Shown one piece after another: positions 1 through 64,000 of a stretch of DNA of 64,000 nt (positions are counted from its first letter, which is position 1; each line of letters starts with the position of its first letter). The translations under genes were made by a program, and so were the position numbers. The stretch lies in the NCBI GenBank assembly GCA_028713675.1, contig JAQTNV010000001.1, forward strand, positions 73,879-137,878, in the 5' to 3' direction. The notes under the pieces were generated by a model that searched no databases, was not told where the DNA came from, and worked only from the letters and a program-made list of their open reading frames with translations. This stretch comes from a bacterium (GTDB lineage Bacteria > Desulfobacterota > JAPLJL01).

Positions 1-88
1 ATTTTAATTATTAACCTTGAACCGTGAACGTTGAACCTCTTAACCTAAGACCTATAACCTATAACCTATAACCTATAACCCATAACCC
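1..88. repeat. REP-like dispersed element (taaccttgaaccgtgaacgttgaacct..ttaacctaagacc) followed by an ATAACCT heptamer array
   Basis: The same ~55-bp core recurs at 1664-1735 (+) and as its reverse complement at 3414-3466. ATAACCT occurs x4, then CATAACC variants. Confidence 0.7.
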
Positions 89-1390
89 ATGACCCATATG
101 AACTGGACCAACTCTTCCCGATTGTTTAAAGCCGCCGGGCGGTATATACCCGGCGGGGTGAACAGCCCCGTCCGGGCCTTCCGCAATGTGGGGGGAAACC
201 CGCTTTTCATCACCCGGGGAAAAGGCTCGAAAATCTTCGACGCCGACGGCAACAGGTATGTCGATTACGTCTCTTCCTGGGGCCCGCTGATCCTGGGGCA
301 CGCCCACCCTTCCATCATCCGGGCGATCATGAAAGCGGCCGCCAAGGGCACGAGCTTCGGCGCCCCGACCGAAGAGGAAACCGAGCTCGCCCGCCTGATC
401 GTCCAGGCGATGCCTTCCATCGAGATGGTCCGCCTGGTCAGCTCGGGCACCGAGGCCGCCATGAGCGCCATCCGGGTGGCCCGGGGCTATACCAACCGGG
501 ACCAGATCATCAAGTTCGCCGGCTGTTACCACGGCCATTCCGACGGCCTCCTGGTGAAAGCCGGGTCCGGGGCGACCACGTTCGGGACCCCGGATTCAGC
601 CGGCGTCCCCGCGGATTACGCCCGCAATACCATTGTCCTCCCCTATAACGACAGCGAGGCGCTGTCCCTCTTCCTGGGGAAAAACGGCTCCAAGATCGCC
701 GCGATCATTGTCGAGCCGGTGGCCGCCAACATCGGCCTGGTCCCGCCGGAACCCGACTTCCTTAAGACCCTCCGCCGGCTTTCGGACCGGGACGGGATCA
801 TCCTGATTTTTGACGAGGTGATCACCGGGTTCCGCCTCGGCTACGGCGGCGCCCAGGAATATTACGGGATCAAGCCCGACCTGACCTGCCTGGGTAAAAT
901 CATCGGCGGCGGACTGCCCGTGGGCGCCTACGGAGGGAAGCGGAAAATCATGGAAATGGCGGCTCCGCTCGGCCCGGTCTACCAGGCCGGTACCCTTTCC
1001 GGGAACCCGGTGGCGGTGGCCGCCGGGATCGCCATGCTCAAGGAGCTCAAAAAACCCGGGACTTATCAAAAGCTCGCCAAAAAAGGCGCGAAACTGGCCT
1101 CGGCCCTGGCCCAAGCGGCTACGGAATCCGGAATTATCTCCCGGGTCAACAGCTTGGGCTCGATGTTCTCGATCTTTTTCGGGATCCGGGAAGCCTCTAA
1201 CTACGATCAGGTCCTGCAATCGGACCGCGAGCTTTATCGACGTTTCTTCTGGAACATGCTCGAGAGAGGAATTTACCTGGCCCCCTCCCCCTTCGAGACC
1301 GGCTTTGTATCCCTCGCCCATTCGGAAGCGGACCTGGATTACACCATCGGGAAAATAAAAGAAACGTTCAAAATAATAAATAGGAGATAG
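89..1390 (+). CDS. hemL: glutamate-1-semialdehyde 2,1-aminomutase (class III aminotransferase)
   Basis: 433-aa ORF. The N-terminus RLFxxAxxxIPGGVNSPVRAF and PLP-aminotransferase motifs are typical of HemL. Confidence 0.93.
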   Translation: MTHMNWTNSSRLFKAAGRYIPGGVNSPVRAFRNVGGNPLFITRGKGSKIFDADGNRYVDYVSSWGPLILGHAHPSIIRAIMKAAAKGTSFGAPTEEETELARLIVQAMPSIEMVRLVSSGTEAAMSAIRVARGYTNRDQIIKFAGCYHGHSDGLLVKAGSGATTFGTPDSAGVPADYARNTIVLPYNDSEALSLFLGKNGSKIAAIIVEPVAANIGLVPPEPDFLKTLRRLSDRDGIILIFDEVITGFRLGYGGAQEYYGIKPDLTCLGKIIGGGLPVGAYGGKRKIMEMAAPLGPVYQAGTLSGNPVAVAAGIAMLKELKKPGTYQKLAKKGAKLASALAQAATESGIISRVNSLGSMFSIFFGIREASNYDQVLQSDRELYRRFFWNMLERGIYLAPSPFETGFVSLAHSEADLDYTIGKIKETFKIINRR

Positions 1391-1756
1391 GAGATAGGAG
1401 ATTGAAGATAGGTCAAGCAAGACAAGAGCTTAGAGGTTTTATCTCTAGCCTCTCGCCTCTTGGCTCTAGACTATTTTTACGGCGGTCGGCGCAAGGAGCA
1501 TAGGGCAGAGAGCATAGGGCAGAGAGCATAGGGCATAGGGCAGAGGGCAGAGAGCAAAGGCGTCCATAGTGTCCATAGTGTCCATTGAGTCCATAGGGTC
1601 ATAGGTCGTAGGTCAAAGCTCAAAGGCAAAATCGAGATTCTTCGCCTACGGCTCAGAATGACAATATTTTAATTACTAACCTTGAACCGTGAACGTTGAA
1701 CCTATTAACCTAAGACCCATGACCTATAACCGAACAGAATAAATGGAGAAGGATAA
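1391..1756. repeat. intergenic short-period tandem word arrays (GAGATAGG, AGAGCATAGGGCAG, GTGTCCATAG, GGTCATAGGTCGTAGG) plus REP-like element copy at 1664-1735
   Basis: Direct reading of the sequence. Stop codons are dense in every frame. Confidence 0.75.
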
Positions 1757-1888
1757 ATGATGAACTGGGGATTTTTTATCGTCATCGGAGTTATTTTCCT
1801 TCTCTGCACGGTCTTCACCATTATCTCTTTCGTGTTTTACCTCAAGATCAAGAAAGAAGTCGATAAAACGAAAGAAGAAGACGATTAA
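1757..1888 (+). CDS. small hydrophobic membrane peptide (43 aa: MMNWGFFIVIGVIFLLCTVFTIISFVFYLKIKKEVDKTKEEDD)
   Basis: GGAGAAGG RBS lies 6 nt upstream of the ATG. One clear TM helix with a charged tail. Below the ORF-track length cutoff. Confidence 0.35.
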   Translation: MMNWGFFIVIGVIFLLCTVFTIISFVFYLKIKKEVDKTKEEDD

Positions 1889-1987
1889 GGACAGGCAGCA
1901 ATGAGCAATGAGCAACGAGCAACGAGTAAAGCTCAAAGCGGTAGCCGCAGGCTTAAGCCTGCGCTGAAGATAAAAGATTTGGAATAT

Positions 1988-2050
1988 CCTATCTCCTATC
2001 TCCAATCTCCTATCTCCAATCTCCTATCTCCAATCTCCTATCTCCAATCT
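1988..2050. repeat. tandem 14-mer (TCTCCTATCTCCAA) x ~4.5
   Basis: A perfect direct tandem is visible. The track ORF 1901..2137 runs through it and is probably spurious. Confidence 0.8.
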
Positions 2051-2154
2051 TCGATGAACCAGACGAACGAGACAGACCAAATAGACATTTTTCAGGTGAT
2101 GGGTTTTGGGTTCAGACCCATGACCTATAACCCATGACCTATAACCCATAAATT

Positions 2155-3366
2155 ATGAGTGATCTCGGCTACCGTCTGATCAGCTGCGTCGGACTCCTGG
2201 TGATGATGGGAGTCGCCTTCCTGCTTTCGGAAAACCGGAAAAAAATCAGTCTGCGGATCGTTTTCTGGGGATTATCCCTTCAGCTTATTCTGGTCTTCAT
2301 TATCCTCAAAACCCGCCCGGGGGAGCTCTTTTTCGACCTGGCCAAAAGGGTTTTCGATAAACTGATCCTCTTCAGCAATACCGGGGCGTCTTTCCTTTTC
2401 GGGGGACTGGTTACCGACTATAAAATCGGGGCGATCGTCGCTTTCCAGGCCCTCCCGATTATCATCTTCATCTCCGCGCTGGCCGGCATTCTTTATCACC
2501 TGGGCATCACCCAAAAGGTGGTGGCGGGGATGGCCTGGGTCATGCAGAAATCCATGCGCTGTTCCGGTGCCGAGGCGCTGATCGCCGTGCTCCAGATTTT
2601 CATGGGGATCGAATCCAACACCGTGATTCCCGCCTATATCAAGAAAATGACCCGTTCCGAGATCTTCGTGGTCATGACCACCTTCCTGGCCAGCATCGCC
2701 AGCTCCGTGATGGGGGTTTACGTTTCCTTCGGGGCCTCGGCGGGGCACCTGCTGACCGCCTCGATCATGAGCGCCCCCGCCGCGATTCTGATCTCCAAGA
2801 TGATGATCCCGGAAACCGGCGAGCCGCTCACCCGGGGCGGGGTCAAGTTCAATCCCGAGCGGACCTCGGTCAACGTGATCGACGCCGCCGCCACCGGGGC
2901 GGGGCAAGGCGTGCAGCTGGTGCTGAGCATCGCCGCCATGCTGATCGCCTTCATCGGCCTGATCGCGCTGGTGAATTTCCTTCTCCAGTTCGCGATCCAT
3001 GTCTCCCTCCAGGACATCTTCGGTTATCTCTTCGCCCCCTTCGCCCTGGTCATGGGGGTCCCGGCGGGGGAAGTCCTGACCGTGGGGAAACTTCTCGGCA
3101 CCAAGACCGTTCTGAACGAATTCCTGGCCTATCAGCAGATGCAGGGATTGGTCGCGCAGGGCCTGCTCTCGCCCCGGGCGCAGGTGATTTCGGTTTACGC
3201 CCTCTGCGGATTCGCCAACTTCGGCAGTATCGCCATCCTGATCGGGGGTCTGGGAGAGATCATTCCCGATCGGCGGGGCGAAGTGGCTTCCCTCGGCATC
3301 CGGGCCCTGGTCGCCGGAACACTCTCAACTTTTATGACGGCCTGCTTCGCGGGAATGCTGGTTTAG
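2155..3366 (+). CDS. concentrative nucleoside transporter, NupC/CNT family
   Basis: 403-aa polytopic membrane protein with the CNT-family architecture and conserved glycine-rich segments. Confidence 0.8.
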   Translation: MSDLGYRLISCVGLLVMMGVAFLLSENRKKISLRIVFWGLSLQLILVFIILKTRPGELFFDLAKRVFDKLILFSNTGASFLFGGLVTDYKIGAIVAFQALPIIIFISALAGILYHLGITQKVVAGMAWVMQKSMRCSGAEALIAVLQIFMGIESNTVIPAYIKKMTRSEIFVVMTTFLASIASSVMGVYVSFGASAGHLLTASIMSAPAAILISKMMIPETGEPLTRGGVKFNPERTSVNVIDAAATGAGQGVQLVLSIAAMLIAFIGLIALVNFLLQFAIHVSLQDIFGYLFAPFALVMGVPAGEVLTVGKLLGTKTVLNEFLAYQQMQGLVAQGLLSPRAQVISVYALCGFANFGSIAILIGGLGEIIPDRRGEVASLGIRALVAGTLSTFMTACFAGMLV

Positions 3367-3590
3367 AACAAGGTCATAGGTGATAGGTGATAGGTCATAG
3401 GTGATGGGTCATAGGTCTTAGGTTAAGAGGTGCAACGTTCACGGTTCAGCGTTAATTAGTATTTTTCGACCCAATAGACACAAAGAACACAACGACACGA
3501 TAAACACGATGGGTTTTGGGTGCTTGGCTGCTTGGAAGCGTAGCGTGCTTAGTACTTTGCCGCTCTCGCCTCTTAACTGCGGGCTGAATT
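3367..3590. repeat. GGTCATAGGTGATAGG array + reverse-complement copy of REP-like element (3414-3466)
   Basis: Direct reading. The element is the reverse complement of 1664-1735. Confidence 0.7.
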
Positions 3591-3591
3591 T

Positions 3592-3936
3592 TTACTCGTC
3601 TTCCCGGGTCCGTTTATCCTCGGGAGGATGAAACCAGTCGTAGTGGGTCATATTCGGATCGATCGGCTTGAACATGCAGGGAATTCGGTGCTTCTTATGA
3701 AAGGCGATGATCGAGTATCCTTCCCCTTTTAATTTATTGTAGAGGTTCTTGTTGGTAACCCAGACATAGGTGCCGCGTTCCACCCCGAATTCAAGCTGCT
3801 CGTCTTTACGAACAAAAATACCCCGTGAGGGGTCTTTTATTCCCGGGATGCTGGTAATAGTGTGCTTTTCCCAAAACTCGTCTGTATCGGGCTGAAACCG
3901 TTCGATCTGCTCTTCTAAGTTTAATTTCCTGCCCAA
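3592..3936 (-). CDS. hypothetical protein (114 aa)
   Basis: Clean ORF bounded on both sides by repeat arrays. I do not recognise a family. Confidence 0.45.
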   Translation of the reverse strand: MGRKLNLEEQIERFQPDTDEFWEKHTITSIPGIKDPSRGIFVRKDEQLEFGVERGTYVWVTNKNLYNKLKGEGYSIIAFHKKHRIPCMFKPIDPNMTHYDWFHPPEDKRTREDE

Positions 3937-3939
3937 TTC

Positions 3940-4494
3940 CCCCCAACCTCTCTAAATATAATTATCCTATAAAATATTCTTCAATTCAAATTATTTCGGG
4001 TAGAAAGCAAATAACAAATTGGAGATGGGAGATAGGACAGAGGGCAAAAAGAAAAGGCGTCCATTGTGTCCATAGTGTCCCTCAGATAAACCCTTCGGGA
4101 TAAATCCGTAGTGTCCGTAGTGTCCATGAAGAGCAGAGAGCAGAGGGCAGAGAACTGGTAGCAAGTAGCCGGTAGCCGGTAACCGGTAACCGGAAAAAGA
4201 AGGTGGCTAGGTGGTTGGGTGGTTAGAAAAACCAGTAGGCAGTATGCAGTAAACAGTAGGCAGAATCAGGTCATAGGTCATAGGTGATGGGTTTTGGGTT
4301 AAACCAAAGAAACTAGAGAAACTAGAGAAACCAGACAAACCAGACAGACGAGACAGACTAGATAGACCAGATGAACCAAAGAAACCAGATAGACAGTAAG
4401 AAGCAAGCAGCTCAAATTAAATGTTTGCCCGGTCTACCGTCTACTGTCCCTGGCCGGCTTCGCCCGTCTCGGGCAGGCTACCGTCTACCCTTAG
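3940..4494. repeat. long intergenic array of short tandem words (CAGTAGGCAGTA, GGTCATAGG, AAACTAGAGAAACCAGACAG, CTACCGTCTAC)
   Basis: Direct reading. The segment cagctcaaattaaatgtttgcccgg..ctaccgtctac recurs at 18815-18855 and as its reverse complement at 15040-15070. Confidence 0.75.
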
Positions 4495-5523
4495 CTACCG
4501 TTCCGGCTCGATGATCACCTTGATGGAATTCTTGGCCTCGGCGACCAGCTGGAATCCCTGGGCGGTTTCGGCCAGGCCCAGGCGGTGGGTGATCAGGTCG
4601 CGCACCGGCACCCGGCGGGTCCAGATCAGCTCCCGGGCCGCGAAATGATCGGCGGGGGCGCCGGCGTAGGAGGTGGTGATGGTTATATCATTGCGGAAGA
4701 AAAGTTCGGTAACCGAGAACGAAACCGACACCTCGGGCCGGGTGGGGGCATAGAGGAGAATCGTCCCTCCCCGTTCCGCCGAGGCGAAAGCCTGGGGGAA
4801 GGCGGAGGAGACCCCGGTGCAGACCATCACCTGGTCGGCCAGGCGGCCCTCGTTAAGTTCGCGCAGGCGGCGCGGCACATCCTCGGAGGCGGGGATGGCC
4901 TCGTCGGCCCCGGAGCGGACGGCCATCTCCAGCCGGTAATCCGCGACATCCACGGCCAGGATCCGCCCCGCGCCCAGGGCCCGGGCCAGGCGGATGTGGA
5001 GCAGGCCGGCGATTCCGCTGCCGATGACCAGAACCGTCTGCCCCGGTTTTACTCCCGCGATCTTCTGGGCCCGTACCGCGCAGGCCAGGGGCTCGATGAA
5101 GGTAGCTTCCTCCCACGACATCTCGACCGGGAGCGGATAGACCCCGCGGCTGACGTTGATCGCCGGCAGGCGGATGAATTCCGCGAATCCGCCCGGATCG
5201 TAATTGGTCTGGCGCAGGGTATTGCAGACGGTGTGGTGGCCGTTCCGGCAGTAATAACAGGTGTTGCAGGGGACATGATGAGAGGCCGCGATCCGGTCTC
5301 CGACCCGGTATTGCCCCACACCCTGCCCGACTTCAACAATTTCCCCGGCCGCTTCGTGGCCCAGGACCAGGGGGGCCTTGCCCGCCCGGTACCACTCCAT
5401 CACGTCACCGCCGCAGACGCCGCAGGCCTTGACCCTCATTAAAAGCTCGCCGGGGCCGATCCGGGGCTTGGGCATCTCCTGGACGCGGATATCGGAATTG
5501 CTGTAATACATCGCTACGCGCAT
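4495..5523 (-). CDS. Zn-dependent alcohol dehydrogenase (MDR family; threonine/sorbitol dehydrogenase-like)
   Basis: Contains the GHEAAGEIVEVG catalytic-Zn motif, a structural-Zn Cys cluster (CNTCYYC) and a GxGxxG Rossmann motif. Confidence 0.88.
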   Translation of the reverse strand: MRVAMYYSNSDIRVQEMPKPRIGPGELLMRVKACGVCGGDVMEWYRAGKAPLVLGHEAAGEIVEVGQGVGQYRVGDRIAASHHVPCNTCYYCRNGHHTVCNTLRQTNYDPGGFAEFIRLPAINVSRGVYPLPVEMSWEEATFIEPLACAVRAQKIAGVKPGQTVLVIGSGIAGLLHIRLARALGAGRILAVDVADYRLEMAVRSGADEAIPASEDVPRRLRELNEGRLADQVMVCTGVSSAFPQAFASAERGGTILLYAPTRPEVSVSFSVTELFFRNDITITTSYAGAPADHFAARELIWTRRVPVRDLITHRLGLAETAQGFQLVAEAKNSIKVIIEPER

Positions 5524-5597
5524 GGTTAATCCTCTTTAGCCTGCGAGAAAAGTTGAACAGGCGGGACAGGCGAGAAAAATATTAACAATCAGAAGCT

Positions 5598-6438
5598 TCA
5601 ACCTTTCCCGCCTTTCTTGCCTTTCTTGCTTTTCTTGCTTTTCGCGCCTTTCCCGGTTTTTCCGCCATCGTAAATTTTCTGGGCTTCCGCGGGGGAGGCG
5701 TTTTCATGGATGATCGCGCGGATCGCCTTGATCATCGCCACCGGCTGATCGTTCTGCCAGATGTTCCGGCCCAGGTTTACCCCGATGGCCCCCTTCTTCA
5801 TCCCGTCATGGACGAATTTGAACACCTCGAGCTCGGTGTCCACCTGGGGCCCGCCGGCCATCACCACCGGCACCGGGCAGCCCCGCGTCACCTTGTCAAA
5901 ATCCTCGCACCAGTAGGTTTTCACCACCCGGGCGCCCAGTTCAGCCGCGATCCGCGAGCAGAGGGCCAGGTAGCGGGCCTGCCGCTTTTCGAGCTCCTTG
6001 CCCACCGCGGTCACCGCCATCACCGGAATGCCGTATTTTTCCCCCTCGTCGACCAGCTTGGCCAGGTTGAGGAGCGATTCCTTCTCATACTCGGTGCCGA
6101 TGAAAACGGAGATCCCCACGGCCGCCGCGTTCAGGCGGATGGCCTCCTCCATCGTGGTGGTCAAGCCCTCATTGGCCAGGTCCTTGCCCACCACGCTGGT
6201 GCCGCCCGAGACCCGGAGGATGATCGGCCTGGTGTTCTCCGGGTCCACCGAAGAGCGCAAAACCCCGCGGGTGACGAAAACCGCGTCGGCATAGGGAAGC
6301 AGGGGCGCGAGGGTCCGGCCCGGCTCCTCCAGCTTGTGCGTGGGCCCCTGGAAGTATCCGTGATCGATCGGCAGAAACAGGCAGTGCCCGTCCGCCTTGA
6401 TCAGCTGCGCCATCCGGTTCGCCATTCCCCAGTCCATA
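5598..6438 (-). CDS. class I fructose-bisphosphate aldolase, DhnA/FbaB-type (or ADH synthase AroA' family), with Lys/Gly-rich C-terminal tail
   Basis: LPIDHGYFQGP start and TIM-barrel aldolase motifs. I moved the start to the ATG at 6438, which has a GGAAGGGGG RBS. The track start at 6542 has none. Confidence 0.8.
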
Positions 6439-6514
6439 ACCCTGACCCCCTTCCTTAAGGAAGCATTAATATCCTGATGATTTATACCGATTAAATTACT
6501 CCGAAATCCGGATA

Positions 6515-6553
6515 AAAAAAAGCCCCGATCCCATCGGGGCATCGGGTTTTTTT
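6515..6553. terminator. bidirectional rho-independent terminator (A-run, GC hairpin gccccgat-ccc-atcggggc, T-run)
   Basis: Hairpin flanked by A8 and T7 runs. It lies just downstream of the minus-strand archaemetzincin gene. Confidence 0.6.
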
Positions 6554-6593
6554 AAATAAAAAGTCATTTTTCCAAGAATCGGCCCTTTTAAAA

Positions 6594-7127
6594 TTATTCC
6601 CGGCCGGTATTAATCCGCTGCGAACAGCCTGAACACAGCTTTTTACCTTTTTTATCCGTATCCGCGATAGATTTGGAAAAAAACATCACGCATTCCGGGT
6701 TCTCGCAGTGCTGAAGTCCGAACAGGTGCCCGAGCTCGTGGACCGCCTCCTTCGCCACCCGGTCGGAAAACAGCTTCCGGTCCGGCGGCTTCCGGTAAAA
6801 TTCCTGTCTCAGCCGCTGTAAGGAAATAACCGCCACCCTCCCGGAAATGCCATCCGCCTTGCCGAAAACATAATGAAGCTCGTTGGTAACAAGATCTACA
6901 TCCGCGATCCCCAGGACTTTCAGGCAATCCTCATCCGGAACCCTCTGCCCGATCCGGTTCAGGACGGGGACAACCAGGTACCGGTTTCGTTTCTGGTCGT
7001 AGGCCATTTCCGGCAACGGAACCTCGACCCGGGCGGTAACTTCATAGCCATAAGTTTCCTTGATCTCCTGCCGGAGCTCCGGAAAAACGGCGGAAGCGTC
7101 ATTCCCGACGGAAACCAGGCAGATCAT
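6594..7127 (-). CDS. archaemetzincin (AmzA) family zinc metalloprotease
   Basis: HELGHLFGLQHC...C...C...CSGC zinc-binding signature. Start set at MICLVSVG, which matches the family N-terminus. The longer track ORF (to 7415) is probably an over-extension. Confidence 0.72.
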   Translation of the reverse strand: MICLVSVGNDASAVFPELRQEIKETYGYEVTARVEVPLPEMAYDQKRNRYLVVPVLNRIGQRVPDEDCLKVLGIADVDLVTNELHYVFGKADGISGRVAVISLQRLRQEFYRKPPDRKLFSDRVAKEAVHELGHLFGLQHCENPECVMFFSKSIADTDKKGKKLCSGCSQRINTGRE

Positions 7128-7541
7128 CGGCTTCGGCTGTTCTTTCGGCTCCGTCTCGGCGCCGTTGTTGTTCATGATCACGACCATTCCGAAACAAACC
7201 ATCGGCGACAGGATCGTTTCCAGATATTTCCCGGCTCTTATCAATCTGTTAATCACTGGCATTAAGGTGTTTTTATAACTCGTTAATTTATTGGCATATT
7301 TTATTGATTTATCACCAATTCTCCAACCCTGCCTTTTCCTATTTACAATATAACGGCGTGGAGGAAATTCGAGAGGTTTTCCCGCGTTCCATTTTTCCCA
7401 AAATAGGCTTGACAAACCACTCTATTTGTTATGAAATTATCCATATATCACTTATAGGTAAATTTTAGATTCCAGGGCGATACTGGTGCGCGCATTTTCT
7501 CCATTCGCGGGTATTTTCTTTTCTAAAGGGAGAAAAACGAT

Positions 7542-8069
7542 ATGGAAACTTCGAAAGAAAATGTCAGAAGATCAACAACTCAAGGAATTACCGCCGTATC
7601 GCCGGCCAAAATCACCGTCGGGTCGCCAGCCCCCGATTTCTCCCTGGTGGATTATCAGGATCAACCCTTCAGCCTCTCCAGCTTCCAGGGGAAAAAGGCC
7701 GTCCTTCTCGTCTTTCTGCGGGGATTCGCCTGCAAGCAATCCCAATGGCACCTGGAAGGCCTCAAAGAAGATTACGCGAAATTCAAAGAATTCAAGGCGG
7801 AGGTGGCCGCGATCGGCCAGCACTCCAAGGTCGAATTTTATAACATGTGGAAGGTCATGGGCTTTCCTTTCGTGGGCCTTCCGGACGAGAAAGAAAAAGT
7901 GGCAAAGCTCTATAAGCAAAAGGTAGTCTTCGAGGAAAGAGGCCGGCTCCCCGCGCTTTTCCTGGTGGACAAGTACGGGTCGGTCGCCTTTGCCCATTAC
8001 TGCTCGAATATGTATGACATCCCCCCCAACGAAAAGCTGCTGCAGACACTGGCCAGGATAAAAAGCTGA
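7542..8069 (+). CDS. thioredoxin-fold redoxin (AhpC/TSA-like), paralog 1
   Basis: APDFSL..VLLVFLRGFACKQSQW redoxin-like core. A paralog sits at 30400..30966. Confidence 0.7.
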   Translation: METSKENVRRSTTQGITAVSPAKITVGSPAPDFSLVDYQDQPFSLSSFQGKKAVLLVFLRGFACKQSQWHLEGLKEDYAKFKEFKAEVAAIGQHSKVEFYNMWKVMGFPFVGLPDEKEKVAKLYKQKVVFEERGRLPALFLVDKYGSVAFAHYCSNMYDIPPNEKLLQTLARIKS

Positions 8070-8170
8070 TCAATTCCGGATTATTTTTTTCCCTCCCATA
8101 TCGTTTATAATATTCCCGCAAATATTCTTTTACTATCCAAACCCCCGAAACCGGGACAAGGAGAAATTCC

Positions 8171-9112
8171 GTGAGAAAAATCATCAACATAATCACCATC
8201 ACTGTGGTATTCATTCTGGCCGGCCTGGCTTTTGTATATTTCGCCTCCCCCGGCACCCTTTATAACGCGGGGATCAGCTGGGCCCGGAAATCCGCCGGGC
8301 TTACCCAGAAATCAATCAAGGTAGACGACCATACCATCCAGTACCTTGAGGGCGGGAAAGGCGACAACATCCTGCTGGTCCACGGGTTCACCGGGGAGAA
8401 GGACAACTGGACCCTGTTCGCCAGGTATCTGACCCCCTCTTACCATGTCGTCGCGCTCGACCTGCCCGGCTTCGGGGAAAGCTCCCGGATCGGATCCGAT
8501 TCCTATGCCATCCAGGACCAGGCCAACCGCCTGGACCGCTTCGCGGATCTCGTAGGACTGAAGACCTTTCATATCGCCGGCAACTCGATGGGCGGGGCCA
8601 TCGCCGCCAAGTATACGGTGGACCACCCGGAAAAGGTCCTGACCCTCGGACTGTTCGACAATGCCGGGATCTGGGAATGCCCGGAGAAAAGCGATCTTAA
8701 TAAAGTGCTCGAGCAGGGCGGGAAAAACCCTTTGCTTTCAGAGACGCCCAAGGATTTTAAGGAGTCGCTCAAGTACGTTTTCGTCGATCCTCCCCCCGCC
8801 CCCGGCCGGATCCTCGGTTACCTGGCGGAAAAGCAGCTGGCGGTGAAGGCTTTCAACGAGAAGGTCTGGAATGACATCAAGGGAAAAGACAAGATCTACC
8901 AGCTCGAGCCCGACCTGCCGAAGATCAAGAACCGGACCCTGATCCTCTGGGGCGATACGGACCGCCTGATCAGCGTTTCCTGCGTCGGGATTTTACAGAA
9001 AGGCCTGGTTAATTCCCAGACCGTGATCATGAAAAAATGCGGGCACGTCCCGATGATGGAAAGGCCGAAGGAAACGGCGGAGCATTATTTAAAATTTATC
9101 GCTGCAAAATAA
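8171..9112 (+). CDS. alpha/beta hydrolase with N-terminal TM anchor
   Basis: HGF oxyanion motif, GNSMGG nucleophile elbow, GHVPM. GTG start. Confidence 0.85.
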   Translation: MRKIINIITITVVFILAGLAFVYFASPGTLYNAGISWARKSAGLTQKSIKVDDHTIQYLEGGKGDNILLVHGFTGEKDNWTLFARYLTPSYHVVALDLPGFGESSRIGSDSYAIQDQANRLDRFADLVGLKTFHIAGNSMGGAIAAKYTVDHPEKVLTLGLFDNAGIWECPEKSDLNKVLEQGGKNPLLSETPKDFKESLKYVFVDPPPAPGRILGYLAEKQLAVKAFNEKVWNDIKGKDKIYQLEPDLPKIKNRTLILWGDTDRLISVSCVGILQKGLVNSQTVIMKKCGHVPMMERPKETAEHYLKFIAAK

Positions 9113-9633
9113 TTGCCTGAGCAACCGCGAACCGCCGTTACATACTGTCATTCTGAGCACATTCGCTTCGCTCAGTATAAACCTCTGGCGACTTGTCCCG
9201 AGAATGATCGAGGGAAGAATCTCGCCTACCAGGCAGCACTCGTCATTGCGAGCGCCAGCGAAGCAATCTCTCTTTTTGTTGGCCTTTTTTTCTTTTTGGG
9301 GGGTTGGTTTCGCTCCCCAATCAGGTGATGGGTTTTGGGTGTTAGGTGTTGGGCTAAAGTCGAAAAGAAAATATCTTCCCACTTTGTTAAAAGGGGGATC
9401 GAGGGGGATTTTCAATGCCCATCACCCATGACCCATGACCTATCACCCATGACCTATCACCTATCACCTGATTTCAGTTGACCCTATGGACACTATGGAC
9501 TCAATGGACACTATGGACGCCTTTACCCCTTACCCCTCACGCCTTACGCCTCACGTCTTGTTTCTTTTGTCTCTTGCCTCTCGCCTCTTGCCTAAGACCT
9601 ATGACCTATGACCCATCACCTATGACCTTGTTT
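9113..9633. repeat. intergenic repeat block incl. element gtcattctgagc..gaagaatctc (9147-9234) and CCCATGACCTATCACC / GGACACTATGGAC arrays
   Basis: 9147-9234 is the reverse complement of 11618-11695. The small track ORFs here are spurious. Confidence 0.75.
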
Positions 9634-10809
9634 TTACCATTTTAGAAACACTTCCTCCGCGAAGCCCAGGATTTTATCCACCTCGACCCGGCGGCCGTCG
9701 TCGAGCACCACCGAACCGCTGTAATAACCGTAAAGCTTGTGCAGGCGGGCCGACTTGACCAGGGCGTTGGCGCCCACATGCTGGTCGTATATCGGCTCAA
9801 GCGTCATTTCGAAACGGCCGTCGTTGCCCCGGAAATGCCAGGGCTTCATATATTCTTTGGTGTCGTAATCCCAGGTCACCCGGTCGAGCTTGTGGCCGGC
9901 ATTGTCGTAAACCACCAGGTTTTCCGAGGCGGCGCTCATGTCGCCGAATCCGTTCCCGATATTGAAGCCGACGGAAGCGCCATTCACCTTTCCCGAGGCC
10001 GCCCCCCAGCGCCACATTAATTTCCGGGGCCAGGCCCCCCTCCCCCAATCCATTACCGCCCAGGCTTCCCCGGCCGGGAAAGAAATCTTCCGGTCCCCGG
10101 CCTCGACCTCCCCGGACGCCGGCATGTTCACAATCTTATGCTCGTAGAAAAACTCCCGGGGGTCTTCCGGGAAAGGCGTGGCCAGGGCCAGGAAATCCAT
10201 CTTGGGGTCCTGGAGCATCTCGATTCGGCCCCGCATCCGGTCGGTGAACAGGGTTTTGGGGATATCGAAAACAGCGATCCTTTTATCCGCGGTCCGCTCG
10301 TATCTCATCACCTCTTTGCCCCGGTATACGCAGGAAACCCCGCCGGTGCTCGACCGGGTCATTGAGAGTTTCAGGTCCCCCAGCAGGCTGACGACCCCGC
10401 CGGCCCTGGTTTCCCCGCTGGCGAAATCGATGGAATCCACGGTGCAGAAGCGCGCGTAGCCGATATCGGCGATGGTCAGATTCAGCACATAAGCCGAAGA
10501 CAAAACGGTGAAGAACTCCCATTCCCGCTTCTGTCCGGTGCCAAGTTTTATGTTCTCGGGGTTGTAGTTGAGGAGGGGGTGCGGAGACCAGCCGCGCTGG
10601 ATGAGAATCCCCTCATCGTTAAGAAGATCCGAAGGGGTGGTAATCAGGTGCTGTTCGGAGGGGGGCGTGACCGGCTGGGGTGTGGGAGGAAGCTGACCGC
10701 AGGAAATAAGGGAGAAGATGCAAGTGGCGATGAGCAGGGACAAGATGCAAGTGGTTAGATCCAAGTGAACCAAACGACCACCGATCAAATGAATAATTTT
10801 CATTCTCAT
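9634..10809 (-). CDS. lipoprotein, DUF2804-like
   Basis: Signal peptide with an LISCG lipobox. The C-terminal region resembles the DUF2804 family. This family call is from memory. Confidence 0.55.
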   Translation of the reverse strand: MRMKIIHLIGGRLVHLDLTTCILSLLIATCIFSLISCGQLPPTPQPVTPPSEQHLITTPSDLLNDEGILIQRGWSPHPLLNYNPENIKLGTGQKREWEFFTVLSSAYVLNLTIADIGYARFCTVDSIDFASGETRAGGVVSLLGDLKLSMTRSSTGGVSCVYRGKEVMRYERTADKRIAVFDIPKTLFTDRMRGRIEMLQDPKMDFLALATPFPEDPREFFYEHKIVNMPASGEVEAGDRKISFPAGEAWAVMDWGRGAWPRKLMWRWGAASGKVNGASVGFNIGNGFGDMSAASENLVVYDNAGHKLDRVTWDYDTKEYMKPWHFRGNDGRFEMTLEPIYDQHVGANALVKSARLHKLYGYYSGSVVLDDGRRVEVDKILGFAEEVFLKW

Positions 10810-11070
10810 ATCGGATAGCTTATCGGATTCGATTAAAACCGGGTAGAGAGATCTCATTCCCGCCCCGCATCAGAGTGCGGGATAAATTCCAACGGGAATC
10901 CATCTGAAAAATACTGGATTCCCTGGCCGACACGAGAGTTTAGCTCGGGCAGGCCGGCTTTCGCCGGAATGACAAAATTAAAGAACTTTTGATACACTTC
11001 TTTAGTTGATTATTAACTCGAAACTTTAAACTCGAAACTCGAAACCGTTTTTTTTGAAAGGAGCCTGGAA

Positions 11071-11544
11071 ATGTCCCGAGTCGTCATCATCATGGGTTCG
11101 AAAAGCGATCTGAAATGGTCCGAGGAAATCGCCGAGGCCTTGAAAAAGCTGGGCGTGGAATCCATCCTCCGGATCGCCTCCGCCCACAAGGTCCCGCTGA
11201 AATGCTTTGAAATCATAAAAAAATATGAAGACGAGAACGTGGTGTTCATCACCGTGGCCGGGAGGAGCAACGCCCTGAGCGGCTTCACCGACGCCCAGAC
11301 CCACTGCCCGGTGATCGCCTGCCCTCCTTACAGTGAAAAATTCGGGGGCGCCGATATCTGGTCCACCCTGAGAACGCCTTCGGCGGTGGCCCCGATGGTG
11401 GTGCTGGAGCCCGAAAACGCCGCCCTGGCCGCGGCCAAGATCCTGGGCCTGCAGGACAGGATCGTCCGGGAAAAGATCAAGCAATATCAGGCGAAGTCCC
11501 GGGAAACGATAGAGAAAGACGATAAGGAGATACAAAAAAGGTGA
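11071..11544 (+). CDS. purE: N5-carboxyaminoimidazole ribonucleotide mutase
   Basis: VVIIMGSKSD, ASAHK, VAGRSNALSG. A canonical PurE. Confidence 0.92.
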   Translation: MSRVVIIMGSKSDLKWSEEIAEALKKLGVESILRIASAHKVPLKCFEIIKKYEDENVVFITVAGRSNALSGFTDAQTHCPVIACPPYSEKFGGADIWSTLRTPSAVAPMVVLEPENAALAAAKILGLQDRIVREKIKQYQAKSRETIEKDDKEIQKR

Positions 11545-11880
11545 AAGGGTAAAGGGCATAGGGCATAGGGCATAGGGCATGGTGCATGGCGCAGGGAGCA
11601 AAAGGAAAAGACCAAAACGAGATTCTTCCCTCGATCATTCTCGGGACAAGTCGCCAGAGGTTTATACTGAGCGAAGCGAATGTGCTCAGAATGACACCTT
11701 TACAGACCGCCGACGGCCGCCTGCAGAAAAGGCGGGTTATGGGTGATGGGTGATAGGTCATAGGGTTTAAAACCCAACACCCACAACCCAACATTGTCAT
11801 TCTGAGCTAAGCGAAGAATCTCTCTTTTTCTTTCCCGGTATGCTGTCTACTGTCTACCTTTTGCCAAAAATGGACTGATC
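11545..11880. repeat. CATAGGGC array + inverted copy (11618-11695) of the 9147-9234 element + gtcattctgagctaagcgaagaatctc motif
   Basis: Direct reading. Confidence 0.75.
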
Positions 11881-13569
11881 TTGGAAAAGAATTATAAATT
11901 CTGGCCGGAGGGGGTGGAAAAGCATATTGATTACCCCGAGATCCCGGCCTTCGAAATCCTCCGCTCCTCCGCCCGCAAGTGGCCCGAAAGAAACGCCCTC
12001 ATCTTCCAGGGAAAGGAAATCACCTACCGTGAGCTCGATTCCCTCTCGGACCGCTTCGCCGCCGCCCTGGCGAAGCTGGGGGTCGCCAAAGGCCACCGGG
12101 TGGGGATCCATCTGCCCAACTCTCCCCAATTCGCCATCGCCTATTTCGGCATCCTCAAGGCCGGGGCGGTCTTTGTCCCGATCAGCACCATGCTGGCGGA
12201 TAAGGAGCTTTCCTTCCTGCTCCGGGACGCGGGGGTGGAGACTTACATCGGGCTTGACACCACCTGCAACGAAAAACATTACGCCCTTTCCGGCACCCCC
12301 GTGCAAAGGGTCATTCCGGTCAACCTTTCCGGTGAAGCCCCGGCCGCAAAATCCTCCCCGCCGGAAACCCGGGATTTCGCCGCCCTGCTGAAAGACTCCG
12401 ATCCCAATCCGCCCCGAATCGATTTCAATCCCCGGGAGGACCTGGCCCACATCGCCTACACCGGCGGGACCACCGGCACCCCCAAGGGAGCCATGATCAC
12501 CCATTACAACGTCGTGGTGAACACCTGCCAGTATTTCTGCTGGTTTGCCGGCGGGGTCCTGACCTGGCGGAACGGCATCATCGACATTGAAAGGCGGGAA
12601 GGCGACCGCGAGGAAAACCACTGCCTCCTCCCCGGCCGGGAAACAGTCCTGGTGGTTTCCCCCTGGTTTCACGCCATGGGCGTGATCGGCTACGTGAACC
12701 GCCTGCTCGTCCTGGGGGCCACGATCGTCGTGTTCCCCCGCTTCGACCCGGGGGAATTTCTCCGCGCCATTCCCCGGTACCGGCCCACCTTTTTCGGAGG
12801 CGCCCCCGCGCTTTTCATTCCCCTGATCGAGCACCCTCTTTACCGGGAAACGGACATGTCGGGGATCAAAGCGGTGGGGTCAGGGGCCGCGATCCTTTCT
12901 CCGAGCCTGATCTCCGCCCTGGAGGAAAAATTTCCCCGGCGCATTCTCGAAGGATACGGAATGACGGAAGCCACCATGGGCGCGGTCAACAGCCCCCCGA
13001 CCCCGAAAATCTGGAGGCCGGGCTCAGTCGGCCTGCCCATTCCCGACACCGAGATCAAAATCGTCGATCCGGAAAAAGGCGAAACCGAACTCCCGATCGG
13101 GGAGGCCGGCGAGATCTGCATCCGCGGGCCCCAGGTGATGAAAGGATACTTGAACCGTCCCGAGGAAACCGCCCAGGTCCTGCGCTCGGGCTGGCTTTAC
13201 TCCGGCGACATCGGGAGAATGGACGAGGACGGGTTCCTTTACATCGTGGACCGGAAGAAGGACATGCTCATCTACAAGGGATATAACGTCTACCCCCGCG
13301 ACCTGGAGGAGACGCTCAATTCCCATCCGGCCGTGGCGCAATCAGCGGTGGTCGGGAAGAAGGACCCGCGTTCCGGGGAACTGCCCGCGGCTTTTGTCCG
13401 GCTGGCTCCGGGAAAAACCGCCACCGAGCAGGAACTGCTCGAATACGCCAACCAGCGGCTCGCCGCCTATAAAAAAATCCGGATTCTGAAAATTGTCGAT
13501 TCCCTGCCGGTCAGCGCCGCCGGCAAGATCCTGAAAAGAGAACTGAAGAAAATAGTGGAAAGCTGGTAG
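11881..13569 (+). CDS. AMP-dependent acyl-CoA synthetase (long-chain fatty-acid--CoA ligase family)
   Basis: AMP-binding motifs YTGGTTGTPKGA and GYGMTE. TTG start as in the ORF track. Confidence 0.9.
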   Translation: MEKNYKFWPEGVEKHIDYPEIPAFEILRSSARKWPERNALIFQGKEITYRELDSLSDRFAAALAKLGVAKGHRVGIHLPNSPQFAIAYFGILKAGAVFVPISTMLADKELSFLLRDAGVETYIGLDTTCNEKHYALSGTPVQRVIPVNLSGEAPAAKSSPPETRDFAALLKDSDPNPPRIDFNPREDLAHIAYTGGTTGTPKGAMITHYNVVVNTCQYFCWFAGGVLTWRNGIIDIERREGDREENHCLLPGRETVLVVSPWFHAMGVIGYVNRLLVLGATIVVFPRFDPGEFLRAIPRYRPTFFGGAPALFIPLIEHPLYRETDMSGIKAVGSGAAILSPSLISALEEKFPRRILEGYGMTEATMGAVNSPPTPKIWRPGSVGLPIPDTEIKIVDPEKGETELPIGEAGEICIRGPQVMKGYLNRPEETAQVLRSGWLYSGDIGRMDEDGFLYIVDRKKDMLIYKGYNVYPRDLEETLNSHPAVAQSAVVGKKDPRSGELPAAFVRLAPGKTATEQELLEYANQRLAAYKKIRILKIVDSLPVSAAGKILKRELKKIVESW

Positions 13570-13690
13570 AGCGACCGGTCCGACCTGTCCGACCTGTCAG
13601 ACCAGTCGGACACTTCGGACCAGTCCGATTACGCTTTGTTTTTTGCTCTTTGCCCTTCGCCCTATGCCCTATGCTATATGCGCTCCGCGC

Positions 13691-14839
13691 TTACATCAGC
13701 CCCATCATCCGGGCGATGATCTGCTTCATGATCTCGGTCGACCCGGCGGTGATGGTCTGCACCCGCATGTCGCAGTAATAGTGCGCGATCGGATATTCCA
13801 TCATGTAGCCGTAGCCCCCGTGGAGCTGGACGCCGTAATAAGCCACCCGGTTGACGAGCTCGGTGTTATACCACTTGGCCATGGAGACTTCCTTGGTAAT
13901 GTCCTTCCCGTCCAGGTGGTCGTCCACGATCTTGTAGGTGAAGGTCTTGGCCATCTCGATCTCGGTGGCGAATTCAACCAGGCGGAAGGCGTTGGCCTGG
14001 AATTTGCTGATCGGGCGCCCGAAAGCCTCCCGGGTCTTGGCGTAATCGATCGTGAGGTTGAGAATCGTCTCGGCCATGAGAATGGAGCCCAGGCACGCCA
14101 CCAGCCTTTCCTGCTGGAGATTTTCCATCAGGATATAGAAGCCCTTCCCTTCCTCCCCCAGGAGATTGCTCACCGGCACCCGGCAGTCCTCGAAACTCAA
14201 TTCGGCGGTGTCGGCGGCGGTAACGCCCATCTTTTCCAGCCTCCGGCCCTTGGTGAAACCGGGGGTGCCGTCCTCCACCAGGATCAGGCTGATCCCGGTG
14301 TGGGGTGGCTTGGCCTTGGGATCGGTCTTGACCGCCACGATCACCAGGTTGCACTTGATCCCGTTAGAGATAAAGGTCTTCTGGCCGTTGATCACGTACT
14401 CGTCGCCTTTCCGGACCGCGGTGGTGCGGATGGCGGCCAGGTCCGACCCCGCGCCCGGCTCGGTCATGGCGATCGCCACAATGCAGTCGCCCTTGCAGGC
14501 GGCCGGCAGGTATTTCAGCTTCTGCGCTTCGGTCCCCTTCCGGGCCAGGTAGGGCATGGCGATGTCGTTATGAACGCTCATCCCGAGGCCCAGGTCCCGC
14601 GAGGTTTTCGAGTATTCCTCGTGAAGGACCACCGAGTAACTGAAGTCCAGCCCGGAACCGCCGTATTTCGGATCCACCCAGTAGCCGATGAAGCCCTGGT
14701 CTCCCAGCTTCTTCCAGATTTCCCGGGGGATGTCATGTTTTTCCTTCCACTCGTACATGTGCGGGGTCACCTCGTTGGCGAGAAACTTCCGGAGCGAGGC
14801 GCGGAAAAGCTCATGCTCTTCGGTGAATTTCAGCGGCAT
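13691..14839 (-). CDS. acyl-CoA dehydrogenase
   Basis: 382 aa with ACAD N-, middle and C-domain motifs (IAMTEPGAGSD, YGGYGY). Confidence 0.9.
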   Translation of the reverse strand: MPLKFTEEHELFRASLRKFLANEVTPHMYEWKEKHDIPREIWKKLGDQGFIGYWVDPKYGGSGLDFSYSVVLHEEYSKTSRDLGLGMSVHNDIAMPYLARKGTEAQKLKYLPAACKGDCIVAIAMTEPGAGSDLAAIRTTAVRKGDEYVINGQKTFISNGIKCNLVIVAVKTDPKAKPPHTGISLILVEDGTPGFTKGRRLEKMGVTAADTAELSFEDCRVPVSNLLGEEGKGFYILMENLQQERLVACLGSILMAETILNLTIDYAKTREAFGRPISKFQANAFRLVEFATEIEMAKTFTYKIVDDHLDGKDITKEVSMAKWYNTELVNRVAYYGVQLHGGYGYMMEYPIAHYYCDMRVQTITAGSTEIMKQIIARMMGLM

Positions 14840-15528
14840 CTTTTTATCCTCCTGGTTTTGTCTGTCTCGTCTATCTGGTCTATCTAGTCTATCTAGTCTA
14901 TCTAGTCTATCTGGTTTGTTTGGTTTGTCTGGTTTTCATTCGTCAATCGTCAATTCCTGTTGACCTTTCACCTGATTTAATGGGATTTATTATTTAATTT
15001 AACCCGCTGGAATTGTCAAATTGGAAAAGGGTAGACGGCATACGGTAGACGGCAGACCGGGCAAACATTTAAGGTGATGGGTGAATTAGCAAAGTGCATA
15101 GGGCATAGAGCATAGAGCATAGGGCATAGCGTTAAGAATGTTTTGCTGGTTCATATGGTTTCTCTGGTTCATCTGGTCTATCTCGTCTATCTAGTCTGTC
15201 TCGTTCATCTCAATCGCATAGGGCATGGAGCATAGGGCAGAGGGCAGAGAACAAAGAACATAAAGTTAAAAACGTTCGTCTGGTTCATCTGGTTTCCGAG
15301 CTCTGCGAGCCCGACGAAGCCCCGAAGTCCGCTGAAGCGAAGCGGAAGCTAACCGGGCGAAGTCTGGGATGGTTTCTCTAACCACCTAATCACCCAGCCA
15401 CCTATCCACCTAACCACCTAACCACCTAGCCACCTAACCACCTAACCACCTAGCCACCTAACCACCACGCAACCTTAAGGTTGCGGCTACCGCTCAACGT
15501 CTGCAGGGGTGGACAGGGAGAAATAGAA
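14840..15528. repeat. repeat block; its 15040-15480 part is the left arm of a long imperfect inverted repeat (CTAGATAGAC, CATAGGGC, CCACCTAA arrays, gcaaccttaaggttgc palindrome)
   Basis: Its reverse complement is found at 18540-18860. Confidence 0.8.
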
Positions 15529-16017
15529 ATGGTAAAAAATAACGACAAATTAAACTCGACTAACACGAGAAAGCCGATGAATCTCAAAAATCCATTGTCC
15601 GCTTCGGAATTACTGGAGAGATTCCGGAAAAAGCTGGAAAAGGATGTCGCCAAAATCGGCGTGCATCCCGACCAGCCCCAATTCTGGAAAAGATATTCCC
15701 TGGGAAAAATCGAGGGACTGGACACCTCCCATGAAATCTATCTCCGGGTGGCCACCCTGCAGGAATGGGGCCTTCCCTCGGAACTGATCTGCGTGAAAGG
15801 ATGGGTTTACACCCCCACCGCCAAGATTTACGAGAAATTCAAAAAACTCGGCTATGAATTGATCAGCCTTCATCCCAAAGCCAAGACACCCCTCCTGTTC
15901 AAAACCACCCCGGGGGAGGTGCATCTCTCCGTCCTGGGACTGGAAAGGCGCATGCGAGAAGATCATTTTACCCCTCCCGGCCAGGACGAGTGGTTCCTCC
16001 CCCCCGATAAGTCATAA
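15529..16017 (+). CDS. hypothetical protein (162 aa)
   Basis: ATG with a GGAG RBS. The track start at 15481 lies inside the repeat. No recognisable family. Confidence 0.5.
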   Translation: MVKNNDKLNSTNTRKPMNLKNPLSASELLERFRKKLEKDVAKIGVHPDQPQFWKRYSLGKIEGLDTSHEIYLRVATLQEWGLPSELICVKGWVYTPTAKIYEKFKKLGYELISLHPKAKTPLLFKTTPGEVHLSVLGLERRMREDHFTPPGQDEWFLPPDKS

Positions 16018-16193
16018 CGCGATCAGCCCCAGGAACGTTTGCAGGGTTAGCATCGTTAGTAGCGTTAGTAGCGTTAATAGCGCTAATAGCGTTAGTAGCG
16101 TTAATATCAAAACAGCGTTAGTTTCCGGTCGATTTAAACGGTCCCAACGGTACTAACGGTCCTAACGGTCTTAACGTTATTCAGCGAGGATAA
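16018..16193. repeat. TAGCGTTAG / CTAACGGTC arrays, mutually reverse-complementary (long hairpin potential) in the 5' region of the fusion gene
   Basis: Direct reading. Confidence 0.6.
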
Positions 16194-18524
16194 ATGGACA
16201 AGACAGAAATCATCGATTTTCTGAAAAATCAGGTGCCGCTTTTCCAGGGCTTCCCGGAAGCCCGCCTGCGGGAGCTGGTCGAGGGCTCACGCCTGACCCA
16301 CTATGCGGCCAACGAGGCGGCCATCCGGTTCGGCGAGGAGGGACGGTTCCTGGGCGTCATCCTCGAAGGGGAATCCGAGGTTTCCGTCACCGATGACAGC
16401 GGGGAAAAGCACCGGATCGGCCTCCTGAAAAAGGGGGACATCTTCGGCGAAATGTCGCTCATGACCGGGGACAAAACCATGGCCGACGTCATCGGGATCA
16501 CCTCCGGCCGGGCCCTGCTGATCCCCTCGAGCCTCTTCTCGACCATCCTGATCACGCACCCCCCGGCGGTTAAATACCTTTCGAAAACCATTTCCGAGCG
16601 CATCAAGCAGTCCGCCCGGGAAAACGCCGGCCGGGACCTGGCCGCCTCGGCATTCCGCGCCAGCGACGATCCCTACGGCTTCAAGCTCAAGAGCGAGGAG
16701 CCGCTGAAGGCCCTGGTGATAAACTGCGGATCCTCCTCCCTGAAATACAACCTTTTCGATACCGGAAACGAGAAGGCGAATGCCCGCGGGATGATCGAAA
16801 AAATCGGGGAAGAAGGCACCCGCCACACCTACCGCTCGGCCCGGGGGGAAATCTCACAAACCCTCCCGAATGGCGGTCACGCGGAGGCCTTCGCGGCCAT
16901 GATGTCGGCCCTGCGGGACCCGGACCGCGGGGTGATCGGCTCCCCGGATGAAATCGCCGCGGTGGGTCACCGGGTCGCGCACGGCGGGGATATCTTCCCG
17001 AACTCAACCATTATCACCGATAAGGTAATCAAGGAAATCCAAAACCTTTCCCGGCTGGCCCCCCTCCACAACCCGGTCAACCTGGTCGGAATCAGGGAGG
17101 CCCAGCGTCTTTTTCCCCGGGCCGCCCAGGTCGCGGTTTTCGACACCTCTTTTCACCAGACCCTGCCCGCCTACGCCTATCTCTACGGTCTGCCTTACGA
17201 GTATTACAAAAAGAACCGGATCCGCCGCTACGGTTTCCACGGGATGTCCCACGCCTACGTCGCCCTGAAGGCCGCGGAGCATCTCAAGCGGCGCTTCAAC
17301 GAGCTCGAGATCGTCACCTGCCACCTCGGGAACGGGGCCTCGATCTGCGCCGTCGACCACGGCCGCTCCATCGACACCTCCATGGGGCTGACCCCCACCG
17401 AGGGGCTGATCATGGGAACCCGCTCCGGCAACCTCGACCCCTCCGTGGTCACCCACCTGATCCGGACCGAGGGACTGGACCCGGACGCCATGGACCGCAT
17501 CCTGAACCGGGAAAGCGGACTGAAGGGAATCTCCGGCATCTCCAACGACATGCGGGACATCGAGAAAAACGCCCAGGAGGGCAACCAGCGCGCCCTCCTG
17601 GCCTTCAAGACCTTCTGCTACCAGGTCCGGAAATACATCGGGGCCTACGTGGCGGCGATGGGGGGGCTCGACGCCCTGGTCTTCACCGGCGGCATCGGCC
17701 AGGGCAGCGCGGGGGTGCGGAGCCTGGCCTGCCAGGGCCTGGGCTACATGGGCATCCAGATCGAGGAAAAGAAGAACCAGGAAGCCCGGGGCGCGGAGAC
17801 TGTCATCGACATCTCCGTCCCGGAAGCGCCGGTCCGGGTCCTGGTCATTCCCACCGACGAGGAGCGGATGATCGCCCGGGAAACCATCCGCACCCTGGGC
17901 CAGCGCCACGTGACCAGGATCATCAGCACCCAGAAAGACACTCCCATCCCCCTGGAGATCTCCGCCCACCACGTCCATCTCTGCCAGGCGCATGTCGAAG
18001 CCCTGTTCGGACCCGGGCACCAGCTCACCGCGGACAAGGATCTTTCCGAGCCCGGCCAGTTTTCCTGCAAGGAAACGGTCAACCTGGTCGGGCCCAAGGG
18101 CCGGGTGGAGCGGGTCCGTGTCCTCGGACCGACCCGGAAGGAAACCCAGATCGAAATTTCTATGACGGAGCAATTCAAACTCGGGATCCATCCCCCCATC
18201 CGGGAGTCCGGGGACATCGAGAACAGCCCGGGCATAACCCTGGAAGGCGCGGCCGGCACCCTGACCTTAAGCAAGGGGGTGATCTGCGCCATGCGCCATA
18301 CGCACATGTCGCCGGAGCACGCCCTGCTTTTCGGCCTCCGCGACCGCGACCGGGTCATGGTCAGGGTCAAGGGGGAGCGGGAACTGATTTTCGGGGACGT
18401 GCTGATCCGGGTCACCCCGGGGTTCAACCTGACCATGCATATCGATACCGACGAGGGAAACGCCGCCAACGTCAAGACCGGGGACCTGGGCTACATTGAG
18501 GCGATTCAGAATAGAGAACAGTAG
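16194..18524 (+). CDS. tri-domain fusion: cNMP-binding regulatory domain + acetate/propionate kinase (AckA) + PduL-type phosphate acyltransferase
   Basis: Residues 1-140 are a Crp-like cNMP-binding fold (GDIFGEMSL). The middle has ASKHA kinase motifs (LVINCGSSSLKY, HRVAHGG, HLGNGASICAV). The C-terminal ~200 aa carries two PduL repeats (ISAHHVHLCQAHVEALFG and ICAMRHTHMSPEHALLFG). Confidence 0.82.
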   Translation: MDKTEIIDFLKNQVPLFQGFPEARLRELVEGSRLTHYAANEAAIRFGEEGRFLGVILEGESEVSVTDDSGEKHRIGLLKKGDIFGEMSLMTGDKTMADVIGITSGRALLIPSSLFSTILITHPPAVKYLSKTISERIKQSARENAGRDLAASAFRASDDPYGFKLKSEEPLKALVINCGSSSLKYNLFDTGNEKANARGMIEKIGEEGTRHTYRSARGEISQTLPNGGHAEAFAAMMSALRDPDRGVIGSPDEIAAVGHRVAHGGDIFPNSTIITDKVIKEIQNLSRLAPLHNPVNLVGIREAQRLFPRAAQVAVFDTSFHQTLPAYAYLYGLPYEYYKKNRIRRYGFHGMSHAYVALKAAEHLKRRFNELEIVTCHLGNGASICAVDHGRSIDTSMGLTPTEGLIMGTRSGNLDPSVVTHLIRTEGLDPDAMDRILNRESGLKGISGISNDMRDIEKNAQEGNQRALLAFKTFCYQVRKYIGAYVAAMGGLDALVFTGGIGQGSAGVRSLACQGLGYMGIQIEEKKNQEARGAETVIDISVPEAPVRVLVIPTDEERMIARETIRTLGQRHVTRIISTQKDTPIPLEISAHHVHLCQAHVEALFGPGHQLTADKDLSEPGQFSCKETVNLVGPKGRVERVRVLGPTRKETQIEISMTEQFKLGIHPPIRESGDIENSPGITLEGAAGTLTLSKGVICAMRHTHMSPEHALLFGLRDRDRVMVRVKGERELIFGDVLIRVTPGFNLTMHIDTDEGNAANVKTGDLGYIEAIQNREQ

Positions 18525-18937
18525 GCAGCAAAGGGCATAGGGCATAGAGCAAAGCGGTAGCCGCAACCTTAAGGTTGCGTGGTGGTTGGGTGGTTGGGTG
18601 GTTAGGTAGTTGGGTGGTTAGAGAAACCATCCCAGACTTCGCCCGGTTAGCTTCCGGTTAGCTTCCGCTTCGCTTCAGCGGACTTCGGGGCTTCGTCGGG
18701 CTCGCAGAGCTCGGAAACCAGATGAACTAGATGAACTAGATAGACGAGATAGACGAGATAGACCAGATAGACCAGGTAAATCAGAGAAACCAGATAGACG
18801 ATTAACGATAAGCAGCTCAAATTAAATGTTTGCCCGGCCTACCGTCTACCCTAAAATTTTCTTGACTTGAAATGAATTACGGTGTTATAAAATAGCACCG
18901 ATCATTTTTATATGGCGGCCGAAAGCAAACTTTAAAA
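18525..18937. repeat. right arm of long inverted repeat (reverse complement of 15040-15480)
   Basis: Sequence comparison. Arrays differ in copy number and a ggttagcttcc unit is duplicated. Confidence 0.8.
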
Positions 18938-19435
18938 ATGCATTCCCATCTCCCGATCGTAATAATTTCCATTGTTTTCGCGGCCCTGGTTTCAACCGGC
19001 ATCGCCAGCGTATTTTTTCATCGTTTCAAGCGGGAGATATCAAAGGCCAGCCCCAAGCCGAACCATAACAATTCCAACCACCTGGACGACAAAATCTGCG
19101 AATTAAGGCTCTCCAGTTATCCTCGGGCGTTTGAAATCACCGACCCGCTGGGAAGCCAGTACCTTTTCAAAAATAAAATTTCCACCGGCTCGATCAAACA
19201 GATCCGGGAAAACCTGATCGAGTGGAACAAAGCGCTGGCCGGCTTCGTCCTTTCGGAAAAATCATTGAAAGCCTTTTACAAGCTGCGCGAGGCGCTGGAT
19301 CTGAATTCCGGCCACAATCATTTCTTGAGCCAGGAACGGCTGGAGAGAATCTGGAAGGCCAAAAGCCATTTCCGGGCCTGCCTGCGGGAGGATGTCAACC
19401 TCGCTTCGGAAGAGGACGAACAGGCCGTTTTCTAA
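18938..19435 (+). CDS. hypothetical membrane-anchored protein (165 aa)
   Basis: N-terminal TM helix. No family recognised. Confidence 0.45.
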   Translation: MHSHLPIVIISIVFAALVSTGIASVFFHRFKREISKASPKPNHNNSNHLDDKICELRLSSYPRAFEITDPLGSQYLFKNKISTGSIKQIRENLIEWNKALAGFVLSEKSLKAFYKLREALDLNSGHNHFLSQERLERIWKAKSHFRACLREDVNLASEEDEQAVF

Positions 19436-19654
19436 TATGTCGTCTCAGCCACGGCTTTATCGTGGCTAAAATCTTCGGTTTTGATTATGTAGGGGCGGCC
19501 TTCAACGGCCGCCCGAATAAGGGAGCCCGCGAAGGGGCTTTTTAAGCCGTCATTCCCGTCCCGCCAGAGGCGGAAGGAATCCAGGATAGAATTCCTTAAT
19601 TTATCTGAAAATATCTGGATTCCGCATCAAGTGCGGAATGACAGAAACAAGAAA

Positions 19655-19681
19655 GCCCCGCGACCGAGCGGGGCTTTTTTA
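19655..19681 (+). terminator. rho-independent terminator (gccccgc-gaccga-gcggggc + T6)
   Basis: GC hairpin followed by a T-run. The surrounding 19545-19650 region contains ggaatcc/ggattcc hairpin repeats also seen at 10895-10985 and 27655-27715. Confidence 0.55.
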
Positions 19682-19786
19682 TCGGGTTTACTGTCTTCCC
19701 GCAGTATCTTTTTTGATCGCGCGGGCGATTAGCATATAATTTCTGATGCGGATCAGGATAAGCGGAAGCCGCCAAGGAGCGACCAG

Positions 19787-20614
19787 ATGAAAGATTTCAA
19801 GAACAAGGTAGTGGTGATCACGGGCGCGGGATCGGGCATCGGCCGGGCCACGGCCCTGGCCTTCGCGCGGGAGGGGGCGAAACTGCACCTCACCGATATC
19901 AACGCGGAGAGGATCGAGGCGGTGGGCCGGGAGATCCGGAAGCTGGGCGCGGAGGTGAAAACCTATGTGATTGATTCCGCCGACCGGGCCGCGATGGAAA
20001 AATTCGCAGCCGACGTTTACGCCGCCGCGGGACGGGTGGACATCCTCCACAATAACGCCGGCATGGGGGTGGCCGCACCCTTCGAGAGCATCCCGCTCGA
20101 CCTCTGGGAAAAAATCATCGGCGTCAATCTCTGGGGATACATTTACGGGATCCATTTCTTTCTCCCGCGCATGATCGCCCAGGGCGGGGGTGGACACATC
20201 GTCAATACCGCTTCCGCCGCCGGCTTGATTGCCGCGCCCCTCCTCGGGGCATACAACACCACCAAGTTCGCCCTGGTCGGCCTGTCCGAGACCATGAACA
20301 TGGAACTCCCGAAATACGGGATCTACACCTCCGCCATCTGCCCGGGCATCATCAACACCAACATCACGAAAGACACGATCTTCGCCGGCATGACGGAAAA
20401 ACTGGCCCGCCGGAGAAACCAGATCATCGACTTCTACGCGAACAGGGGCGCCTCCCCCGACCGGGTGGCCCGGGATGTCCTGAAAGCGGTGCGCAGGCGG
20501 CGTCCGCTCCAGCTTTCCCCCTTCTGGCAGCTCTGGGCGGGTTACCTCCTGAAAAAAATCTCGGTCCGCGCCCACATCGCCCTCACCCGGTGGTTTTCTT
20601 CAAAAATACTATAA
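19787..20614 (+). CDS. short-chain dehydrogenase/reductase (SDR)
   Basis: TGAGSGIGRA Rossmann motif, NNAG, and a YxxxK catalytic dyad region. Confidence 0.9.
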   Translation: MKDFKNKVVVITGAGSGIGRATALAFAREGAKLHLTDINAERIEAVGREIRKLGAEVKTYVIDSADRAAMEKFAADVYAAAGRVDILHNNAGMGVAAPFESIPLDLWEKIIGVNLWGYIYGIHFFLPRMIAQGGGGHIVNTASAAGLIAAPLLGAYNTTKFALVGLSETMNMELPKYGIYTSAICPGIINTNITKDTIFAGMTEKLARRRNQIIDFYANRGASPDRVARDVLKAVRRRRPLQLSPFWQLWAGYLLKKISVRAHIALTRWFSSKIL

Positions 20615-20758
20615 TGATTGACACCAATTACTCAGGTAATTAATTTTGAAAATAAACTTTCTTTAAGATTGATAATCAAAAATAATAAGAGAATCCGGCC
20701 GGTCCCAGGCTCTCGAACCGGTGGACGTTTTGTCTTTAACGAAAAAAGGAATCGTTAA

Positions 20759-23700
20759 ATGTCAGACCGTAATCCTCATTTTCTCACCCCGGAGCCAGTC
20801 TCCGAACCCCCCGGACCGGCCCGTAGTACTCTGGGCATTCCCCTGATCATCTTCCTGATTTGCTGCGCCCTCGGCATCACGGCCGCCGGATTGTGGTTCT
20901 ACCACAACCAAAAAATACACCTGGAGCAATCAGCCGAAGACAACCTGGCGGCCGTCGCCGACCTGAAAGTCAACCAGATCGCCGCCTGGCGGCAAGAGCG
21001 GCTGGGCGACGCCAATGTGATTTCTCCCAATCCCATCATCCGCTATCGAATCAAGCCGTTTCTGGAAAAGGCCTCCCGGCAGGACCGGGGCGAGGACATC
21101 CGGTCCTGGATGGATTCGTTTCGGACCGGATACAAGTATCAGAATGTAATTTTATTCGACCGCCGGGGAAAGGTCCGGCTGTCGGTCGGCCCGGCCGAAC
21201 CGGACATCGATACCCAGGATCGGATCGAGATCACCGCCGCGGTCCATTCGGGAAAGCCGTTCTTGTCGGATTTTCACCGCTCGCAGAAGACGGGGCATGT
21301 AGAGCTGGATCTCTATGTTCCCCTCCTCTGGAGATCCAAAGTCTCCGCCGCTCCGACTAACGTCGGCTTAATGCTCCTGGAGATTAATCCCGAAGAATTC
21401 CTATATCCCTTGATCCAGTCCTGGCCCACCCCCAGTCCGACGGCGGAAACCCTCCTGGTGCGCCGCGAAGGGGAAGAAGTTCTCTATCTGAACGAGTTGC
21501 GCAGCCAAAAAGACTCCGCCTTGAATCTGCGCTCTCCCCTCACCAATCGGGACCGGCCTGCGGTCATGGCGGTGCTCGGGAAGGAAGGGATAATTCAGGG
21601 AATAGATTACCGCGGTGTCCCGGTCCTGGCCGCACTCCGGAAGATTCCCGAGTCACCATGGTTTATCGTCTCCAAGCAGGACCAGGAAGAGGTCGTCGCC
21701 CCGTTCCGTTTCCGGGCCCTGGCGATCCTTTCCCTTACCGGAGTGGTAATCCTGGCCCTGGGACTCGCGGCCCTGTTCTGGTGGAAACGGAGGGAGGCCG
21801 GGTTATTCCGCCGGCAATACAAGCTGGAGGCCGAGCGCGCTCAGGCGGAGGCGGCGCGGCGCGCGGAGGAAGAACGTTATCGCCGCACCCTCAACAACAT
21901 GCTGGAGGGCTGCGAGATCATCGGGTTCGATTGGCGCTATCTCTATGTCAACGACTCAGCCGCCCGGCAGGTCCGCCAGGCCCCGGAGGATCTGCTCGGC
22001 TTTACCATGATGGAGAAATATCCCGGGTTTGAAAACACGGAAATGTTCACCGTCTTCAAGCGCTGTCTGGAAGAGCACTCCTCCAACTTTACGGAGGTCA
22101 AATCCGTCTTTCCCGACGGATCCGTCGGCTGGCTGGAACTGAGCATCCAGCCGGTGCCCGAGGGGATCTTCATTATTTCTCTCGACATCACCGCGCGGAA
22201 ACTCGCGGAGGAGGAGTTGAAAAGGTACCGGGACCAACTCGAGGAACTGGTCCGGGCCCGCACGGCGGAAATCACGAAAATCAACCGGGAGCTGGAGTTG
22301 GAAATCGTCGAGCGGAAAAAGGCCGAGAAAGAACTCTCGCTTTCCAACGAAATTCTGGAAATCATCTTCGCCAACACCCACCTGGAAATCGCCTACCTGG
22401 ATGCGGATTTCAATTTCATCCGGGTGAACCCCGCCTACGCCCGGTCCAGCGGGAAACCCCCGGGGTATTTTCTGGGCCGGAATCATTTCGATTTTTATCC
22501 CCATTCCGAAAACAAAAAGCTATTCCGCCAGGTAGTCGAAACCGGACTGCCCCTGACCGTTTCCGCCCAGCCCTTCGAGTTTCCCGACCAGCCCGAACGC
22601 GGGCTGACTTACTGGGACTGGACCCTCAACCCGATCAAGAACACCGCGGGAAAAGTCGAGGCGGTCATCCTCTACCTCATGGAGGTAACCAATTTCAAGC
22701 GGGCCGAAGAACAAAACCGCAAATTGATCACCCGGGCCGCCGCCCTCTCCGAAATCTACCGGATGGTGGCCGAGGCCGGGCTGGACTCCGACGCGGTCCT
22801 GGGTATGGTAGCCCGTCTCTCCTGCGCCCTGATCGGGGACGCCTGCGTGCTCACCCTGATATCCGATGACGGCAAATGGCTGCATCCGGCGGCCGTTCAT
22901 CACCGGAATCTGGAAAGGATCGAATTCCTGCGCCAGGTTGTCGCCAGCGGTCTCGTCCGGATCGGGGAGGGAACGGCCGGACGGGTCGCCCAGACCGGTC
23001 AGGCTCTCCTGCTCCCGGTGGTGCCGCCGGAAGAGTTCCGCGCCTCCCTGAAACCGGAATATCTGCCCTACCAGGACCGGCTGGGCGTTTTCAGCCTTCT
23101 GATCGTACCGCTCCGGGCCCAGGGCAAAGTCATCGGCACCCTGGGCCTGTCCAAGGACCTGCCCGGGCACCCCTTCACCGAAGATGACCGGGCCCTGCTT
23201 CAGGATCTGGCTGACCGCTCGGCTCTGGCCATCGACAACGCCCGCCTGTACAAATCCGCGCAACAGGAACTGGTCGAACGGAAGCAGGCGGAGGAGGCGG
23301 TCAGGCGGGCGGTCGTCTATAACCGCAGTCTGATCGAGGCCAGTCTGGATCCCCTCGTAACCATCGGGCCGGACGGCCGGATTACCGACGTAAACCGCGC
23401 CACGGAAACCTTCACCGGTCGCTCCCGGGAAGAACTGATCGGCACGGACTTCGCCGATTATTTCACCGAGCCGGAGCAAGCACGGGCCGGCTATCAGCAA
23501 GTGTTCCGGGAGGGTTTCGTCCATGACTATCCGCTTGATCTCAAGCACCGGAACGGGCGCGTCACCTCGGTGCTCTACAATGCGTCCGTCTATCGGGACG
23601 AGTCGGGCCGGATCATCGGCGTATTCGCCGCCGCGCGCGACATCTCCGAACGCAAGCGGGCGGAAGAGGCGGTGAGGCGGGCGGTCGTCTATAACCGCAG

Positions 23701-26140
23701 TCTGATCGAGGCCAGCCTGGATCCCCTGGTGACCATCGGGTCGGACGGCCGGATTACCGACGTAAACCGCGCCACGGAAACCGTCACCGGTTGCGCCCGG
23801 GAAGAACTGATCGGCACGGACTTCGCCGATTACTTCACCGAGCCGGAGCAAGCGCGGGCCGGCTATCAGCGGGTGTTTCGGGACGGCTCCGTCCATGACT
23901 ATCCGCTGGACCTCAAGCACCGGAACGGGCGCGTCACCTCGGTGCTCTACAATGCGTCCGTCTATCGGGACGAGTCGGGCCGGGTCAGCGGCGTGTTTGC
24001 CGCCGCGCGGGACATCACCGAACGGAAAGCCGCTCAACTGCGGCTGGAACAGGTGAACCGGGCGCTCCGGATGCTCAGCGACTGCAACCAGGCGCTCGTC
24101 CGGGCCACCTCCGAGGAGGATCTGCTCCGGGAGGTCTGCCGAATCCTGGTCGAAACCGGCGGTTATAAAATGGCCTGGGTCGGATTCGCCCTGTCGGACC
24201 AGGAAAAAACCATCAAACCCGTGGCCACCGCCGGGATGGAGGACGGATACCTGGAAAAAGCCAAAATCACCTGGGCCGATTCCGAGCGCGGCGGCGGCCC
24301 GACCGGCGCCTGCTTCCGCACCGGCCGGACCTGCGTGACTCAGGATATTATCGCCAACCCCGAGATGGCGCCCTGGCGCGCCGACGCCCTCGCTCGGGGA
24401 TATCGGTCCTCCGCGGCCCTGCCCCTCCTGGCCGACGGCCGGGCGATCGCGGTATTAAACATTTACGCGTCGGATCCGGACGCTTTTCACGACGAGGAAA
24501 TCCTCCGGCTGGAGGAAATGGCCGGCGACCTGGCTTTCGGCTTGGAAGCGCTCCGCACCCGCGACAAGCATTACCGCGTCCAGACCGCGTTATCCGAGAG
24601 CGAAGCCCGTTATCGCACCATTATCGAGTCCATGGCGGAAGGCGTGATTCTGTATGATGCGCAAGGCCGCATTTTCACCTGCAACAAAAGCGCCGAGGAA
24701 ATTCTCGGCCTTTCCCTGGGAGAGATCGCAGGCCGGACTTCCTTCGATCCGATCTGGCGGATGATTCGTGAAGACGGCTCGCCCTTTCCGGCCGCGACGC
24801 GCCCGGGCAATGTTACCTTAAAAACGGGCCAACCCTGCGTAAATGTAATCATGGGGGTGTATAGATCGGACGGAAACCTGAGATGGGTGTCCGCGAATTC
24901 GGAGCCGGTCTTTCGAACCGGCGAGAGCAAGCCTTATCTGGTGGTAGCCACTTTCCACGATATCACCGAGCAGAGGAGCCTGGAGACCCAGCTCCGGCAG
25001 GTCGAAAAATTGGAAGCGGTCGGCCGGCTGGCCGGCGGGATCGCCCACGACTTCAACACCATCCTCGGGACCGTCATGGGCTACGCCGACATGACCCTGG
25101 CCGACATCCCGGAAGGAAGCCGTCCTTATCGGAACCTGCAGGAAATCCTGGAGGCGAGCCAGCAGGGCAAACAGATCGTGAAGCAATTAAACGCCGTGGG
25201 CCGGCCCGCCGGGGAAGAGATGAAAACCCTGGCCCTGGGCCCGCTGATCCAGGAATCCCTCGACCTGATCAAGGTTCTGCTCCCCGCCCAGGTCGAGGTT
25301 CACTGCCGCCTCGAAGCCCGGTCCGACCAGGTCCGGGTCAACCCCACCCAGATGAACCAAGTCCTGATGAACCTCTGCACCAACGCCTCCGAGGCCATGG
25401 GTAAAACCGGCGGTCGCTTGGGCATCAATCTTTCCGCCGTCGAGCTGGATGCCGAGGCCGGGAGTCATTACCCCGATTTCCAGCCGGGACCATTCCTGAA
25501 ACTCCGGATCAGCGATACCGGCCCGGGGATGGACCCGGCCACCCTGGAGCGGATTTTCGATCCCTATTTCACCACGAAAAGGTCCGGCGCGGGGACCGGC
25601 TTGGGCCTGGCGATCGTCCAGAGGATTATTCGGGAACACCGGGGCTTCATCGAAGTAAAAAGCCGGCCCGGCCAGGGGACCGTCTTCGAAATCCTCCTCC
25701 CCAAGCTCCCGCCCGGTCCCGCGCCGGATTCGCCCGCCGCCGGCCCGGTCATCGGCGGGACGGAGCGCATTCTCCTGGTGGATGACGAGGAACGGTTCAC
25801 CCGGCTCACCCGGCAGATGCTGGAAAGCCTCGGTTACACGGTGGTGGCCGAAAACGACGGGTTGAAGGCCCTGGAGTTTTTCTTGTCCCAGCCGGAAAGC
25901 TTCGACCTGGTCATCACCGACCAGATCATGCCCCGGATCAAGGGAACGGAGCTCGCCCGGGAAATGAAAAGCGTTCGTCCCGACCTCCCCGTCATTCTTT
26001 ATACCGGGTACGGAGAAAAGACCATCTCCGAAGACGCCCGGGAGGCCGGGATTAATGAGCTGATTTTCAAACCGATCGTTACCCGCGACTTGGCCCTGGC
26101 TGTCCGAAAGATCCTGGACCGGGAGCGGCAAACCCCCTGA
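20759..26140 (+). CDS. multi-sensor hybrid histidine kinase (TM sensor + multiple PAS/GAF + HisKA/HATPase + C-terminal receiver)
   Basis: 1793 aa. Two N-terminal TM segments, repeated PAS cores, GAF domains, H-box GGIAHDFNTILGTVMGY, G-boxes, and a C-terminal REC (LLVDDE...DLVITD...K). Confidence 0.9.
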   Translation: MSDRNPHFLTPEPVSEPPGPARSTLGIPLIIFLICCALGITAAGLWFYHNQKIHLEQSAEDNLAAVADLKVNQIAAWRQERLGDANVISPNPIIRYRIKPFLEKASRQDRGEDIRSWMDSFRTGYKYQNVILFDRRGKVRLSVGPAEPDIDTQDRIEITAAVHSGKPFLSDFHRSQKTGHVELDLYVPLLWRSKVSAAPTNVGLMLLEINPEEFLYPLIQSWPTPSPTAETLLVRREGEEVLYLNELRSQKDSALNLRSPLTNRDRPAVMAVLGKEGIIQGIDYRGVPVLAALRKIPESPWFIVSKQDQEEVVAPFRFRALAILSLTGVVILALGLAALFWWKRREAGLFRRQYKLEAERAQAEAARRAEEERYRRTLNNMLEGCEIIGFDWRYLYVNDSAARQVRQAPEDLLGFTMMEKYPGFENTEMFTVFKRCLEEHSSNFTEVKSVFPDGSVGWLELSIQPVPEGIFIISLDITARKLAEEELKRYRDQLEELVRARTAEITKINRELELEIVERKKAEKELSLSNEILEIIFANTHLEIAYLDADFNFIRVNPAYARSSGKPPGYFLGRNHFDFYPHSENKKLFRQVVETGLPLTVSAQPFEFPDQPERGLTYWDWTLNPIKNTAGKVEAVILYLMEVTNFKRAEEQNRKLITRAAALSEIYRMVAEAGLDSDAVLGMVARLSCALIGDACVLTLISDDGKWLHPAAVHHRNLERIEFLRQVVASGLVRIGEGTAGRVAQTGQALLLPVVPPEEFRASLKPEYLPYQDRLGVFSLLIVPLRAQGKVIGTLGLSKDLPGHPFTEDDRALLQDLADRSALAIDNARLYKSAQQELVERKQAEEAVRRAVVYNRSLIEASLDPLVTIGPDGRITDVNRATETFTGRSREELIGTDFADYFTEPEQARAGYQQVFREGFVHDYPLDLKHRNGRVTSVLYNASVYRDESGRIIGVFAAARDISERKRAEEAVRRAVVYNRSLIEASLDPLVTIGSDGRITDVNRATETVTGCAREELIGTDFADYFTEPEQARAGYQRVFRDGSVHDYPLDLKHRNGRVTSVLYNASVYRDESGRVSGVFAAARDITERKAAQLRLEQVNRALRMLSDCNQALVRATSEEDLLREVCRILVETGGYKMAWVGFALSDQEKTIKPVATAGMEDGYLEKAKITWADSERGGGPTGACFRTGRTCVTQDIIANPEMAPWRADALARGYRSSAALPLLADGRAIAVLNIYASDPDAFHDEEILRLEEMAGDLAFGLEALRTRDKHYRVQTALSESEARYRTIIESMAEGVILYDAQGRIFTCNKSAEEILGLSLGEIAGRTSFDPIWRMIREDGSPFPAATRPGNVTLKTGQPCVNVIMGVYRSDGNLRWVSANSEPVFRTGESKPYLVVATFHDITEQRSLETQLRQVEKLEAVGRLAGGIAHDFNTILGTVMGYADMTLADIPEGSRPYRNLQEILEASQQGKQIVKQLNAVGRPAGEEMKTLALGPLIQESLDLIKVLLPAQVEVHCRLEARSDQVRVNPTQMNQVLMNLCTNASEAMGKTGGRLGINLSAVELDAEAGSHYPDFQPGPFLKLRISDTGPGMDPATLERIFDPYFTTKRSGAGTGLGLAIVQRIIREHRGFIEVKSRPGQGTVFEILLPKLPPGPAPDSPAAGPVIGGTERILLVDDEERFTRLTRQMLESLGYTVVAENDGLKALEFFLSQPESFDLVITDQIMPRIKGTELAREMKSVRPDLPVILYTGYGEKTISEDAREAGINELIFKPIVTRDLALAVRKILDRERQTP

Positions 26141-26149
26141 GGAGAGGCG

Positions 26150-27559
26150 ATGGCCCGGATTCTGATCATTGACGATGACGCGAGATTTTCCCGGATGCTC
26201 GCCCAGATGGTCGAGCGGATGGATCACCAGGCAGTCATGGCTTCGTGCCTCGCCGAGGGCCGGGAAAAAGCCGCCGGGGAAACCTTCGACGTGGTCTTAC
26301 TCGACGTCCGACTCCCGGACGGCAGCGGGCTGGAAGCGATCCGCCCCCTCCGGGAATCCCCTTCCGCGCCGGAAGTGATCATCATCACCGGCGCCGGCGA
26401 CCGGGATGGGGCCCAGATGGCCGTCCATAACGGGGCCTGGGATTACATCCAGAAAACCTCCACGATCAAGGAAATGACCCTTCCCTTCGTCCGGGCGCTC
26501 CAGTATCGGGAAGAAAAAAAAGCTGCCCGGACCGCGACGGTCCTGAAACGGGAGGCCATCCGGGGCAACGGTCCCGCGATGAATAAATGCCTGGGCCTCC
26601 TGGCCCAGGCCGCCGGGAGCACCGTCAACGTCCTCCTCACCGGCGAAACCGGATCGGGAAAAGATCTTTTCGCCCAGGCCATCCACGCCAACAGCTCCCG
26701 CGCCCGCCAGGGTTTCATCGTCGTCGATTGTACCGCCCTGCCGGAAACCCTGGTGGAAAGCATCCTCTTCGGGCATGAACGGGGGGCCTTCACCGGGGCG
26801 GACCGGGCCCGGTCGGGCCTGGTCGCCCAGGCTGACGGCGGCACCCTTTTTCTCGACGAGATCGGGGAGCTTCCCCTCAAGATTCAGAAAACCTTTCTCC
26901 GGGTGCTGCAGGAACTCCGTTTCCGCCCCCTGGGAGGCAAGGAAGAGATTAAAAGCGACTTCCGACTTATTTCCGCCACCAATAAAAACCTGGACCAGCT
27001 GGTCCAGGCCGGGCAATTCCGGGAGGACCTTCTGTTCCGGCTCCGGGCTTTTCCGATCGAGGTTCCTCCACTACGCGAACACCCCGAGGACATCAAGGAG
27101 ATCGCGGTCGCCTACATGAACCAGCTCTGTGAGCGCCACGGGATCGGAACCAAGGGTTTCTCCCCTGAATTTTTCCCCACCCTCGAGAAATACCCCTGGC
27201 CGGGCAATGTGCGGGAACTTTTACATACCCTGGACTGGATCTTCACCGTAGCGCATTTCGAGCCCACCATTTTCCCCCAGCACTTGCCCGAGCAGGTCCG
27301 CGTTTCGGCCGCCCAGGCCCCGTTCCCTTCGGTGAAATCCGCTTCTCCCGCCTCCGCAGGAGAACGAAAGGCTTCGGGCCCGGGCCTGCCCCCCTTGCAG
27401 GACATTCGGGAAGCCGCCTTGTCCGAGGTGGAGAAAAGTTACCTCCAGGATCTCCTCTCTTTCACCAAAGGCAATATCAAGGAAGCCTGCCGGGTCTCGG
27501 GGCTCTCCCAATCCCGCTTGTATACCCTGTTGAAAAAATACGAGATCCCCGGCCGGTGA
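26150..27559 (+). CDS. sigma-54-dependent response regulator (NtrC family: REC + AAA+ sigma54-activator + Fis HTH)
   Basis: REC (ILIIDDD..DVRLPDG), Walker A GETGSGKD, GAFTGA motif, and a C-terminal HTH. Confidence 0.9.
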   Translation: MARILIIDDDARFSRMLAQMVERMDHQAVMASCLAEGREKAAGETFDVVLLDVRLPDGSGLEAIRPLRESPSAPEVIIITGAGDRDGAQMAVHNGAWDYIQKTSTIKEMTLPFVRALQYREEKKAARTATVLKREAIRGNGPAMNKCLGLLAQAAGSTVNVLLTGETGSGKDLFAQAIHANSSRARQGFIVVDCTALPETLVESILFGHERGAFTGADRARSGLVAQADGGTLFLDEIGELPLKIQKTFLRVLQELRFRPLGGKEEIKSDFRLISATNKNLDQLVQAGQFREDLLFRLRAFPIEVPPLREHPEDIKEIAVAYMNQLCERHGIGTKGFSPEFFPTLEKYPWPGNVRELLHTLDWIFTVAHFEPTIFPQHLPEQVRVSAAQAPFPSVKSASPASAGERKASGPGLPPLQDIREAALSEVEKSYLQDLLSFTKGNIKEACRVSGLSQSRLYTLLKKYEIPGR

Positions 27560-27998
27560 ACGTCCAGGATTGTTTTCCCATCCCGAACAAACCTCCCCAT
27601 GTCAGAAGCCGCGGGGGATCTCTGTGAAGTTTCCGAGATGTCCGTCGTCCCTGCAAAAGCAGGGATCCAGAGAATTCCGGAAAAAAACTGGATTCCCGCT
27701 TCCCTCCGGGCAATAGGGCCTACCCTTCCTCCGGGCTGGAGACCCTCCGGGCCGGAAGCCGGCCTGTAAGCCCTACGGGCCGGAAGCGGGGCTGGAAGCG
27801 TGGGCCGGAGGCCGCGAGAAGGACAAAAAGTAAGATAACCTCGCAACAAGACTGCTGAGAAAATACAAGTCAAATTACTGCCGAATAGGAATTTTCCTGT
27901 TTCCCGGCACGAATTCCCTCCCAATCGTTCCTATTTGATTTTTCGAAAATCTGGCCCAACCCGTTGGGATTCCGAGAATATATTCAAAACGATCACAT

Positions 27999-28014
27999 CT
28001 GGCACGCTTTTTGG
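27999..28014 (+). promoter_or_regulatory. weak candidate sigma-54 promoter (TGGCAC-N5-TTGG) upstream of DUF1844 gene
   Basis: The -24 TGGCAC is perfect. The -12 reads TTGG rather than TTGC. Confidence 0.3.
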
Positions 28015-28082
28015 ATTTATTCAAATCCAGAAAGAAAAACACCGTGATCGAAACCGGAAGACGCGAACATGGGGGAGGAGAA

Positions 28083-28412
28083 ATGAACACGGAAACCAAT
28101 AGCGGCACCAATTTTTCGGACTTAATTTTTTCCCTTTCCGCCACCGCGGCTACCTGTCTCGACTCGTTGCCGGACCGGGAAGGCCGGGATCCGGAGACGT
28201 TGTTCAACCAAGCCGAGGAGATCATCAAAATGCTCATCTGTCTTAAGGAGAAAACCCAGGGCAATCTGGCCGTCGAGGAAGAAGCGCTGCTGCAGGATCT
28301 CGTTTTCGGTCTACAGATCTGGTATGGAGAGAAGAAAAAAGAAATGGCGGAAGGACCGGTGCTCGCCGGCGGAGAATTTGAGCCGGGAAACCTTCCGAAA
28401 CTAGATCAATAG
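28083..28412 (+). CDS. DUF1844 family protein
   Basis: GGGGGAGGAG RBS. FSDLIFSLSATAA...KMLICLKEKTQGNL...LVFGLQIWY matches my memory of DUF1844. Confidence 0.6.
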   Translation: MNTETNSGTNFSDLIFSLSATAATCLDSLPDREGRDPETLFNQAEEIIKMLICLKEKTQGNLAVEEEALLQDLVFGLQIWYGEKKKEMAEGPVLAGGEFEPGNLPKLDQ

Positions 28413-28504
28413 TAATTACCGCGGAGACGCGGATGATCCTTCCCGAAAGTTCCGCGCCCGCATGTGTTAACGATCCGTTTTTTCTCTAACCAGGAGGACC
28501 CATC

Positions 28505-28897
28505 ATGAAGGCATCCGAATTGATTCAATCGGCGGATTGGAAAAAGGAAAAACATGTCCCGGTAATCGAAGCTCCGGAGAAGGTCAAGAAAGGGGAGGTG
28601 GTAAAAGTTACGGTAAGCGTCGGAAAGGAGATCGCCCACCCCAACACCACCGAGCACCATATTGCCTGGATCGATGTGTTTTTTCACCCGGAGGGTGAGA
28701 AGTTTCCCTATCACCTGGGAAGATTCGAGTTCCTGTCCCACGGATCCTCGGCTCCCGGCCCGAATACGAGCACCATCTACACCAAGCCGGAAGCCGGTCT
28801 GGCCTTTACCACCGAGAAAGCCGGAACCTTCCTCGCGGTTTCTTATTGCAACATCCACGGCCTCTGGGAAAATTCCGCCCGCTTGGAGCTTAAATAA
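28505..28897 (+). CDS. superoxide reductase (neelaredoxin/desulfoferrodoxin Fe-centre II domain)
   Basis: EKHVPVIE motif with His/Cys ligand positions. AGGAGG RBS. Confidence 0.82.
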   Translation: MKASELIQSADWKKEKHVPVIEAPEKVKKGEVVKVTVSVGKEIAHPNTTEHHIAWIDVFFHPEGEKFPYHLGRFEFLSHGSSAPGPNTSTIYTKPEAGLAFTTEKAGTFLAVSYCNIHGLWENSARLELK

Positions 28898-28935
28898 AGC
28901 CCCTAGAGTTGGCGCAATCGAAAAGGAGAAGGAAA

Positions 28936-29070
28936 ATGCTTTCCATCATTCCCGCCAAACTCGAGCAGCGGAAAAAGTCCGAGATCAATTAGCGGATCCT
29001 GCGGACTGCCATTATCACCGAGAAGGAATTGAAAGAAGGCAAAGCTGAAGCCGACGCATTAACCAAATAA
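28936..29070 (+). other. small ORF with strong RBS interrupted by in-frame TAG (18 aa, or 44 aa if read through)
   Basis: AAAAGGAGAAGG RBS. MLSIIPAKLEQRKKSEIN-TAG-RILRTAIITEKELKEGKAEADALTK-TAA are all in one frame. Confidence 0.3.
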
Positions 29071-29174
29071 AGGCTAAACCGCCGGGAATCGAATAAGAAA
29101 CGACCCATAAGGGCGGAGCCGGACATGGAAGATAAGATATTTACCTTCTGAATCAGAGGAAAGGAAACAAATCC

Positions 29175-29798
29175 ATGAAAATTAACGTCATTTTTCACAG
29201 CCTGTACGGCCATATTTACCGCCTGGCCGAAGCCGTGGCCGAAGGAGCCGGAGAGGTAAAAGGGGCACAGGTGGGCATCTTCCAGGTTCCGGAAACCCTC
29301 TCTGACGAGATTCTTAAGAAAATGAACGCGCTGGAGGCGATGAAAACCTTCGCCCAGGTCCCGATCGCAACACTCGACCAGCTTGCCGATGTGGACGCGG
29401 TTATCTTCGGAACGCCGACTCGTTACGGAATGATGACCGCCCAGATGCGGGCCTTTCTCGACCAAACCGGCGGCCTCTGGGTCAAGGGCGCCCTGATCGG
29501 TAAAATCGGGAGCGTATTCACCTCCTCCGGCACCCAGCACGGCGGACAGGAATCGACCATCCTCAGTTTCCATACCACCCTGCTCCACCACGGCATGATC
29601 ATCGTCGGCGTGCCCTACTCCGAGAAACGACAAATGATCGTGAACGAAATCACGGGGGGAAGCCCCTATGGGTCCTCTACGATCGCCGGGCCGGACGGGA
29701 GCCGCCAGCCGAGCGAAAACGAACTCGCGATCGCCCGCTTCCAGGGACAGCATGTGGCGGAGATCACCCAGCGTCTGACCCGAGCCATTCCTATTTAA
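29175..29798 (+). CDS. wrbA: NAD(P)H:quinone oxidoreductase, WrbA flavodoxin-like
   Basis: [14 protein letters not shown]... WrbA signature. 207 aa. Confidence 0.88.
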
Positions 29799-29964
29799 TA
29801 GGAAATTTTCCTGCCTTACAGAGGAATTCCAGAAAATCTCCCGGCACTGTTCTTTGATGGTAAAACCACCTAACAGATTGAAGTCATTGAAATTTTTTCA
29901 AACACCTCCGGGAGATATTTTCTTGGCACGCCGGTTGCTTTTATTAGAAAAGGAGGCAAACGGT

Positions 29965-30357
29965 ATGTTCGGATCAGAAAAAATAGACGGCAGAAAAATG
30001 GTTCTCCTGTATTCCTCCAATGATGATTTCCGGGAAGAACTCTATCCCTTTCTGAAGATTCTGGTCCCGGAGAGCGATCTGGTCGTCGGTAAAACCCAGG
30101 AGGAACTGCTCCGGATTCTGGGTTTGTCTCGGACAAATTTTATCGCAGTTCTCTTCGTTTCCAGCCAGAAAGAACTCAGTCAGCTGGTTTCCCTGCAGGA
30201 CCATCTGCGGGGCGCCAAGATCATCCTGGTGCTGCCCGACCGGGAAAAGCAGACCATCGCCGAGGGACACCAGCTTCAGCCCCGTTTCCTGACCTTCGCC
30301 AACGGAGATTTAGGGGAAGTAAAAGCCGTCCTGGGGAAAATGCTCTCGACCGCGTGA
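29965..30357 (+). CDS. hypothetical protein, degenerate receiver(CheY)-like fold
   Basis: AAGGAGG RBS at the internal ATG. Alternating beta/alpha pattern, but canonical REC acidic residues are missing. Confidence 0.45.
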   Translation: MFGSEKIDGRKMVLLYSSNDDFREELYPFLKILVPESDLVVGKTQEELLRILGLSRTNFIAVLFVSSQKELSQLVSLQDHLRGAKIILVLPDREKQTIAEGHQLQPRFLTFANGDLGEVKAVLGKMLSTA

Positions 30358-30399
30358 GCCGCCAGCCCCGGGATGATTATTAAAAGACAGGAGGCCAAC

Positions 30400-30966
30400 A
30401 TGGAAGAAATCAGAGTCGGAATGAAAGCCCCGGATTTTTCCCTGGAGGACTTTCGAGGCAACCGGTTCGTCCTCTCCGGTTATCAGGGGCGAAGCAAGGT
30501 AATGCTGGTTCTGCTGCGGGGATTCGCCTGCCGGAATTCCCAGTGGTACCTGGATGGTCTCCGGAACGATTACCCGAAATTCCGGAATCTGAATACCATC
30601 GTGGCCGCTGTCGGCCAGCACTCCAAGCGCGAATTCGCCAACATCTGGAAAACCTTCGCGCTTCCGATAATCGGCCTGCCGGACGACCGGGGAAAAGTGG
30701 CCCAACTTTATGGGCAGAAGGTTTTATTTGAAAAACTGGGGAGATTGCCCGCGCTCTTCATTATCGATCCCATCGGCTTCATCAGTTACGCGCATTATTG
30801 CGGGGACATCTTCGATTACCCCCACCAGGAAAAATTATTCTCGATCCTGGCGGATAAATATCTGCCGGCTCCGGTTTCACCCGATTTAGCTCCCTCGCGG
30901 AACGAATCTCCCGAATATTCCCTGCACCGGGAAAATTTCGGGAGGGCATCCGCGTCCAGGGCTTGA
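30400..30966 (+). CDS. thioredoxin-fold redoxin (AhpC/TSA-like), paralog 2
   Basis: ACAGGAGG RBS. About 55% identical to the 7542..8069 product (RGFACRNSQW, AAVGQHSK, LPALF). Confidence 0.72.
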   Translation: MEEIRVGMKAPDFSLEDFRGNRFVLSGYQGRSKVMLVLLRGFACRNSQWYLDGLRNDYPKFRNLNTIVAAVGQHSKREFANIWKTFALPIIGLPDDRGKVAQLYGQKVLFEKLGRLPALFIIDPIGFISYAHYCGDIFDYPHQEKLFSILADKYLPAPVSPDLAPSRNESPEYSLHRENFGRASASRA

Positions 30967-31015
30967 ATCGATTTTTACAAAAGGGGCCTTTCCCCGGGAT
31001 AAGGAGACCGGCTAA

Positions 31016-31774
31016 ATGAGGGAAATAAATAAACGGGGCGGGAATATTCGACTGTCGGATAAACCGGTTCAGAATCAGAAGTATAAAATGTTCATGAACA
31101 CGAACGGAAGAATCGTGATTCGGCCCGTCTGGGATGACACCATGCTTTTCTCCGGAGGGCTGGCCGCCGTCGAGATGAACGGTAAATGGGGATATATCGA
31201 CCGGAGCCGCCGGGTCGTCATTAAACCCCGGTTCGAGGAAGCCTACAACTTCTTTGAGGATCTGGCCCGGGTCCGGCAGGAAGGAAAATGGGGTTTTATC
31301 AACCGAAGGGGAATCCTGACGATCGCCCCCTTTTATGACGGCGCTTTGAGTTTTACCGAGGGGTTCGCAGGCGTAAAGCTGGACGGCAAATACGGGTATA
31401 TCAACCATGCCGGGATGATGGTGATCGAGCCCAGGTTCGAGGAGGCGTGGAGTTTTTCCGAAGGATTGGCAGGGGTTCGAATCGACGGGCGATGCGGTTA
31501 TATCGACCGCGACGGTTTCCTCGTTATCCGGCCCCGGTTCGAAATGGTCTCCCGGTTTTCCGAGGGACTGGCCCGGGTGAAACTGGGGAACAGATGGGGT
31601 TTTATCAATGAACAGGGCGCGGAGGTGATCGGCCCCAGGTTCGAATGGGCACTGGATTTTTTCAAGGGGAATGCTTACGTGTGGACCAGTTGCGGTATTC
31701 ACACCGTCAGCAAAACCGGATCGCTGTCCCCGGTCATCACGCGGGCGAAGACAGAGGTCCATAAATCCGCCTGA
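31016..31774 (+). CDS. WG-repeat (KWGYID/KWGFIN) beta-repeat protein
   Basis: Six or more ~38-aa repeats centred on GKWGYI(D/N). Confidence 0.8.
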   Translation: MREINKRGGNIRLSDKPVQNQKYKMFMNTNGRIVIRPVWDDTMLFSGGLAAVEMNGKWGYIDRSRRVVIKPRFEEAYNFFEDLARVRQEGKWGFINRRGILTIAPFYDGALSFTEGFAGVKLDGKYGYINHAGMMVIEPRFEEAWSFSEGLAGVRIDGRCGYIDRDGFLVIRPRFEMVSRFSEGLARVKLGNRWGFINEQGAEVIGPRFEWALDFFKGNAYVWTSCGIHTVSKTGSLSPVITRAKTEVHKSA

Positions 31775-31809
31775 AATAGAGGGTCGGGAATTGTCATCCG
31801 ACAAGGGTT

Positions 31810-32358
31810 TTAAATAAACAAAATCTTGCCCTTTTCTTCCGTTTCCATCCGGTCGATTTGCTGCTCAAGGCTGTCCTGTTTTTTAACCATTTTCTGTTCG
31901 TACATCGACTGGTCTGCCCTCTCCATTAACTTTTCAATCGAATTCACCAACCCGTGTTCGTAGCTGGCCGTTCCGATACTGGCTGAGAGTTTGCAGTCCC
32001 GGAGAGTATTGAGATTGTAGCCGGCGATACCCTCCTCCAGCCTCTGCATAATAATATCGGCGTTGCTGCCCCCGTTAACTGCTAAAATCACGAACTCATC
32101 CCCTCCGATCCTGCCGATGATGTCCGATTCCCGAAAAATATTCTGTAAAACTCTGGCCATTTCCACCAAGACCTGGTCGCCGGTACTATGGCCAAAAATA
32201 TCATTAAAAATTTTCATCCCATCCATATCGGCGTAGATCAGATGAATCTCTTTTTTCATCCGCACGGCGATTTTCATCTGCTGTTGAGCCAGGGCCAGAA
32301 ATCCCCGACGGTTATAAAGGCCGGTTAATTCATCATTTGATCGAAATACTTCTGCCAT
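31810..32358 (-). CDS. standalone GGDEF-domain protein (diguanylate cyclase catalytic domain only)
   Basis: DELTGLYNRRGF start and an intact GGDEF motif. No sensor domain. Confidence 0.85.
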   Translation of the reverse strand: MAEVFRSNDELTGLYNRRGFLALAQQQMKIAVRMKKEIHLIYADMDGMKIFNDIFGHSTGDQVLVEMARVLQNIFRESDIIGRIGGDEFVILAVNGGSNADIIMQRLEEGIAGYNLNTLRDCKLSASIGTASYEHGLVNSIEKLMERADQSMYEQKMVKKQDSLEQQIDRMETEEKGKILFI

Positions 32359-32498
32359 TTGAAAAATGTTTTCACATGTACCACATCAAAGAGTCCCCGC
32401 TGGCCTGGATTAAAGCTTCAGTCATCTTGCTGTGTTCCCGCCGGTTTTCTTCGATAAATAAAACCCGGGTTCGAATATCATTCACTTTATTAACAATC

Positions 32499-32747
32499 CT
32501 AATTTATATCTCTATTAAACAAATTCGCCCCACCGCTGGTAAAATCGCGATTATCCAGACCCCATTGGTTTTCGCTGACTTTCCATCTGATCAACCCTTC
32601 GGCCGCCAAAGCAGCGATCGCAATTGCAATCCGGTGCAGGTTATGCTCTCCGATAATTTCTGAGATCTCGGCCCCGGAGGATTGCCATTCTCCCCCTTCC
32701 AATTCCAACAACCAGATGATTCTTTCTTTAATTTCTCTTTCGGTCAT
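32499..32747 (-). CDS. hypothetical small protein (82 aa)
   Basis: ORF immediately downstream of 32760..33056 on the same strand. Confidence 0.4.
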   Translation of the reverse strand: MTEREIKERIIWLLELEGGEWQSSGAEISEIIGEHNLHRIAIAIAALAAEGLIRWKVSENQWGLDNRDFTSGGANLFNRDIN

Positions 32748-32759
32748 ATTCGCCTCCTC

Positions 32760-33056
32760 TCAATTCCCTAACCGCCGAAACGCCTCGTGACATTCGCCCG
32801 GCCGCCTACCCACAACTTTAACCCGGCAATCCTTCAACCTGCCCGTTAATTTTATCCGCCCGGTTTCCAGCAGGTCGGAAAATACCTCAGCCACCAACCA
32901 ATCTGATCCCGGGAAGTCCTCATTCACTGCTTCGTCGATCGCCTGAATTATTTCAAACAGACTGGTTTTAATTATGGTAGATGAGGGAATCTTACTCGGC
33001 TCGTTTAACCCCGCCCATCCCGCCTTGGCCGACATGTTTGCTACGTTGGTTTCCAT
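32760..33056 (-). CDS. hypothetical small protein (98 aa)
   Basis: ORF. It pairs with 32499..32747 as a two-gene unit. Confidence 0.4.
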   Translation of the reverse strand: METNVANMSAKAGWAGLNEPSKIPSSTIIKTSLFEIIQAIDEAVNEDFPGSDWLVAEVFSDLLETGRIKLTGRLKDCRVKVVGRRPGECHEAFRRLGN

Positions 33057-33391
33057 GTTACCGCTCCTTTTCTAAATTCGCCCTGGTTCTTAACCGTTCA
33101 CCCTGTTTTAAATCCTTTGTTTTTTTCATGTGAGGGTAAGAAGCAAAAAGAATGCCAGGCAAACTTCTTTTCGAACGAAAGTTCCATCTTGTTGTTTTTT
33201 AATTACTTTTTGCCCAAAACCGGATCAAGCGGAGTATGGGAAAAGGAAAAGACAATTACTGCCGGGCAGGAATAGTTTACTGCGCCGCAAAGAAATCCAG
33301 GGAAAATCCGGGGGACATTTTATTCGTCCATCTCATTTAACCAGTTGAAATAATTGAAATATTTAAAAAATACCGCTGCCGGCCGCACCGG

Positions 33392-33407
33392 TGGCACATT
33401 GGTTGCT
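33392..33407 (+). promoter_or_regulatory. candidate sigma-54 promoter TGGCAC-attgg-TTGCT
   Basis: Near-perfect -24/-12 consensus (TGGCAC N5 TTGCW) about 50 bp upstream of the 33456 start. Confidence 0.6.
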
Positions 33408-33455
33408 TTCTTAAATAAATGTGATTCGTAAGGGCAATAAAATGGGGGATTCGGT

Positions 33456-34910
33456 ATGGATCAATTAAATTCTGAATACGATGTCGTGGTGATCGGGGGC
33501 GGGCTCGCGGGCCTGACCGGCGCAAATCAGCTGGCGAAGTGGGGAAGAAAGGTTCTGCTCCTCGAGCGCCAGCCCAGCCTCGGCGGCCTGGCGGCCTGGT
33601 TCCGGCGCCGCGGAGGGCATATTTTTGATGTTTCGCTCCATGGCTTTCCCTTCGGAATGAAAAAATTCTGCCGCAAATACTGGAACCAAAACATCGCCGA
33701 TTCAATCATTCAACTCCCCCGGGTCCGGATTGACAATCCCCAGTTCGATGTGACCAGCACCTTTGAACTCAGCGACTTCAGCCGACTCCTGGTCGAGCGT
33801 TTTAAAGCCGGCCGGGAAAAAGTCGATCGGTTTTTCCGCTACTTGAAAGGCATTGATTTTTATCTGAAAGGTCTGGATTTAATTTCCAATGCCCTCCAGA
33901 CCACCGGGCAGCTCCTGGAGGAATATTTCCCCGGCCGGCCCGATATCCACCGTCTGCTGATGGAACCCATGACTTATGCCAACGGCTCCAGCCCCGATGA
34001 ACCGGCGGTTACCTACGGAGTCGTCTTCGGAAATTTCTTGAACCAGGGAATTTTTACTTTCCAGGGAGGCACCGATCAACTCCTCCAGGAAATGCAAAAG
34101 GAATTGGTAAAAAACGGTGTCCATTTACGGAATAATGTCCAGGTCGAGAAAATCCTGCTGCAAAAGGGAAAAGTAAACGGAATCGAGATCGGGGGCCAGA
34201 CCATCCGCTGCCGGGCGGTCCTCTCCAATGCCAATCTCCTCAAGACCATCACAGATCTTACCGGACCGGAATACTTCTCCACCGGCTACCTCGACCAGGT
34301 CAGGTCGATGCGGCTCTCCAACTCCAGCTGCCAGGTGTACCTGGGAATCCGGGAGAAGGAAGAGATCCCGGACGTCGGGGACGTGATTTTTACCTCCACC
34401 TACCCCCATTACGACCCGGAAGCGCTCCGGTGCTCCCGGGATTTAACCAGCGAGTCTTTCTCCTTCTACTCCCCCAAGATCCGCCCGGGACACGACCGGT
34501 ACGAGATTGTCGCTTCCACTAACGCCAGGTGGGAGGACTGGGCCGATCTTCCCAAGGAAGAATACCGGTCCGAAAAACAAAAGCTCATCCAGAAAACAAT
34601 CGCCAACCTGGAAAAATACATTCCGGGGATCACGGAAAAGATCGATTACCAGGAAGCGGCTACTCCGCTGACATTCGCCCGCTACGCCGGCCACGAAAAA
34701 GGGGCCTCGTTCGGGACCAAATTCGAAGGCCTGAATGTCAGCCAAAACCTCCCCAAGCAGGTTGAGGGGCTGTTCCACGCCGGGTCCGTCGGCATCATTA
34801 TGTCCGGCTGGCTGGGAACGGTAACCTACGGCGAGATCGTGGCCCATAAGCTGGAGGGTTTTTTAAGTTCCCCCTCCCGGGGAAACCAAGTAAGCATTAA
34901 TGAAGTCTGA
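33456..34910 (+). CDS. FAD/NAD(P)-dependent oxidoreductase, phytoene desaturase (CrtI)-like family
   Basis: N-terminal DVVVIGGGLAGL dinucleotide-binding motif. 484 aa with the CrtI/amine-oxidase-like architecture. Confidence 0.82.
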   Translation: MDQLNSEYDVVVIGGGLAGLTGANQLAKWGRKVLLLERQPSLGGLAAWFRRRGGHIFDVSLHGFPFGMKKFCRKYWNQNIADSIIQLPRVRIDNPQFDVTSTFELSDFSRLLVERFKAGREKVDRFFRYLKGIDFYLKGLDLISNALQTTGQLLEEYFPGRPDIHRLLMEPMTYANGSSPDEPAVTYGVVFGNFLNQGIFTFQGGTDQLLQEMQKELVKNGVHLRNNVQVEKILLQKGKVNGIEIGGQTIRCRAVLSNANLLKTITDLTGPEYFSTGYLDQVRSMRLSNSSCQVYLGIREKEEIPDVGDVIFTSTYPHYDPEALRCSRDLTSESFSFYSPKIRPGHDRYEIVASTNARWEDWADLPKEEYRSEKQKLIQKTIANLEKYIPGITEKIDYQEAATPLTFARYAGHEKGASFGTKFEGLNVSQNLPKQVEGLFHAGSVGIIMSGWLGTVTYGEIVAHKLEGFLSSPSRGNQVSINEV

Positions 34911-35069
34911 TTTAACCGGCCAGATCGCGACGGTCACCGGCAGCGGTAAAGAAATTCGAAAAGTGAAAGGTGGAACGACCAAAAGTTTATCAATAAATAT
35001 TTCAGTCTATTAGATAGAGGGAAACGATCAGAAAACCCCAATATTCCGAAAAACGGAGAAAAGGAGAAA

Positions 35070-35501
35070 ATGACCATGGCAAGAGGATCAAAAGAGATAT
35101 TGGATCTCCTGAATCAGGCCATCGCCCGCGAACTCCAGGTGGCCATCCAGTACATGTGGCAGCACGTGCTTTGGAGCGGGGTCAAGGGAATCGCGGTTAA
35201 AGATGCCCTGAAGAGCATCGCCATCGAAGAGATGAAACACGCCGAATCCATCGCCGAGCGGCTCAATTACCTGGGTGACATCCCCACCACCAAGCCCTCG
35301 CCGATTTTTGTCGGGGAAAACCTGAAAGAGATGATTACCCAGGACCGGAAGGATGAAGAGAACGCGATCACGCTTTACAAGAAAATCATCGGCGTGGCCC
35401 GAAAAGAGGGAGACGAAACCACGAGCCTGCTTTTTCAAAAGATCCTCACGGACGAGGAAGATCACCACGACACTTTCGAAACCTTGCTGGAAGAAATTTA
35501 A
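35070..35501 (+). CDS. bfr: bacterioferritin / ferritin-like diiron protein
   Basis: ILDLLNQAIARELQVAIQY...EEMKHAE...EEDHHD ferroxidase-centre ligands. Confidence 0.82.
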   Translation: MTMARGSKEILDLLNQAIARELQVAIQYMWQHVLWSGVKGIAVKDALKSIAIEEMKHAESIAERLNYLGDIPTTKPSPIFVGENLKEMITQDRKDEENAITLYKKIIGVARKEGDETTSLLFQKILTDEEDHHDTFETLLEEI

Positions 35502-35575
35502 TTTTGTATTTAAGAAATATCTAAACGGTGATTATTTTTTCATAGGGTAGCCCTTCAGGGGGAACCCTTAACTGT

Positions 35576-35610
35576 CTGGCCCGAGGCTCCCTAGGCGAGC
35601 CTCGGGCCAG
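35576..35610 (+). other. 13-bp perfect stem hairpin (ctggcccgaggct..agcctcgggccag) without T-run
   Basis: Direct reading. Lies between bfr and the ABC operon. Confidence 0.4.
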
Positions 35611-35746
35611 CCGGGCAGACAACCGGCTCCTCCCCGGACGGCCGGGAAAAGTATTTTTGTCCAACGAAACCCAGCTTCCTGTAAATTTTCGGATCATCTC
35701 GCGTTTTTCTCCGGTTTTTCTTAAGCTAAGGTAAACGCTAATTATC

Positions 35747-36727
35747 ATGTCCATGGACGAGTATCAATTAAACTGCAATTCTCAGCCCTCAGCGGATGTG
35801 ACACCCGTGATCCGGTGCCGCGACCTGGTCGTGGCCTACGGAAGCCTGGTGGCGGTGAACGGGCTCTCCCTGAAAATCCGCCGGGGCGAGTGCTTCGGCC
35901 TGCTCGGTCCCAACGGGGCGGGCAAGACCACCGCCGTGGAGGTGTTCGAGGGACTGCTCCGCCCCCGGTCCGGGTCGGTGGAGATCCTGGGGGAAACCTG
36001 GGGGCGGAGCGAAGCCGGCGACCGCCGCCTCCGCCAGCGCCTGGGCGTCGCCCTGCAGGAAACGCATTTCCCGGAAAATCTCACCGTGTTCGAGATCATC
36101 CGGCTTTTCCGGAGTTTCTACCGCGGCGGCCGGGAAATAAATGATCTGATCTCGCTCCTGGGACTGGAGGAGAAAAGAAACGCCCGGGTGGGAAAACTTT
36201 CCGGCGGCCAGCGCCAGCGCCTGGCCCTGTCCTGCGCCCTGGTGGGAAATCCCGAGATCATTTTTCTGGACGAGCCCACCACCGGCCTCGATCCGCAGGC
36301 CCGGTTGGTCATCTGGCAGGCGGTCGAGGCCCTGGTCCGGGACGGCCGCACGGTGGTCCTGACCACCCATTACATGGAAGAAGCCGCCCGCCTCTGCCGG
36401 CGGGTGGGCATCATCGATTCCGGCCGCCTGATCGCCCTGGATTCCCCGGCCGGACTGGTCCGGACGCTCGGGGCCGGGGAGATCGTGGAGCTCAAGATGG
36501 AAGGCGAGTTCCCGCTGGAATCCGTGCGCCGGGTCCCCGGCGTTCACCGGGCCGAGAAGCGGGACCGGCAATGGATCCTGATGGTAAACGATTCGGCCCA
36601 AACGCTCCCGGGGATCCTGAACACCCTCTCCGTTCAGGGAATGCGGGTGGATTCCGTTTCCACCCACCAGGCCACCCTGGAAGATGTCTTCGTGCAACTG
36701 ACCGGGAAAGGACTCGGCGATGAATAA
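35747..36727 (+). CDS. ABC transporter ATP-binding protein
   Basis: Walker A GPNGAGKTT, LSGGQRQR signature, Walker B IIFLDEPTTGLD. Confidence 0.9.
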   Translation: MSMDEYQLNCNSQPSADVTPVIRCRDLVVAYGSLVAVNGLSLKIRRGECFGLLGPNGAGKTTAVEVFEGLLRPRSGSVEILGETWGRSEAGDRRLRQRLGVALQETHFPENLTVFEIIRLFRSFYRGGREINDLISLLGLEEKRNARVGKLSGGQRQRLALSCALVGNPEIIFLDEPTTGLDPQARLVIWQAVEALVRDGRTVVLTTHYMEEAARLCRRVGIIDSGRLIALDSPAGLVRTLGAGEIVELKMEGEFPLESVRRVPGVHRAEKRDRQWILMVNDSAQTLPGILNTLSVQGMRVDSVSTHQATLEDVFVQLTGKGLGDE

Positions 36728-37802
36728 GGACAGCGCGCGGAGACCTCATCCCCTCGTTGAGCTGACCAAGGCCAGGTTCCTGGAATTTCTCCGCGATCAC
36801 TCCGCGATTTTCTGGGTTTTTGTCTTCCCGATCCTGCTCACCGTCGTCCTCGGAATCGCTTTCAAGAACCAGGGGCCGGAAAAAATCGAAGTGGGGTTCC
36901 TGGGCCCGGCCGCGGAAGAACTCGTCGGACGGATCGACGCGCAAAAACCGGCGGGAAAACAGGGCCAGCTGAAACTGACCCTGATGAATCCGAGGCAGGC
37001 CTCCGCGGCGCTCAAGTCCGGCAAGATCGATCTCATCGTAAGAACGGAACCCCAGGCGGGCGGGACGCCGATGATAACCTACCAGTACGATCCCGCCCGG
37101 CCGGGAGCCCAGATGGCGCGGCTGGCCGTGGACAATCTGGTGCAAAGGGCCTACGGACGAATCGACGCCGTTCACGTCAGCGAAGAACAGGCCGAGGAAA
37201 AAGGCGGCCGTTACATCGATTTCCTCATCCCGGGGCTGATCGGGCTGAACGTCATGGGCAGCTGCATGTGGGGCCTCGGGTATGCCATCGTCGACTCCCG
37301 CCGGCGCAAGCTCCTGAAGCGTTTCGCGGTCACCCCCATGAACCGGTCCCATTTCCTGCTCTCTTTCGCCCTTTCCCGGATTATTTTTCTCGTCATGGAA
37401 GTGGGATTCCTGGTGCTTTTCGCCTTCCTGGTCTTCAGCGTCCGGATCCAGGGCGATATTTTCACCCTGGCCCTGGTGGCGTTGGTTGGAACCGCCGCGT
37501 TTTCCGGCTTGGCCCTCCTCATCGCCTCCCGGACCGCCAGCACCGAAGCCGCCTCCGGCTGGATGAACCTGGTCCAGCTCCCCATGTGGCTCCTCTCGGG
37601 TTCATTCTTCGCTTATTCCCGCTTCCCCGAGTTTCTCCACCCCTGGATCCGCTTCCTGCCCCTGACCGCCCTGAATGACGCCGCCCGTGCGGTGATGAAC
37701 GACGGCTCCGGGATAAGCGCGATCACCTGGGAGCTGGCCGTCCTCGCGTTCTGGAGCCTGATCAGCTTCTCCATCGCCTTGAAGATATTCAAATGGCATT
37801 GA
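36720..37802 (+). CDS. ABC-2 type exporter permease
   Basis: Overlaps the ATPase gene by 8 nt. Six-TM ABC-2 topology. Confidence 0.85.
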   Translation: MNKDSARRPHPLVELTKARFLEFLRDHSAIFWVFVFPILLTVVLGIAFKNQGPEKIEVGFLGPAAEELVGRIDAQKPAGKQGQLKLTLMNPRQASAALKSGKIDLIVRTEPQAGGTPMITYQYDPARPGAQMARLAVDNLVQRAYGRIDAVHVSEEQAEEKGGRYIDFLIPGLIGLNVMGSCMWGLGYAIVDSRRRKLLKRFAVTPMNRSHFLLSFALSRIIFLVMEVGFLVLFAFLVFSVRIQGDIFTLALVALVGTAAFSGLALLIASRTASTEAASGWMNLVQLPMWLLSGSFFAYSRFPEFLHPWIRFLPLTALNDAARAVMNDGSGISAITWELAVLAFWSLISFSIALKIFKWH

Positions 37803-37922
37803 CGAGAAAACCAGGTCATAGGTGATAGGTGTTAGATTTTAGGTGTTGGGTTTTACCCATAACCCATAACCTATGACCCATGACCGAATATCAGTTGACC
37901 AATTAGATGAAAGGAGGCTGAA
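37803..37922. repeat. GGTCATAGGTGATAGG / CCATAACCCATAACC array
   Basis: Direct reading. Confidence 0.7.
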
Positions 37923-38576
37923 ATGACTGATGCCACCATGCAAGCGTTAAACGGGCTCCGGGACCTGCACATGCTCAAATGGTATGTCATCCCGCTCCTG
38001 GCGATCGTGTTTTACATCTACACCAAGGAGATCAAGCTCGCGCGGAAGACCGCGGATTGGAACGCGGTCCTCTGCGGCGCCACTATCCTGGGCGTGGATT
38101 TCTGGAACGAGACCTGGAACGGGTGGGTCATGCATCTCACCCAGCGTTCCGCCTTCTGGACCACGCCGGGCGACACGGCCCTGCGGACGACGGTGGGATG
38201 GAACATCGAGATCATTTTCATGTTCGCCATCCTGGGCATCATTTACTACCACACCCTCTCCGAGGGCATGCGGGGGAAAATCCTGGGCATCCCCGAGATG
38301 TGGTTCTGGGCCGTCGTTTACTCGTGCGTCTGCGTCTTCGTGGAATGCATGTTGAACCTCGGCGGTCACCTGGTCTGGGAATATCCTTTCTGGAACCTTT
38401 CATTAACAGGAATCCCGCTGATCTTCCTGGTCGGGTACTTCCAATTTTTCTGCGCCTGCATCTGGGTCATCACCCGCCCGAATCTGAAGGCCAAGGTCGG
38501 CCTGGTGGTCTTTTTCTACACGGTGCCGATCCTGATGAACGTCCTGGCCTTCGGTTTCCTCGGGTGGAATTATTAG
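37923..38576 (+). CDS. hypothetical polytopic membrane protein (217 aa)
   Basis: GGAGG RBS and about six hydrophobic segments. Confidence 0.6.
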   Translation: MTDATMQALNGLRDLHMLKWYVIPLLAIVFYIYTKEIKLARKTADWNAVLCGATILGVDFWNETWNGWVMHLTQRSAFWTTPGDTALRTTVGWNIEIIFMFAILGIIYYHTLSEGMRGKILGIPEMWFWAVVYSCVCVFVECMLNLGGHLVWEYPFWNLSLTGIPLIFLVGYFQFFCACIWVITRPNLKAKVGLVVFFYTVPILMNVLAFGFLGWNY

Positions 38577-38584
38577 GGCGCAAT

Positions 38585-38920
38585 GTGGCGACCAGTCAAA
38601 GCACCATCGACTTCCTGCTCGACCAGCTTCGCGCCCTGCCCGGGGTCCGGGCGCGCAAGATGTTCGGCGAATACGCGCTCTATTGCGGGGAAAAGGTCGT
38701 CGCGCTCGTGTGCGACAACCAGCTGTTCGTCAAAATTACCCCGGCCGGTAAAGCGCTGGTGGGTGAGCGCTACCGGGAAGGCGAGGCCTACCCGGGCGCG
38801 AAGCCGTCCATGCTGATCGACGCCGACGAGATCGAGGACTATGAGCGGCTCTGTGAACTCATCCGCGTCACCGCCGCCTCACTGCCCCCGCCCAAACCCA
38901 AGAAGCCGAAGAGGAAATAA
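38585..38920 (+). CDS. TfoX N-terminal domain protein
   Basis: GTG start. RKMFGEYALYCGEKVVALVCDNQLFVK matches the TfoX_N core. It is the C-terminal part of track ORF 37979..38920, whose upstream part is antisense noise. Confidence 0.65.
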   Translation: MATSQSTIDFLLDQLRALPGVRARKMFGEYALYCGEKVVALVCDNQLFVKITPAGKALVGERYREGEAYPGAKPSMLIDADEIEDYERLCELIRVTAASLPPPKPKKPKRK

Positions 38921-39114
38921 GCAGGGGCGGGGGTTACCTGTCCTGAGTAAAGCCGAAGGATCCCCGCCCGAATGCGGGAGGGCACTGGGCCCTCCCCGAC
39001 AGAACAAAGCCCGATCCTTCCGCTGTCAGGACAAGTGAATCGGGCGACTACAGATGCAGGGGTCGATGCCCTCATCGGCCTGAAGACCCGCCAGCCACAA
39101 TCTGAAACCTGATC

Positions 39115-41007
39115 TCAGCCCTCTTCCGGAAACTCCTGCTTCAGCACAGTGATGCCTTCCGAATCTTCCACAACCTGAAACCCCATTTTTTTAAAAACCC
39201 AGAGCATGTTGCCGTTTCTCATCAGGACCTCCGCCTGAAATCCGCGCAATCCCCGTTTCCGCGCCAGGCTCCGCAGGCAGGCCACCAGCTCGGTCCCGAT
39301 CCCCTGGTTCTGGAATTTATCCCTCACGGTCACCGATATTTCCGCGTAATCCGATCCCGGCTTCGTATTGTATTGACCCAGGCCGACGATCTGTTCGTTT
39401 TCCCCTGCTTCGATCACGGCCAGGATCAACATGTCCTGGTGATAATCAACCGAGAGAAATTCCTTCAGCCGGGTCAGGGGCATGTCCCTGCGGACCGAGG
39501 CGAAGCGCAGATAGAGGCTCTGATCGGAAAGCGAGTAGAAGAAGTCCCGGACCAGCGATTCGTCGCTGATCTTCACCGGCCGGAGAAAAACCTTGAACCC
39601 GGTCTTGGTAGTCCGCAACGCCTCCAATTCCCTCGGGTATTCCTCCCCGATCTTTTCCGCCTCGAAGGAATGGTCCTCGCTCACCAGCTTCAGGACGATC
39701 GCCCGCCGGATCAGCTGCCGGCGGAACCGGGGATGGGCGATCGTGATCATCTCCAGGGCCCGCTCCCGGATGCTTTTGCCCTGGAGCGAGGCGGTCCCGT
39801 ACTCGGTGACCACGTAGTGGATGTCCGCGCGGTTCAGGGTGGCCCCCACCCCGCCCTTGAAGAGGGGCACGATCCGGGACACGTTTCCGCCTTTGCCGGT
39901 GGAAGGCATGACGATGATCGTCCGCCCGTTGACGGAAAGGGACGTCCCGCGGATGAAATCCACCTGTCCGTCGATCCCGCTGTAGCGCGGCCCGCGCACG
40001 GCTTCCGAAGTCGCCTGCCCGGTCAGGTCGATTTCGAGCACCGTGTTGATCGCCACCATCCGGTCCTGCCGGGCGATCATCACCGGGTTGTTGGTGTAAT
40101 CGATGGCCCGGAGCTCGACCGCCGGGTTCCGGTCGATGAACTCGTAGGTGTCTTTCCTCCCCATGCAATAAGCGGCCACGGTCTTGCCCTGATCGAAGGC
40201 TTTTTTCGAATTGTCCACCGCCCCGGCCCGGATGAGATCGACCAGGCCGTCGGTCAGAAGCTCGGTATGCACGCCCAGGTTGTGCTTGTTTTTCAGGTGG
40301 GAAAGAACCGCGTTCGGCAATCTGCCGTAGCCCACCTGGAGGGTGTCCCCGTCCCGAACCAGCTTGGCCACCTGCTCCCCGATCTTATTGAGGACATCAA
40401 CGCCGATCTCCTCGCCCCGGAGGATCTCGCCGTACTCGAGAATGGGCTCATCATGGGGGACGATAAAATCCACTTCATCCAGGGAAATAATGGCGTCCCC
40501 CCCGGAGAACGGCATCCGGGAATTCACCTGGGCGACCACGATGGCGGCCTTCTCCACCGCCGCGCGGACGATGTCCACGCTCACGCCCAGGCTCAGGCGC
40601 CCCTCTTCGTCAGGAGGCGAGGTCTGGATCAGGGCCACGTCCACCGGCACGTATCCCCGGCGGATAAAATCCGGCACCCGGTAGAGAAAGGTGGGAATGT
40701 AATCGGTCAGGCCGGCATTGACGAGAGCCTGGGTATTACCGCCGACAAAGAAGGAGTCTATTTTGAAGTTGGGCCCGAGGCCCTCGAGGTCGGGGACGGA
40801 TTTGGCCGGGAAGACCTGAAAGACGGAGGCGTCAAAAAAAGCCTTGGGGTGGGCCTGGGCATAGGCGACGATCGCGTGGACCAGGTGGCGGGGCTCCCCG
40901 CAGCCGGTCCCGATAAAGATCTTCCGCCCCGACCGGATCCGCCGGAAGACCTCGTCCGGGGTGGCGCATTTCTTGGCGTAGAGCTTTTGCATTTCCTGGG
41001 AAAACAC
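39115..41007 (-). CDS. acetyl-CoA hydrolase/transferase family protein fused to C-terminal GNAT acetyltransferase
   Basis: N-terminal ~440 aa are the Ach1/Cat1-type CoA-transferase fold. C-terminal ~170 aa have the GNAT motif (QNQGIGTELV). Confidence 0.82.
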   Translation of the reverse strand: MFSQEMQKLYAKKCATPDEVFRRIRSGRKIFIGTGCGEPRHLVHAIVAYAQAHPKAFFDASVFQVFPAKSVPDLEGLGPNFKIDSFFVGGNTQALVNAGLTDYIPTFLYRVPDFIRRGYVPVDVALIQTSPPDEEGRLSLGVSVDIVRAAVEKAAIVVAQVNSRMPFSGGDAIISLDEVDFIVPHDEPILEYGEILRGEEIGVDVLNKIGEQVAKLVRDGDTLQVGYGRLPNAVLSHLKNKHNLGVHTELLTDGLVDLIRAGAVDNSKKAFDQGKTVAAYCMGRKDTYEFIDRNPAVELRAIDYTNNPVMIARQDRMVAINTVLEIDLTGQATSEAVRGPRYSGIDGQVDFIRGTSLSVNGRTIIVMPSTGKGGNVSRIVPLFKGGVGATLNRADIHYVVTEYGTASLQGKSIRERALEMITIAHPRFRRQLIRRAIVLKLVSEDHSFEAEKIGEEYPRELEALRTTKTGFKVFLRPVKISDESLVRDFFYSLSDQSLYLRFASVRRDMPLTRLKEFLSVDYHQDMLILAVIEAGENEQIVGLGQYNTKPGSDYAEISVTVRDKFQNQGIGTELVACLRSLARKRGLRGFQAEVLMRNGNMLWVFKKMGFQVVEDSEGITVLKQEFPEEG

Positions 41008-41267
41008 GGATTTTCCCTCCGGGATCTGATTTTCATCCCAGACTCACGGCCTCGGCTGATTTTTCCGGCTTCATTAATATTTTAGTCCTTTAACCTGATT
41101 AAGGAAAATATCCGCTTTCTCAAACCTCTCCCTCGGCTTGTCCCCTATAACTTCTCGTTTACTTTGAATTGAGATAGAATGATTTTCATAAAGAAAAACA
41201 GAGTTTTCCCATTTCATTCATCCCCTTTTGATTCCGATGGGAGCCGGGGGAGAAGGAGAGAATAATC

Positions 41268-42086
41268 ATGAAAAAAACCGTTATCTTGTTGAGTATTATG
41301 TGCCTGTCCCTTCTGAATGTTGGGGTTGCCTTAGCCCAGGAGAAAGACGCGGAAGGCTGTAAGGATCATCCCCTGATTTCGAGGATGAATAATTATTATA
41401 TTTCCTCCTGTGAAAAAAACTTCAATTCGGTCGATTTTTATGTCAAAGAAGGCACCAAGGCCCTGGAAGGAGAGAGGACCTATTTAAAATATACCCTCCA
41501 AGAAGGGTCCCCGCAGCCCAGCTTCCTGCAGGTCCGCCGCAATTACGGCAACGCGGTAAAAAATATTGGAGGGACGGTCATTTTCGATGAGGATCGACGG
41601 AGCACATTCAAGGTGACCAAAGGAGGAAAGGAAACCTGGATCGCCCTGGAGGTCTTTAACGAAGGGCGGAATTATGATCTGGTCATCCTCGAAATGGAAC
41701 CCATGACCCAGGAAGTGACCGCGGACGCCATGTACGGCGCGTTGAGTAAGGACGGGTTCATCGCCCTCTACATTAATTTCGACACCGGCAAATCCGAGAT
41801 CAAACCCGAGTCTCAAGGGATCGTGGAACAGATCGCGGCGCTGCTCAAGGCCCACCCGGAGCTCAAGGTGAGCATCGAAGGCCACACCGACAACGTAGGG
41901 ACCCCGGAGAGCAACAAGACCCTCTCCGCGCTGAGGGCCAAGTCGGTAATGAACGCGGTCGTTCAAAAAGGCATCGCCGCGGCCAGACTGACGGCGGTCG
42001 GCTGGGGCCAGGAGAAACCGATCGCGGATAATCGCTCGGAAGAAGGCAAGGCCAAGAACCGCCGCGTCGAGATCGTCAAAAAGTAA
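41268..42086 (+). CDS. OmpA-family protein (C-terminal OmpA/MotB peptidoglycan-binding domain)
   Basis: Signal peptide. C-terminal SIEGHTDNVGTPESNKTLSALRA...RRVEI. Confidence 0.85.
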   Translation: MKKTVILLSIMCLSLLNVGVALAQEKDAEGCKDHPLISRMNNYYISSCEKNFNSVDFYVKEGTKALEGERTYLKYTLQEGSPQPSFLQVRRNYGNAVKNIGGTVIFDEDRRSTFKVTKGGKETWIALEVFNEGRNYDLVILEMEPMTQEVTADAMYGALSKDGFIALYINFDTGKSEIKPESQGIVEQIAALLKAHPELKVSIEGHTDNVGTPESNKTLSALRAKSVMNAVVQKGIAAARLTAVGWGQEKPIADNRSEEGKAKNRRVEIVKK

Positions 42087-42116
42087 GAAACAAAAAGGAT
42101 AAATTTTAAAAGATTG

Positions 42117-42151
42117 AAGGCAGGACCATTTCCGGTCCTGCCTTTTTTTTA
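42117..42151 (+). terminator. rho-independent terminator (ggcaggacc-atttcc-ggtcctgcc + T8)
   Basis: Perfect 9-bp stem followed by a T-run downstream of the ompA-like gene. Confidence 0.8.
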
Positions 42152-42204
42152 AAGATAGAAAACCAACAATCTGAATAATTAAAACTTTAAATATTATTTG
42201 ATTA

Positions 42205-42765
42205 TTATTCCTCTTTTACTTTCACATTCAGACTGCCCAAGGTTTCCGCCTCATCCCCCTTCCCGCGAACGACTTTTATCTCCCAATCGCCGGCGGATCT
42301 GGGGGTAAACATTTTCCAGGTCCGATACCTGATTGAACCCGAAACGCTTAATTCCTTCGCACTCTTGGTCTCTCCCCCCTGGTTAAATTGGACCACAATG
42401 TCATTGATTTCATCGTTTTCGGGAGTCAAGTATGACATCCAGAAATAATAAGATTTTTCTTTTACGAGATTGGAGGGAGACACCTCATCAACGCATTCAT
42501 TCTTGTTGTCCCCTTCCGGTTCAATGTCTTTACAAACCTTGATCTCGACCAGGACGGTTCCCTTGCCTCTTCCCTGGTAATAGAAATCAAGAAAACGCTT
42601 CGCCTCATCGGGAGTAGGCTTGCCCGTTGCCGGCGGCGCGACTTTTTCCCGGGCCGGGGATGCGGCCTTTTCCTCGGCGGGGGGAGCAACTTTTTCCTGG
42701 GCCAGCGCCGCGAAGGGCAGGAGAAAAACACATGCCGTCAGCGCCAAACACCGCTTCATTTTCAT
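42205..42765 (-). CDS. secreted hypothetical protein with EKVAPPA repeats
   Basis: Signal peptide. Start set at the ATG with an AAAGGGGAA RBS. Confidence 0.55.
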   Translation of the reverse strand: MKMKRCLALTACVFLLPFAALAQEKVAPPAEEKAASPAREKVAPPATGKPTPDEAKRFLDFYYQGRGKGTVLVEIKVCKDIEPEGDNKNECVDEVSPSNLVKEKSYYFWMSYLTPENDEINDIVVQFNQGGETKSAKELSVSGSIRYRTWKMFTPRSAGDWEIKVVRGKGDEAETLGSLNVKVKEE

Positions 42766-43021
42766 GACCGGTTCCCCTTTCATTTATATCGCCGGGAGCA
42801 ATTAAAGTTTTCCCTTTAATAAACAGAAGATCGGGAAGCGCCCATGCGCCCCGCAAGCATGAGTTCGATCCGCCATTATTATATTCGTTGATTCTATATG
42901 TTTTCCGCCAAATTAGGAACAATCGGGAGTGGGGCCGGGTTCCGTCAGTTCCGTTGCTTGGCCCCCCGCTGGAAAAACCGTATTGAACCGGCGATAACGC
43001 CGGCCAACTGAGGATTTCGGG

Positions 43022-44353
43022 TTAAAAATCCGAGTTGTAAGATAGCGTCAGCCCCAGGTTCCAGACAGTCCCGCTTGCAGAAACCGAAGCGGCCCTTCCG
43101 GTCTTTTCCATCGTCCGCTCGGGCATCACCCGGTACTGACCATGCATGCTCACCGAGACCAGATCGGAAATCCTGAGGCCCGCCCCCATTGAAAAGGCGT
43201 GGGTATCCAAGTCAATAACCGTAGTATCGCCCGCTTGGTCCGGCACCGCGCTGGGCCGGAAGAAGTAACCGCCCCTGATTTTAAGAAAGGAGAGAAGATC
43301 GTATTCCAGCCCAACCCGGGGAACCCAGATATCCTTGAACTTCTTGAATTCAACGGAGCCGCCGCCCAGTAATTCCGATTCCAAATAGGGTGGGGTGAAA
43401 TCGGACCAGGCGGAGCGGGTGGCGGCCAAACCCACGACCAGTTTTCGGGTCGGATTGAAACTGAGCCCCAATCCCCACTGCCCGATATGGAACAAATCAT
43501 AGCCGTTACCATCGCCGGATATGGGCCCTAAATTCAGATCCATACCAAATTGCATCGACATGGTCCGGCTGTAATTGACCCCGAGCTTTACGCTTTTCAA
43601 GATTTCGTTATCCGAATTTTCCATGGGTTTGATCAGAATCCCGGCCACCGGCGCCATATCCAAGGGCATTTCCAGATTGAACCTCGCCCCCTGGGACCCC
43701 TCAATATTCATGCCTCCCTGCCCGTCGAAGAACCCATTGACCCCGGCCCCCACCGAAATCCCGGGGATATTCCAACCGAAAAACTTTTTCGCCATCCCGG
43801 AAAGGTTGAAACCGCCGGCGTAAATCATGTTCAATTTGTTCGGGTAGTTGGTATATTCTAAAAACACCGGGTCGGCCTTATCGACGAATAAAAAGCGAAT
43901 GCAATATTCCACCCCAACGCTAAACATAAGTCCCAAACTGAACAGGCTTTCTCCCGAGGGGGTTTGCACAACCGGTAAGACGGCGCTAAATCCCACGTGA
44001 TGGATCTCATCCACATCCGTATACGATTTCTCCAGCTGATCGACATTTGCTTTCCGCAACCCTTCCAGGGCGCTCCAGTCCCCCGACAGATCCAAATGCA
44101 GGTTGATGTTATTTTGAATCGCGAAGAATTCGATGTTTATTTTTTTGATTTCGGTGAGAGCGCCGACGTTGTAATAGAGCGCGGTCGAGTCGTTGGCGGC
44201 CGCGGTGCAGGCCCCCCCCATCCCGACACACCGGGATCCCACGCCGTAAATATCAAAGAACCCCTCCGGCCAGGCATTCCCGGGAACCCCTCCGGCCAGG
44301 AGTAAAAGTCCGAGGAAGAGCAGCACTGTTCCCCGGAATTTTTTCGCTCTCAA
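43022..44353 (-). CDS. outer-membrane transport protein, OMPP1/FadL/TodX family (paralog 1)
   Basis: DIYGVGSRCVGMGGACTAAANDSTALYYN N-terminal hatch motif and a C-terminal aromatic residue. TTG start proposed with a GGAGAGGAAG RBS, because the track start overlaps the upstream gene. Confidence 0.75.
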   Translation of the reverse strand: MRAKKFRGTVLLFLGLLLLAGGVPGNAWPEGFFDIYGVGSRCVGMGGACTAAANDSTALYYNVGALTEIKKINIEFFAIQNNINLHLDLSGDWSALEGLRKANVDQLEKSYTDVDEIHHVGFSAVLPVVQTPSGESLFSLGLMFSVGVEYCIRFLFVDKADPVFLEYTNYPNKLNMIYAGGFNLSGMAKKFFGWNIPGISVGAGVNGFFDGQGGMNIEGSQGARFNLEMPLDMAPVAGILIKPMENSDNEILKSVKLGVNYSRTMSMQFGMDLNLGPISGDGNGYDLFHIGQWGLGLSFNPTRKLVVGLAATRSAWSDFTPPYLESELLGGGSVEFKKFKDIWVPRVGLEYDLLSFLKIRGGYFFRPSAVPDQAGDTTVIDLDTHAFSMGAGLRISDLVSVSMHGQYRVMPERTMEKTGRAASVSASGTVWNLGLTLSYNSDF

Positions 44354-44385
44354 AAAAATCTTCCTCTCCTCTCTATTTCCTTGAT

Positions 44386-45765
44386 TTAATGCTCCCCTAT
44401 CCCCACCAACAGCTCCAGGCCGGTGTACCAAACATTGCCGCTTCCGGTGATCGTTCCGGTCAGGCCGGATTCGCTGTCAAATTTTTCCAGAGTCCGCTTC
44501 GGCATGATGCGATTTTGCGCGAAGGCGGAAATAGTAAGTCTCTCCAGCACCCGATACCCCACTCCCAGGGAAACCACATGGGTATCACAATCGATAAAGT
44601 TCGTATCGCCGGGCTGATCCGGTGCAGCATGGGGCCGGAAAAAATACCCTCCCCTCAGCTTCAAGGATGAATTCAGGAGCCGGTATTCCGCCCCGATTCG
44701 ATTCACCCAGATATCCCGAAAGGGGGTAAATTGAAAATCCTGAGCCATCAAATCCTTTATTTCACCCTCCCCTGTCCAGAAAGGCGGCCGATACTCGGAC
44801 CAAAAGACCCGATCCAGCTCGTAACCAACGCTCAAACTCCGGACCGGGTCAAAACCCGCGCTTAACCTTACGAGCCCGATCGAAAAGCTGTCCGGAGCGG
44901 TGATCGTCCCCGATATTCCCATCATGTTCATCTTTTTAAAATCAAATACCAGGTTCATCCCCCCGTTATAGGAAATCCCCAGCTTCAAGCTTTTCAGGCG
45001 GCCATCATCGAATCGATCGAAGGGCTTGACCAGGATCCCGGCGATGGGGGCAATATCCCAGGGCAACTTAATCGACATGTAGGTGGGCATCATCTCCAGC
45101 GCGCCGGTCCCCAGGAAGAAAACGTTGGCCCCTATCCCCACCGAAATCCCGGGGATTTTGACCTCAAACAACCGGTGGAGAATACCGGAAACATTAAATC
45201 CGGACCCCAAGAGGATACTGAACTTATTGGGATAGTTCGTATACTCGACAAAGATCGGGTCGTTGGGATCCTGGAAGAAAAACCGGGCGAACCAGGGCCG
45301 TAAGGGCGCGTTAAAAAGAAACCCCATACTGAACAGGGGCTTCTTGGCCGCATCCTTCCATAAGGCCGCCACCGTTCCTAAATTGATATAAGAAAGTTCC
45401 TGGAGGTCGTTCTGAAACCGCGCCTCGATCTCGTCCACGCTCCGGAAACCTAATTTGTCCAGATTCCCGGCCCAGTAATTCCCCCCGAGGGACACCTTGA
45501 GGTTATAGAAGCTTTGCGATACCCCCATATCGGCGCGGAACAGGCCGCTTTCCGGGAGGGCGGCGGGATTATAGTAGACGGCACTGGAGTCATTGGCCAG
45601 GGCGGCGTAAGCTCCTCCCATGGCCACGGCCCGGGAGCCGAGACCGTAAACGTCATAATAACTGGCGCGGACGACGGCAGGCAGGACAAGAACAACAATT
45701 AAAGCTAAAAGGAAGATTGTTTTTCTATAAAACTCCAAAAACCTTCCCCCATTTTTCAACCCCAA
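44386..45765 (-). CDS. outer-membrane transport protein, OMPP1/FadL/TodX family (paralog 2)
   Basis: YDVYGLGSRAVAMGGAYAALANDSSAVYYNPAAL. Tandem with paralog 1. Confidence 0.8.
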   Translation of the reverse strand: MGLKNGGRFLEFYRKTIFLLALIVVLVLPAVVRASYYDVYGLGSRAVAMGGAYAALANDSSAVYYNPAALPESGLFRADMGVSQSFYNLKVSLGGNYWAGNLDKLGFRSVDEIEARFQNDLQELSYINLGTVAALWKDAAKKPLFSMGFLFNAPLRPWFARFFFQDPNDPIFVEYTNYPNKFSILLGSGFNVSGILHRLFEVKIPGISVGIGANVFFLGTGALEMMPTYMSIKLPWDIAPIAGILVKPFDRFDDGRLKSLKLGISYNGGMNLVFDFKKMNMMGISGTITAPDSFSIGLVRLSAGFDPVRSLSVGYELDRVFWSEYRPPFWTGEGEIKDLMAQDFQFTPFRDIWVNRIGAEYRLLNSSLKLRGGYFFRPHAAPDQPGDTNFIDCDTHVVSLGVGYRVLERLTISAFAQNRIMPKRTLEKFDSESGLTGTITGSGNVWYTGLELLVGIGEH

Positions 45766-45869
45766 TACTGTTTTTAACTAAAAGATCATATCAATTCACC
45801 GGAGTCAATAAAAAATTTTCCCCCGGCCCGGTTGAAAAAAACGGAAACGATGGTATTATTCCCGATTGG

Positions 45870-45907
45870 GGACAGGTAGCTCAGTTGGTAGAGCATCGGA
45901 CTGAAAA
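45870..45907 (+). pseudogene. truncated tRNA-Phe(GAA): 5' half only (acceptor 5' strand, D-arm, anticodon stem 5' strand and loop)
   Basis: GGACAGG-TA-GCTCAGTTGGTAGAGC-A-TCGGA-CTGAAAA closely matches the 5' half of bacterial tRNA-Phe. The complementary anticodon-stem strand, T-arm and 3' acceptor are absent downstream. Confidence 0.6.
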
Positions 45908-46350
45908 GGCAATCTGAGCAAAAATCTCATGTCCTTGATATCCCTCAAAAAGCTGGTTTAACCCATTGAAATCATTAATTAATTATTTAATATTATTCCT
46001 TATTATTTTTTATTCGATCTCATCATTTTTTACTATCTCTGCGTCTCCTTTGCGTCTCCCGGTCATGAAAATTTAATGGGAATTTAAATCGATGGAGACA
46101 CTCCCCTCCCCCAGACTTTTATTTAAATAAAGGAAGAACTGGCCCAGCAAGTGGCTCAAGCTCCACTCGACGAGAAATCGAGCAGGAAAATTAGGTATAG
46201 ATTTGGAAATTTAACTTGAAGATTTGTTAGGATGAGGACCGAGTTTTTCAATCCGACTATGCCTCGGGCTTTTACCACCATTCGGGGAGGCCGGGTTTTT
46301 CTTCAGCTGAACCTGGAGGACGAAAGGCGGAGCCGGTAGGCAGGGCGATT

Positions 46351-46686
46351 TCAGAGGATATCGCGGACGAATATTTTCAACTTATGAATCTTTTTCCTTT
46401 CTTTCCCCTTGGCGATTGAAATTACGAGGTCTAGAACCTCCCTACCCTCGGGCGATAGGTTTTCCTTGGAAAAGCATAAGCTGAAAAAATCAGCGGGGGA
46501 GAGTCCCAAGCCCGAAGCAATTTTAATTATGCTCCGGAGCTTCAGGTCCGATTGCGCCCGCTCGATTTCTCCGAGAAATTTCGGATGAATCCCGGCTCGA
46601 TCAGCCAACTCCTCCTGACTTAACCCTCTCGCCTTTCTCAACTCCCGAAGACTGCGTCCGAATTCAGCTGTCTCGCTCTTGCCCAT
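46351..46686 (-). CDS. XRE-family HTH transcriptional regulator
   Basis: LRKARGLSQEELADRAGI HTH_3 motif. Start at the ATG with an AAAGGAG RBS. Confidence 0.8.
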   Translation of the reverse strand: MGKSETAEFGRSLRELRKARGLSQEELADRAGIHPKFLGEIERAQSDLKLRSIIKIASGLGLSPADFFSLCFSKENLSPEGREVLDLVISIAKGKERKKIHKLKIFVRDIL

Positions 46687-46882
46687 AGCGTCTCCTTTTA
46701 AGTCCCAAATTACGCCAGGTCGGGCGAGGATAACCACAATCCAGAGACTACATATCTACTTGAATTAGTAGTCTTACGGTGGTATATAAGACGTATAACA
46801 ACGTCAGAGATTCCCCTGAAGATTTTCCGCAAATGCGGAAAGGGTGAACTTTCCGTGGAGATGAGGCACAGGAGGAGAAAAC

Positions 46883-48094
46883 ATGAAAAGCAAAGCGAAA
46901 TGGTATTTAGGGTTGGCTCTTGGTTTTCTGGCCGGGGTGGTGTTCGTGATCTCCTGCGGGGAGGAGGCGCGGTCCATTGCCCAGGCGGTGATCAAGGCGG
47001 TGGACGTGTCCTTTGACAATTCGGGAACGGACATTGCGGCGACCGACATTCAAGGGCTGGGGACGGAGCTTACGGACCGGATCGCCTCCCTTGAGGGTAT
47101 GGTGACGGAACTGAATAGCTCGGTTCGTGAGTGTTTAGAAAAAGAACCAGCCAGCTATCAGATGCCGGAAAATGAGTGTTTGGAAAAGCAAACAGATATT
47201 TCTAAGGCCCCAGCGAATTGGATAGTCCTCGACAAGCAGACTCGCATCAACGGAAAAGTGATGCTGAATCTACCGTGCACATTATTCCTAAGGTATTTAA
47301 AGATAAATATCACTTATGCCAACGATATGGGCCGGGCTCACATCTATGAGATTCAAGTTTTCGGCCCCGACAATCCATATACAAATCTCGCCTATCGTTT
47401 GGTGGGCACGACGGTAACTGCTATTTCCGGCTCAGCAGCGTATTCAGCAATAGACGGTAATTTTTCGGGGGGATGGATCAGCGATCGAGACAATCCCGGA
47501 TGGGTCAGCGAGGAAGATCCCCATTGGATCATTGTGGACCTTGGACGGAATTACCGAATCGACCGGATCGTAATTGACGCTGGGAATTACTACCAGGACT
47601 ACTTTCTTTTAGGTATGGCCGGGATTCAGATGTCGGAGAATGAGTGTTTGGAGGAGGAGACCCCGGCTGATTGGGTAACCCTCGACGAACAGACACAAGT
47701 AAATGAGACCGTAGCACTAAATCTGACTTGCGCGATGCACCTGCGGTATTTGAAGATCAGCGCAACATATTCAGACGATGCGGGCCAAGTCAATGTTCAT
47801 GAGATTCAAGTGTTTGGCCCGGACACACCGAACACCAATCTCGCCCTGAACAAGACGGTGACTGCCATTTCCTCCCAGGGGGGGAATTCTGGGAACCAAG
47901 GTCCAGGAAGTGCGGTGGATTGGGATTTTTCGAGCAGATGGGCCAGCGAGAGGAATGATCCCGGACCTGCCAGTGTGGAGGTTCCACATTGGATTATGGT
48001 TGATCTCGGACAGAACTTTAGAATTGACAGAATCGTTATCGACCTTGCGGATCACCGCCTGGACTACACCCTGTTGGGAAAGCGGGGTGAGTGA
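46883..48094 (+). CDS. lipoprotein with two discoidin (F5/8 type C)-like domains
   Basis: VISCG lipobox. An internal tandem duplication (IYEIQVFGPDNPYTNLA... / VHEIQVFGPDTPNTNLA...) ends in a discoidin-like beta-sandwich signature (HWI(I/M)VDLG..RIDRIVID). Confidence 0.65.
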   Translation: MKSKAKWYLGLALGFLAGVVFVISCGEEARSIAQAVIKAVDVSFDNSGTDIAATDIQGLGTELTDRIASLEGMVTELNSSVRECLEKEPASYQMPENECLEKQTDISKAPANWIVLDKQTRINGKVMLNLPCTLFLRYLKINITYANDMGRAHIYEIQVFGPDNPYTNLAYRLVGTTVTAISGSAAYSAIDGNFSGGWISDRDNPGWVSEEDPHWIIVDLGRNYRIDRIVIDAGNYYQDYFLLGMAGIQMSENECLEEETPADWVTLDEQTQVNETVALNLTCAMHLRYLKISATYSDDAGQVNVHEIQVFGPDTPNTNLALNKTVTAISSQGGNSGNQGPGSAVDWDFSSRWASERNDPGPASVEVPHWIMVDLGQNFRIDRIVIDLADHRLDYTLLGKRGE

Positions 48095-48188
48095 AACCAT
48101 TTTCCACGAATGTGGAGCGGTAATAGGCCGTCGGTAATTATTAGAAGGGTAGGATCAAAAAGCGATCGGTTAATTTTGGGGGTTACCT

Positions 48189-49196
48189 ATGGATAAAGAT
48201 TATAGACGACTTTTAGAAGATATCGGTATTGCAAAGACCGTTAAGGATGTAAGTGATTTAAAAAAGCAATCGGAAGGATTAGAACGAGGCATAGAAGAGC
48301 TTAACTATAATCAGAGAATTTTAATAGATGAAAATAGGCGGGAGCGAGAGAAAGCAGAAGAACTGGAAATAGAAGAACTTCGTGCAAAAAAAGGTAGTAA
48401 GTTTTTCCATCTTGGAGAAGATTGTTTTGAAAAGAAGAAATGGTCGGAGGCCCTAAACCATTATGAAGTTGCCGCGAGATCCTATCCGCGAGATTGGATT
48501 TTTACCGAGACGAAGGTATTTAGTCAGAAAATGGCACTTTTTCGGATGGCGCAGTGTCTTCTGAATGCAAATAAAATCGATGAGAGCATTCAGATATTAG
48601 AGTCGTTATATGAAAACATCCAAGATTTTGCGGCGGATAAGGATTATTTAAATCTCCAAATTCCAGAAATAAAATCAGAAATGATGATGGCATTTGAAAG
48701 AAAATTAGGTAAGTTATCAAAACAACCTTCTGAAGATTCAGCAATTTTAAATGAAATAAATTTCCTGAAGTATCTTTTATTCCAAATTGATCCGGAAAAA
48801 CATCGCAGCTATGAACCAATTTATTCCAATGTAAAACAAGAAATGGAGAAGGAAAAAGAAGAAAAGAAAAAAGGAGAAGAACAAAGACAGCTTAAAGAAC
48901 AAATCAAAAACCTAAGTGAAAAAAAAGAAGAATTGTTGGCTTACTCAAAATCTGAGTCAGTCGGAGGAATATTGCTCGGTTCTTTTTTTGGGATGGCTGC
49001 CGGGGCTTTCGTAACCTATAGTATGAGAGAAAAGTGGGGAGCATTTTTAAATATCGCTTCTTTTTTTACCATAGTAACCTTGGGAATATTTTTGGGGTGG
49101 CTCGGAGGAAAAAGCAGTCGAGAATACAAGAGAGAAAATTCTAAGATTGATGAGCAAATAAAAGAAATCCAAACCAAACTTTTAAAATATTCATAA
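48189..49196 (+). CDS. coiled-coil protein with C-terminal double TM anchor
   Basis: Long heptad-rich segments and a TPR-like stretch. C-terminal hydrophobic helices GILLGSFFGMAAGAFVTY and FFTIVTLGIFLGWLGG. Confidence 0.65.
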   Translation: MDKDYRRLLEDIGIAKTVKDVSDLKKQSEGLERGIEELNYNQRILIDENRREREKAEELEIEELRAKKGSKFFHLGEDCFEKKKWSEALNHYEVAARSYPRDWIFTETKVFSQKMALFRMAQCLLNANKIDESIQILESLYENIQDFAADKDYLNLQIPEIKSEMMMAFERKLGKLSKQPSEDSAILNEINFLKYLLFQIDPEKHRSYEPIYSNVKQEMEKEKEEKKKGEEQRQLKEQIKNLSEKKEELLAYSKSESVGGILLGSFFGMAAGAFVTYSMREKWGAFLNIASFFTIVTLGIFLGWLGGKSSREYKRENSKIDEQIKEIQTKLLKYS

Positions 49197-50603
49197 ATGG
49201 ATTTCCGCTCCTTACCTCTTTTCAAAGAATACATAAAATTTATCCTTGACCTTCATTCTCTTTTCGAGAAGAGGAGGAAATCAAGAAGTTCAGACGGTCC
49301 TTCGGTCAGTGCCGAGATCGAGGAAAAGATTCAGGCCAAGAAAGCCGAGATCGACAAACTGAATTCAGAAGCCGAACAGTCCGGCTTATTTTTTCCCCTG
49401 GAAAGGCTTTGCAAGGAATACAATCTCAACGATTTGGAGCGGGATATAATCCTTCTCCTTTTCGCACGTAGTTTTTTGGAAGGTGTTACTTATTCCAGCA
49501 CCTCTGGGAAGCAGATTCTCTATTTTCTGATCCCCGATCCGATTGATGTGATGCTTCAGCGTCAGGTGATTATGCCCGAGGGAAAGTTGATGAAGGAAGG
49601 GCTGGTCCATGTATATCGGTTCGCACGTGAAGGTGATCCGTTCCTCGACGGTGGATTTTGCTTGGGTGAACCGGTCTTGTCGTATTTACTCGGAGAGACC
49701 GAAGACCGTGGAGACTGGAAGAATAAAAGAGGGGAAGGGGAACAGGTAGGGTTTTTCCATCGCCATCGAAGACGGGATAGCGGTCCGCTTCTTGAGATTC
49801 GAGAGCCGGGGATAACCTTCACCCAGGTTATCCTCCCGGAAGGCCATCGGGATCGAATTTCCGAGGCGCTAAATCAGCTTGTCCATCAGAACCTTATTTT
49901 TATCGACTGGGGGTTTAAGGAAACTCTCCCGTATGGGAAAGGGGTGACCATACTTTTCTCCGGTCCTCCTGGAACCGGCAAAACAATGACCGCAGCGGCC
50001 TGTGCCGATTTCCTGAGCTTGAAGCTCGGAGTCGTAAGACCTGAGGGAGTGGTGGACCTCTTTGTCGGCGAAACGGAAAAGAATGTCTCGCGGGTATTCC
50101 AGGAAGCCAAAAAGGAAAATTGCCTTTTGTTCTTTGATGAGTGCGATTCCCTTTTTCAGTCCCGATATTCCGGCAGGACGGCAGTTGACCGGATGGAAAG
50201 CCGGTCGGTCAACATCCTCCTGCGGGAGATCGAGCGGAGCTTTGAGGGGGCGGTTATCCTGGCCACAAACCGGGTTTTTGACCTGGACGAAGCCCTGGAA
50301 CGACGAATCTCCCTTAGACTCCAGTTCCCGGTGCCCGATGCAGGGGCCAGAGAGCGGATTTGGCGGGGTTTCTTTCCTGCCCAAGCCCCATTGGACTCCC
50401 AAGTGGATTTTTGGGCTTTAGCGCATGAATATGAGCTTTCTGGGGGGGAAATAAAGAATGCTGTCCTCCGGGCAATCCGGAGGATCGGTTCCCAGTCAGA
50501 GCCAAGGTGCCAGCTAATAACCCAGAATCTTCTTGAGGAAGTTGCCAGGGAGGAACTGGAGTCCCGCTGGAGCCGGGAAGATCGCAAGAGGATTGGGTTT
50601 TAG
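49197..50603 (+). CDS. AAA+ ATPase (classic AAA clade) with unique ~230-aa N-terminal domain
   Basis: Start codon abuts the upstream stop. Walker A GPPGTGKT, Walker B LLFFDECD, sensor-1 ATNR. Confidence 0.85.
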   Translation: MDFRSLPLFKEYIKFILDLHSLFEKRRKSRSSDGPSVSAEIEEKIQAKKAEIDKLNSEAEQSGLFFPLERLCKEYNLNDLERDIILLLFARSFLEGVTYSSTSGKQILYFLIPDPIDVMLQRQVIMPEGKLMKEGLVHVYRFAREGDPFLDGGFCLGEPVLSYLLGETEDRGDWKNKRGEGEQVGFFHRHRRRDSGPLLEIREPGITFTQVILPEGHRDRISEALNQLVHQNLIFIDWGFKETLPYGKGVTILFSGPPGTGKTMTAAACADFLSLKLGVVRPEGVVDLFVGETEKNVSRVFQEAKKENCLLFFDECDSLFQSRYSGRTAVDRMESRSVNILLREIERSFEGAVILATNRVFDLDEALERRISLRLQFPVPDAGARERIWRGFFPAQAPLDSQVDFWALAHEYELSGGEIKNAVLRAIRRIGSQSEPRCQLITQNLLEEVAREELESRWSREDRKRIGF

Positions 50604-50784
50604 CTCCCTGCCGGGTAACCACTGCCCACCTTTTCCACATTCGTGGAAAATAGTCTTTGTATGTTTTACTTGACCATCGGTAGGTATTTTCAGATAATAA
50701 CTCAAGGTCTGAAATTAAAGAGTCTCGAATTAGAAATAATTATAAATTTGATTTAAATTCCATAACGGAAAGGAAGGAGTTCGT

Positions 50785-51900
50785 ATGCGACTGGCAACAT
50801 TTAACGTAGAGAACATGTTCGAGAGAGCCAAAGCTCTGAATCTAGGCTCGTGGACAGAAGGCAAAACCGTTCTTGAGGATTTCAACAGGCTCAACACGTT
50901 GATTCAGGAATCTGTGTATACGGAAGAAATCAAGGCCGAGCTTCTAGATATAATGAAACGTCATAAGGGTTTGATAAAGGACGGCAATAGCGAGTTTCTA
51001 CGTCTTCGCGACGTTCGCGGAAAGTTTCTTTATCGCCCGAAGAACGGGCCAGTTGAAATCGGTGCTGGGGGCAGAAACGACTGGATTGGTTGGTTCGATC
51101 TGGAACGTGAGCCGGTCAAGGAGACAGCCACTGAAAATACTGCCCGGATCATTGGGATGTTGAACGCTGATATATTATGCGTTGTCGAGGCGGAAGATCG
51201 AATCGGTTTAAAGCGCTTCAATGATGCTGTAATCCAAAAAGTTGGTGCAAATTCATTTGGCTCCGTAATGCTGATTGATGGAAACGACGACCGAGGCATC
51301 GATGTCGGAATCATGGTTCGTAGTGAATTCGAGATAGCTCTTATGAAAAGCCACGTTGACGATAAGGACACCAAAGGAACTATTTTTAGCCGTGATTGCG
51401 CTGAATATGAAGTGAAGACCGCACAAGGAAATAAGCTCCTTCTTCTTATCAATCATTTCAAATCAAAAGGTTACGGGCGTTCTGATGAATCGGCTGCGAA
51501 GCGGCTACGGCAGGCAACTAGAGTCCGCCAAATTTATGATGAGCGTATTGCCGAAGGATATAAATACATTGCAATTGCCGGTGATCTAAACGAGATGCCT
51601 GATGAATCACCTATGGACCCGCTCTTGCGCAAAGGTTCCGATTTGACAGACATCATGACGCACCCAAAGTTTATTGGAGATGGACGACCTGGAACGCATG
51701 GCAATGGGACCAAGTCAGCAAAACTCGATTATATTCTTATGTCTCCAAAACTCTCCGAAAAGGTGACGAATGGAGGTTTAGAACGAAGGGGTGTCTGGGG
51801 TGGCAAAAATGGTACGCTCTTTCCGCATATCCCAACCATAGAGATGGAGATGGATGCAGCGTCCGATCATGCAGCGCTGTGGGCTGAAATCGATGTTTAA
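50785..51900 (+). CDS. endonuclease/exonuclease/phosphatase (EEP) family protein
   Basis: MRLATFNVEN start, ADILCVVEAED, C-terminal SDHAALWAEIDV. Confidence 0.82.
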   Translation: MRLATFNVENMFERAKALNLGSWTEGKTVLEDFNRLNTLIQESVYTEEIKAELLDIMKRHKGLIKDGNSEFLRLRDVRGKFLYRPKNGPVEIGAGGRNDWIGWFDLEREPVKETATENTARIIGMLNADILCVVEAEDRIGLKRFNDAVIQKVGANSFGSVMLIDGNDDRGIDVGIMVRSEFEIALMKSHVDDKDTKGTIFSRDCAEYEVKTAQGNKLLLLINHFKSKGYGRSDESAAKRLRQATRVRQIYDERIAEGYKYIAIAGDLNEMPDESPMDPLLRKGSDLTDIMTHPKFIGDGRPGTHGNGTKSAKLDYILMSPKLSEKVTNGGLERRGVWGGKNGTLFPHIPTIEMEMDAASDHAALWAEIDV

Positions 51901-52018
51901 AGCAATGTCATTATTGAACACTATGGAAAGGACTTTTCCCTGCCTGCTGGTCTTTACCTGTTCTCATCATGGCGGCGTTTGTGGGAGTCAAGATTAATTT
52001 TTTAAGGAGGAATATTTT

Positions 52019-52207
52019 ATGAATTTCAAATCAATTATTAAAGTTTTATTCGTTCTTATTTTTTTAACGATTTTCTTTTTTAACTGTGGTTTAGAAGAAG
52101 ATGATAATAAGGCTCCCTGTTGTGATGGAACTACAAGTCCAAGTTGTTATTGTGATGGAGACTTACAAGGGTGTTGTTCTCATCATGGTGGTGTTTGTGG
52201 ATGCTAA
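52019..52207 (+). CDS. small Cys-rich secreted (lipo)peptide, 62 aa
   Basis: AGGAGG RBS. Signal peptide ends in FFNCG. The mature part CCDGTTSPSCYCDGDLQGCCSHHGGVCGC has 9 Cys. A decayed copy of the C-terminus lies at 51924..51998. Confidence 0.5.
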   Translation: MNFKSIIKVLFVLIFLTIFFFNCGLEEDDNKAPCCDGTTSPSCYCDGDLQGCCSHHGGVCGC

Positions 52208-52232
52208 TCTACAAATATATTAAGGAAGAAAA

Positions 52233-52895
52233 ATGAGGAAGAAATCTTTAATCATTGGCCTTTGCGGTTTTTTCGCAGGAATAGCTTTTGTAATCCAGTG
52301 TGGGAACGATGCAAAATCTATAGCAGGCAAGATTGCCACTGCCCTGGATATTTCCTTTGATAATTCTGGGACTAACCTTGCATCCCAAAATGTTCAGGAC
52401 GCTATCTCAGAGATATCCTCGAATATTGATAAATTAAGTGTAAAAAAATCGCTTTATATTAAAGATGGAGATGGAAATTTACTTGGTATTTTTATTCAAA
52501 GACTTTATGGCGGTAGTTATGAATATTTTTCTATTGAAAATAATTCTTTAATGGAAATTAATAGTTTTGATGGCTCTTTATGTTCAGATTTAAGGTCTAT
52601 TCCAGCAATATATTTTATGGAAAATGATTGTGTAGGAAATGCATATTCAAATATAAGTGACATGTGGTCTGGAAAAGATAAAATATTTTGTGGTCCTAAT
52701 AATTCTTTTTACAAAATAAGTAGTGTTTTACTCAAAAACACAAAAGTCATAAGTATGAAAACGGTTGACTCCATTACCAAACAAATTACTTGTAGTAATA
52801 ACCCTTACAATTTCAATATAGATATAGCAAAACTTGAACAAATAACCTTGCCAAAGATACAATATACTCTTCCCATAACGATTGAAGCTAGATAG
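52233..52895 (+). CDS. lipoprotein, N-terminal module paralogous to 46883 product
   Basis: VIQCG lipobox. N-terminal ~60 aa are similar to the discoidin lipoprotein N-terminus (SIAxxIxxAxDxSFDNSGT). Confidence 0.6.
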   Translation: MRKKSLIIGLCGFFAGIAFVIQCGNDAKSIAGKIATALDISFDNSGTNLASQNVQDAISEISSNIDKLSVKKSLYIKDGDGNLLGIFIQRLYGGSYEYFSIENNSLMEINSFDGSLCSDLRSIPAIYFMENDCVGNAYSNISDMWSGKDKIFCGPNNSFYKISSVLLKNTKVISMKTVDSITKQITCSNNPYNFNIDIAKLEQITLPKIQYTLPITIEAR

Positions 52896-52898
52896 ATA

Positions 52899-53624
52899 TT
52901 GAATCCGAAACGGTATATCTTTTTCTTTTTATTCCTACTCTTACTATTATCTCCTTCAGTCTTCTCCTTTCCCCTCTCCCCAGTCTTCCGTGTCGTTGAC
53001 GGTGATACTATTGTCGTAAATTACCAAGGCCAGAAAGAAAAAGTCCGCCTAATCGGTGTAGATACCCCCGAAACCGTCGATCCTCGGCGTCCAGTCCAAT
53101 ATTTCGGGAAAGAGGCATCGAACTTCACTAAAAGGATGCTCACCGGCAAGCAGGTTCGTCTGGAATTCGACCAGAATAAACGGGATAAATACGGTCGGCT
53201 TCTGGCCTATATTCATCTCTCCTTGGCCCAGGCGAAGGATGCACCTGACTGCATGGTAAAATCTGGTCCTGCTGAGTTCGATTTCGATGCTTCCCTGATT
53301 TCCTGCGGTTATGGCCACGCTTATACCCGTTTTCCCTTCGCCAGGATGGATAAATACCGGGACTTGGAACGGCAGGCCCGGTTTTCTAATAGGGGACTAT
53401 GGGCCGGAGGGAATAGCTATGAGAAATTATTCGACAAAGCTGGGGAAAAGGGGATATCTGCCAAGCAGGAAGGGTATTTCGTCGCCAGTAGGAATTCAGA
53501 TAAGTTCCATAGACCCGACTGCAAATGGGCGATGAAGATCAGCGATAGGAACCTGATAAAGTTCAAGACAAGAGAAGAGGCGATAAAGGCAGGGCTTAAG
53601 CCGTGTGGGGTCTGTAGGCCATGA
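52899..53624 (+). CDS. secreted thermonuclease (SNase-like) with C-terminal Ada-type zinc-binding domain
   Basis: VVDGDTI...VRLIGVDTPE SNase motifs. C-terminal FHRPDC...FKTREEAIKAGLKPCGVCRP resembles the Ada metal-binding domain. Confidence 0.8.
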   Translation: MNPKRYIFFFLFLLLLLSPSVFSFPLSPVFRVVDGDTIVVNYQGQKEKVRLIGVDTPETVDPRRPVQYFGKEASNFTKRMLTGKQVRLEFDQNKRDKYGRLLAYIHLSLAQAKDAPDCMVKSGPAEFDFDASLISCGYGHAYTRFPFARMDKYRDLERQARFSNRGLWAGGNSYEKLFDKAGEKGISAKQEGYFVASRNSDKFHRPDCKWAMKISDRNLIKFKTREEAIKAGLKPCGVCRP

Positions 53625-54505
53625 AAAAAATTAGAAATAAAATAAAATTAAACATGCCTAAAGATCTGGAAATTCTCATTTCCGAAAAATCTACATTGAA
53701 TAGACAATTTTTTCGACTCGCTGATGAAGCTGGTGATCCTCAGCAATTAGTATCTGAACTATTTGATATTCTGCCAAATAAAATAAAAGAAGCACCAGCT
53801 TTTTTATTAATAACTGGGAAATGGCATTATGATTATGGTATTCCGTATATAAATCTACCCGAAAATACGAATGTGATTGGGACCCCACAATGGCCAGAGG
53901 TAAAAATCCTTTATCAATCCTTAAAAATAGCTCATACGTATTTAACGCATCAGCAATTTGATGTGTTTGTTCAAAGGTTGATAGATCCGGCAAAACACAA
54001 TGATGTATTGTTTGAAATGAGGCCACTGTTATATATCACAAAATCTTTTTGCCCAATATACGAAGTTTCCGGGTATGGTTCGGGTAATAAAACTATTGAT
54101 TGGTTAATAAAGCCAGCTTCTCCGCCATTCTTTTTAACTGAAGTAAAAAATCGTGAGAAAAGCATGATCAAATTTCTTCATGATGTCACTCCTAAACTTA
54201 ATCGTGGAGAAGATTTCATTATTCCCCCCAAACCTGATCCTGGTGATCTTTTCAAGAGCACATTAGAAAAATTCAAATCAAGAATAGACAGCTCATGGTT
54301 ACAAGGCGTATGGGTCCAAACACAAATTATTGAAGATAGATCATCCGTCATTCAATATTTTAACAAAATTGATCATACTATATTGCAGTTTTTAATTATT
54401 TCTAAATGGGGAAAAGATGCTTTTGTTTTAACACGGACAGAGCAACAGAAACGTCAATTGATAGATTTTTTTGAAATTAATGAGTCAACTTTATTGGATT
54501 ACTGA
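53621..54505 (+). CDS. hypothetical protein (294 aa), translationally coupled to the nuclease gene
   Basis: ATGA overlap with the upstream stop. AT-rich. No family recognised. Confidence 0.55.
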   Translation: MKKIRNKIKLNMPKDLEILISEKSTLNRQFFRLADEAGDPQQLVSELFDILPNKIKEAPAFLLITGKWHYDYGIPYINLPENTNVIGTPQWPEVKILYQSLKIAHTYLTHQQFDVFVQRLIDPAKHNDVLFEMRPLLYITKSFCPIYEVSGYGSGNKTIDWLIKPASPPFFLTEVKNREKSMIKFLHDVTPKLNRGEDFIIPPKPDPGDLFKSTLEKFKSRIDSSWLQGVWVQTQIIEDRSSVIQYFNKIDHTILQFLIISKWGKDAFVLTRTEQQKRQLIDFFEINESTLLDY

Positions 54506-54539
54506 AATTGAAGAATCCCATAATTCCAAAACTAATTAA

Positions 54540-56885
54540 TCAATTGATCTGACGAACGCACCGAAACCCGAGGTTGTCGCCCCGATACGCCCAGCGGGTG
54601 CTGCCTCGACCCGAAGCGCGCAGAGAGCCGGTGCCGTAGTTCCAACTGCCACCACGAATGACACGGGACGACCCCGATGAAGGCCCTTGTGGGTTCCGGG
54701 ACGGGCTTTTACCGTAATATCCCGAATCATACCAATCACTCACCCACTCCCAAACATTTCCTGCCATATCCATCACCCCATAAGGACTCGCCCCTTTAGG
54801 TTTAGAGCCAACCGGCCAAGTGGAATCCTTCCCGCACCCATTACCGCCATAACCTATCACCATATAATCGCAATTTGCCGTCTCATTTCCCCAGGGATAT
54901 TTACGGCCATCCGTTCCCCGCGCGGCCTTCTCCCACTCTGCCTCCGTCGGCAATCGCTTCCCCGCCCATTCGCAATAATTATTGGCGTCGTGCCAATCCA
55001 CACAATTCACCGGGTGATTCCCCCGATCTGAATACCCCCAGTTGCAATACTGGTTGTCGCTTTTGGATTTCGGTGCATCGCACTTCAAGGTATTCACGCA
55101 TTTCTGGTATTCCGCCACCGTCACTTCGTATTTATCAATGTAATATGCATCCAGGGTTACCTGATGATAGGGTTTCCCATCGTCACCGCATTGATTATCA
55201 ACCGAGGAATTGCATCCCATCATGAATTCACCGGTAGGAATATACGCCATATCAGGATATTTTTTCTTAGCCACTTCCTCCGCAACCTTCTCTTCCTTTT
55301 TCCTTACTACCTCCTCCGATTCTTCCAGTTTGATCGTCACCGAGGCCATTTTTTGGTCTTCAATTAGTGCGGTTTTATTTCCCTCTTTGTCTTTGGTTTT
55401 CACTATTATCTCATGGTTTCCCACCGGGATACCGGTAAGCGTAAGCGGGGCGCTTCCTTTTTTTATCCCATCAATAAAAACCTTCGCCCCTGGTTCTGGC
55501 GGGTCGGTAAAAATGCTCAGGGAACCCACCATTTGAACCAATTTCCCTTGCTCTCGCGTGATCGCTACCTGCTTTCCACTGGCAATAGAAAGCTTGAACG
55601 ACTTGGTATGGTAACCATCCATCCTCAAAGAAAGCTCATATTGCCCCGGCGAGAGTTCAATCGATACCGGCGTCTTTGTTTGGAGATCTACAATATGAGC
55701 TACTTCTCCATTTTCATTAACAATTTTTACAGGCACCATCGGGAAGACTTGTGTCTTGCCCTGATCGGTATTGTTGACGAATACCTCCGCTCCGGCAGGA
55801 TCGGACTCTAATGAAACCGTCCCGAAATTGGGAGACAGCGGATAGTTCTTTATAGTCTTCTTTTCGTCTTCCACCAAAACCACCTGATTCTTGATCGGAT
55901 CATAAAGATCGAGAGAAACCGAGACCAGGCACTCTCCCGATCTCATCCGCTCGTTCCGGTATGGGGTAGTCCCCACCTGCGTGCCCCCGATCTCCACCTT
56001 TGCCCCTGGCGGTTCCGAGACAATCTCTAGGGTTCCGAAATTGGGCTTGAGCTTTAGGCCTTCATATTTGGTTACCCCCGGCTTCAAATTCACGGGAAAA
56101 ACCAAGGGATGAAAATCCGATTTTTGCAGGGTGACCTGGACAACCTTGCCCGGCTCCAGGTCGGTCTTCTGGAAGGCTGGTTCGGTGTTCCCCGTCTTGA
56201 GATTCCCGAGGTAAACATCCGCACCCGAAGGACTGGTCGTAATATAAAGACCGGCGGGACCCGATGCTGCGGTAACTACCTGGGTAGGATTAACCTCGGT
56301 GATTCCCCCTTCTGCCGGGCCTGAAGGAACTAACCCCGGAGAAACGAACCCTGGACCCACCCCAGATTCCTTACCTTCCTTCCGACCTGATAATTTCCTC
56401 CCCAAAATATGGGCTGCTTTCTGCAAATCACCGGCCTGGCACAAGCAGCTCTCGATCTTGGTTTGGTCCACGAAATAAAGAACTGTATTGGGTTTTCGCT
56501 TATAAAGCTTCGCCGAGAATGCACATTTTTCTCCCGCCTTACTGACCTCTGCTTTTACAAATAAATCCGCATCCAGCTCAGCGGCAAGATCAGCCAAGCA
56601 CTCTGGTCCATCGCAAGATTTCTGGCTTTTTTCCTGGATTTGTTTGAAATAATAATAAAGCGTATCCCGGTCAACCAGATTGTAATTACCAGCATCGGCA
56701 AATTCAGCAGTAAGCGCATCGGTCAGAACCCCTTCCTGGATCGGCTTGGGGGTAAGACCTTTCAAATCCACCTCGAAGATAACCAATACCTCTTTTTTCT
56801 GGGCGAGGAGAGCTGGAGCCAGGAGTGCAAGTAGAGCACAGGTTAGGATCAGTTTTTGCATGGTTAGGTTAGCCCGCATTTTCAC
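54540..56885 (-). CDS. secreted PEGA-repeat protein with C-terminal formylglycine-generating-enzyme (FGE/SUMF1-like) domain
   Basis: Signal peptide, several PEGA-like repeats, and C-terminal FGE motifs (YHQVTLDAYYIDKYEVT, RLPTEAEWEKAARG, RGGSW). The start codon is uncertain (GTG at 56885 or ATG at 56879/56861). Confidence 0.8.
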   Translation of the reverse strand: MKMRANLTMQKLILTCALLALLAPALLAQKKEVLVIFEVDLKGLTPKPIQEGVLTDALTAEFADAGNYNLVDRDTLYYYFKQIQEKSQKSCDGPECLADLAAELDADLFVKAEVSKAGEKCAFSAKLYKRKPNTVLYFVDQTKIESCLCQAGDLQKAAHILGRKLSGRKEGKESGVGPGFVSPGLVPSGPAEGGITEVNPTQVVTAASGPAGLYITTSPSGADVYLGNLKTGNTEPAFQKTDLEPGKVVQVTLQKSDFHPLVFPVNLKPGVTKYEGLKLKPNFGTLEIVSEPPGAKVEIGGTQVGTTPYRNERMRSGECLVSVSLDLYDPIKNQVVLVEDEKKTIKNYPLSPNFGTVSLESDPAGAEVFVNNTDQGKTQVFPMVPVKIVNENGEVAHIVDLQTKTPVSIELSPGQYELSLRMDGYHTKSFKLSIASGKQVAITREQGKLVQMVGSLSIFTDPPEPGAKVFIDGIKKGSAPLTLTGIPVGNHEIIVKTKDKEGNKTALIEDQKMASVTIKLEESEEVVRKKEEKVAEEVAKKKYPDMAYIPTGEFMMGCNSSVDNQCGDDGKPYHQVTLDAYYIDKYEVTVAEYQKCVNTLKCDAPKSKSDNQYCNWGYSDRGNHPVNCVDWHDANNYCEWAGKRLPTEAEWEKAARGTDGRKYPWGNETANCDYMVIGYGGNGCGKDSTWPVGSKPKGASPYGVMDMAGNVWEWVSDWYDSGYYGKSPSRNPQGPSSGSSRVIRGGSWNYGTGSLRASGRGSTRWAYRGDNLGFRCVRQIN

Positions 56886-57111
56886 TGGTCTTTTTTATTG
56901 ACTTGATCCACCCAGCATAGAACATACTCCAGTTATGGTCGGGATCGTCCTTCGAGGCGGACATCCTGACCGACTGGGACCTCTCGTTGTAATCGGTAAG
57001 GTAGCCCAGGGCGTCGAGGTCGCCGTGCTTTAGGATATAGACCCGCTGGCCTCGGTATTCCCGAAGTTTCGCTTTTATTACATCTGGGACCTTGTCGGGT
57101 ATCTGGATCAT
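56869..57111 (-). CDS. hypothetical small protein (80 aa)
   Basis: Overlaps both flanking minus-strand genes (4 nt upstream, 17 nt downstream). Confidence 0.4.
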   Translation of the reverse strand: MIQIPDKVPDVIKAKLREYRGQRVYILKHGDLDALGYLTDYNERSQSVRMSASKDDPDHNWSMFYAGWIKSIKKTSENAG

Positions 57112-57326
57112 TTTGCTTTTTTTCTTTTTACCTCATTCAGCAATTCATTCGCCCTTTTATCCAGTTCCTTGGCATCGATCAGGCCCTTTTCCATCATCTG
57201 CTCAAGAGCCGCTTTAAACGGGATCAGGGCAAGGACCACTTGATTATGGTTCTTGGTTAATTCCTCAACGGATTCTTCGAGTTTTTTAATACGGGTTAGA
57301 GTGTCTTTGAAATCTTTTTCAGTCAT
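57108..57326 (-). CDS. hypothetical small coiled-coil protein (72 aa)
   Basis: ORF with a 4-nt overlap to the 80-aa ORF. Confidence 0.4.
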   Translation of the reverse strand: MTEKDFKDTLTRIKKLEESVEELTKNHNQVVLALIPFKAALEQMMEKGLIDAKELDKRANELLNEVKRKKAK

Positions 57327-57421
57327 CTAATCTTTCTAAGCAGAGTCCTGCCATGTGAGCATAGGTAGCTACCTGACCGATGGTTTCAATAAGTTAAACA
57401 AACCTTCTATTTAATTACTTT

Positions 57422-58153
57422 TTACCTTGAAGGGGGGATGGTAAACATACGTCTGGCTTCAATGTTTTCCTTAAATACTTTATTAATGTGTTTCTCTAAT
57501 TCTTCTTCATATTTTTTTGCTCGTTCTTCTTCGACTTGCGGTGAAGGCTTTTCTGGTTTTGAAGGATTACCGACATCGTCATTATAAACATAGTAGACTT
57601 CAATTCTCTTATTTTTTTTGTCAATTATTTCAGTGGGCGTAAAAGTGTATTCTTTTCTAATTTCTTCAAAATTTATTATTGAATCATGAAAGCTCTTGGA
57701 GACCAGAAGATGATTTTCATCCCCTGTATCCATTATCCTTTGTGTGTTGTTGATAGCGTTTCCTGCAATATTTTCTTTGCCATTAATATCAGAATAAATA
57801 CATCCAGGTCCATTATGTAAGCCCACACGAATTCTAATGCATGATCTCTTTACAATTATCAATAAAAGCACGGCAAAATTGAAAGCTGTATGTTCATTAT
57901 TAAAACACAAGACTACACCATCGCCAGTAGGAAATTCTGTAACAATATCCTTATGTTTTCTCTTAATATAAGATAGGGTAGAAGTTAATCTTGTTATAAC
58001 ATACCATGCCTTTTCATTAGGAAGAAAACTATAACTGACAATATCAATAAAAAGATAGGAATAGGAGGCCTTTTTATATCTTCCTTCCTTGTATACGTCG
58101 ATTAATTGGGATTCCTTTTCTTTTTCTTCTTCTATTTCCGCTAAATATTTCAT
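57422..58153 (-). CDS. standalone class III nucleotidyl cyclase domain protein
   Basis: LFIDIVSYS (metal Asp 1), PTGDGVVLCF (Asp 2), IRVGLHNGPG, GNAINNTQRIMDTGD. These match adenylate/guanylate (or pyrimidine) cyclase catalytic motifs. 243 aa with no sensor domain. Confidence 0.7.
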   Translation of the reverse strand: MKYLAEIEEEKEKESQLIDVYKEGRYKKASYSYLFIDIVSYSFLPNEKAWYVITRLTSTLSYIKRKHKDIVTEFPTGDGVVLCFNNEHTAFNFAVLLLIIVKRSCIRIRVGLHNGPGCIYSDINGKENIAGNAINNTQRIMDTGDENHLLVSKSFHDSIINFEEIRKEYTFTPTEIIDKKNKRIEVYYVYNDDVGNPSKPEKPSPQVEEERAKKYEEELEKHINKVFKENIEARRMFTIPPSR

Positions 58154-58197
58154 GTTTTCTCCAAAATGTTGCTTAAAAGAACAGACCTTCGACTCTA

Positions 58198-58548
58198 TTA
58201 CTTCTCGGAAATAATTCTGGCTATCCTCAGAACCTTCTCTAATTGGTCGAGATCAAGGTTCTTCAGCACCTTTTCGATCTTGGCTATCTGGGTTTCCTTG
58301 GCTTCCTCTTCCTTCGACCCTGTCTTTGGAGGAATCAAATCTAATAGTTCGAGGAGATCAACTTTCAGGGCATCGGCTATTCTGTTCAGGACATCGATGC
58401 TCGGGTTCTTTTCCGCCCGCTCGATCTCGCCGACATATTTATAGGAAAGATCCGACAGGTCTCCCAGTTGCTGCTGGGTCAGGTTCCTCTCCCGTCGGGT
58501 GGATCTTAACTTTTCTCCGAGTCCTTTGATTAAAATCTGCTTGTCCAT
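58198..58548 (-). CDS. XRE-family HTH regulator
   Basis: RRERNLTQQQLGDLSDLS...IERAEKNPS HTH_3. Confidence 0.8.
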   Translation of the reverse strand: MDKQILIKGLGEKLRSTRRERNLTQQQLGDLSDLSYKYVGEIERAEKNPSIDVLNRIADALKVDLLELLDLIPPKTGSKEEEAKETQIAKIEKVLKNLDLDQLEKVLRIARIISEK

Positions 58549-58626
58549 TTGATTTTTATATAACCAATTATATGATAGGAAAAACCTAGGTCAAGAAAAA
58601 TAAGCTGTGCATAGGATTTAAGAAAT

Positions 58627-58977
58627 ATGAACAAGGACATATATCTCAAATTCGGACGACGGCTCAAATCATTGCGGAAAGAAACTGGTTTGAGTCAGAG
58701 AGAACTTGCCCAGCGAGCTAACCTATCCACTAACTATCTTGCTTTACTGGAAACAGGCAATCGTTCTCCGTCATTCAAGACCATTACGGTATTGGCTAAA
58801 GTTCTGCAAGTGCCGATCAGCGTGCTAATGGATTTAGAAGTTCAGGAAAAAGTGGAAAAGAAAAAAGGTAGGAAAACCTTGGATTATCGAGAGCGAATGA
58901 TGCGCTTTCTTTTTGCCAAGAGCGACGCCAAGGTAAAACTTGCCTATGAGGTTCTCCGCAAAATTTTACAAGAGTAA
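58627..58977 (+). CDS. XRE-family HTH regulator (divergent from 58198..58548)
   Basis: RKETGLSQRELAQRANLSTNYLALLETGNRSPS HTH_3. Confidence 0.8.
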   Translation: MNKDIYLKFGRRLKSLRKETGLSQRELAQRANLSTNYLALLETGNRSPSFKTITVLAKVLQVPISVLMDLEVQEKVEKKKGRKTLDYRERMMRFLFAKSDAKVKLAYEVLRKILQE

Positions 58978-59201
58978 CCGAGGAATACCCGACCGGCTGG
59001 TCGGAAGTCACATTATGTGACTTTTACTCCACAAATGTGGAAAGTGATCTTCATCATATTTTATTGGGCCTCGAAATTGGAAAGGATCAGATAGAAAAGC
59101 CGGTCTATGCGCTTGGGTTATAGCCCAATCTCCTCTTTATTAGACAAGATTTATAGCTGGTGATATTCTGCATTCATACGGTGAAAAATAGGGAGCAAGA
59201 A

Positions 59202-60965
59202 ATGAACCTCATTTCCAGAAAATGGTGGCTGGTTATTGTTCCAATTTGCATATTTGGTTCAGGTTGGGCTTGTGGAGGAGGTAATGGAAATTCTTCAGAA
59301 TCATCGCTGACTGCCCCTTCAAATCTCCAGGCAATGGTGATTTCTTCAATCCAGATCAACCTTACCTGGACCGATAATTCCGATAACGAGGATGGGTTCA
59401 AGATTGAGCGGAGGACCGGCACGGGGGGCATTTATGACGTGGTCTCAACCCCTTCCGCCAACATAACAAGCTGGGATGACAGCGGCTTAATTCAAGGCAC
59501 CACTTATTACTATAGAATTCGCGCATATATCTCTGATAAGGATTCAGAATATTCCGACGAGGTTAGTGCAACTACTAGCAATACTTCTGCGATAATTCCC
59601 GTTATCCCAGCCGCCCCCTCTGGTCTGACCGCAACGGTGATTTCTTCAACTCAAATCAATCTTACCTGGAAGGATAATTCCACCAACGAGAATGGCTTTG
59701 TGATCGAGAGGAAAACAGGGCTATCGGGAACATATGCTCAGGCTGCGACGGTCGGAGTCAATGTTACCTCTTACTCAGATACGGGTCTTTCGGCAGGGAC
59801 CACTTATTACTATCGGGTTTATTCCTACAATTCGACCGGGAACTCAAGTTATTCTATCGAGGTGAGCGCGACTCCAATGTCTATCCGCGATTCCTGGATA
59901 CCCACCAGCACCGGGACAAATGTGCCTTCAGGAAGGCATAGCCATACTGCTGTTTGGACAGGGACCGAGATGATTGTCTGGGGTGGTAGTGAATTTAACT
60001 CTGGCTCCATCAACACTGGAGGTAGATATAATCCCTCCACCGATTCTTGGACAACCACCAGCACCGGAGTAAACGTGCCTTCAGGAAGGTCTATCCATAC
60101 CGCAGTCTGGACAGGGTCTGAAATGATCATCTGGGGTGGGAGTGGTAGTATTGCTTCTGGTTCTCTTTATCTTAATACCGGGGGTAAATATAATCCGTCC
60201 ACCGATGCCTGGACCGCCACCAGCACCGGGACAAATGTGCCTGAAGGAAGGTATTACCATGTTGCCGTTTGGACAGGGACTGAAATGGTCGTCTGGGGTG
60301 GTTATGGCGGTGCTTACTTTTTCACCACCGGGGGTAGGTATAATCCGTCCACCGATTCCTGGACTGCCACCAGCACCGGGACAAATGTGCCTTTAGTAAG
60401 GGATTTATATACTACCGTTTGGACAGGGACGGAAATGATCATCTGGGGCGGGACATCAGGTGACTCTACTGGTGGTAAGTATGATCCCTCCACTGATTCC
60501 TGGACAGACACCAGCACCGGCGCGAATGTGCCTGCAGGAAGGAATCGCCATACCGCAGTCTGGACAGGAACCGAAATGATCATCTGGGGTGGGTGGGGTA
60601 TTATTGGATTTAACACCTACGGGGCGCTCAACACCGGGGGTAGATATAATCCGTCAACCGATTCCTGGACCGCCACCAGCACCGGGAACTATGTGCCTAC
60701 AGGAAGAGTTTGGGATGATTATCCCCCTGCCGTTTGGACAGGGACTGAAATGATCATCTGGGGTGGTCATGACGGTTCTAAAATTTTCAACACCGGGGGT
60801 AAATATAATCCGTCCACCAATTCCTGGACAGACACCAGCACCGGGCCAAATGTGCCTTCAGCAAGATATTCATATTCTACAGTTTGGACAGGGACGGAAA
60901 TGATCATCTGGGGTGGTTATGGCGGTCCTGATATTTTTAACACCGGGGGGAAATATACACCTTGA
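59202..60965 (+). CDS. lipoprotein with two fibronectin-III domains and ~11 Kelch-like beta-propeller repeats
   Basis: Start at the ATG with a GGGAGCAAG RBS. Lipobox WACGG. FN3 pair (PSNLQAMVISSIQINLTWTDNSDNEDGFKIERR... x2), then an HTAVWTGTEMIIWGG repeat about every 45 aa. Confidence 0.78.
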   Translation: MNLISRKWWLVIVPICIFGSGWACGGGNGNSSESSLTAPSNLQAMVISSIQINLTWTDNSDNEDGFKIERRTGTGGIYDVVSTPSANITSWDDSGLIQGTTYYYRIRAYISDKDSEYSDEVSATTSNTSAIIPVIPAAPSGLTATVISSTQINLTWKDNSTNENGFVIERKTGLSGTYAQAATVGVNVTSYSDTGLSAGTTYYYRVYSYNSTGNSSYSIEVSATPMSIRDSWIPTSTGTNVPSGRHSHTAVWTGTEMIVWGGSEFNSGSINTGGRYNPSTDSWTTTSTGVNVPSGRSIHTAVWTGSEMIIWGGSGSIASGSLYLNTGGKYNPSTDAWTATSTGTNVPEGRYYHVAVWTGTEMVVWGGYGGAYFFTTGGRYNPSTDSWTATSTGTNVPLVRDLYTTVWTGTEMIIWGGTSGDSTGGKYDPSTDSWTDTSTGANVPAGRNRHTAVWTGTEMIIWGGWGIIGFNTYGALNTGGRYNPSTDSWTATSTGNYVPTGRVWDDYPPAVWTGTEMIIWGGHDGSKIFNTGGKYNPSTNSWTDTSTGPNVPSARYSYSTVWTGTEMIIWGGYGGPDIFNTGGKYTP

Positions 60966-61015
60966 CGGGTTTCTGCAAATACGTTGAATCAACCTCCGGG
61001 AAAATCAGAGCTAAT

Positions 61016-61570
61016 ATGGAAGAAATTAATAATATTGCGATTGAGATTAGAAAATATGTCAATGAATTTCATTTATATGATAAACATTTTTTAGATAGGA
61101 ATGATGATTGGAAATCTATTTGTGTTGGAATGGATTTATTAGAGGATTCTTGTTTAGCGCTTATATATTACGAAGAAAATGCCGTTGGAGGTAGTGATGG
61201 CGAAAAATACCTTAAATTATATGGATTCCTTCAAGCAGTTTTTTTACAGCAGGATTCAATAAAATTTATTTATGAAAATTTATTAGGACATAGTCTGAAG
61301 CCAGATCCTAATTCGGCCTGGGAAGAAATCAGAAATCTTAGGAATCTCACTACTGGTCATCCAATTAAACAAGGGTGGGACAATAAGATAAAAAGATGTT
61401 TTGTCCATAGAATAACGCTAAAAAAAGATAGCTTCAGCGTTACTGTATTTGATAATCAAAAATCCGCCCCGGAGAATAAAGATATTAATCTAAAAAATTT
61501 ATTTGATAGATATAAATCAGAAGCAATTACTTGTCTCAAGAAAATATTAGAGACCCGCCGCAACGCTTAA
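61016..61570 (+). CDS. hypothetical protein (~184 aa; track ORF 60962..61570)
   Basis: AT-rich ORF. Start uncertain. No family recognised. Confidence 0.45.
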   Translation: MEEINNIAIEIRKYVNEFHLYDKHFLDRNDDWKSICVGMDLLEDSCLALIYYEENAVGGSDGEKYLKLYGFLQAVFLQQDSIKFIYENLLGHSLKPDPNSAWEEIRNLRNLTTGHPIKQGWDNKIKRCFVHRITLKKDSFSVTVFDNQKSAPENKDINLKNLFDRYKSEAITCLKKILETRRNA

Positions 61571-61658
61571 TTTATAAGTAGGTTTGTTCCACAAACGTGG
61601 AAACAATCTGCCGCAATTCCCCAATCCATCTTTAGACTAACCTGCTGATAATTCATCC

Positions 61659-64000
61659 ATGAAACGAAATAAATCTCCCATCAAATTAGAGCTTGTCCGG
61701 CAATGGCATCCTACAAAGAATGGAAAACTAACGCCGAGAGATGTCACCGCTGGCTCACATAAAAAAGTATGGTGGTTATGTAAAAAAAACAATACACATG
61801 AATGGCAGGCAACGATCAAGGGCCGAAGTATTAGTCAAGGTTGTCCGTATTGTTCAGGTAGATTGGTAAGTAAAGATAACTGCCTTGCGACGGTTAATCC
61901 TGCTTTGGCCCGACAATGGCATCCAAAGAAAAATGGAAAACTAACGCCAAGAGATTTCACCGCCAAATCAACAGAAATTATTTGGTGGTTATGCCCAAAA
62001 AATAATGCACATGAATGGAAAGCAACTATTAACAGCCGAAATAGGGGAGACGGCTGTCCATATTGTTCAGGCAGACGGGTAAGTAAAGATAACTGCCTTG
62101 CAAAGGTTAATCCTGCTTTAGCCCGGCAATGGCATCCTACAAAGAATGGAAATCTGACGCCAAGCATGGTCACCGCTCACTCGAATGAAAAAGTTTGGTG
62201 GCAATGTCCAAAAAACAATACACACGAATGGAAAACAACTATTTCCGAGCGCAGTAGGGGATACGGTTGCCCATACTGTGTTGGTAGATTTGTGAGCAAA
62301 GATAACTGCCTTCAGACGGTTAATCCGGCTTTGGCCCGACAATGGCATCCAAAGAAAAATGGAAAACTAACGCCAAGAGATTTCACCGCCAAATCAGGTA
62401 AAACAGTCTGGTGGTTATGTCCCAAAAACAATACACATGAATGGAAAGCAACTATTAACAGTCGCAGTAGGGGCGACGGTTGTCCATATTGTTCAGGGAA
62501 ACGGGTATGTAAAGAAAACTGCCTTGCGACGGTTAATCCTGCTTTGGCCCGACAATGGCATCCAAAGAAAAATGGAAAACTAACGCCAAGAGATTTCACC
62601 GCCAACTCAAATAAAAAGTTTTGGTGGCAATGCCCAAAATCAAAAAACCACGTTTGGCGGACATCAATCCTTAGTCGAAACTGGGATCGTAGAGGCTGTC
62701 CGTATTGTGCAAATCAATATGTAGATAAAGAAAACTGCCTTGCGACGGTTAATCCTGCTCTGGCCCGGCAATGGCATCCTACAAAAAATGGAAAATTGAC
62801 GCCAAGAGATATCGTCGCTGGCTCTACCAAAAAAGCATGGTGGTTATGCTCAAGAGGACATGAATGGCAAGCAATGATCCTTAGTCGGAATAAGGGCGTT
62901 GGATGTCCCCAATGTCATTCAAATTCATCTCATTTAGAACTTTGTGTCCTAACTCAAATGCAATATCTCTTTGGTGATAATAATGTTAAGCATCGGAAAA
63001 AAATTATAAATGAAGAGTGCGATGTTTTTATTGAACGATTTAAAATTGCTATCGAAATAGATGGCGTTTATTGGCATAGGGAAAAAATTAGGAAGGAAAA
63101 GAAAAAGAATAAAATATTTCAAGAAACCGGAGTTATTTTAATAAGAATAAGAGAAGAAGGTCTTCCAAAATTATCGTCAACCGATATATTTTTCAAATCC
63201 ACAGATAGGCCCTTTGATATAACATGTAGGGTAATTAAAAAAATTCTCAAGACCGAAAAACTTCATACCAAAGCAGAAAAAAAACTTAAAAATTATTTAA
63301 AAAGAAAAGACATTGCTAATAAAGAAAGGTATTTATATCTTTTATCCATTTTACCTTCGCCAATACCTGGCACCAGCTTGCAGGACCTGAATAAAAAGAT
63401 AACCGCAGAATGGCACCCTACAAAAAATGGATCGCTTACCCCAAGGAATTTTTTGCCTTCTTCTCATCAAAAAATCTGGTGGCAATGTCCAAATAACCAT
63501 CACCATGAATGGGAAGCAACTATTGATAGTCGCAATAGGGGGGGGCATGGGTGCCCATATTGCTCAGGCAACCGTGTAAGTAAAGATAATTGTCTTGCGA
63601 CGGTTTTCCCAGCTTTAGCTCGGCAATGGCATCCTACGAAAAACGGAAAACTGACGCCCCAAGATTTCGTTGTTGGCTCACATAAAAAAGTATGGTGGTT
63701 ATGCCCAAAAAACAATGAACATGAATGGGAAACAACTATTGGCGGTCGCAGTAGGGAAACCGGTTGCCCATATTGTTCAGGGAAATGGGTAAGTAAAGAT
63801 AACTGCCTTGCGACGGTTAATCCTACTTTGGCTCGGGAATGGCATCTGACGAAGAATGGAAAGCTAACGCCAAGAGATTTCACTGCCAACTCAAATAAAA
63901 AGTTTTGGTGGCAATGCCCAAAATTTAAAAAACATGTATGGAAGGCATCAATCCTTAACCGAAATTGGAATGGTAGTGGCTGTCCATATTGTTCGGGCAA
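61659..64000 (+). CDS. large zinc-ribbon-repeat protein with embedded DUF559/Vsr-like PD-(D/E)xK endonuclease domain (3' partial, runs off window)
   Basis: Manual translation of the frame from the ATG at 61659 gives an uninterrupted ORF to position 64000. It contains nine or more ~45-aa repeats (WHPTKNGKLTP.D...S.K..WW.C....HEW.A.I..R.RG.GCPYC). Between repeats 6 and 7 lies ECDVFIERFKIAIEIDGVYWH, a DUF559-like nuclease core. Not in the ORF track because there is no stop in the window. Confidence 0.8.
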   Translation, partial: MKRNKSPIKLELVRQWHPTKNGKLTPRDVTAGSHKKVWWLCKKNNTHEWQATIKGRSISQGCPYCSGRLVSKDNCLATVNPALARQWHPKKNGKLTPRDFTAKSTEIIWWLCPKNNAHEWKATINSRNRGDGCPYCSGRRVSKDNCLAKVNPALARQWHPTKNGNLTPSMVTAHSNEKVWWQCPKNNTHEWKTTISERSRGYGCPYCVGRFVSKDNCLQTVNPALARQWHPKKNGKLTPRDFTAKSGKTVWWLCPKNNTHEWKATINSRSRGDGCPYCSGKRVCKENCLATVNPALARQWHPKKNGKLTPRDFTANSNKKFWWQCPKSKNHVWRTSILSRNWDRRGCPYCANQYVDKENCLATVNPALARQWHPTKNGKLTPRDIVAGSTKKAWWLCSRGHEWQAMILSRNKGVGCPQCHSNSSHLELCVLTQMQYLFGDNNVKHRKKIINEECDVFIERFKIAIEIDGVYWHREKIRKEKKKNKIFQETGVILIRIREEGLPKLSSTDIFFKSTDRPFDITCRVIKKILKTEKLHTKAEKKLKNYLKRKDIANKERYLYLLSILPSPIPGTSLQDLNKKITAEWHPTKNGSLTPRNFLPSSHQKIWWQCPNNHHHEWEATIDSRNRGGHGCPYCSGNRVSKDNCLATVFPALARQWHPTKNGKLTPQDFVVGSHKKVWWLCPKNNEHEWETTIGGRSRETGCPYCSGKWVSKDNCLATVNPTLAREWHLTKNGKLTPRDFTANSNKKFWWQCPKFKKHVWKASILNRNWNGSGCPYCSG

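Follow-up and report, generated by a model that had tools for sequence, protein, structure and literature searches.

The closest named relative of the ATPase described here belongs to IetAS (Gao_Iet), which consists of two genes in mobile or island DNA, encoding the classic AAA+ ATPase IetA and a second protein, IetS. IetS has been described as a protease toxin with IetA as its antitoxin, and a system with a mutated ietA could not be built, which the authors regard as support for active IetA serving as the antitoxin (PMC13069673). A further point of reference is provided by LapB-FtsH and alpha-SNAP/Sec17-NSF/Sec18, in which a helical-repeat adaptor is combined with a classic AAA+ machine, LapB being membrane-anchored. 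Within a window of 64,000 nucleotides from a Desulfobacterota bacterium (assembly GCA_028713675.1, contig JAQTNV010000001.1, positions 73,879 to 137,878 of the forward strand), we have analyzed three adjacent genes, the first two of which resemble both arrangements:

48189-49196, + strand: g1, 335-aa ORF, predicted inner-membrane protein
49197-50603, + strand: g2, 468-aa ORF, classic-clade AAA+ ATPase
50785-51900, + strand: g3, 371-aa ORF, EEP-fold hydrolase, predicted Mg-dependent phosphodiesterase

All three open reading frames are present at these positions on the plus strand, as reported in the initial annotation. The start codon of g2 (ATG from 49197) comes immediately after the stop codon of g1 (TAA, 49194-49196), and g3 begins after a gap of 181 nt, in agreement with the abutting junction and the spacing of about 180 bp noted earlier. 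The neighbors are likewise as described, i.e. an F5/8-type-C lipoprotein, a secreted SNase and a second lipoprotein. The proposed island setting fits, with the GC content falling from about 0.55-0.6 to 0.38-0.49 past roughly 46 kb, and by its composition the region stands out as a foreign island. The following element, positioned where the GC content drops, may mark the island edge:

45870-45935, + strand: degenerate tRNA-like fragment (Rfam tRNA 25 bits, gathering score 29)

The 5' half of this fragment resembles tRNA-Phe GAA, and ARAGORN finds no tRNA at 45870-45935. On balance, we favor a locus made up of two units placed side by side, g1-g2 and g3, within a low-GC island acquired horizontally and mosaic in make-up, and not one system. 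The reading that we consider best, with modest confidence, is that g1-g2 form an operon in which a TPR membrane adaptor is encoded together with an AAA+ unfoldase, with g3 encoding an unrelated neighboring hydrolase.

The earlier domain calls are mostly right, and the identification of g2 (GC 0.51, GC3 0.57) as a classic AAA+ ATPase holds. The protein scores 93.8 bits against PF00004 (gathering score 21.2), falls within the classic clade and carries the complete motif set, with Walker A (GPPGTGKT, 256), a pore loop (FVG, 289), Walker B (LLFFDE, 310), sensor-1 (TN, 357) and RR (369), so that the AAA module is catalytically intact as judged by motifs. The best PDB sequence matches are Cdc48/p97 D2 domains (1.7e-34). 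An N-terminal helix is followed by a winged-helix domain (29-168), a single AAA module (252-378) with lid and a conserved C-terminal KRIGF. The N-terminal domain had been called unique; it is, however, the WHD variant PF22977 (44.5 bits, cut-off 27), which is also found in nearly all of the 120 best g2 homologues listed. With the WHD-AAA family (PF22977 plus PF00004), g2 shares the N-terminal winged helix, an AAA module of 30-47% identity and a C-terminal (K/R)-hydrophobic-G-F motif, whereas the family members, from Myxococcota and Deltaproteobacteria, mostly comprise ~730 aa with two AAA domains, as compared to the 468 aa and single module of g2. The double-AAA relatives inspected have no g1-like partner, and their contexts are nondescript. 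A match to phrog_3757 (1.7e-44) and 27 relatives on viral contigs were also detected.

The absence of a match to any named system, as claimed previously, is supported by comparison to PADLOC-DB v2 at the HMM level, which returns nothing for g1 and g3 and, for g2, a partial IetA/TRIP13 match confined to the AAA module. IetA is the best named family for this module (PADLOC PDLC02196, 2.9e-34), and the NCBIfam IteA model reaches 111.8 bits on g2, ahead of PAN, Cdc48 and FtsH, with the next family at 75.8 bits. Assignment of g2 as IetA itself was rejected, as the 111.8 bits compare to a cut-off of 510 for this equivalog (NF042959) and cover residues 198-429 only. The overall IetA likeness is limited to the AAA module (198-452), and g2 has an extra N-terminal region of ~200 aa, formed by the helix and the WHD. 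Assignment of the locus as IetAS was rejected as well, the ATPase being below the equivalog cut-off and the adjacent S8 protease gene being absent; no peptidase domain was found among the neighbors scanned between 46.3 and 61.6 kb. The partners also differ, IetS being a subtilase while g1 is a TPR/TM protein encoded upstream of the ATPase.

Further relatives of g2 are coupled to yet other genes. In three metagenome loci (L108, L113 and L106), a PDDEXK_4 nuclease gene resembling the PADLOC candidate PDC-S26 lies immediately after the AAA gene, the two genes overlapping by 4 nt in L108 and L113. Their AAA modules are 39-46% identical to g2 over the ATPase and are likewise coupled to a second gene, in L108 and L113 translationally; however, the PD-(D/E)xK partner is located downstream and the N-terminal regions are longer (~650 aa in total), whereas no PD-(D/E)xK gene adjoins g2. 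These pairings show that the ATPase clade of g2 is reused with exchangeable partners. In L088, a relative 43% identical to g2 adjoins a DUF433-PIN toxin-antitoxin pair and type I hsdM/hsdS, and its gene is solitary, without g1 upstream; hence, close AAA relatives can stand alone. The relative closest in sequence among those discussed here, P0001 (92% identical), has an fn3/FGE-sulfatase gene 4 nt upstream and a 261-aa non-EEP gene downstream. The short upstream gap suggests that expression as the second of two paired genes is the rule for the ATPase. We note that the effectors in the wider AAA family, IetS and PDDEXK_4, are encoded downstream of the ATPase, in the slot that g3 occupies here.

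The third gene, g3, has an EEP fold, as confirmed by Foldseek matches to EEP structures (E 1e-10) and by scores of 44.6 bits against PF03372 (cut-off 27) and 36.4 bits against PF19580 (cut-off 24.5). The catalytic set is complete (N7/E9, E135, N223/H224, D267/N269, D315, D361/H362) and is invariant or nearly so across 32 homologues. Both fold and catalytic set are thus those of the EEP superfamily, from which g3 differs by an insertion of ~100 residues after the first strand. The nearest solved folds are TDP2, EEPD1, neutral sphingomyelinase and CNOT6L, at 14-20% identity, and DNA-repair, RNA, lipid and sugar-phosphate enzymes are found among the structural neighbors. The fold in the original designation as an EEP nuclease is therefore correct, whereas nuclease is a family-level guess, as the nearest folds are generic EEP enzymes. 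Assignment as an ExeM/NucH extracellular endonuclease was rejected (40.7 bits, NCBIfam cut-off 300; no N-terminal hydrophobic segment or signal peptide). Members of the g3 family, 48-78% identical, range from Proteobacteria to Nitrososphaerales archaea and have a standard length of 371 aa, to which g3 conforms, leaving no extra docking or adaptor domain.

The three genes had been proposed to form one undescribed, lineage-specific anti-phage system, in which the anchored ATPase would control an EEP nuclease effector. This we regard as very improbable. The genes are close together on one strand in an island, the AAA module is IetA-like, and the PDDEXK_4 effector genes directly downstream in L108 and L113 make the downstream slot plausible for an effector. 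However, the recurrence check, named with the original proposal as one that could refute it, does not bring the genes together elsewhere. No homologue of g1, g2 or another window neighbor lies within 6 kb on either side of the EEP gene in 80 genome loci, and no conserved neighbor is present there, the largest neighbor family occurring in 7 of the 80. Conversely, neither g1 nor the EEP gene is found at any of 111 loci of g2 relatives (80 metagenomic, 27 viral and 4 other), and in P0001 the downstream position is taken by the non-EEP gene mentioned above. The absence of co-occurrence argues against a recurring three-gene defense system and largely refutes the model. The family-standard length of g3, lacking an added adaptor domain, and the GC3 values, which differ gene by gene (0.31, 0.57 and 0.46 for g1, g2 and g3), point in the same direction, as does the architecture of the spacer in front of g3. 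The relevant elements are:

48100-48116, + strand: palindrome TTTTCCACGAATGTGGA, 73 nt upstream of the g1 start
50631-50650, + strand: inverted copy of the palindrome, 28 nt after the g2 stop, between g2 and g3
50670-50698, + strand: sigma-70-like promoter match (TTGACC, 17 nt, GATAAT; 10/12 positions), upstream of g3

The palindrome, TCCRC-N4-GYGGA, occurs in five intergenic copies between 46.8 and 61.6 kb (0.25 expected by chance) and nowhere else in the window. The copy upstream of g1 may serve as an operator or form a hairpin, and the presence of one palindrome type before both g1 and g3 could mean shared regulation, a point in favor of a three-gene system. The copy at 50631-50650 forms a hairpin of 8 bp with a U-rich tract behind it and is thus terminator-like, and the fold energy of 50604-50670 is -15.5 kcal/mol (z = -2.45). 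The promoter-like site is a consensus match only, sigma-70-like matches in the region being no more numerous than in shuffled sequence. In addition, g3 has its own strong Shine-Dalgarno sequence, AAGGAG. A 181-nt spacer with hairpin, promoter-like site and separate Shine-Dalgarno sequence stands against a joint system, and we lean towards g3 being an independently expressed stand-alone gene of a widespread, strongly conserved family, and a chance neighbor of g1-g2 without a functional tie to them.

The description of g1 (GC 0.35, GC3 0.31) as a coiled-coil membrane protein is borne out, although a TPR-like domain had been missed. The protein has charged helical regions, and its AF2 model is all-helical (pLDDT 83.8). 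In this prediction, residues 3-81 form a long N-terminal helix and residues from about 85 to 200 a TPR-like helical-repeat domain, after which a long helix (206-278) runs into TM1, followed by TM2 and a short C-terminal helix. The hydrophobic segments at 257-276 and 283-307 form a 2-TM hairpin, and, since a signal peptide is absent, a cytoplasmic location is predicted for the soluble N- and C-terminal parts. TPR models of Pfam are approached (TPR_6, 26.2 bits with a cut-off of 26.3; TPR_2, 25.3 with 27), and the helical-repeat core is matched best in Foldseek by 3-TPR domains that bind peptides, those of Sgt2, Hop and SGT; these are weak matches (E ~3e-3, target-normalized TM 0.48-0.66 for the Sgt2/Hop domains). 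LapB and Sec17 are also among the matches; here the likeness is one of logic only, with weak Foldseek values (E 3e-3 to 2e-2) and no sequence homology.

As to the junction of g1 and g2, Shine-Dalgarno sequences precede g1 and g3, and none precedes g2, so that expression of g2 depends on g1. In L171, an independent 682-bp metagenome contig from a close relative, g1 and the AAA gene are joined in this way too, with TAA followed at once by GTG; nucleotide identity to the source locus is 90.7% in g1 and only 65% at the start of the AAA gene. Although the AAA side has diverged by 35%, both lineages have thus retained a junction with zero spacer. Two in-frame stops at the extreme 5' end of the contig indicate that g1 of L171 may not be intact. 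Beyond the source organism, the pairing occurs in L171 alone, and we are inclined to view g1-g2 as a tightly and translationally coupled, lineage-restricted bicistronic operon shared by very close relatives only.

Alternatively, cassette-like recombination, in an island that is hypervariable, may have produced the junction incidentally, with g1 and g2 co-transcribed and functionally unrelated. GC3 steps from 0.31 to 0.57 exactly at the junction, in L171 a conserved g1 is followed by an exchanged AAA allele, and in P0001 a conserved AAA gene has an exchanged gene in front; together, these observations speak for recent, repeated recombination exactly at this position, which weakens the case for g1 and g2 as co-evolved partners. 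Neither family has a stable partner elsewhere, and a second abutting pair in the island, SNase/orf294, is discordant in GC3, too (0.54 and 0.25). Retention of the zero-spacer junction across the diverged AAA alleles, the dependence of g2 on g1 for expression and the spacing of only 4 nt to the upstream gene in P0001 argue against a mere by-product, which we consider improbable.

A toxin-antitoxin or abortive-infection pair is also conceivable, if unlikely, by analogy to IetAS. The 2-TM protein g1 would then be a membrane-damaging toxin and g2 its antitoxin; equally tentatively, g2 would continuously unfold or extract g1, and loss of the ATPase on infection would free g1 and lead to depolarization. 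The role of IetA, the nearest named relative of the g2 module, as an antitoxin (PMC13069673) is in agreement with such a scheme, as are the small hairpin of g1 and the translational coupling, which fixes the g1/g2 stoichiometry. Members of the g1 family are moreover found in mobile contexts, with a type IIG R-M gene and an integrase in L168, a Mu-like prophage protease in L172, and toxin-antitoxin genes and a transposase near the members at the P0245 loci. However, no AAA neighbor is present at the L003, L168, L172 and P0245 loci, and a family that mostly lacks an AAA gene is not expected of a toxin that needs this antitoxin. The TM hairpin is furthermore replaced by a soluble TerB-containing region in some members of the g1 family, and AAA relatives without g1 exist (P0001, L088).

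Finally, g1-g2 could be a housekeeping pair for membrane-protein quality control in the style of FtsH-LapB or Msp1, as might be implied by a classic AAA+ ATPase paired with a TPR membrane adaptor and by the presence of LapB among the structural matches. This appears even less probable than the three-gene system, because the g1 family has only 7 matches among 1.84 billion (1.84e9) representatives, the pair lies in the low-GC island and not in the core genome, and it is missing from essentially all other genomes. The IetA-like module, together with relatives located beside type I R-M, toxin-antitoxin and PD-(D/E)xK genes, makes a mobile-element or conflict module likelier than a housekeeping one, and a defense or toxin-antitoxin role of g1-g2 is possible.

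Returning to the adaptor-unfoldase operon that we favor, we propose the following mechanism. The cytoplasmic coiled coil and 3-TPR domain of g1 would most likely act as a membrane-tethered adaptor, with g2, an active and presumably hexameric unfoldase, being held at the membrane by g1. Using ATP, g2 would then unfold, extract or disassemble a protein client at the membrane. The gene structures, domains, intact catalytic motifs, junction, missing co-occurrence and mosaic composition are observed, whereas it is inferred that g1 binds g2, how g1 is placed in the membrane, that the unfoldase has a client there and that the pair has any part in conflict. The scheme is similar to LapB-FtsH and Sec17-NSF in that a helical-repeat adaptor would serve a classic AAA+ machine, and to LapB in the predicted membrane anchoring of the adaptor.

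A bolder interpretation, to which we give little weight, is that g1-g2 represent an undescribed two-gene conflict module, with the junction as a cassette recombination joint and the EEP gene at most co-regulated. If so, an IetA-like WHD AAA+ unfoldase would gate, or be recruited by, a rare TPR/2-TM protein, and the pair would function in abortive infection or in a toxin-antitoxin-like manner. The stop/start junction would then allow ATPase alleles and partner genes to be swapped as cassettes, and g3 would be co-regulated via the palindrome shared across the island.

The three open reading frames listed below, proposed in the initial annotation as a defence module with an EEP nuclease as its effector, are all present as described, on the forward strand.

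Genes of the proposed module
48189-49196, forward strand: g1, 335-aa ORF, coiled-coil/TPR-like membrane protein with two transmembrane segments
49197-50603, forward strand: g2, 468-aa ORF, AAA+ ATPase
50785-51900, forward strand: g3, 371-aa ORF, EEP-fold hydrolase

The abutting g1/g2 junction is likewise borne out, with the TAA of g1 directly before the ATG of g2 ('TCATAAATGGAT') and no purine-rich ribosome-binding site before g2; GGGGG precedes g1, and the Shine-Dalgarno sequence AAGGAG precedes g3. The g2-g3 spacer of 181 nt contains an 8-bp hairpin (UUUUCCAC/GUGGAAAA) with a U-rich tract behind it, a sigma-70-like match (TTGACC-17-GATAAT) and the g3 Shine-Dalgarno sequence. Judged from the junction, the ribosome-binding sites and the spacer features, i.e. 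from sequence alone, g1 and g2 look like a single unit with coupled translation, and g3 looks separate.

The three-gene module with a nuclease effector is refuted, because the genes do not co-occur. Within 6 kb on either side of g3 homologues at 80 species-level genome loci, tblastn detected nothing related to g1, to g2 or to the other genes around them in the window, and none of the loci of g2 relatives (80 metagenomic, 27 on viral contigs and 4 others) contains g1 or this EEP gene. The three-gene set is not a recurring unit, and g3 is better viewed as an independent neighbour. The accompanying view that no named system is represented holds, as PADLOC, NCBIfam, PHROG and Pfam scans of the three proteins and their neighbours returned only IetA and TRIP13 matches; these lie at the level of the AAA module, and assignment to a known system was rejected on that ground.

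By sequence and structure, g3 is a bona fide EEP-fold enzyme with all catalytic residues conserved. The fold assignment therefore stands, but the label nuclease is an assumption, since the closest solved structures (TDP2, EEPD1, neutral sphingomyelinase and CNOT6L, at 14-20% identity) are generic EEP enzymes and the protein has no signal peptide; a PDB sequence search with g3 yielded nothing useful. The family is remarkably conserved, with 65-78% identity among the top 120 matches and 48-63% in Acidobacteriota, Actinomycetota, Planctomycetota and Nitrososphaerales archaea; few of its members come from plasmids, and phage records have none. Members at the EEP-family loci L006-L085 are almost always of ~371 aa and lack a signal peptide. 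All-against-all clustering of the flanking ORFs at 80 loci revealed no conserved neighbour, the largest flank family occurring at 7 of the 80, within related Alphaproteobacteria.

The g2 ATPase carries PF22977, a WHD variant, at residues 29-168 and PF00004 at 252-378, with intact Walker A, Walker B, FVG pore loop, sensor 1 and arginine pair, and its best solved relative is the D2 module of Cdc48/p97. Its N-domain had been considered unique, a description that fails because nearly all of the best 120 homologues listed carry PF22977; a literature search on this domain turned up nothing, and a PDB sequence search with the N-domain gave nothing useful. IetA, described in PMC13069673 as the antitoxin that counters the protease toxin IetS in a system for plasmid stability and anti-phage defence, is the closest named family to the ATPase module (PADLOC, 2.9e-34). 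However, g2 scores 111.8 bits against a cut-off of 510 for the NCBIfam IetA equivalog and no S8 protease gene lies nearby, and it is for these reasons not assigned as IetA. A link to the MoxR-vWA/FGS-domain conflict systems, considered in view of the recurring FGE-sulfatase genes, is kept as an observation only: FGS domains are described there in vWA-MoxR, iSTAND and GTPase systems and not with the AAA family of g2 (Kaur et al. 2020).

The gene of the closest relative of g2, P0001 (92% identity), begins 4 nt behind an fn3/FGE-sulfatase gene, and a 261-aa gene with no Pfam match comes next. The next relatives, at 43-45% identity, are solitary, and at one locus (L088) a g2 relative adjoins a DUF433-PIN toxin-antitoxin pair and type I hsdM/hsdS. 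Other distant relatives adjoin WYL regulators (L090, L092), and at three loci more distant relatives are directly followed by PDDEXK_4/PDC-S26-like nuclease genes.

AAA+/PDDEXK_4 gene pairs, the PDDEXK_4 gene matching the PADLOC candidate PDC-S26
4849-7904 of locus L108: genes overlapping by 4 nt
4717-7955 of locus L113: genes overlapping by 4 nt
35-2016 of locus L106

These pairs may constitute an ATPase-nuclease two-gene system. The g2-type ATPase module is also common in phage and plasmid DNA. A separate feature of the family is a conserved C-terminal (K/R)-hydrophobic-Gly-Phe motif, present at the g2 C-terminus (window 50589-50603) and in P0001-P0011; single-module proteins end in it as KRIGF-COOH, whereas ~730-aa relatives have RIGF, KIGF or KFGF close to their C-terminus, and it is reminiscent of the IGF docking loop of ClpX. 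For these ~730-aa double-AAA relatives, an eCIS/Pvc15-type role was dropped, as the two long contigs inspected hold no tail-like genes.

The g1 protein has hydrophobic segments at residues 257-276 and 283-307, no signal peptide, and TPR matches just under threshold (TPR_6, 26.2 versus 26.3 bits). An AF2 model calculated with seven family members as input (pLDDT 83.8) places a first long helix at 3-81 and a helical-repeat core at 85-200; a second long helix then leads into TM1 and is followed by TM2 and a C-terminal helix. In Foldseek it best matches peptide-binding 3-TPR domains, those of Sgt2, Hop and SGT (E ~3e-3), with LapB and Sec17 likewise among the matches. The family is very small, with 7 matches when HMMER was run over all 1.84 billion representatives and 2, g1 itself included, in a word-indexed search; no relatives were found in viral contigs. 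Where context exists (L003, L168, the P0245 loci and L172), no AAA neighbour lies beside the other family members, and the gene that follows the g1 homologue at L003 was rejected as a diverged AAA N-terminus by both BLASTP and hhalign. The L168 member adjoins a type IIG restriction-modification gene and an integrase, and those of the P0245 loci lie beside FGE-sulfatase, toxin-antitoxin and transposase genes. In P0245 and P0246 (L172, 1827-4031), the g1 N-terminal module, recognized by RRLLED...AKT, a coiled coil and TPR-like character, is fused to a soluble TerB-containing C-terminal region that replaces the TM hairpin; at L172 this fusion adjoins a Mu-like prophage protease.

The g1-g2 pair is nonetheless a real operon in this lineage. 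The one recurrence of the pair lies in L171, a 682-bp metagenome contig from another sample, which carries the C-terminal half of g1, a TAA, an immediate GTG start and the WHD-AAA N-terminus. Compared with the window at the nucleotide level, its g1 part is 90.7% identical but its AAA part only 65.2%, and a conserved g1 is therefore joined here to a diverged ATPase allele; P0001 represents the converse, a nearly identical ATPase behind a different upstream gene. GC3 amounts to 0.31 in g1, 0.57 in g2 and 0.46 in g3, and L171 repeats the GC step between g1 and the AAA gene. These comparisons of sequence and composition point to repeated recombination exactly at the g1/g2 junction, and the two proteins may be merely co-expressed.

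On the most economical reading, g1 would be a membrane-tethered TPR adaptor and g2 an active classic-clade AAA+ unfoldase that acts on a membrane client. TPR-like adaptors serve AAA+ machines, as LapB does with FtsH and Sec17 with Sec18, and the likeness of g1-g2 to these systems is one of resemblance only. A conflict or toxin-antitoxin-type role appears more likely than housekeeping, because the ATPase module is closest to IetA, because distant relatives adjoin PDDEXK_4/PDC-S26-like nuclease genes or WYL regulators, and because phage and plasmid DNA commonly carries the module. g2 is a new addition to the WHD-AAA/IetA-like ATPases, and its partner is rare and lineage-specific.

The placement of a coupled g1-g2 pair inside an island is supported. 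GC drops where the region starts, at a tRNA-like fragment, and the low-GC region has five copies, all intergenic, of the palindrome TCCRC-N4-GYGGA (core TTCCAC-N4-GTGGAA), where chance predicts 0.25; the other 49 kb have none.

Features of the island and its edge
45870-45935: degenerate tRNA-like fragment, 5' half resembling tRNA-Phe(GAA), Rfam 25 bits, under the gathering score
46826, 48103, 50634, 59028 and 61588: palindrome copies
46351-46737, 58198-58548 and 58627-58977: XRE-type regulator genes

ARAGORN reported no tRNA at the fragment and no matching 3' half exists in the window; an intact tRNA or att repeat bounding the island was rejected, only the degenerate 5' fragment having been found. 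Two palindrome copies flank g1-g2 in inverted orientation and several lie upstream of gene starts or beside XRE-type regulator genes, and the palindromes may be shared operators or weak terminators. Across 46351-61570, GC forms a gene-by-gene mosaic in which ~50% GC genes (HTH, F5/8C, AAA, SNase, FGE-sulfatase, Kelch) alternate with 31-35% GC genes (g1, a 62-aa Cys-rich peptide, a 220-aa lipoprotein, orf294 and a 243-aa ORF). Strongly discordant GC3 marks two pairs of abutting or overlapping genes, namely g1/AAA (0.31/0.57) and SNase/orf294 (0.54/0.25).

The latter pair (52899-54505) comprises a secreted SNase, which ends in an Ada-like zinc-binding domain and matches the PADLOC candidate C3a212 over its SNase part, and the low-GC orf294 (294 aa, no family match), the two genes overlapping by 4 nt; they may represent a nuclease with an immunity-like partner. 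The F5/8-type-C lipoprotein (46883-48094) and the 220-aa lipoprotein (52233-52895) share a 68-aa N-terminal module with a lipobox plus 'D-x-SFDNSGT' (44% identity, E = 3e-16). Secreted PEGA/FGE-sulfatase-domain proteins of C-type-lectin fold recur beside the P0001 AAA gene, beside the g1-like gene of P0245 and at 54540-56885 (reverse strand) in the window; for the last, a DGR target was considered, and no template-repeat copy was found within 44-64 kb. Finally, 61697-64000 contains at least 7 tandem 213-nt repeats (73-89% identical) encoding ~71-aa units with a zinc-ribbon-like pattern (WW-C ... HEW ... GCPYC), in an ORF that extends past the window end (64000).

In conclusion, an anchor, an ATPase and nuclease domains side by side can pass for a defence operon; in comparative context, the nuclease-like gene is unrelated, widespread and stand-alone, and the ATPase swaps partners. 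Three modest leads emerge: a 371-aa EEP family that spans bacterial phyla and ammonia-oxidising archaea at about 50-78% identity with no conserved neighbours, a very rare g1 N-terminal module that lies in mobile settings and in some cases carries a TerB fusion, and a WHD-AAA+ ATPase with one AAA module, from the IetA-like clade, whose gene takes the distal position in two-gene operons of varying composition. Should such operons prove to be conflict systems, swapping partners at a constant stop/start joint would be an interesting route to diversification.

Follow-up and report, generated by a model that had tools for sequence, protein, structure and literature searches.

The founding EDxHD/Vsr-like homing endonuclease, I-Bth0305I (3R3P), is a 266-aa protein encoded by an intron of phage recA; its DNA-binding region comprises two NUMOD-type motifs plus a putative HTH, and the nuclease is C-terminal (PMC3239194). 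In HEGs of phage group II introns, three to five CapR/DUF4379/DUF723-like domains accompany an EDxHD/Vsr nuclease. These domains are about 60 aa long, cysteine-rich and arranged in tandem, are distantly related to Pfam CapR, DUF4379 and DUF723, and belong to proteins with thousands of unannotated relatives in UniProt (PMC12350094). The CapR zinc finger, which is related in kind, binds DNA specifically (PMC8096241). Members of the DUF4379-nuclease family are found in giant viruses as well, and in fungi the family has undergone massive amplification (PMC5513546, PMC11291939); the Lausannevirus/Insectomime ISTM_159 "putative restriction endonucleases" combine four DUF4379 domains with a restriction-endonuclease-type domain (PMC5513546). 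The only solved structures of the DUF4379 unit are mt-SAF33 (6SGA chain Fd) and 6YXX chain E2, and mt-SAF33 is reported to be bound to the immature h22/h23 region of 9S rRNA (PMC8784144).

We analyzed a gene at the end of a 64,000-nucleotide stretch of bacterial DNA (here called the window) and compared its product with these systems. I-Bth0305I gave the best profile and fold match to the central domain of the protein. The two share the Vsr-like variant of the PD-(D/E)xK fold, and E170/D196/E206/N208/H213/D222 of I-Bth0305I correspond to E427/D455/E466/D468/H473/E480 of the query (alignment and PMC3239194). Both are bipartite, with a nuclease domain and separate modular DNA-binding regions, which are predicted in the query. 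Unlike I-Bth0305I, the query is an 875-aa, chromosomal, free-standing protein with ten zinc fingers, a central nuclease and an extra helical extension of ∼80 aa. The EDxHD layout of an N-terminal NUMOD/HTH region and a C-terminal nuclease was not found; DUF4379 fingers lie on both sides of the central nuclease.

The CapR-like HEGs have a C-terminal nuclease and are intron borne, whereas the query has a 6 + 4 arrangement of repeats, a central nuclease and no intron. Its repeats are bona fide DUF4379 units, with neither the CapR match nor the C-terminal nuclease of those proteins. PHROG families with the CapR-like HEG layout nevertheless match the query (phrog_559, 2e-44; phrog_681, 5e-34; phrog_3339 "homing endonuclease," 1e-8), and the number of UniProt relatives reported for such HEGs (PMC12350094) agrees with the family size found here. 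By published description, the giant-virus DUF4379 endonucleases share this kind of architecture but have a smaller number of repeats; the part of the family's central domain that was matched in viral contigs was the nuclease core alone. The DUF559, MTES_1575 and Vsr families (PF04480, PF18741 and PF03852) share with the query the superfamily fold and the motif ...D...ExDG...H..., but the query falls below every gathering cutoff. The Trypanosoma DUF4379 factors differ in being eukaryotic and ribosome associated, with no nuclease domain detected by sequence; they indicate what the fold is capable of and do not show that the query acts on RNA. Engineered zinc-finger nucleases and TALENs, in which tandem binding modules are joined to a nuclease with little specificity alone, offer an analogy only: compared with a C2H2 finger or a TALE repeat, the unit here is a natural, unrelated treble clef of ∼72 aa, and a per-repeat recognition code is not evident.

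An open frame extending past the window end

The first-pass annotation had read an uninterrupted ORF from an ATG at 61659 to the last base of the window, and translation bore this out: frame +1 continues for 780 codons with 0 stops, while the remaining five frames of 61659-64000 contain 14 to 71 stops each. The frame was open in none of 2,000 shuffles of the region. Since an in-frame TAA lies at 61638, the ATG at 61659 is the sole possible start codon. The features of the frame and its surroundings are as follows.

61638..61640, plus strand: in-frame TAA 5' of the start
61659..64000, plus strand: protein-coding gene, the 5' 780 codons of an 875-codon ORF (translation, shuffles, Pfam, contig overlap)
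61637..64000, minus strand: short antisense ORFs of 50 to 166 aa that mirror the repeat periodicity; not genes

Extending the contig, as had been proposed, led to the stop codon. Contig JAQTSW010000083 of GCA_028711105.1 (L001) overlaps window positions 62475-64000 at 99.5% identity; all 7 mismatches lie within the first 42 overlapping bases (window 62477-62516), and the other 1,484 nt are identical. This contig contributes 95 extra codons, comprising a tenth repeat and a 25-aa tail, followed by a TAA 288 nt past the window end (L001:1828-1830). The full protein of 875 aa is thus a composite of the window and L001. The ORF lister skips any ORF that runs off an end, which is why the plus-strand ORF is indeed missing from the track; the sequence is not at fault.

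Comparison of the repeats with one another by the Nei-Gojobori method indicated purifying selection (dN/dS of 0.19 to 0.66, with dS up to about 1). Scans for promoters and terminators around the gene found nothing exceeding chance. The antisense frames of 61659-64000 contain 14 to 47 stops, and the four longest minus-strand ORFs had no Pfam match at E ≤ 0.1. Together with a sense frame that is fully explained, these observations support the earlier suggestion that the minus-strand ORFs are artefacts. The plus-strand frame is confirmed as a real gene for a large zinc-finger-array nuclease-type protein.

DUF4379 repeats and the central domain

Pfam PF14311 (DUF4379, a probable treble-clef zinc finger) matched the ORF in the window with 604.7 bits (E = 2e-186) in nine stretches, and single repeats scored 78 to 81 bits each (gathering cutoff, 24.5 bits), so that the family match suggested from the letters alone holds for every repeat separately. 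The full 875-aa protein has ten repeats, six before and four after the central domain.

61665..62915, plus strand: N-terminal array of six DUF4379 treble-clef repeats, R1 to R6
61665-61853, plus strand: R1 (repeat HMM, six-frame translation)
61875-62066, plus strand: R2 (repeat HMM, six-frame translation)
62088-62279, plus strand: R3 (repeat HMM, six-frame translation)
62301-62492, plus strand: R4 (repeat HMM, six-frame translation)
62514-62708, plus strand: R5 (repeat HMM, six-frame translation)
62730-62915, plus strand: R6 (repeat HMM, six-frame translation)
62928..63158, plus strand: predicted EDxHD/Vsr-like (DUF559/MTES_1575-type) catalytic core, aa 424-500 (conservation, profile, AF2, Foldseek)
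62928, 62937, 63015 and 63021, plus strand: conserved catalytic-core residues S424, E427, E453 and D455 (codons verified)
63054, 63060 and 63075, plus strand: conserved catalytic-core residues E466, D468 and H473 (codons verified)
63096 and 63105, plus strand: conserved catalytic-core residues E480 and K483 (codons verified)
63159..63407, plus strand: aa 501-583, a conserved stretch of three to four helices that extends the central domain (AF2)
63372..63992, plus strand: first three of the four C-terminal DUF4379 repeats, R7 to R9
63372-63563, plus strand: R7 (repeat HMM)
63585-63776, plus strand: R8 (repeat HMM)
63798-63992, plus strand: R9 (repeat HMM)
Beyond the window end, plus strand: R10, followed by a 25-aa tail (from the L001 composite)

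On the six-frame translation, the repeat HMM found R1 to R6 at E = 1e-34 to 1e-39 each. The motif is W-HP-KNG...WW.C...H.W...R..G.GCPYC, as the first-pass annotation had described it in counting at least nine modules, nine of which are in the window. The module length of ∼45 aa given there was an underestimate: the period is 71 to 72 aa, made up of a zinc-binding core of ∼50 aa and a conserved linker of ∼20 aa (NCLATVNPALARQ). The C-H-C-C ligands (WWxC ... H ... CPxC) are kept in all ten repeats and in 96 to 100% of 1,334 repeats. In the AF2 model each unit is a β-hairpin followed by a short helix, and its structural matches are the solved DUF4379 chains; the two chains matched the query repeats at sequence E = 3.7e-6 (mt-SAF33) and 2.2e-9 and, by Foldseek, at 7e-10 and 4e-5. 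The match of mt-SAF33, which has one DUF4379 domain, spans Foldseek E = 4e-5 to 7e-5. Each repeat thus fits a predicted C-H-C-C zinc-binding treble clef. The arrangement of the domains relative to one another is uncertain in this AF2 model (pTM 0.51).

Some repeats are closely alike at the nucleotide level (R2 and R4, 90% identity; R5, R9 and R10, 78 to 89%). Per-position entropy over the 1,334 repeats revealed ∼12 variable sites, which are scattered and do not form a compact recognition code. Searched against Pfam at E ≤ 10, single repeats matched DUF4379 alone, with no match to CapR or DUF723, and a link to the DNA-binding CapR finger could therefore not be confirmed; a relationship to CapR, if there is any, would be too distant for hmmscan.

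A 166-aa domain sits between repeats 6 and 7, with ECDVFIERFKIAIEIDGVYWH at aa 453-473. A PD-(D/E)xK-like core of the DUF559/Vsr type had been proposed at this place, and the proposal stands on the profile match to 3r3p, the AF2 model and Foldseek, and catalytic residues that are conserved. The profile of the domain matched I-Bth0305I (3r3p) best among PDB chains, although marginally (E = 2.2e-4, 24.5 bits). The AF2 model of the domain (pLDDT 91.9) returned 3r3p_B as the first Foldseek match (probability 1.00, E = 5.9e-3, TM 0.54 on the target), followed by Bax1, 3hrl (a DUF559-type protein) and 1cw0 (Vsr); Foldseek E-values for the nuclease fold are modest (6e-3). The secondary structure of the model (H8-21, E26-28, E39-41, E46-51, H59-72, E76-82) follows the α-β-β-β-α-β core of PD-(D/E)xK nucleases; D455 and E466/D468 (model residues 38 and 49/51) are positioned within or beside strands two and three, and nuclease folds predominate among the leading Foldseek matches.

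The query retains E427, D455, E466, D468, H473 and K483, and 103 of 112 homologs likewise have the complete set. Position 480 is always acidic (Asp in 106 and Glu in 6 of the 112); the query has Glu, as do five other otherwise intact relatives. The EDxHD composite motif (Glu, metal-binding Asp, general-base His and a neighboring Asp) is matched by E427, D455, H473 and E480. At position 459 the query has Glu in place of Pro.

The isolated domain scored below the gathering cutoffs of PF04480 (DUF559; 16.4 bits against 20.6), PF18741 (MTES_1575; 18.7 against 38.2) and PF03852 (Vsr; 17.5 against 27), and the query was likewise below the cutoff of TIGR00632 (18.4 against 97.85). The search with the DUF559 model, put forward as a check, thus gave no score above the cutoff for the query alone, whereas 24 to 25 of 31 family members matched DUF559 and MTES_1575 at E ≤ 0.1. 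The relation to DUF559, MTES_1575 and Vsr is homology at the superfamily level only. With the query below the gathering cutoffs, the nuclease domain is backed by its profile and fold matches and not by Pfam membership; this evidence supports the prediction that the central domain is a Vsr/homing-endonuclease-type PD-(D/E)xK nuclease. Its helical extension (model helices H101-115, H120-130 and H138-146) has conserved Y, N, P and S columns and ends in an LPSPxPGxSL motif. It is found in bacterial relatives and was unmatched in viral contigs, where hits cover about residues 1-100 of the domain query.

Family size and genomic context

The protein search gave >7,600 close hits, and central-domain clusters numbered 3,090 at E ≤ 1e-10. 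The family is spread over many bacterial phyla, including many amoeba-associated lineages, with a sporadic, island-borne distribution. Among 50,697 phage GenBank records, 14 had matches, all weak, which argues that the large form is not a typical phage gene. In PADLOC-DB v2 no defense-system model was matched by the protein, and the sole match was a weak "HEase" hit on the nuclease core (E = 0.0044, 14.7 bits).

From about 46 kb the window is low in GC, and the gene is located in this low-GC mobile island. It is free-standing there, with no intron or intein seen around it; a tyrosine integrase lies closely downstream of the gene in L001. No tRNA genes were found in the window or L001. The contexts of relatives vary, frequently placing the gene beside toxin-antitoxin genes, Abi genes or integrases, and all-vs-all BLAST of 250 neighbor proteins from 69 loci revealed no conserved partner gene. 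A look at the annotated ORFs of 43-64 kb and at both genes of L001 turned up no DNA methyltransferase domain. With no adjacent methyltransferase and no neighbor family recurring in the 69 loci, a role as the nuclease of a type II restriction-modification system was rejected.

Two syntenic relatives (L003 and L007) carry 7+4 and 4+6 repeats, so the number of repeats does vary between near relatives, a point that the first-pass annotation had raised for checking between strains. Their genes are 80 to 86% identical and the flanks 95 to 98%. Repeat turnover between closely related genomes is rapid.

Proposed mechanism and alternative explanations

These data show the gene, its domain composition and fold, the conservation of the active site, purifying selection, the absence of a partner gene and variation in repeat number; that the repeats bind DNA, that the protein cuts and what its biological role is we infer from them. 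At about even confidence, we propose that the 875-aa protein is a homing-type or selfish DNA endonuclease, stand-alone and free-standing, that acts on a long site. A single Mg2+-dependent EDxHD/Vsr-like catalytic domain would act between six N-terminal and four C-terminal DUF4379 fingers, with each 71- to 72-aa unit binding one Zn2+ through C-H-C-C. The units would lie in series along the nucleic acid, and the two arms together would read a long site flanking the scissile position. The central domain would then cut: D455 and E466/D468 would bind metal, H473 would serve as the general base, and two accessory acidic residues, E427 and E480, would assist. Since there is one active site per monomer, a monomer would nick, and a double-strand break would need dimerization. 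As there is no methyltransferase or immunity partner, self-cleavage would be avoided by the length and rarity of the target site, a rationale that fits a free-standing endonuclease of the homing or selfish kind.

In favor of this reading are the match to I-Bth0305I, the intact active site, purifying selection, the PHROG matches and the "HEase" hit, the solitary setting in a mobile island and the rapid turnover of repeats; for nucleic-acid binding by this class of domain, mt-SAF33 and CapR speak. Several observations count against it. The query lacks a CapR/DUF723 signal, its Pfam scores are below cutoff, the variable sites are scattered, and the exact family is rare in sequenced phages. Neither a target sequence nor an empty target site turned up. 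To our knowledge, DNA binding is not documented for any DUF4379 domain. The solved DUF4379 examples come only from trypanosome mitoribosome assembly intermediates, with rRNA (PMC8784144).

Several neighbors of the gene are defense-like and suit equally well the main rival, a stand-alone antiphage or antiplasmid defense nuclease in a defense island, which we regard as possible though unlikely. The arrays of such a system would recognize foreign DNA, either as such or by some modification or structural trait that it bears, and its degradation would fall to the Vsr-like domain. The low-GC segment holds an IetA-like ATPase (PADLOC, 2.9e-34), an SNase candidate defense gene (5e-32), HTH regulators and other nucleases; relatives adjoin AbiJ/Abi_C, PIN-PhD, RES-Xre, SIR2_2 (a weak hit), HEPN-MNT and an integrase; and rapid repeat turnover would suit an arms race. 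Because defense islands also gather selfish nucleases, however, the neighborhood does not discriminate between the two readings. Against defense stand the lack of a matching PADLOC system model (the weak "HEase" hit apart), of a conserved partner or self-protection gene in the 69 loci, and of a detected diversifying signal (dN/dS between repeats is <1). The presence of the family in giant viruses and its amplification in fungi also look selfish rather than protective (PMC5513546, PMC11291939).

More doubtful is the idea that the DUF4379 array is a natural modular DNA-reading scaffold, in which a generic central nickase would acquire new targets as units are duplicated, lost or shuffled, changes observed here within the gene and between closely related genomes. 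Every 72-aa unit would touch a set number of base pairs, using its roughly twelve variable surface positions. If true, this would make the protein a bacterial counterpart of zinc-finger nucleases and TALENs, with bilateral 6 + 4 arms.

It is improbable, somewhat more so than the scaffold idea, that the protein is a domesticated, noncutting nucleic-acid binder, such as a CapR-like regulator or an RNA-binding or scaffolding factor, whose nuclease-like domain is structural or serves binding only. Precedents are CapR itself, a repressor derived from a homing endonuclease (PMC8096241), and the Trypanosoma DUF4379 proteins, which are rRNA-associated assembly factors (PMC8784144). The query's Glu at 480, where Asp is usual, and its Glu for Pro at 459 also point this way, but neither the query nor the 103 relatives have lost a catalytic position, 480 is acidic throughout, and Glu480 recurs in the five otherwise intact relatives. 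Purifying selection extends across the gene, and the sporadic, island-borne distribution contrasts with the conserved synteny expected of a housekeeping factor.

A Vsr-type mismatch-repair nickase, which would cut 5' of T in T:G mismatches arising from 5-methylcytosine deamination, is very improbable and was rejected. Weak matches to PF03852 (E = 0.0037 to 0.035) and TIGR00632 (0.002) and the appearance of 1cw0 among the Foldseek hits prompt the comparison, but the scores are far under the cutoffs (14 to 18 bits against 27 for PF03852; TIGR00632 as above), and I-Bth0305I and DUF559-type structures fit better than Vsr. Ten zinc fingers flanking the nuclease are unlike Vsr, whose solved chain 1cw0_A has 155 residues, and no cytosine methyltransferase occurs among the annotated ORFs of 43-64 kb or recurs near relatives. 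Finally, there is next to no probability that the minus-strand ORFs are the real features and that the plus frame is a pseudogene or is open by chance over a DNA repeat: the region is repetitive (76 to 90% identity between units), and one of the antisense frames, with 14 stops, is fairly open, but the shuffles, the Pfam match, the >7,600 homologous proteins, the dN/dS values and the minus-strand ORFs without a family match refute it.

We conclude that this is a sound gene call within a very large, widespread known family and not a new kind of system. For annotation, one real gene supersedes spurious antisense ORFs, and the label "zinc-ribbon domain-containing protein" gains a testable function. 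Repeat-rich genes of this kind break short-read assemblies, and the public copy is split within its repeats. If the proposed long-site endonuclease mechanism is right, the family would comprise natural rare-cutting nucleases by the thousand, with target length scaling with the number of repeats; these would be potential tools, and genome instability and gene drive in bacteria, giant viruses and some eukaryotes would have in them a source that has gone unrecognized.

The open reading frame and its 3' end

Translation of the plus-strand frame from the ATG at 61659 gave 780 stop-free codons to base 64000, as the first-pass annotation had claimed. This frame was open in 0 of 2,000 composition-preserving shuffles, and the remaining five frames across the same stretch contain 14 to 71 stops. 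We place the start at 61659 because an in-frame TAA lies at 61638 and no ATG, GTG, or TTG intervenes. The absence of the gene from the ORF track, also flagged in that annotation, is explained by the ORF lister, which by its own description leaves out ORFs running off the source end. The antisense ORFs listed over the gene (50 to 166 aa) had been called artefacts; they mirror the periodicity of the sense repeats, and a Pfam scan of the four longest found no match at E ≤ 0.1, in agreement with that view.

A homolog search recovered P0013 (594 aa), which matches the query at 100% identity over their common region and is encoded on a 4,037-bp contig (L001) of GCA_028711105.1. Bases 19-1544 of L001 correspond to window 62475-64000 at 99.5% identity; all 7 mismatches fall within the first 42 overlapping bases (window 62477-62516), and the other 1,484 bases are identical. 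In L001 the frame continues for 95 codons to a TAA, supplying the stop that lies beyond the window and giving a composite protein of 875 aa. L001 starts inside repeats R4/R5, and its 5' mismatches are consistent with a short-read assembly break or chimera within DNA repeats that are 76-90% identical. Because the contig begins or breaks inside these repeats, the P0013 gene call, with its TTG start, is a 5'-truncated artefact.

Repeat arrays and the central domain

Pfam PF14311 (DUF4379, "probable treble clef zinc finger") matches the window ORF nine times (E = 2e-186), single repeats scoring ∼80 bits each against a cutoff of 24.5. The full protein contains ten units, with WHP motifs starting at aa 16, 87, 158, 229, 300, 372, 585, 657, 728, and 800: six N-terminal units, a 166-aa central segment, then four more. 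The prediction of at least nine zinc-ribbon modules therefore stands. Their proposed length of ∼45 aa fits the zinc-binding core; the full period is 71-72 aa and includes a conserved linker, NCLATVNPALARQ. All ten units keep the ligand set WWxC...H...CPxC. At the DNA level R2 and R4 are 90% identical and R5, R9, and R10 are 78-89% identical, and therefore the units were duplicated recently inside the gene. Pairwise dN/dS values of the units (Nei-Gojobori) range from 0.19 to 0.66, with dS reaching about 1; as judged from sequence comparison, this indicates purifying selection and argues against a decaying pseudogene. Together with the shuffles, this effectively excludes the possibility that the plus frame is not a gene.

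An AlphaFold model of R4-R6, the nuclease, and R7-R8 reached a pLDDT of 88.8 locally, with a pTM of 0.51 that leaves the inter-domain arrangement uncertain. The modeled unit (two short helices, a β-hairpin, a short helix, and a knuckle) is consistent with a treble-clef finger. The best PDB fold matches of this model (Foldseek) were DUF4379 proteins in Trypanosoma mitoribosome assembly intermediates, namely 6yxx_E2 (E = 7e-10) and mt-SAF33 (chain Fd of 9hny, 6sga, and 7pua; E = 4e-5 to 7e-5); Trypanosoma DUF4379 chains were also recovered by sequence search. mt-SAF33 reportedly binds 9S rRNA at its immature h22/h23 region (PMC8784144); the DUF4379 domains observed experimentally so far are thus on nucleic acid, in this case RNA. 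DNA binding is documented for CapR, a zinc finger of homing-endonuclease origin, which binds specifically and requires its four cysteines to do so (PMC8096241). CapR, DUF4379, and DUF723 have been called distantly related (PMC12350094, 2025); hmmscan of single repeats against Pfam did not recover the CapR/DUF723 link.

A DUF559/Vsr-like nuclease core had been proposed between repeats 6 and 7. With the query alone, matches to MTES_1575, Vsr, and DUF559 were all sub-threshold (Pfam, NCBIfam). We excised and aligned the central segment from 112 homologs and built a profile of 31 sequences; scanned singly, 25 of these 31 matched MTES_1575, 24 DUF559, and 10 Vsr, so that HMM support for DUF559 comes from the relatives and not from the query by itself. 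Searched against all PDB sequences, the profile found the I-Bth0305I catalytic domain best (3r3p, E = 2.2e-4). An AlphaFold2 model from the profile (pLDDT 91.9, pTM 0.85) had as its best fold matches 3r3p_B (prob 1.00), the archaeal nuclease Bax1, 3hrl (DUF559-type), and 1cw0 (Vsr with DNA); these matches have modest E-values (6e-3 to 9e-2) but form a coherent set. Near-invariant positions in the alignment are S424, E427, E453, D455, E466, D468, G469, H473, D480, K483, and R496. Several were mapped through the profile alignment to 3r3p, read with the I-Bth0305I paper (PMC3239194).

Proposed active-site correspondences (query; I-Bth0305I; Vsr; role)
D455; D196; D51; proposed Mg2+ ligand
H473; H213; H69; proposed general base
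Position 480; D222; D97; proposed acidic active-site residue
E427; E170; E25; possible accessory acidic residue
E466; E206; F62 position; extra conserved acidic residue

Position 480 is Glu in the query and acidic in 112/112 relatives (Asp in 106, Glu in 6), and for this reason the predicted active site looks intact. Taken together, profile and model matches and residue conservation firmly show that the central domain has a nuclease fold of the Vsr/EDxHD type and that its active site is intact, in line with the earlier proposal. Beyond this core the domain includes a conserved helical stretch of ∼80 aa (aa 501-583) that is present in bacterial relatives; viral contig matches stop short of it.

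The low-GC segment around the gene

From about 46 kb to its end the window has a GC of 0.38-0.49, against 0.52-0.63 before that point.

Features of the low-GC segment and of L001 downstream
46000-64000, three HTH proteins
46000-64000, lectin-domain protein
48189-49196, TPR protein abutting the IetA-like ATPase
49197-50603, IetA-like AAA ATPase (PADLOC IetA, 2.9e-34)
50785-51900, EEP (endonuclease/exonuclease/phosphatase-family) nuclease, next after the ATPase
52233-52895 and 53621-54505, two ORFs without family match, close on either side of the SNase
52899-53624, SNase with C-terminal Ada-type zinc-binding domain (PADLOC candidate "C3a212 SNc+LTD," 5e-32)
54540-56885, minus, FGE-sulfatase domain and four PEGA repeats; large, apparently surface-type
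Within 57422-58977, minus, 243-aa ORF with faint nucleotide-cyclase similarity (Guanylate_cyc 8.6e-4; PADLOC PycC 0.0083)
58198-58548, minus, and 58627-58977, plus, divergent pair of 116-aa HTH_3 proteins adjoining the cyclase-like ORF
59160-61570, plus, Kelch β-propeller and Fn3 domains; large, apparently surface-type
L001, downstream of and opposite in strand to the nuclease gene, 285-aa ORF without family match
L001, 1853-4036 region, just beyond the window end, opposite in strand to the nuclease gene, tyrosine integrase

Several further ORFs of the segment have no family match. The known IetAS system includes the IetS protease, whereas here the gene next to the ATPase encodes the EEP nuclease; the two genes may form a variant ATPase-nuclease defence pair. 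The SNase and its two flanking ORFs may form a three-gene module (52233-54505). The layout of the HTH_3 pair resembles a repressor/antirepressor switch, and the Kelch/Fn3 gene ends in a 4-nt overlap with the beginning of a 202-aa ORF without family match, directly upstream of the nuclease gene. Given the low GC, the conflict genes, and the integrase just downstream, the region from 46 kb through L001 was probably acquired horizontally, as an island in which such genes are abundant. Neither the window nor L001 showed a tRNA or flanking repeat that would mark its ends.

Two tandem FadL/TodX-family outer-membrane transporter genes lie at 43022-45765, and together with the 52-63% GC of the first 46 kb they indicate a diderm host. 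L001 belongs to a MAG labelled "Candidatus Pacebacteria," a group in which an outer membrane is not expected. In view of this conflict, the 4-kb contig is probably mis-binned.

Family distribution and proposed function

DUF4379 is an established Pfam family, its proteins labelled "zinc-ribbon domain-containing" by NCBI; the window gene joins thousands of others in its family. A word-indexed search returned over 7,600 matches, the best full-length relatives being 53-56% identical to the query. An exhaustive central-domain profile search found 17,165 representatives (50% identity) at E ≤ 1e-3, 3,090 at E ≤ 1e-10, and 589 at E ≤ 1e-30. Species-representative genomes yielded 427 confirmed loci. 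The best 80 of these come from Planctomycetota, Chlorobi, Elusimicrobiota, Bacteroidota, Bdellovibrionota, Chlamydiota, Dependentiae, several Legionella species, Francisellaceae, Omnitrophota, Desulfobacterota, SAR11, SAR116, Prochlorococcus, Nitrospira, and others; amoeba-associated lineages seem frequent among them. The layout of 2-11 repeats, nuclease, and 0-13 repeats recurs in ∼112 of the 120 top matches, and the genome loci are alike. Phage protein families of this layout also match strongly, namely PHROG families phrog_559 (2e-44), phrog_681 (5e-34), and phrog_3339 ("homing endonuclease," 1e-8). This zinc-finger-array form is rare in sequenced phages: 14 of 50,697 phage records carry the large form, all at <35% identity.

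In two metagenomic contigs (L003 and L007) the gene occupies the same locus between flanking genes 95-98% identical in DNA. The nuclease genes are 80-86% identical, with 7+4 versus 4+6 repeats, so repeat number, whose variation the first-pass annotation had suggested checking, does differ between close genomes. That repeats turn over rapidly is firmly shown. In some genomes (L063, and clusters in L041 and L056) the gene directly adjoins a second, diverged copy of the family, a hint of local duplication or repeated insertion.

We propose that successive repeats would bind along the DNA, flanking the cut on either side, and that the enzyme would cleave DNA, a monomer with its one active site producing a nick unless dimerised. 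When 250 neighbour proteins of 69 loci were clustered, no partner gene recurred: the largest cluster spans three loci and its listed member is an additional copy of the family, and median intergenic gaps are 306 and 148 nt. The gene is firmly shown to be solitary. Since no methyltransferase or immunity partner accompanies it, host safety would have to depend on the target site being very long and therefore rare, which is how a homing or selfish endonuclease that is free-standing would work. Such an endonuclease is our preferred reading, at roughly even chances.

The main rival, a stand-alone defence nuclease, is favoured by the defence-like neighbours; relatives lie in varied contexts, often with mobile or conflict-related genes (RES-Xre; AbiJ with PIN-PhD; SIR2_2, a weak match, with HEPN-MNT and an integrase). 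However, no known system, partner gene, or diversifying signal supports it, and we regard it as rather unlikely. A domesticated, non-cutting binder is improbable, as the conserved catalytic residues speak against it. A Vsr repair role is effectively excluded. Weak Foldseek matches (9i05_X* and 9g6k_Li, E = 0.08-0.9) hint at Vsr-like-fold proteins in the Toxoplasma mitoribosome. Taken with the Trypanosoma DUF4379 factors (6yxx_E2, 6sga_Fd), relatives of both protein parts in eukaryotic mitoribosomes suggest repeated domestication of nuclease modules as RNA-binding factors.

For the homing or selfish endonuclease, target choice would lie in the arrays. Across 1,334 repeats from 120 homologs, a conserved scaffold (W15, H16, N20, W37, W38, C40, H46, W48, R55, C61, C64) alternates with about a dozen positions of high per-position entropy, compatible with specificity-determining surfaces; no compact recognition code was found among these repeats. 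We see only a small chance that the arrays form a genuinely modular scaffold for reading DNA that can be re-targeted; if true, this would be highly interesting.
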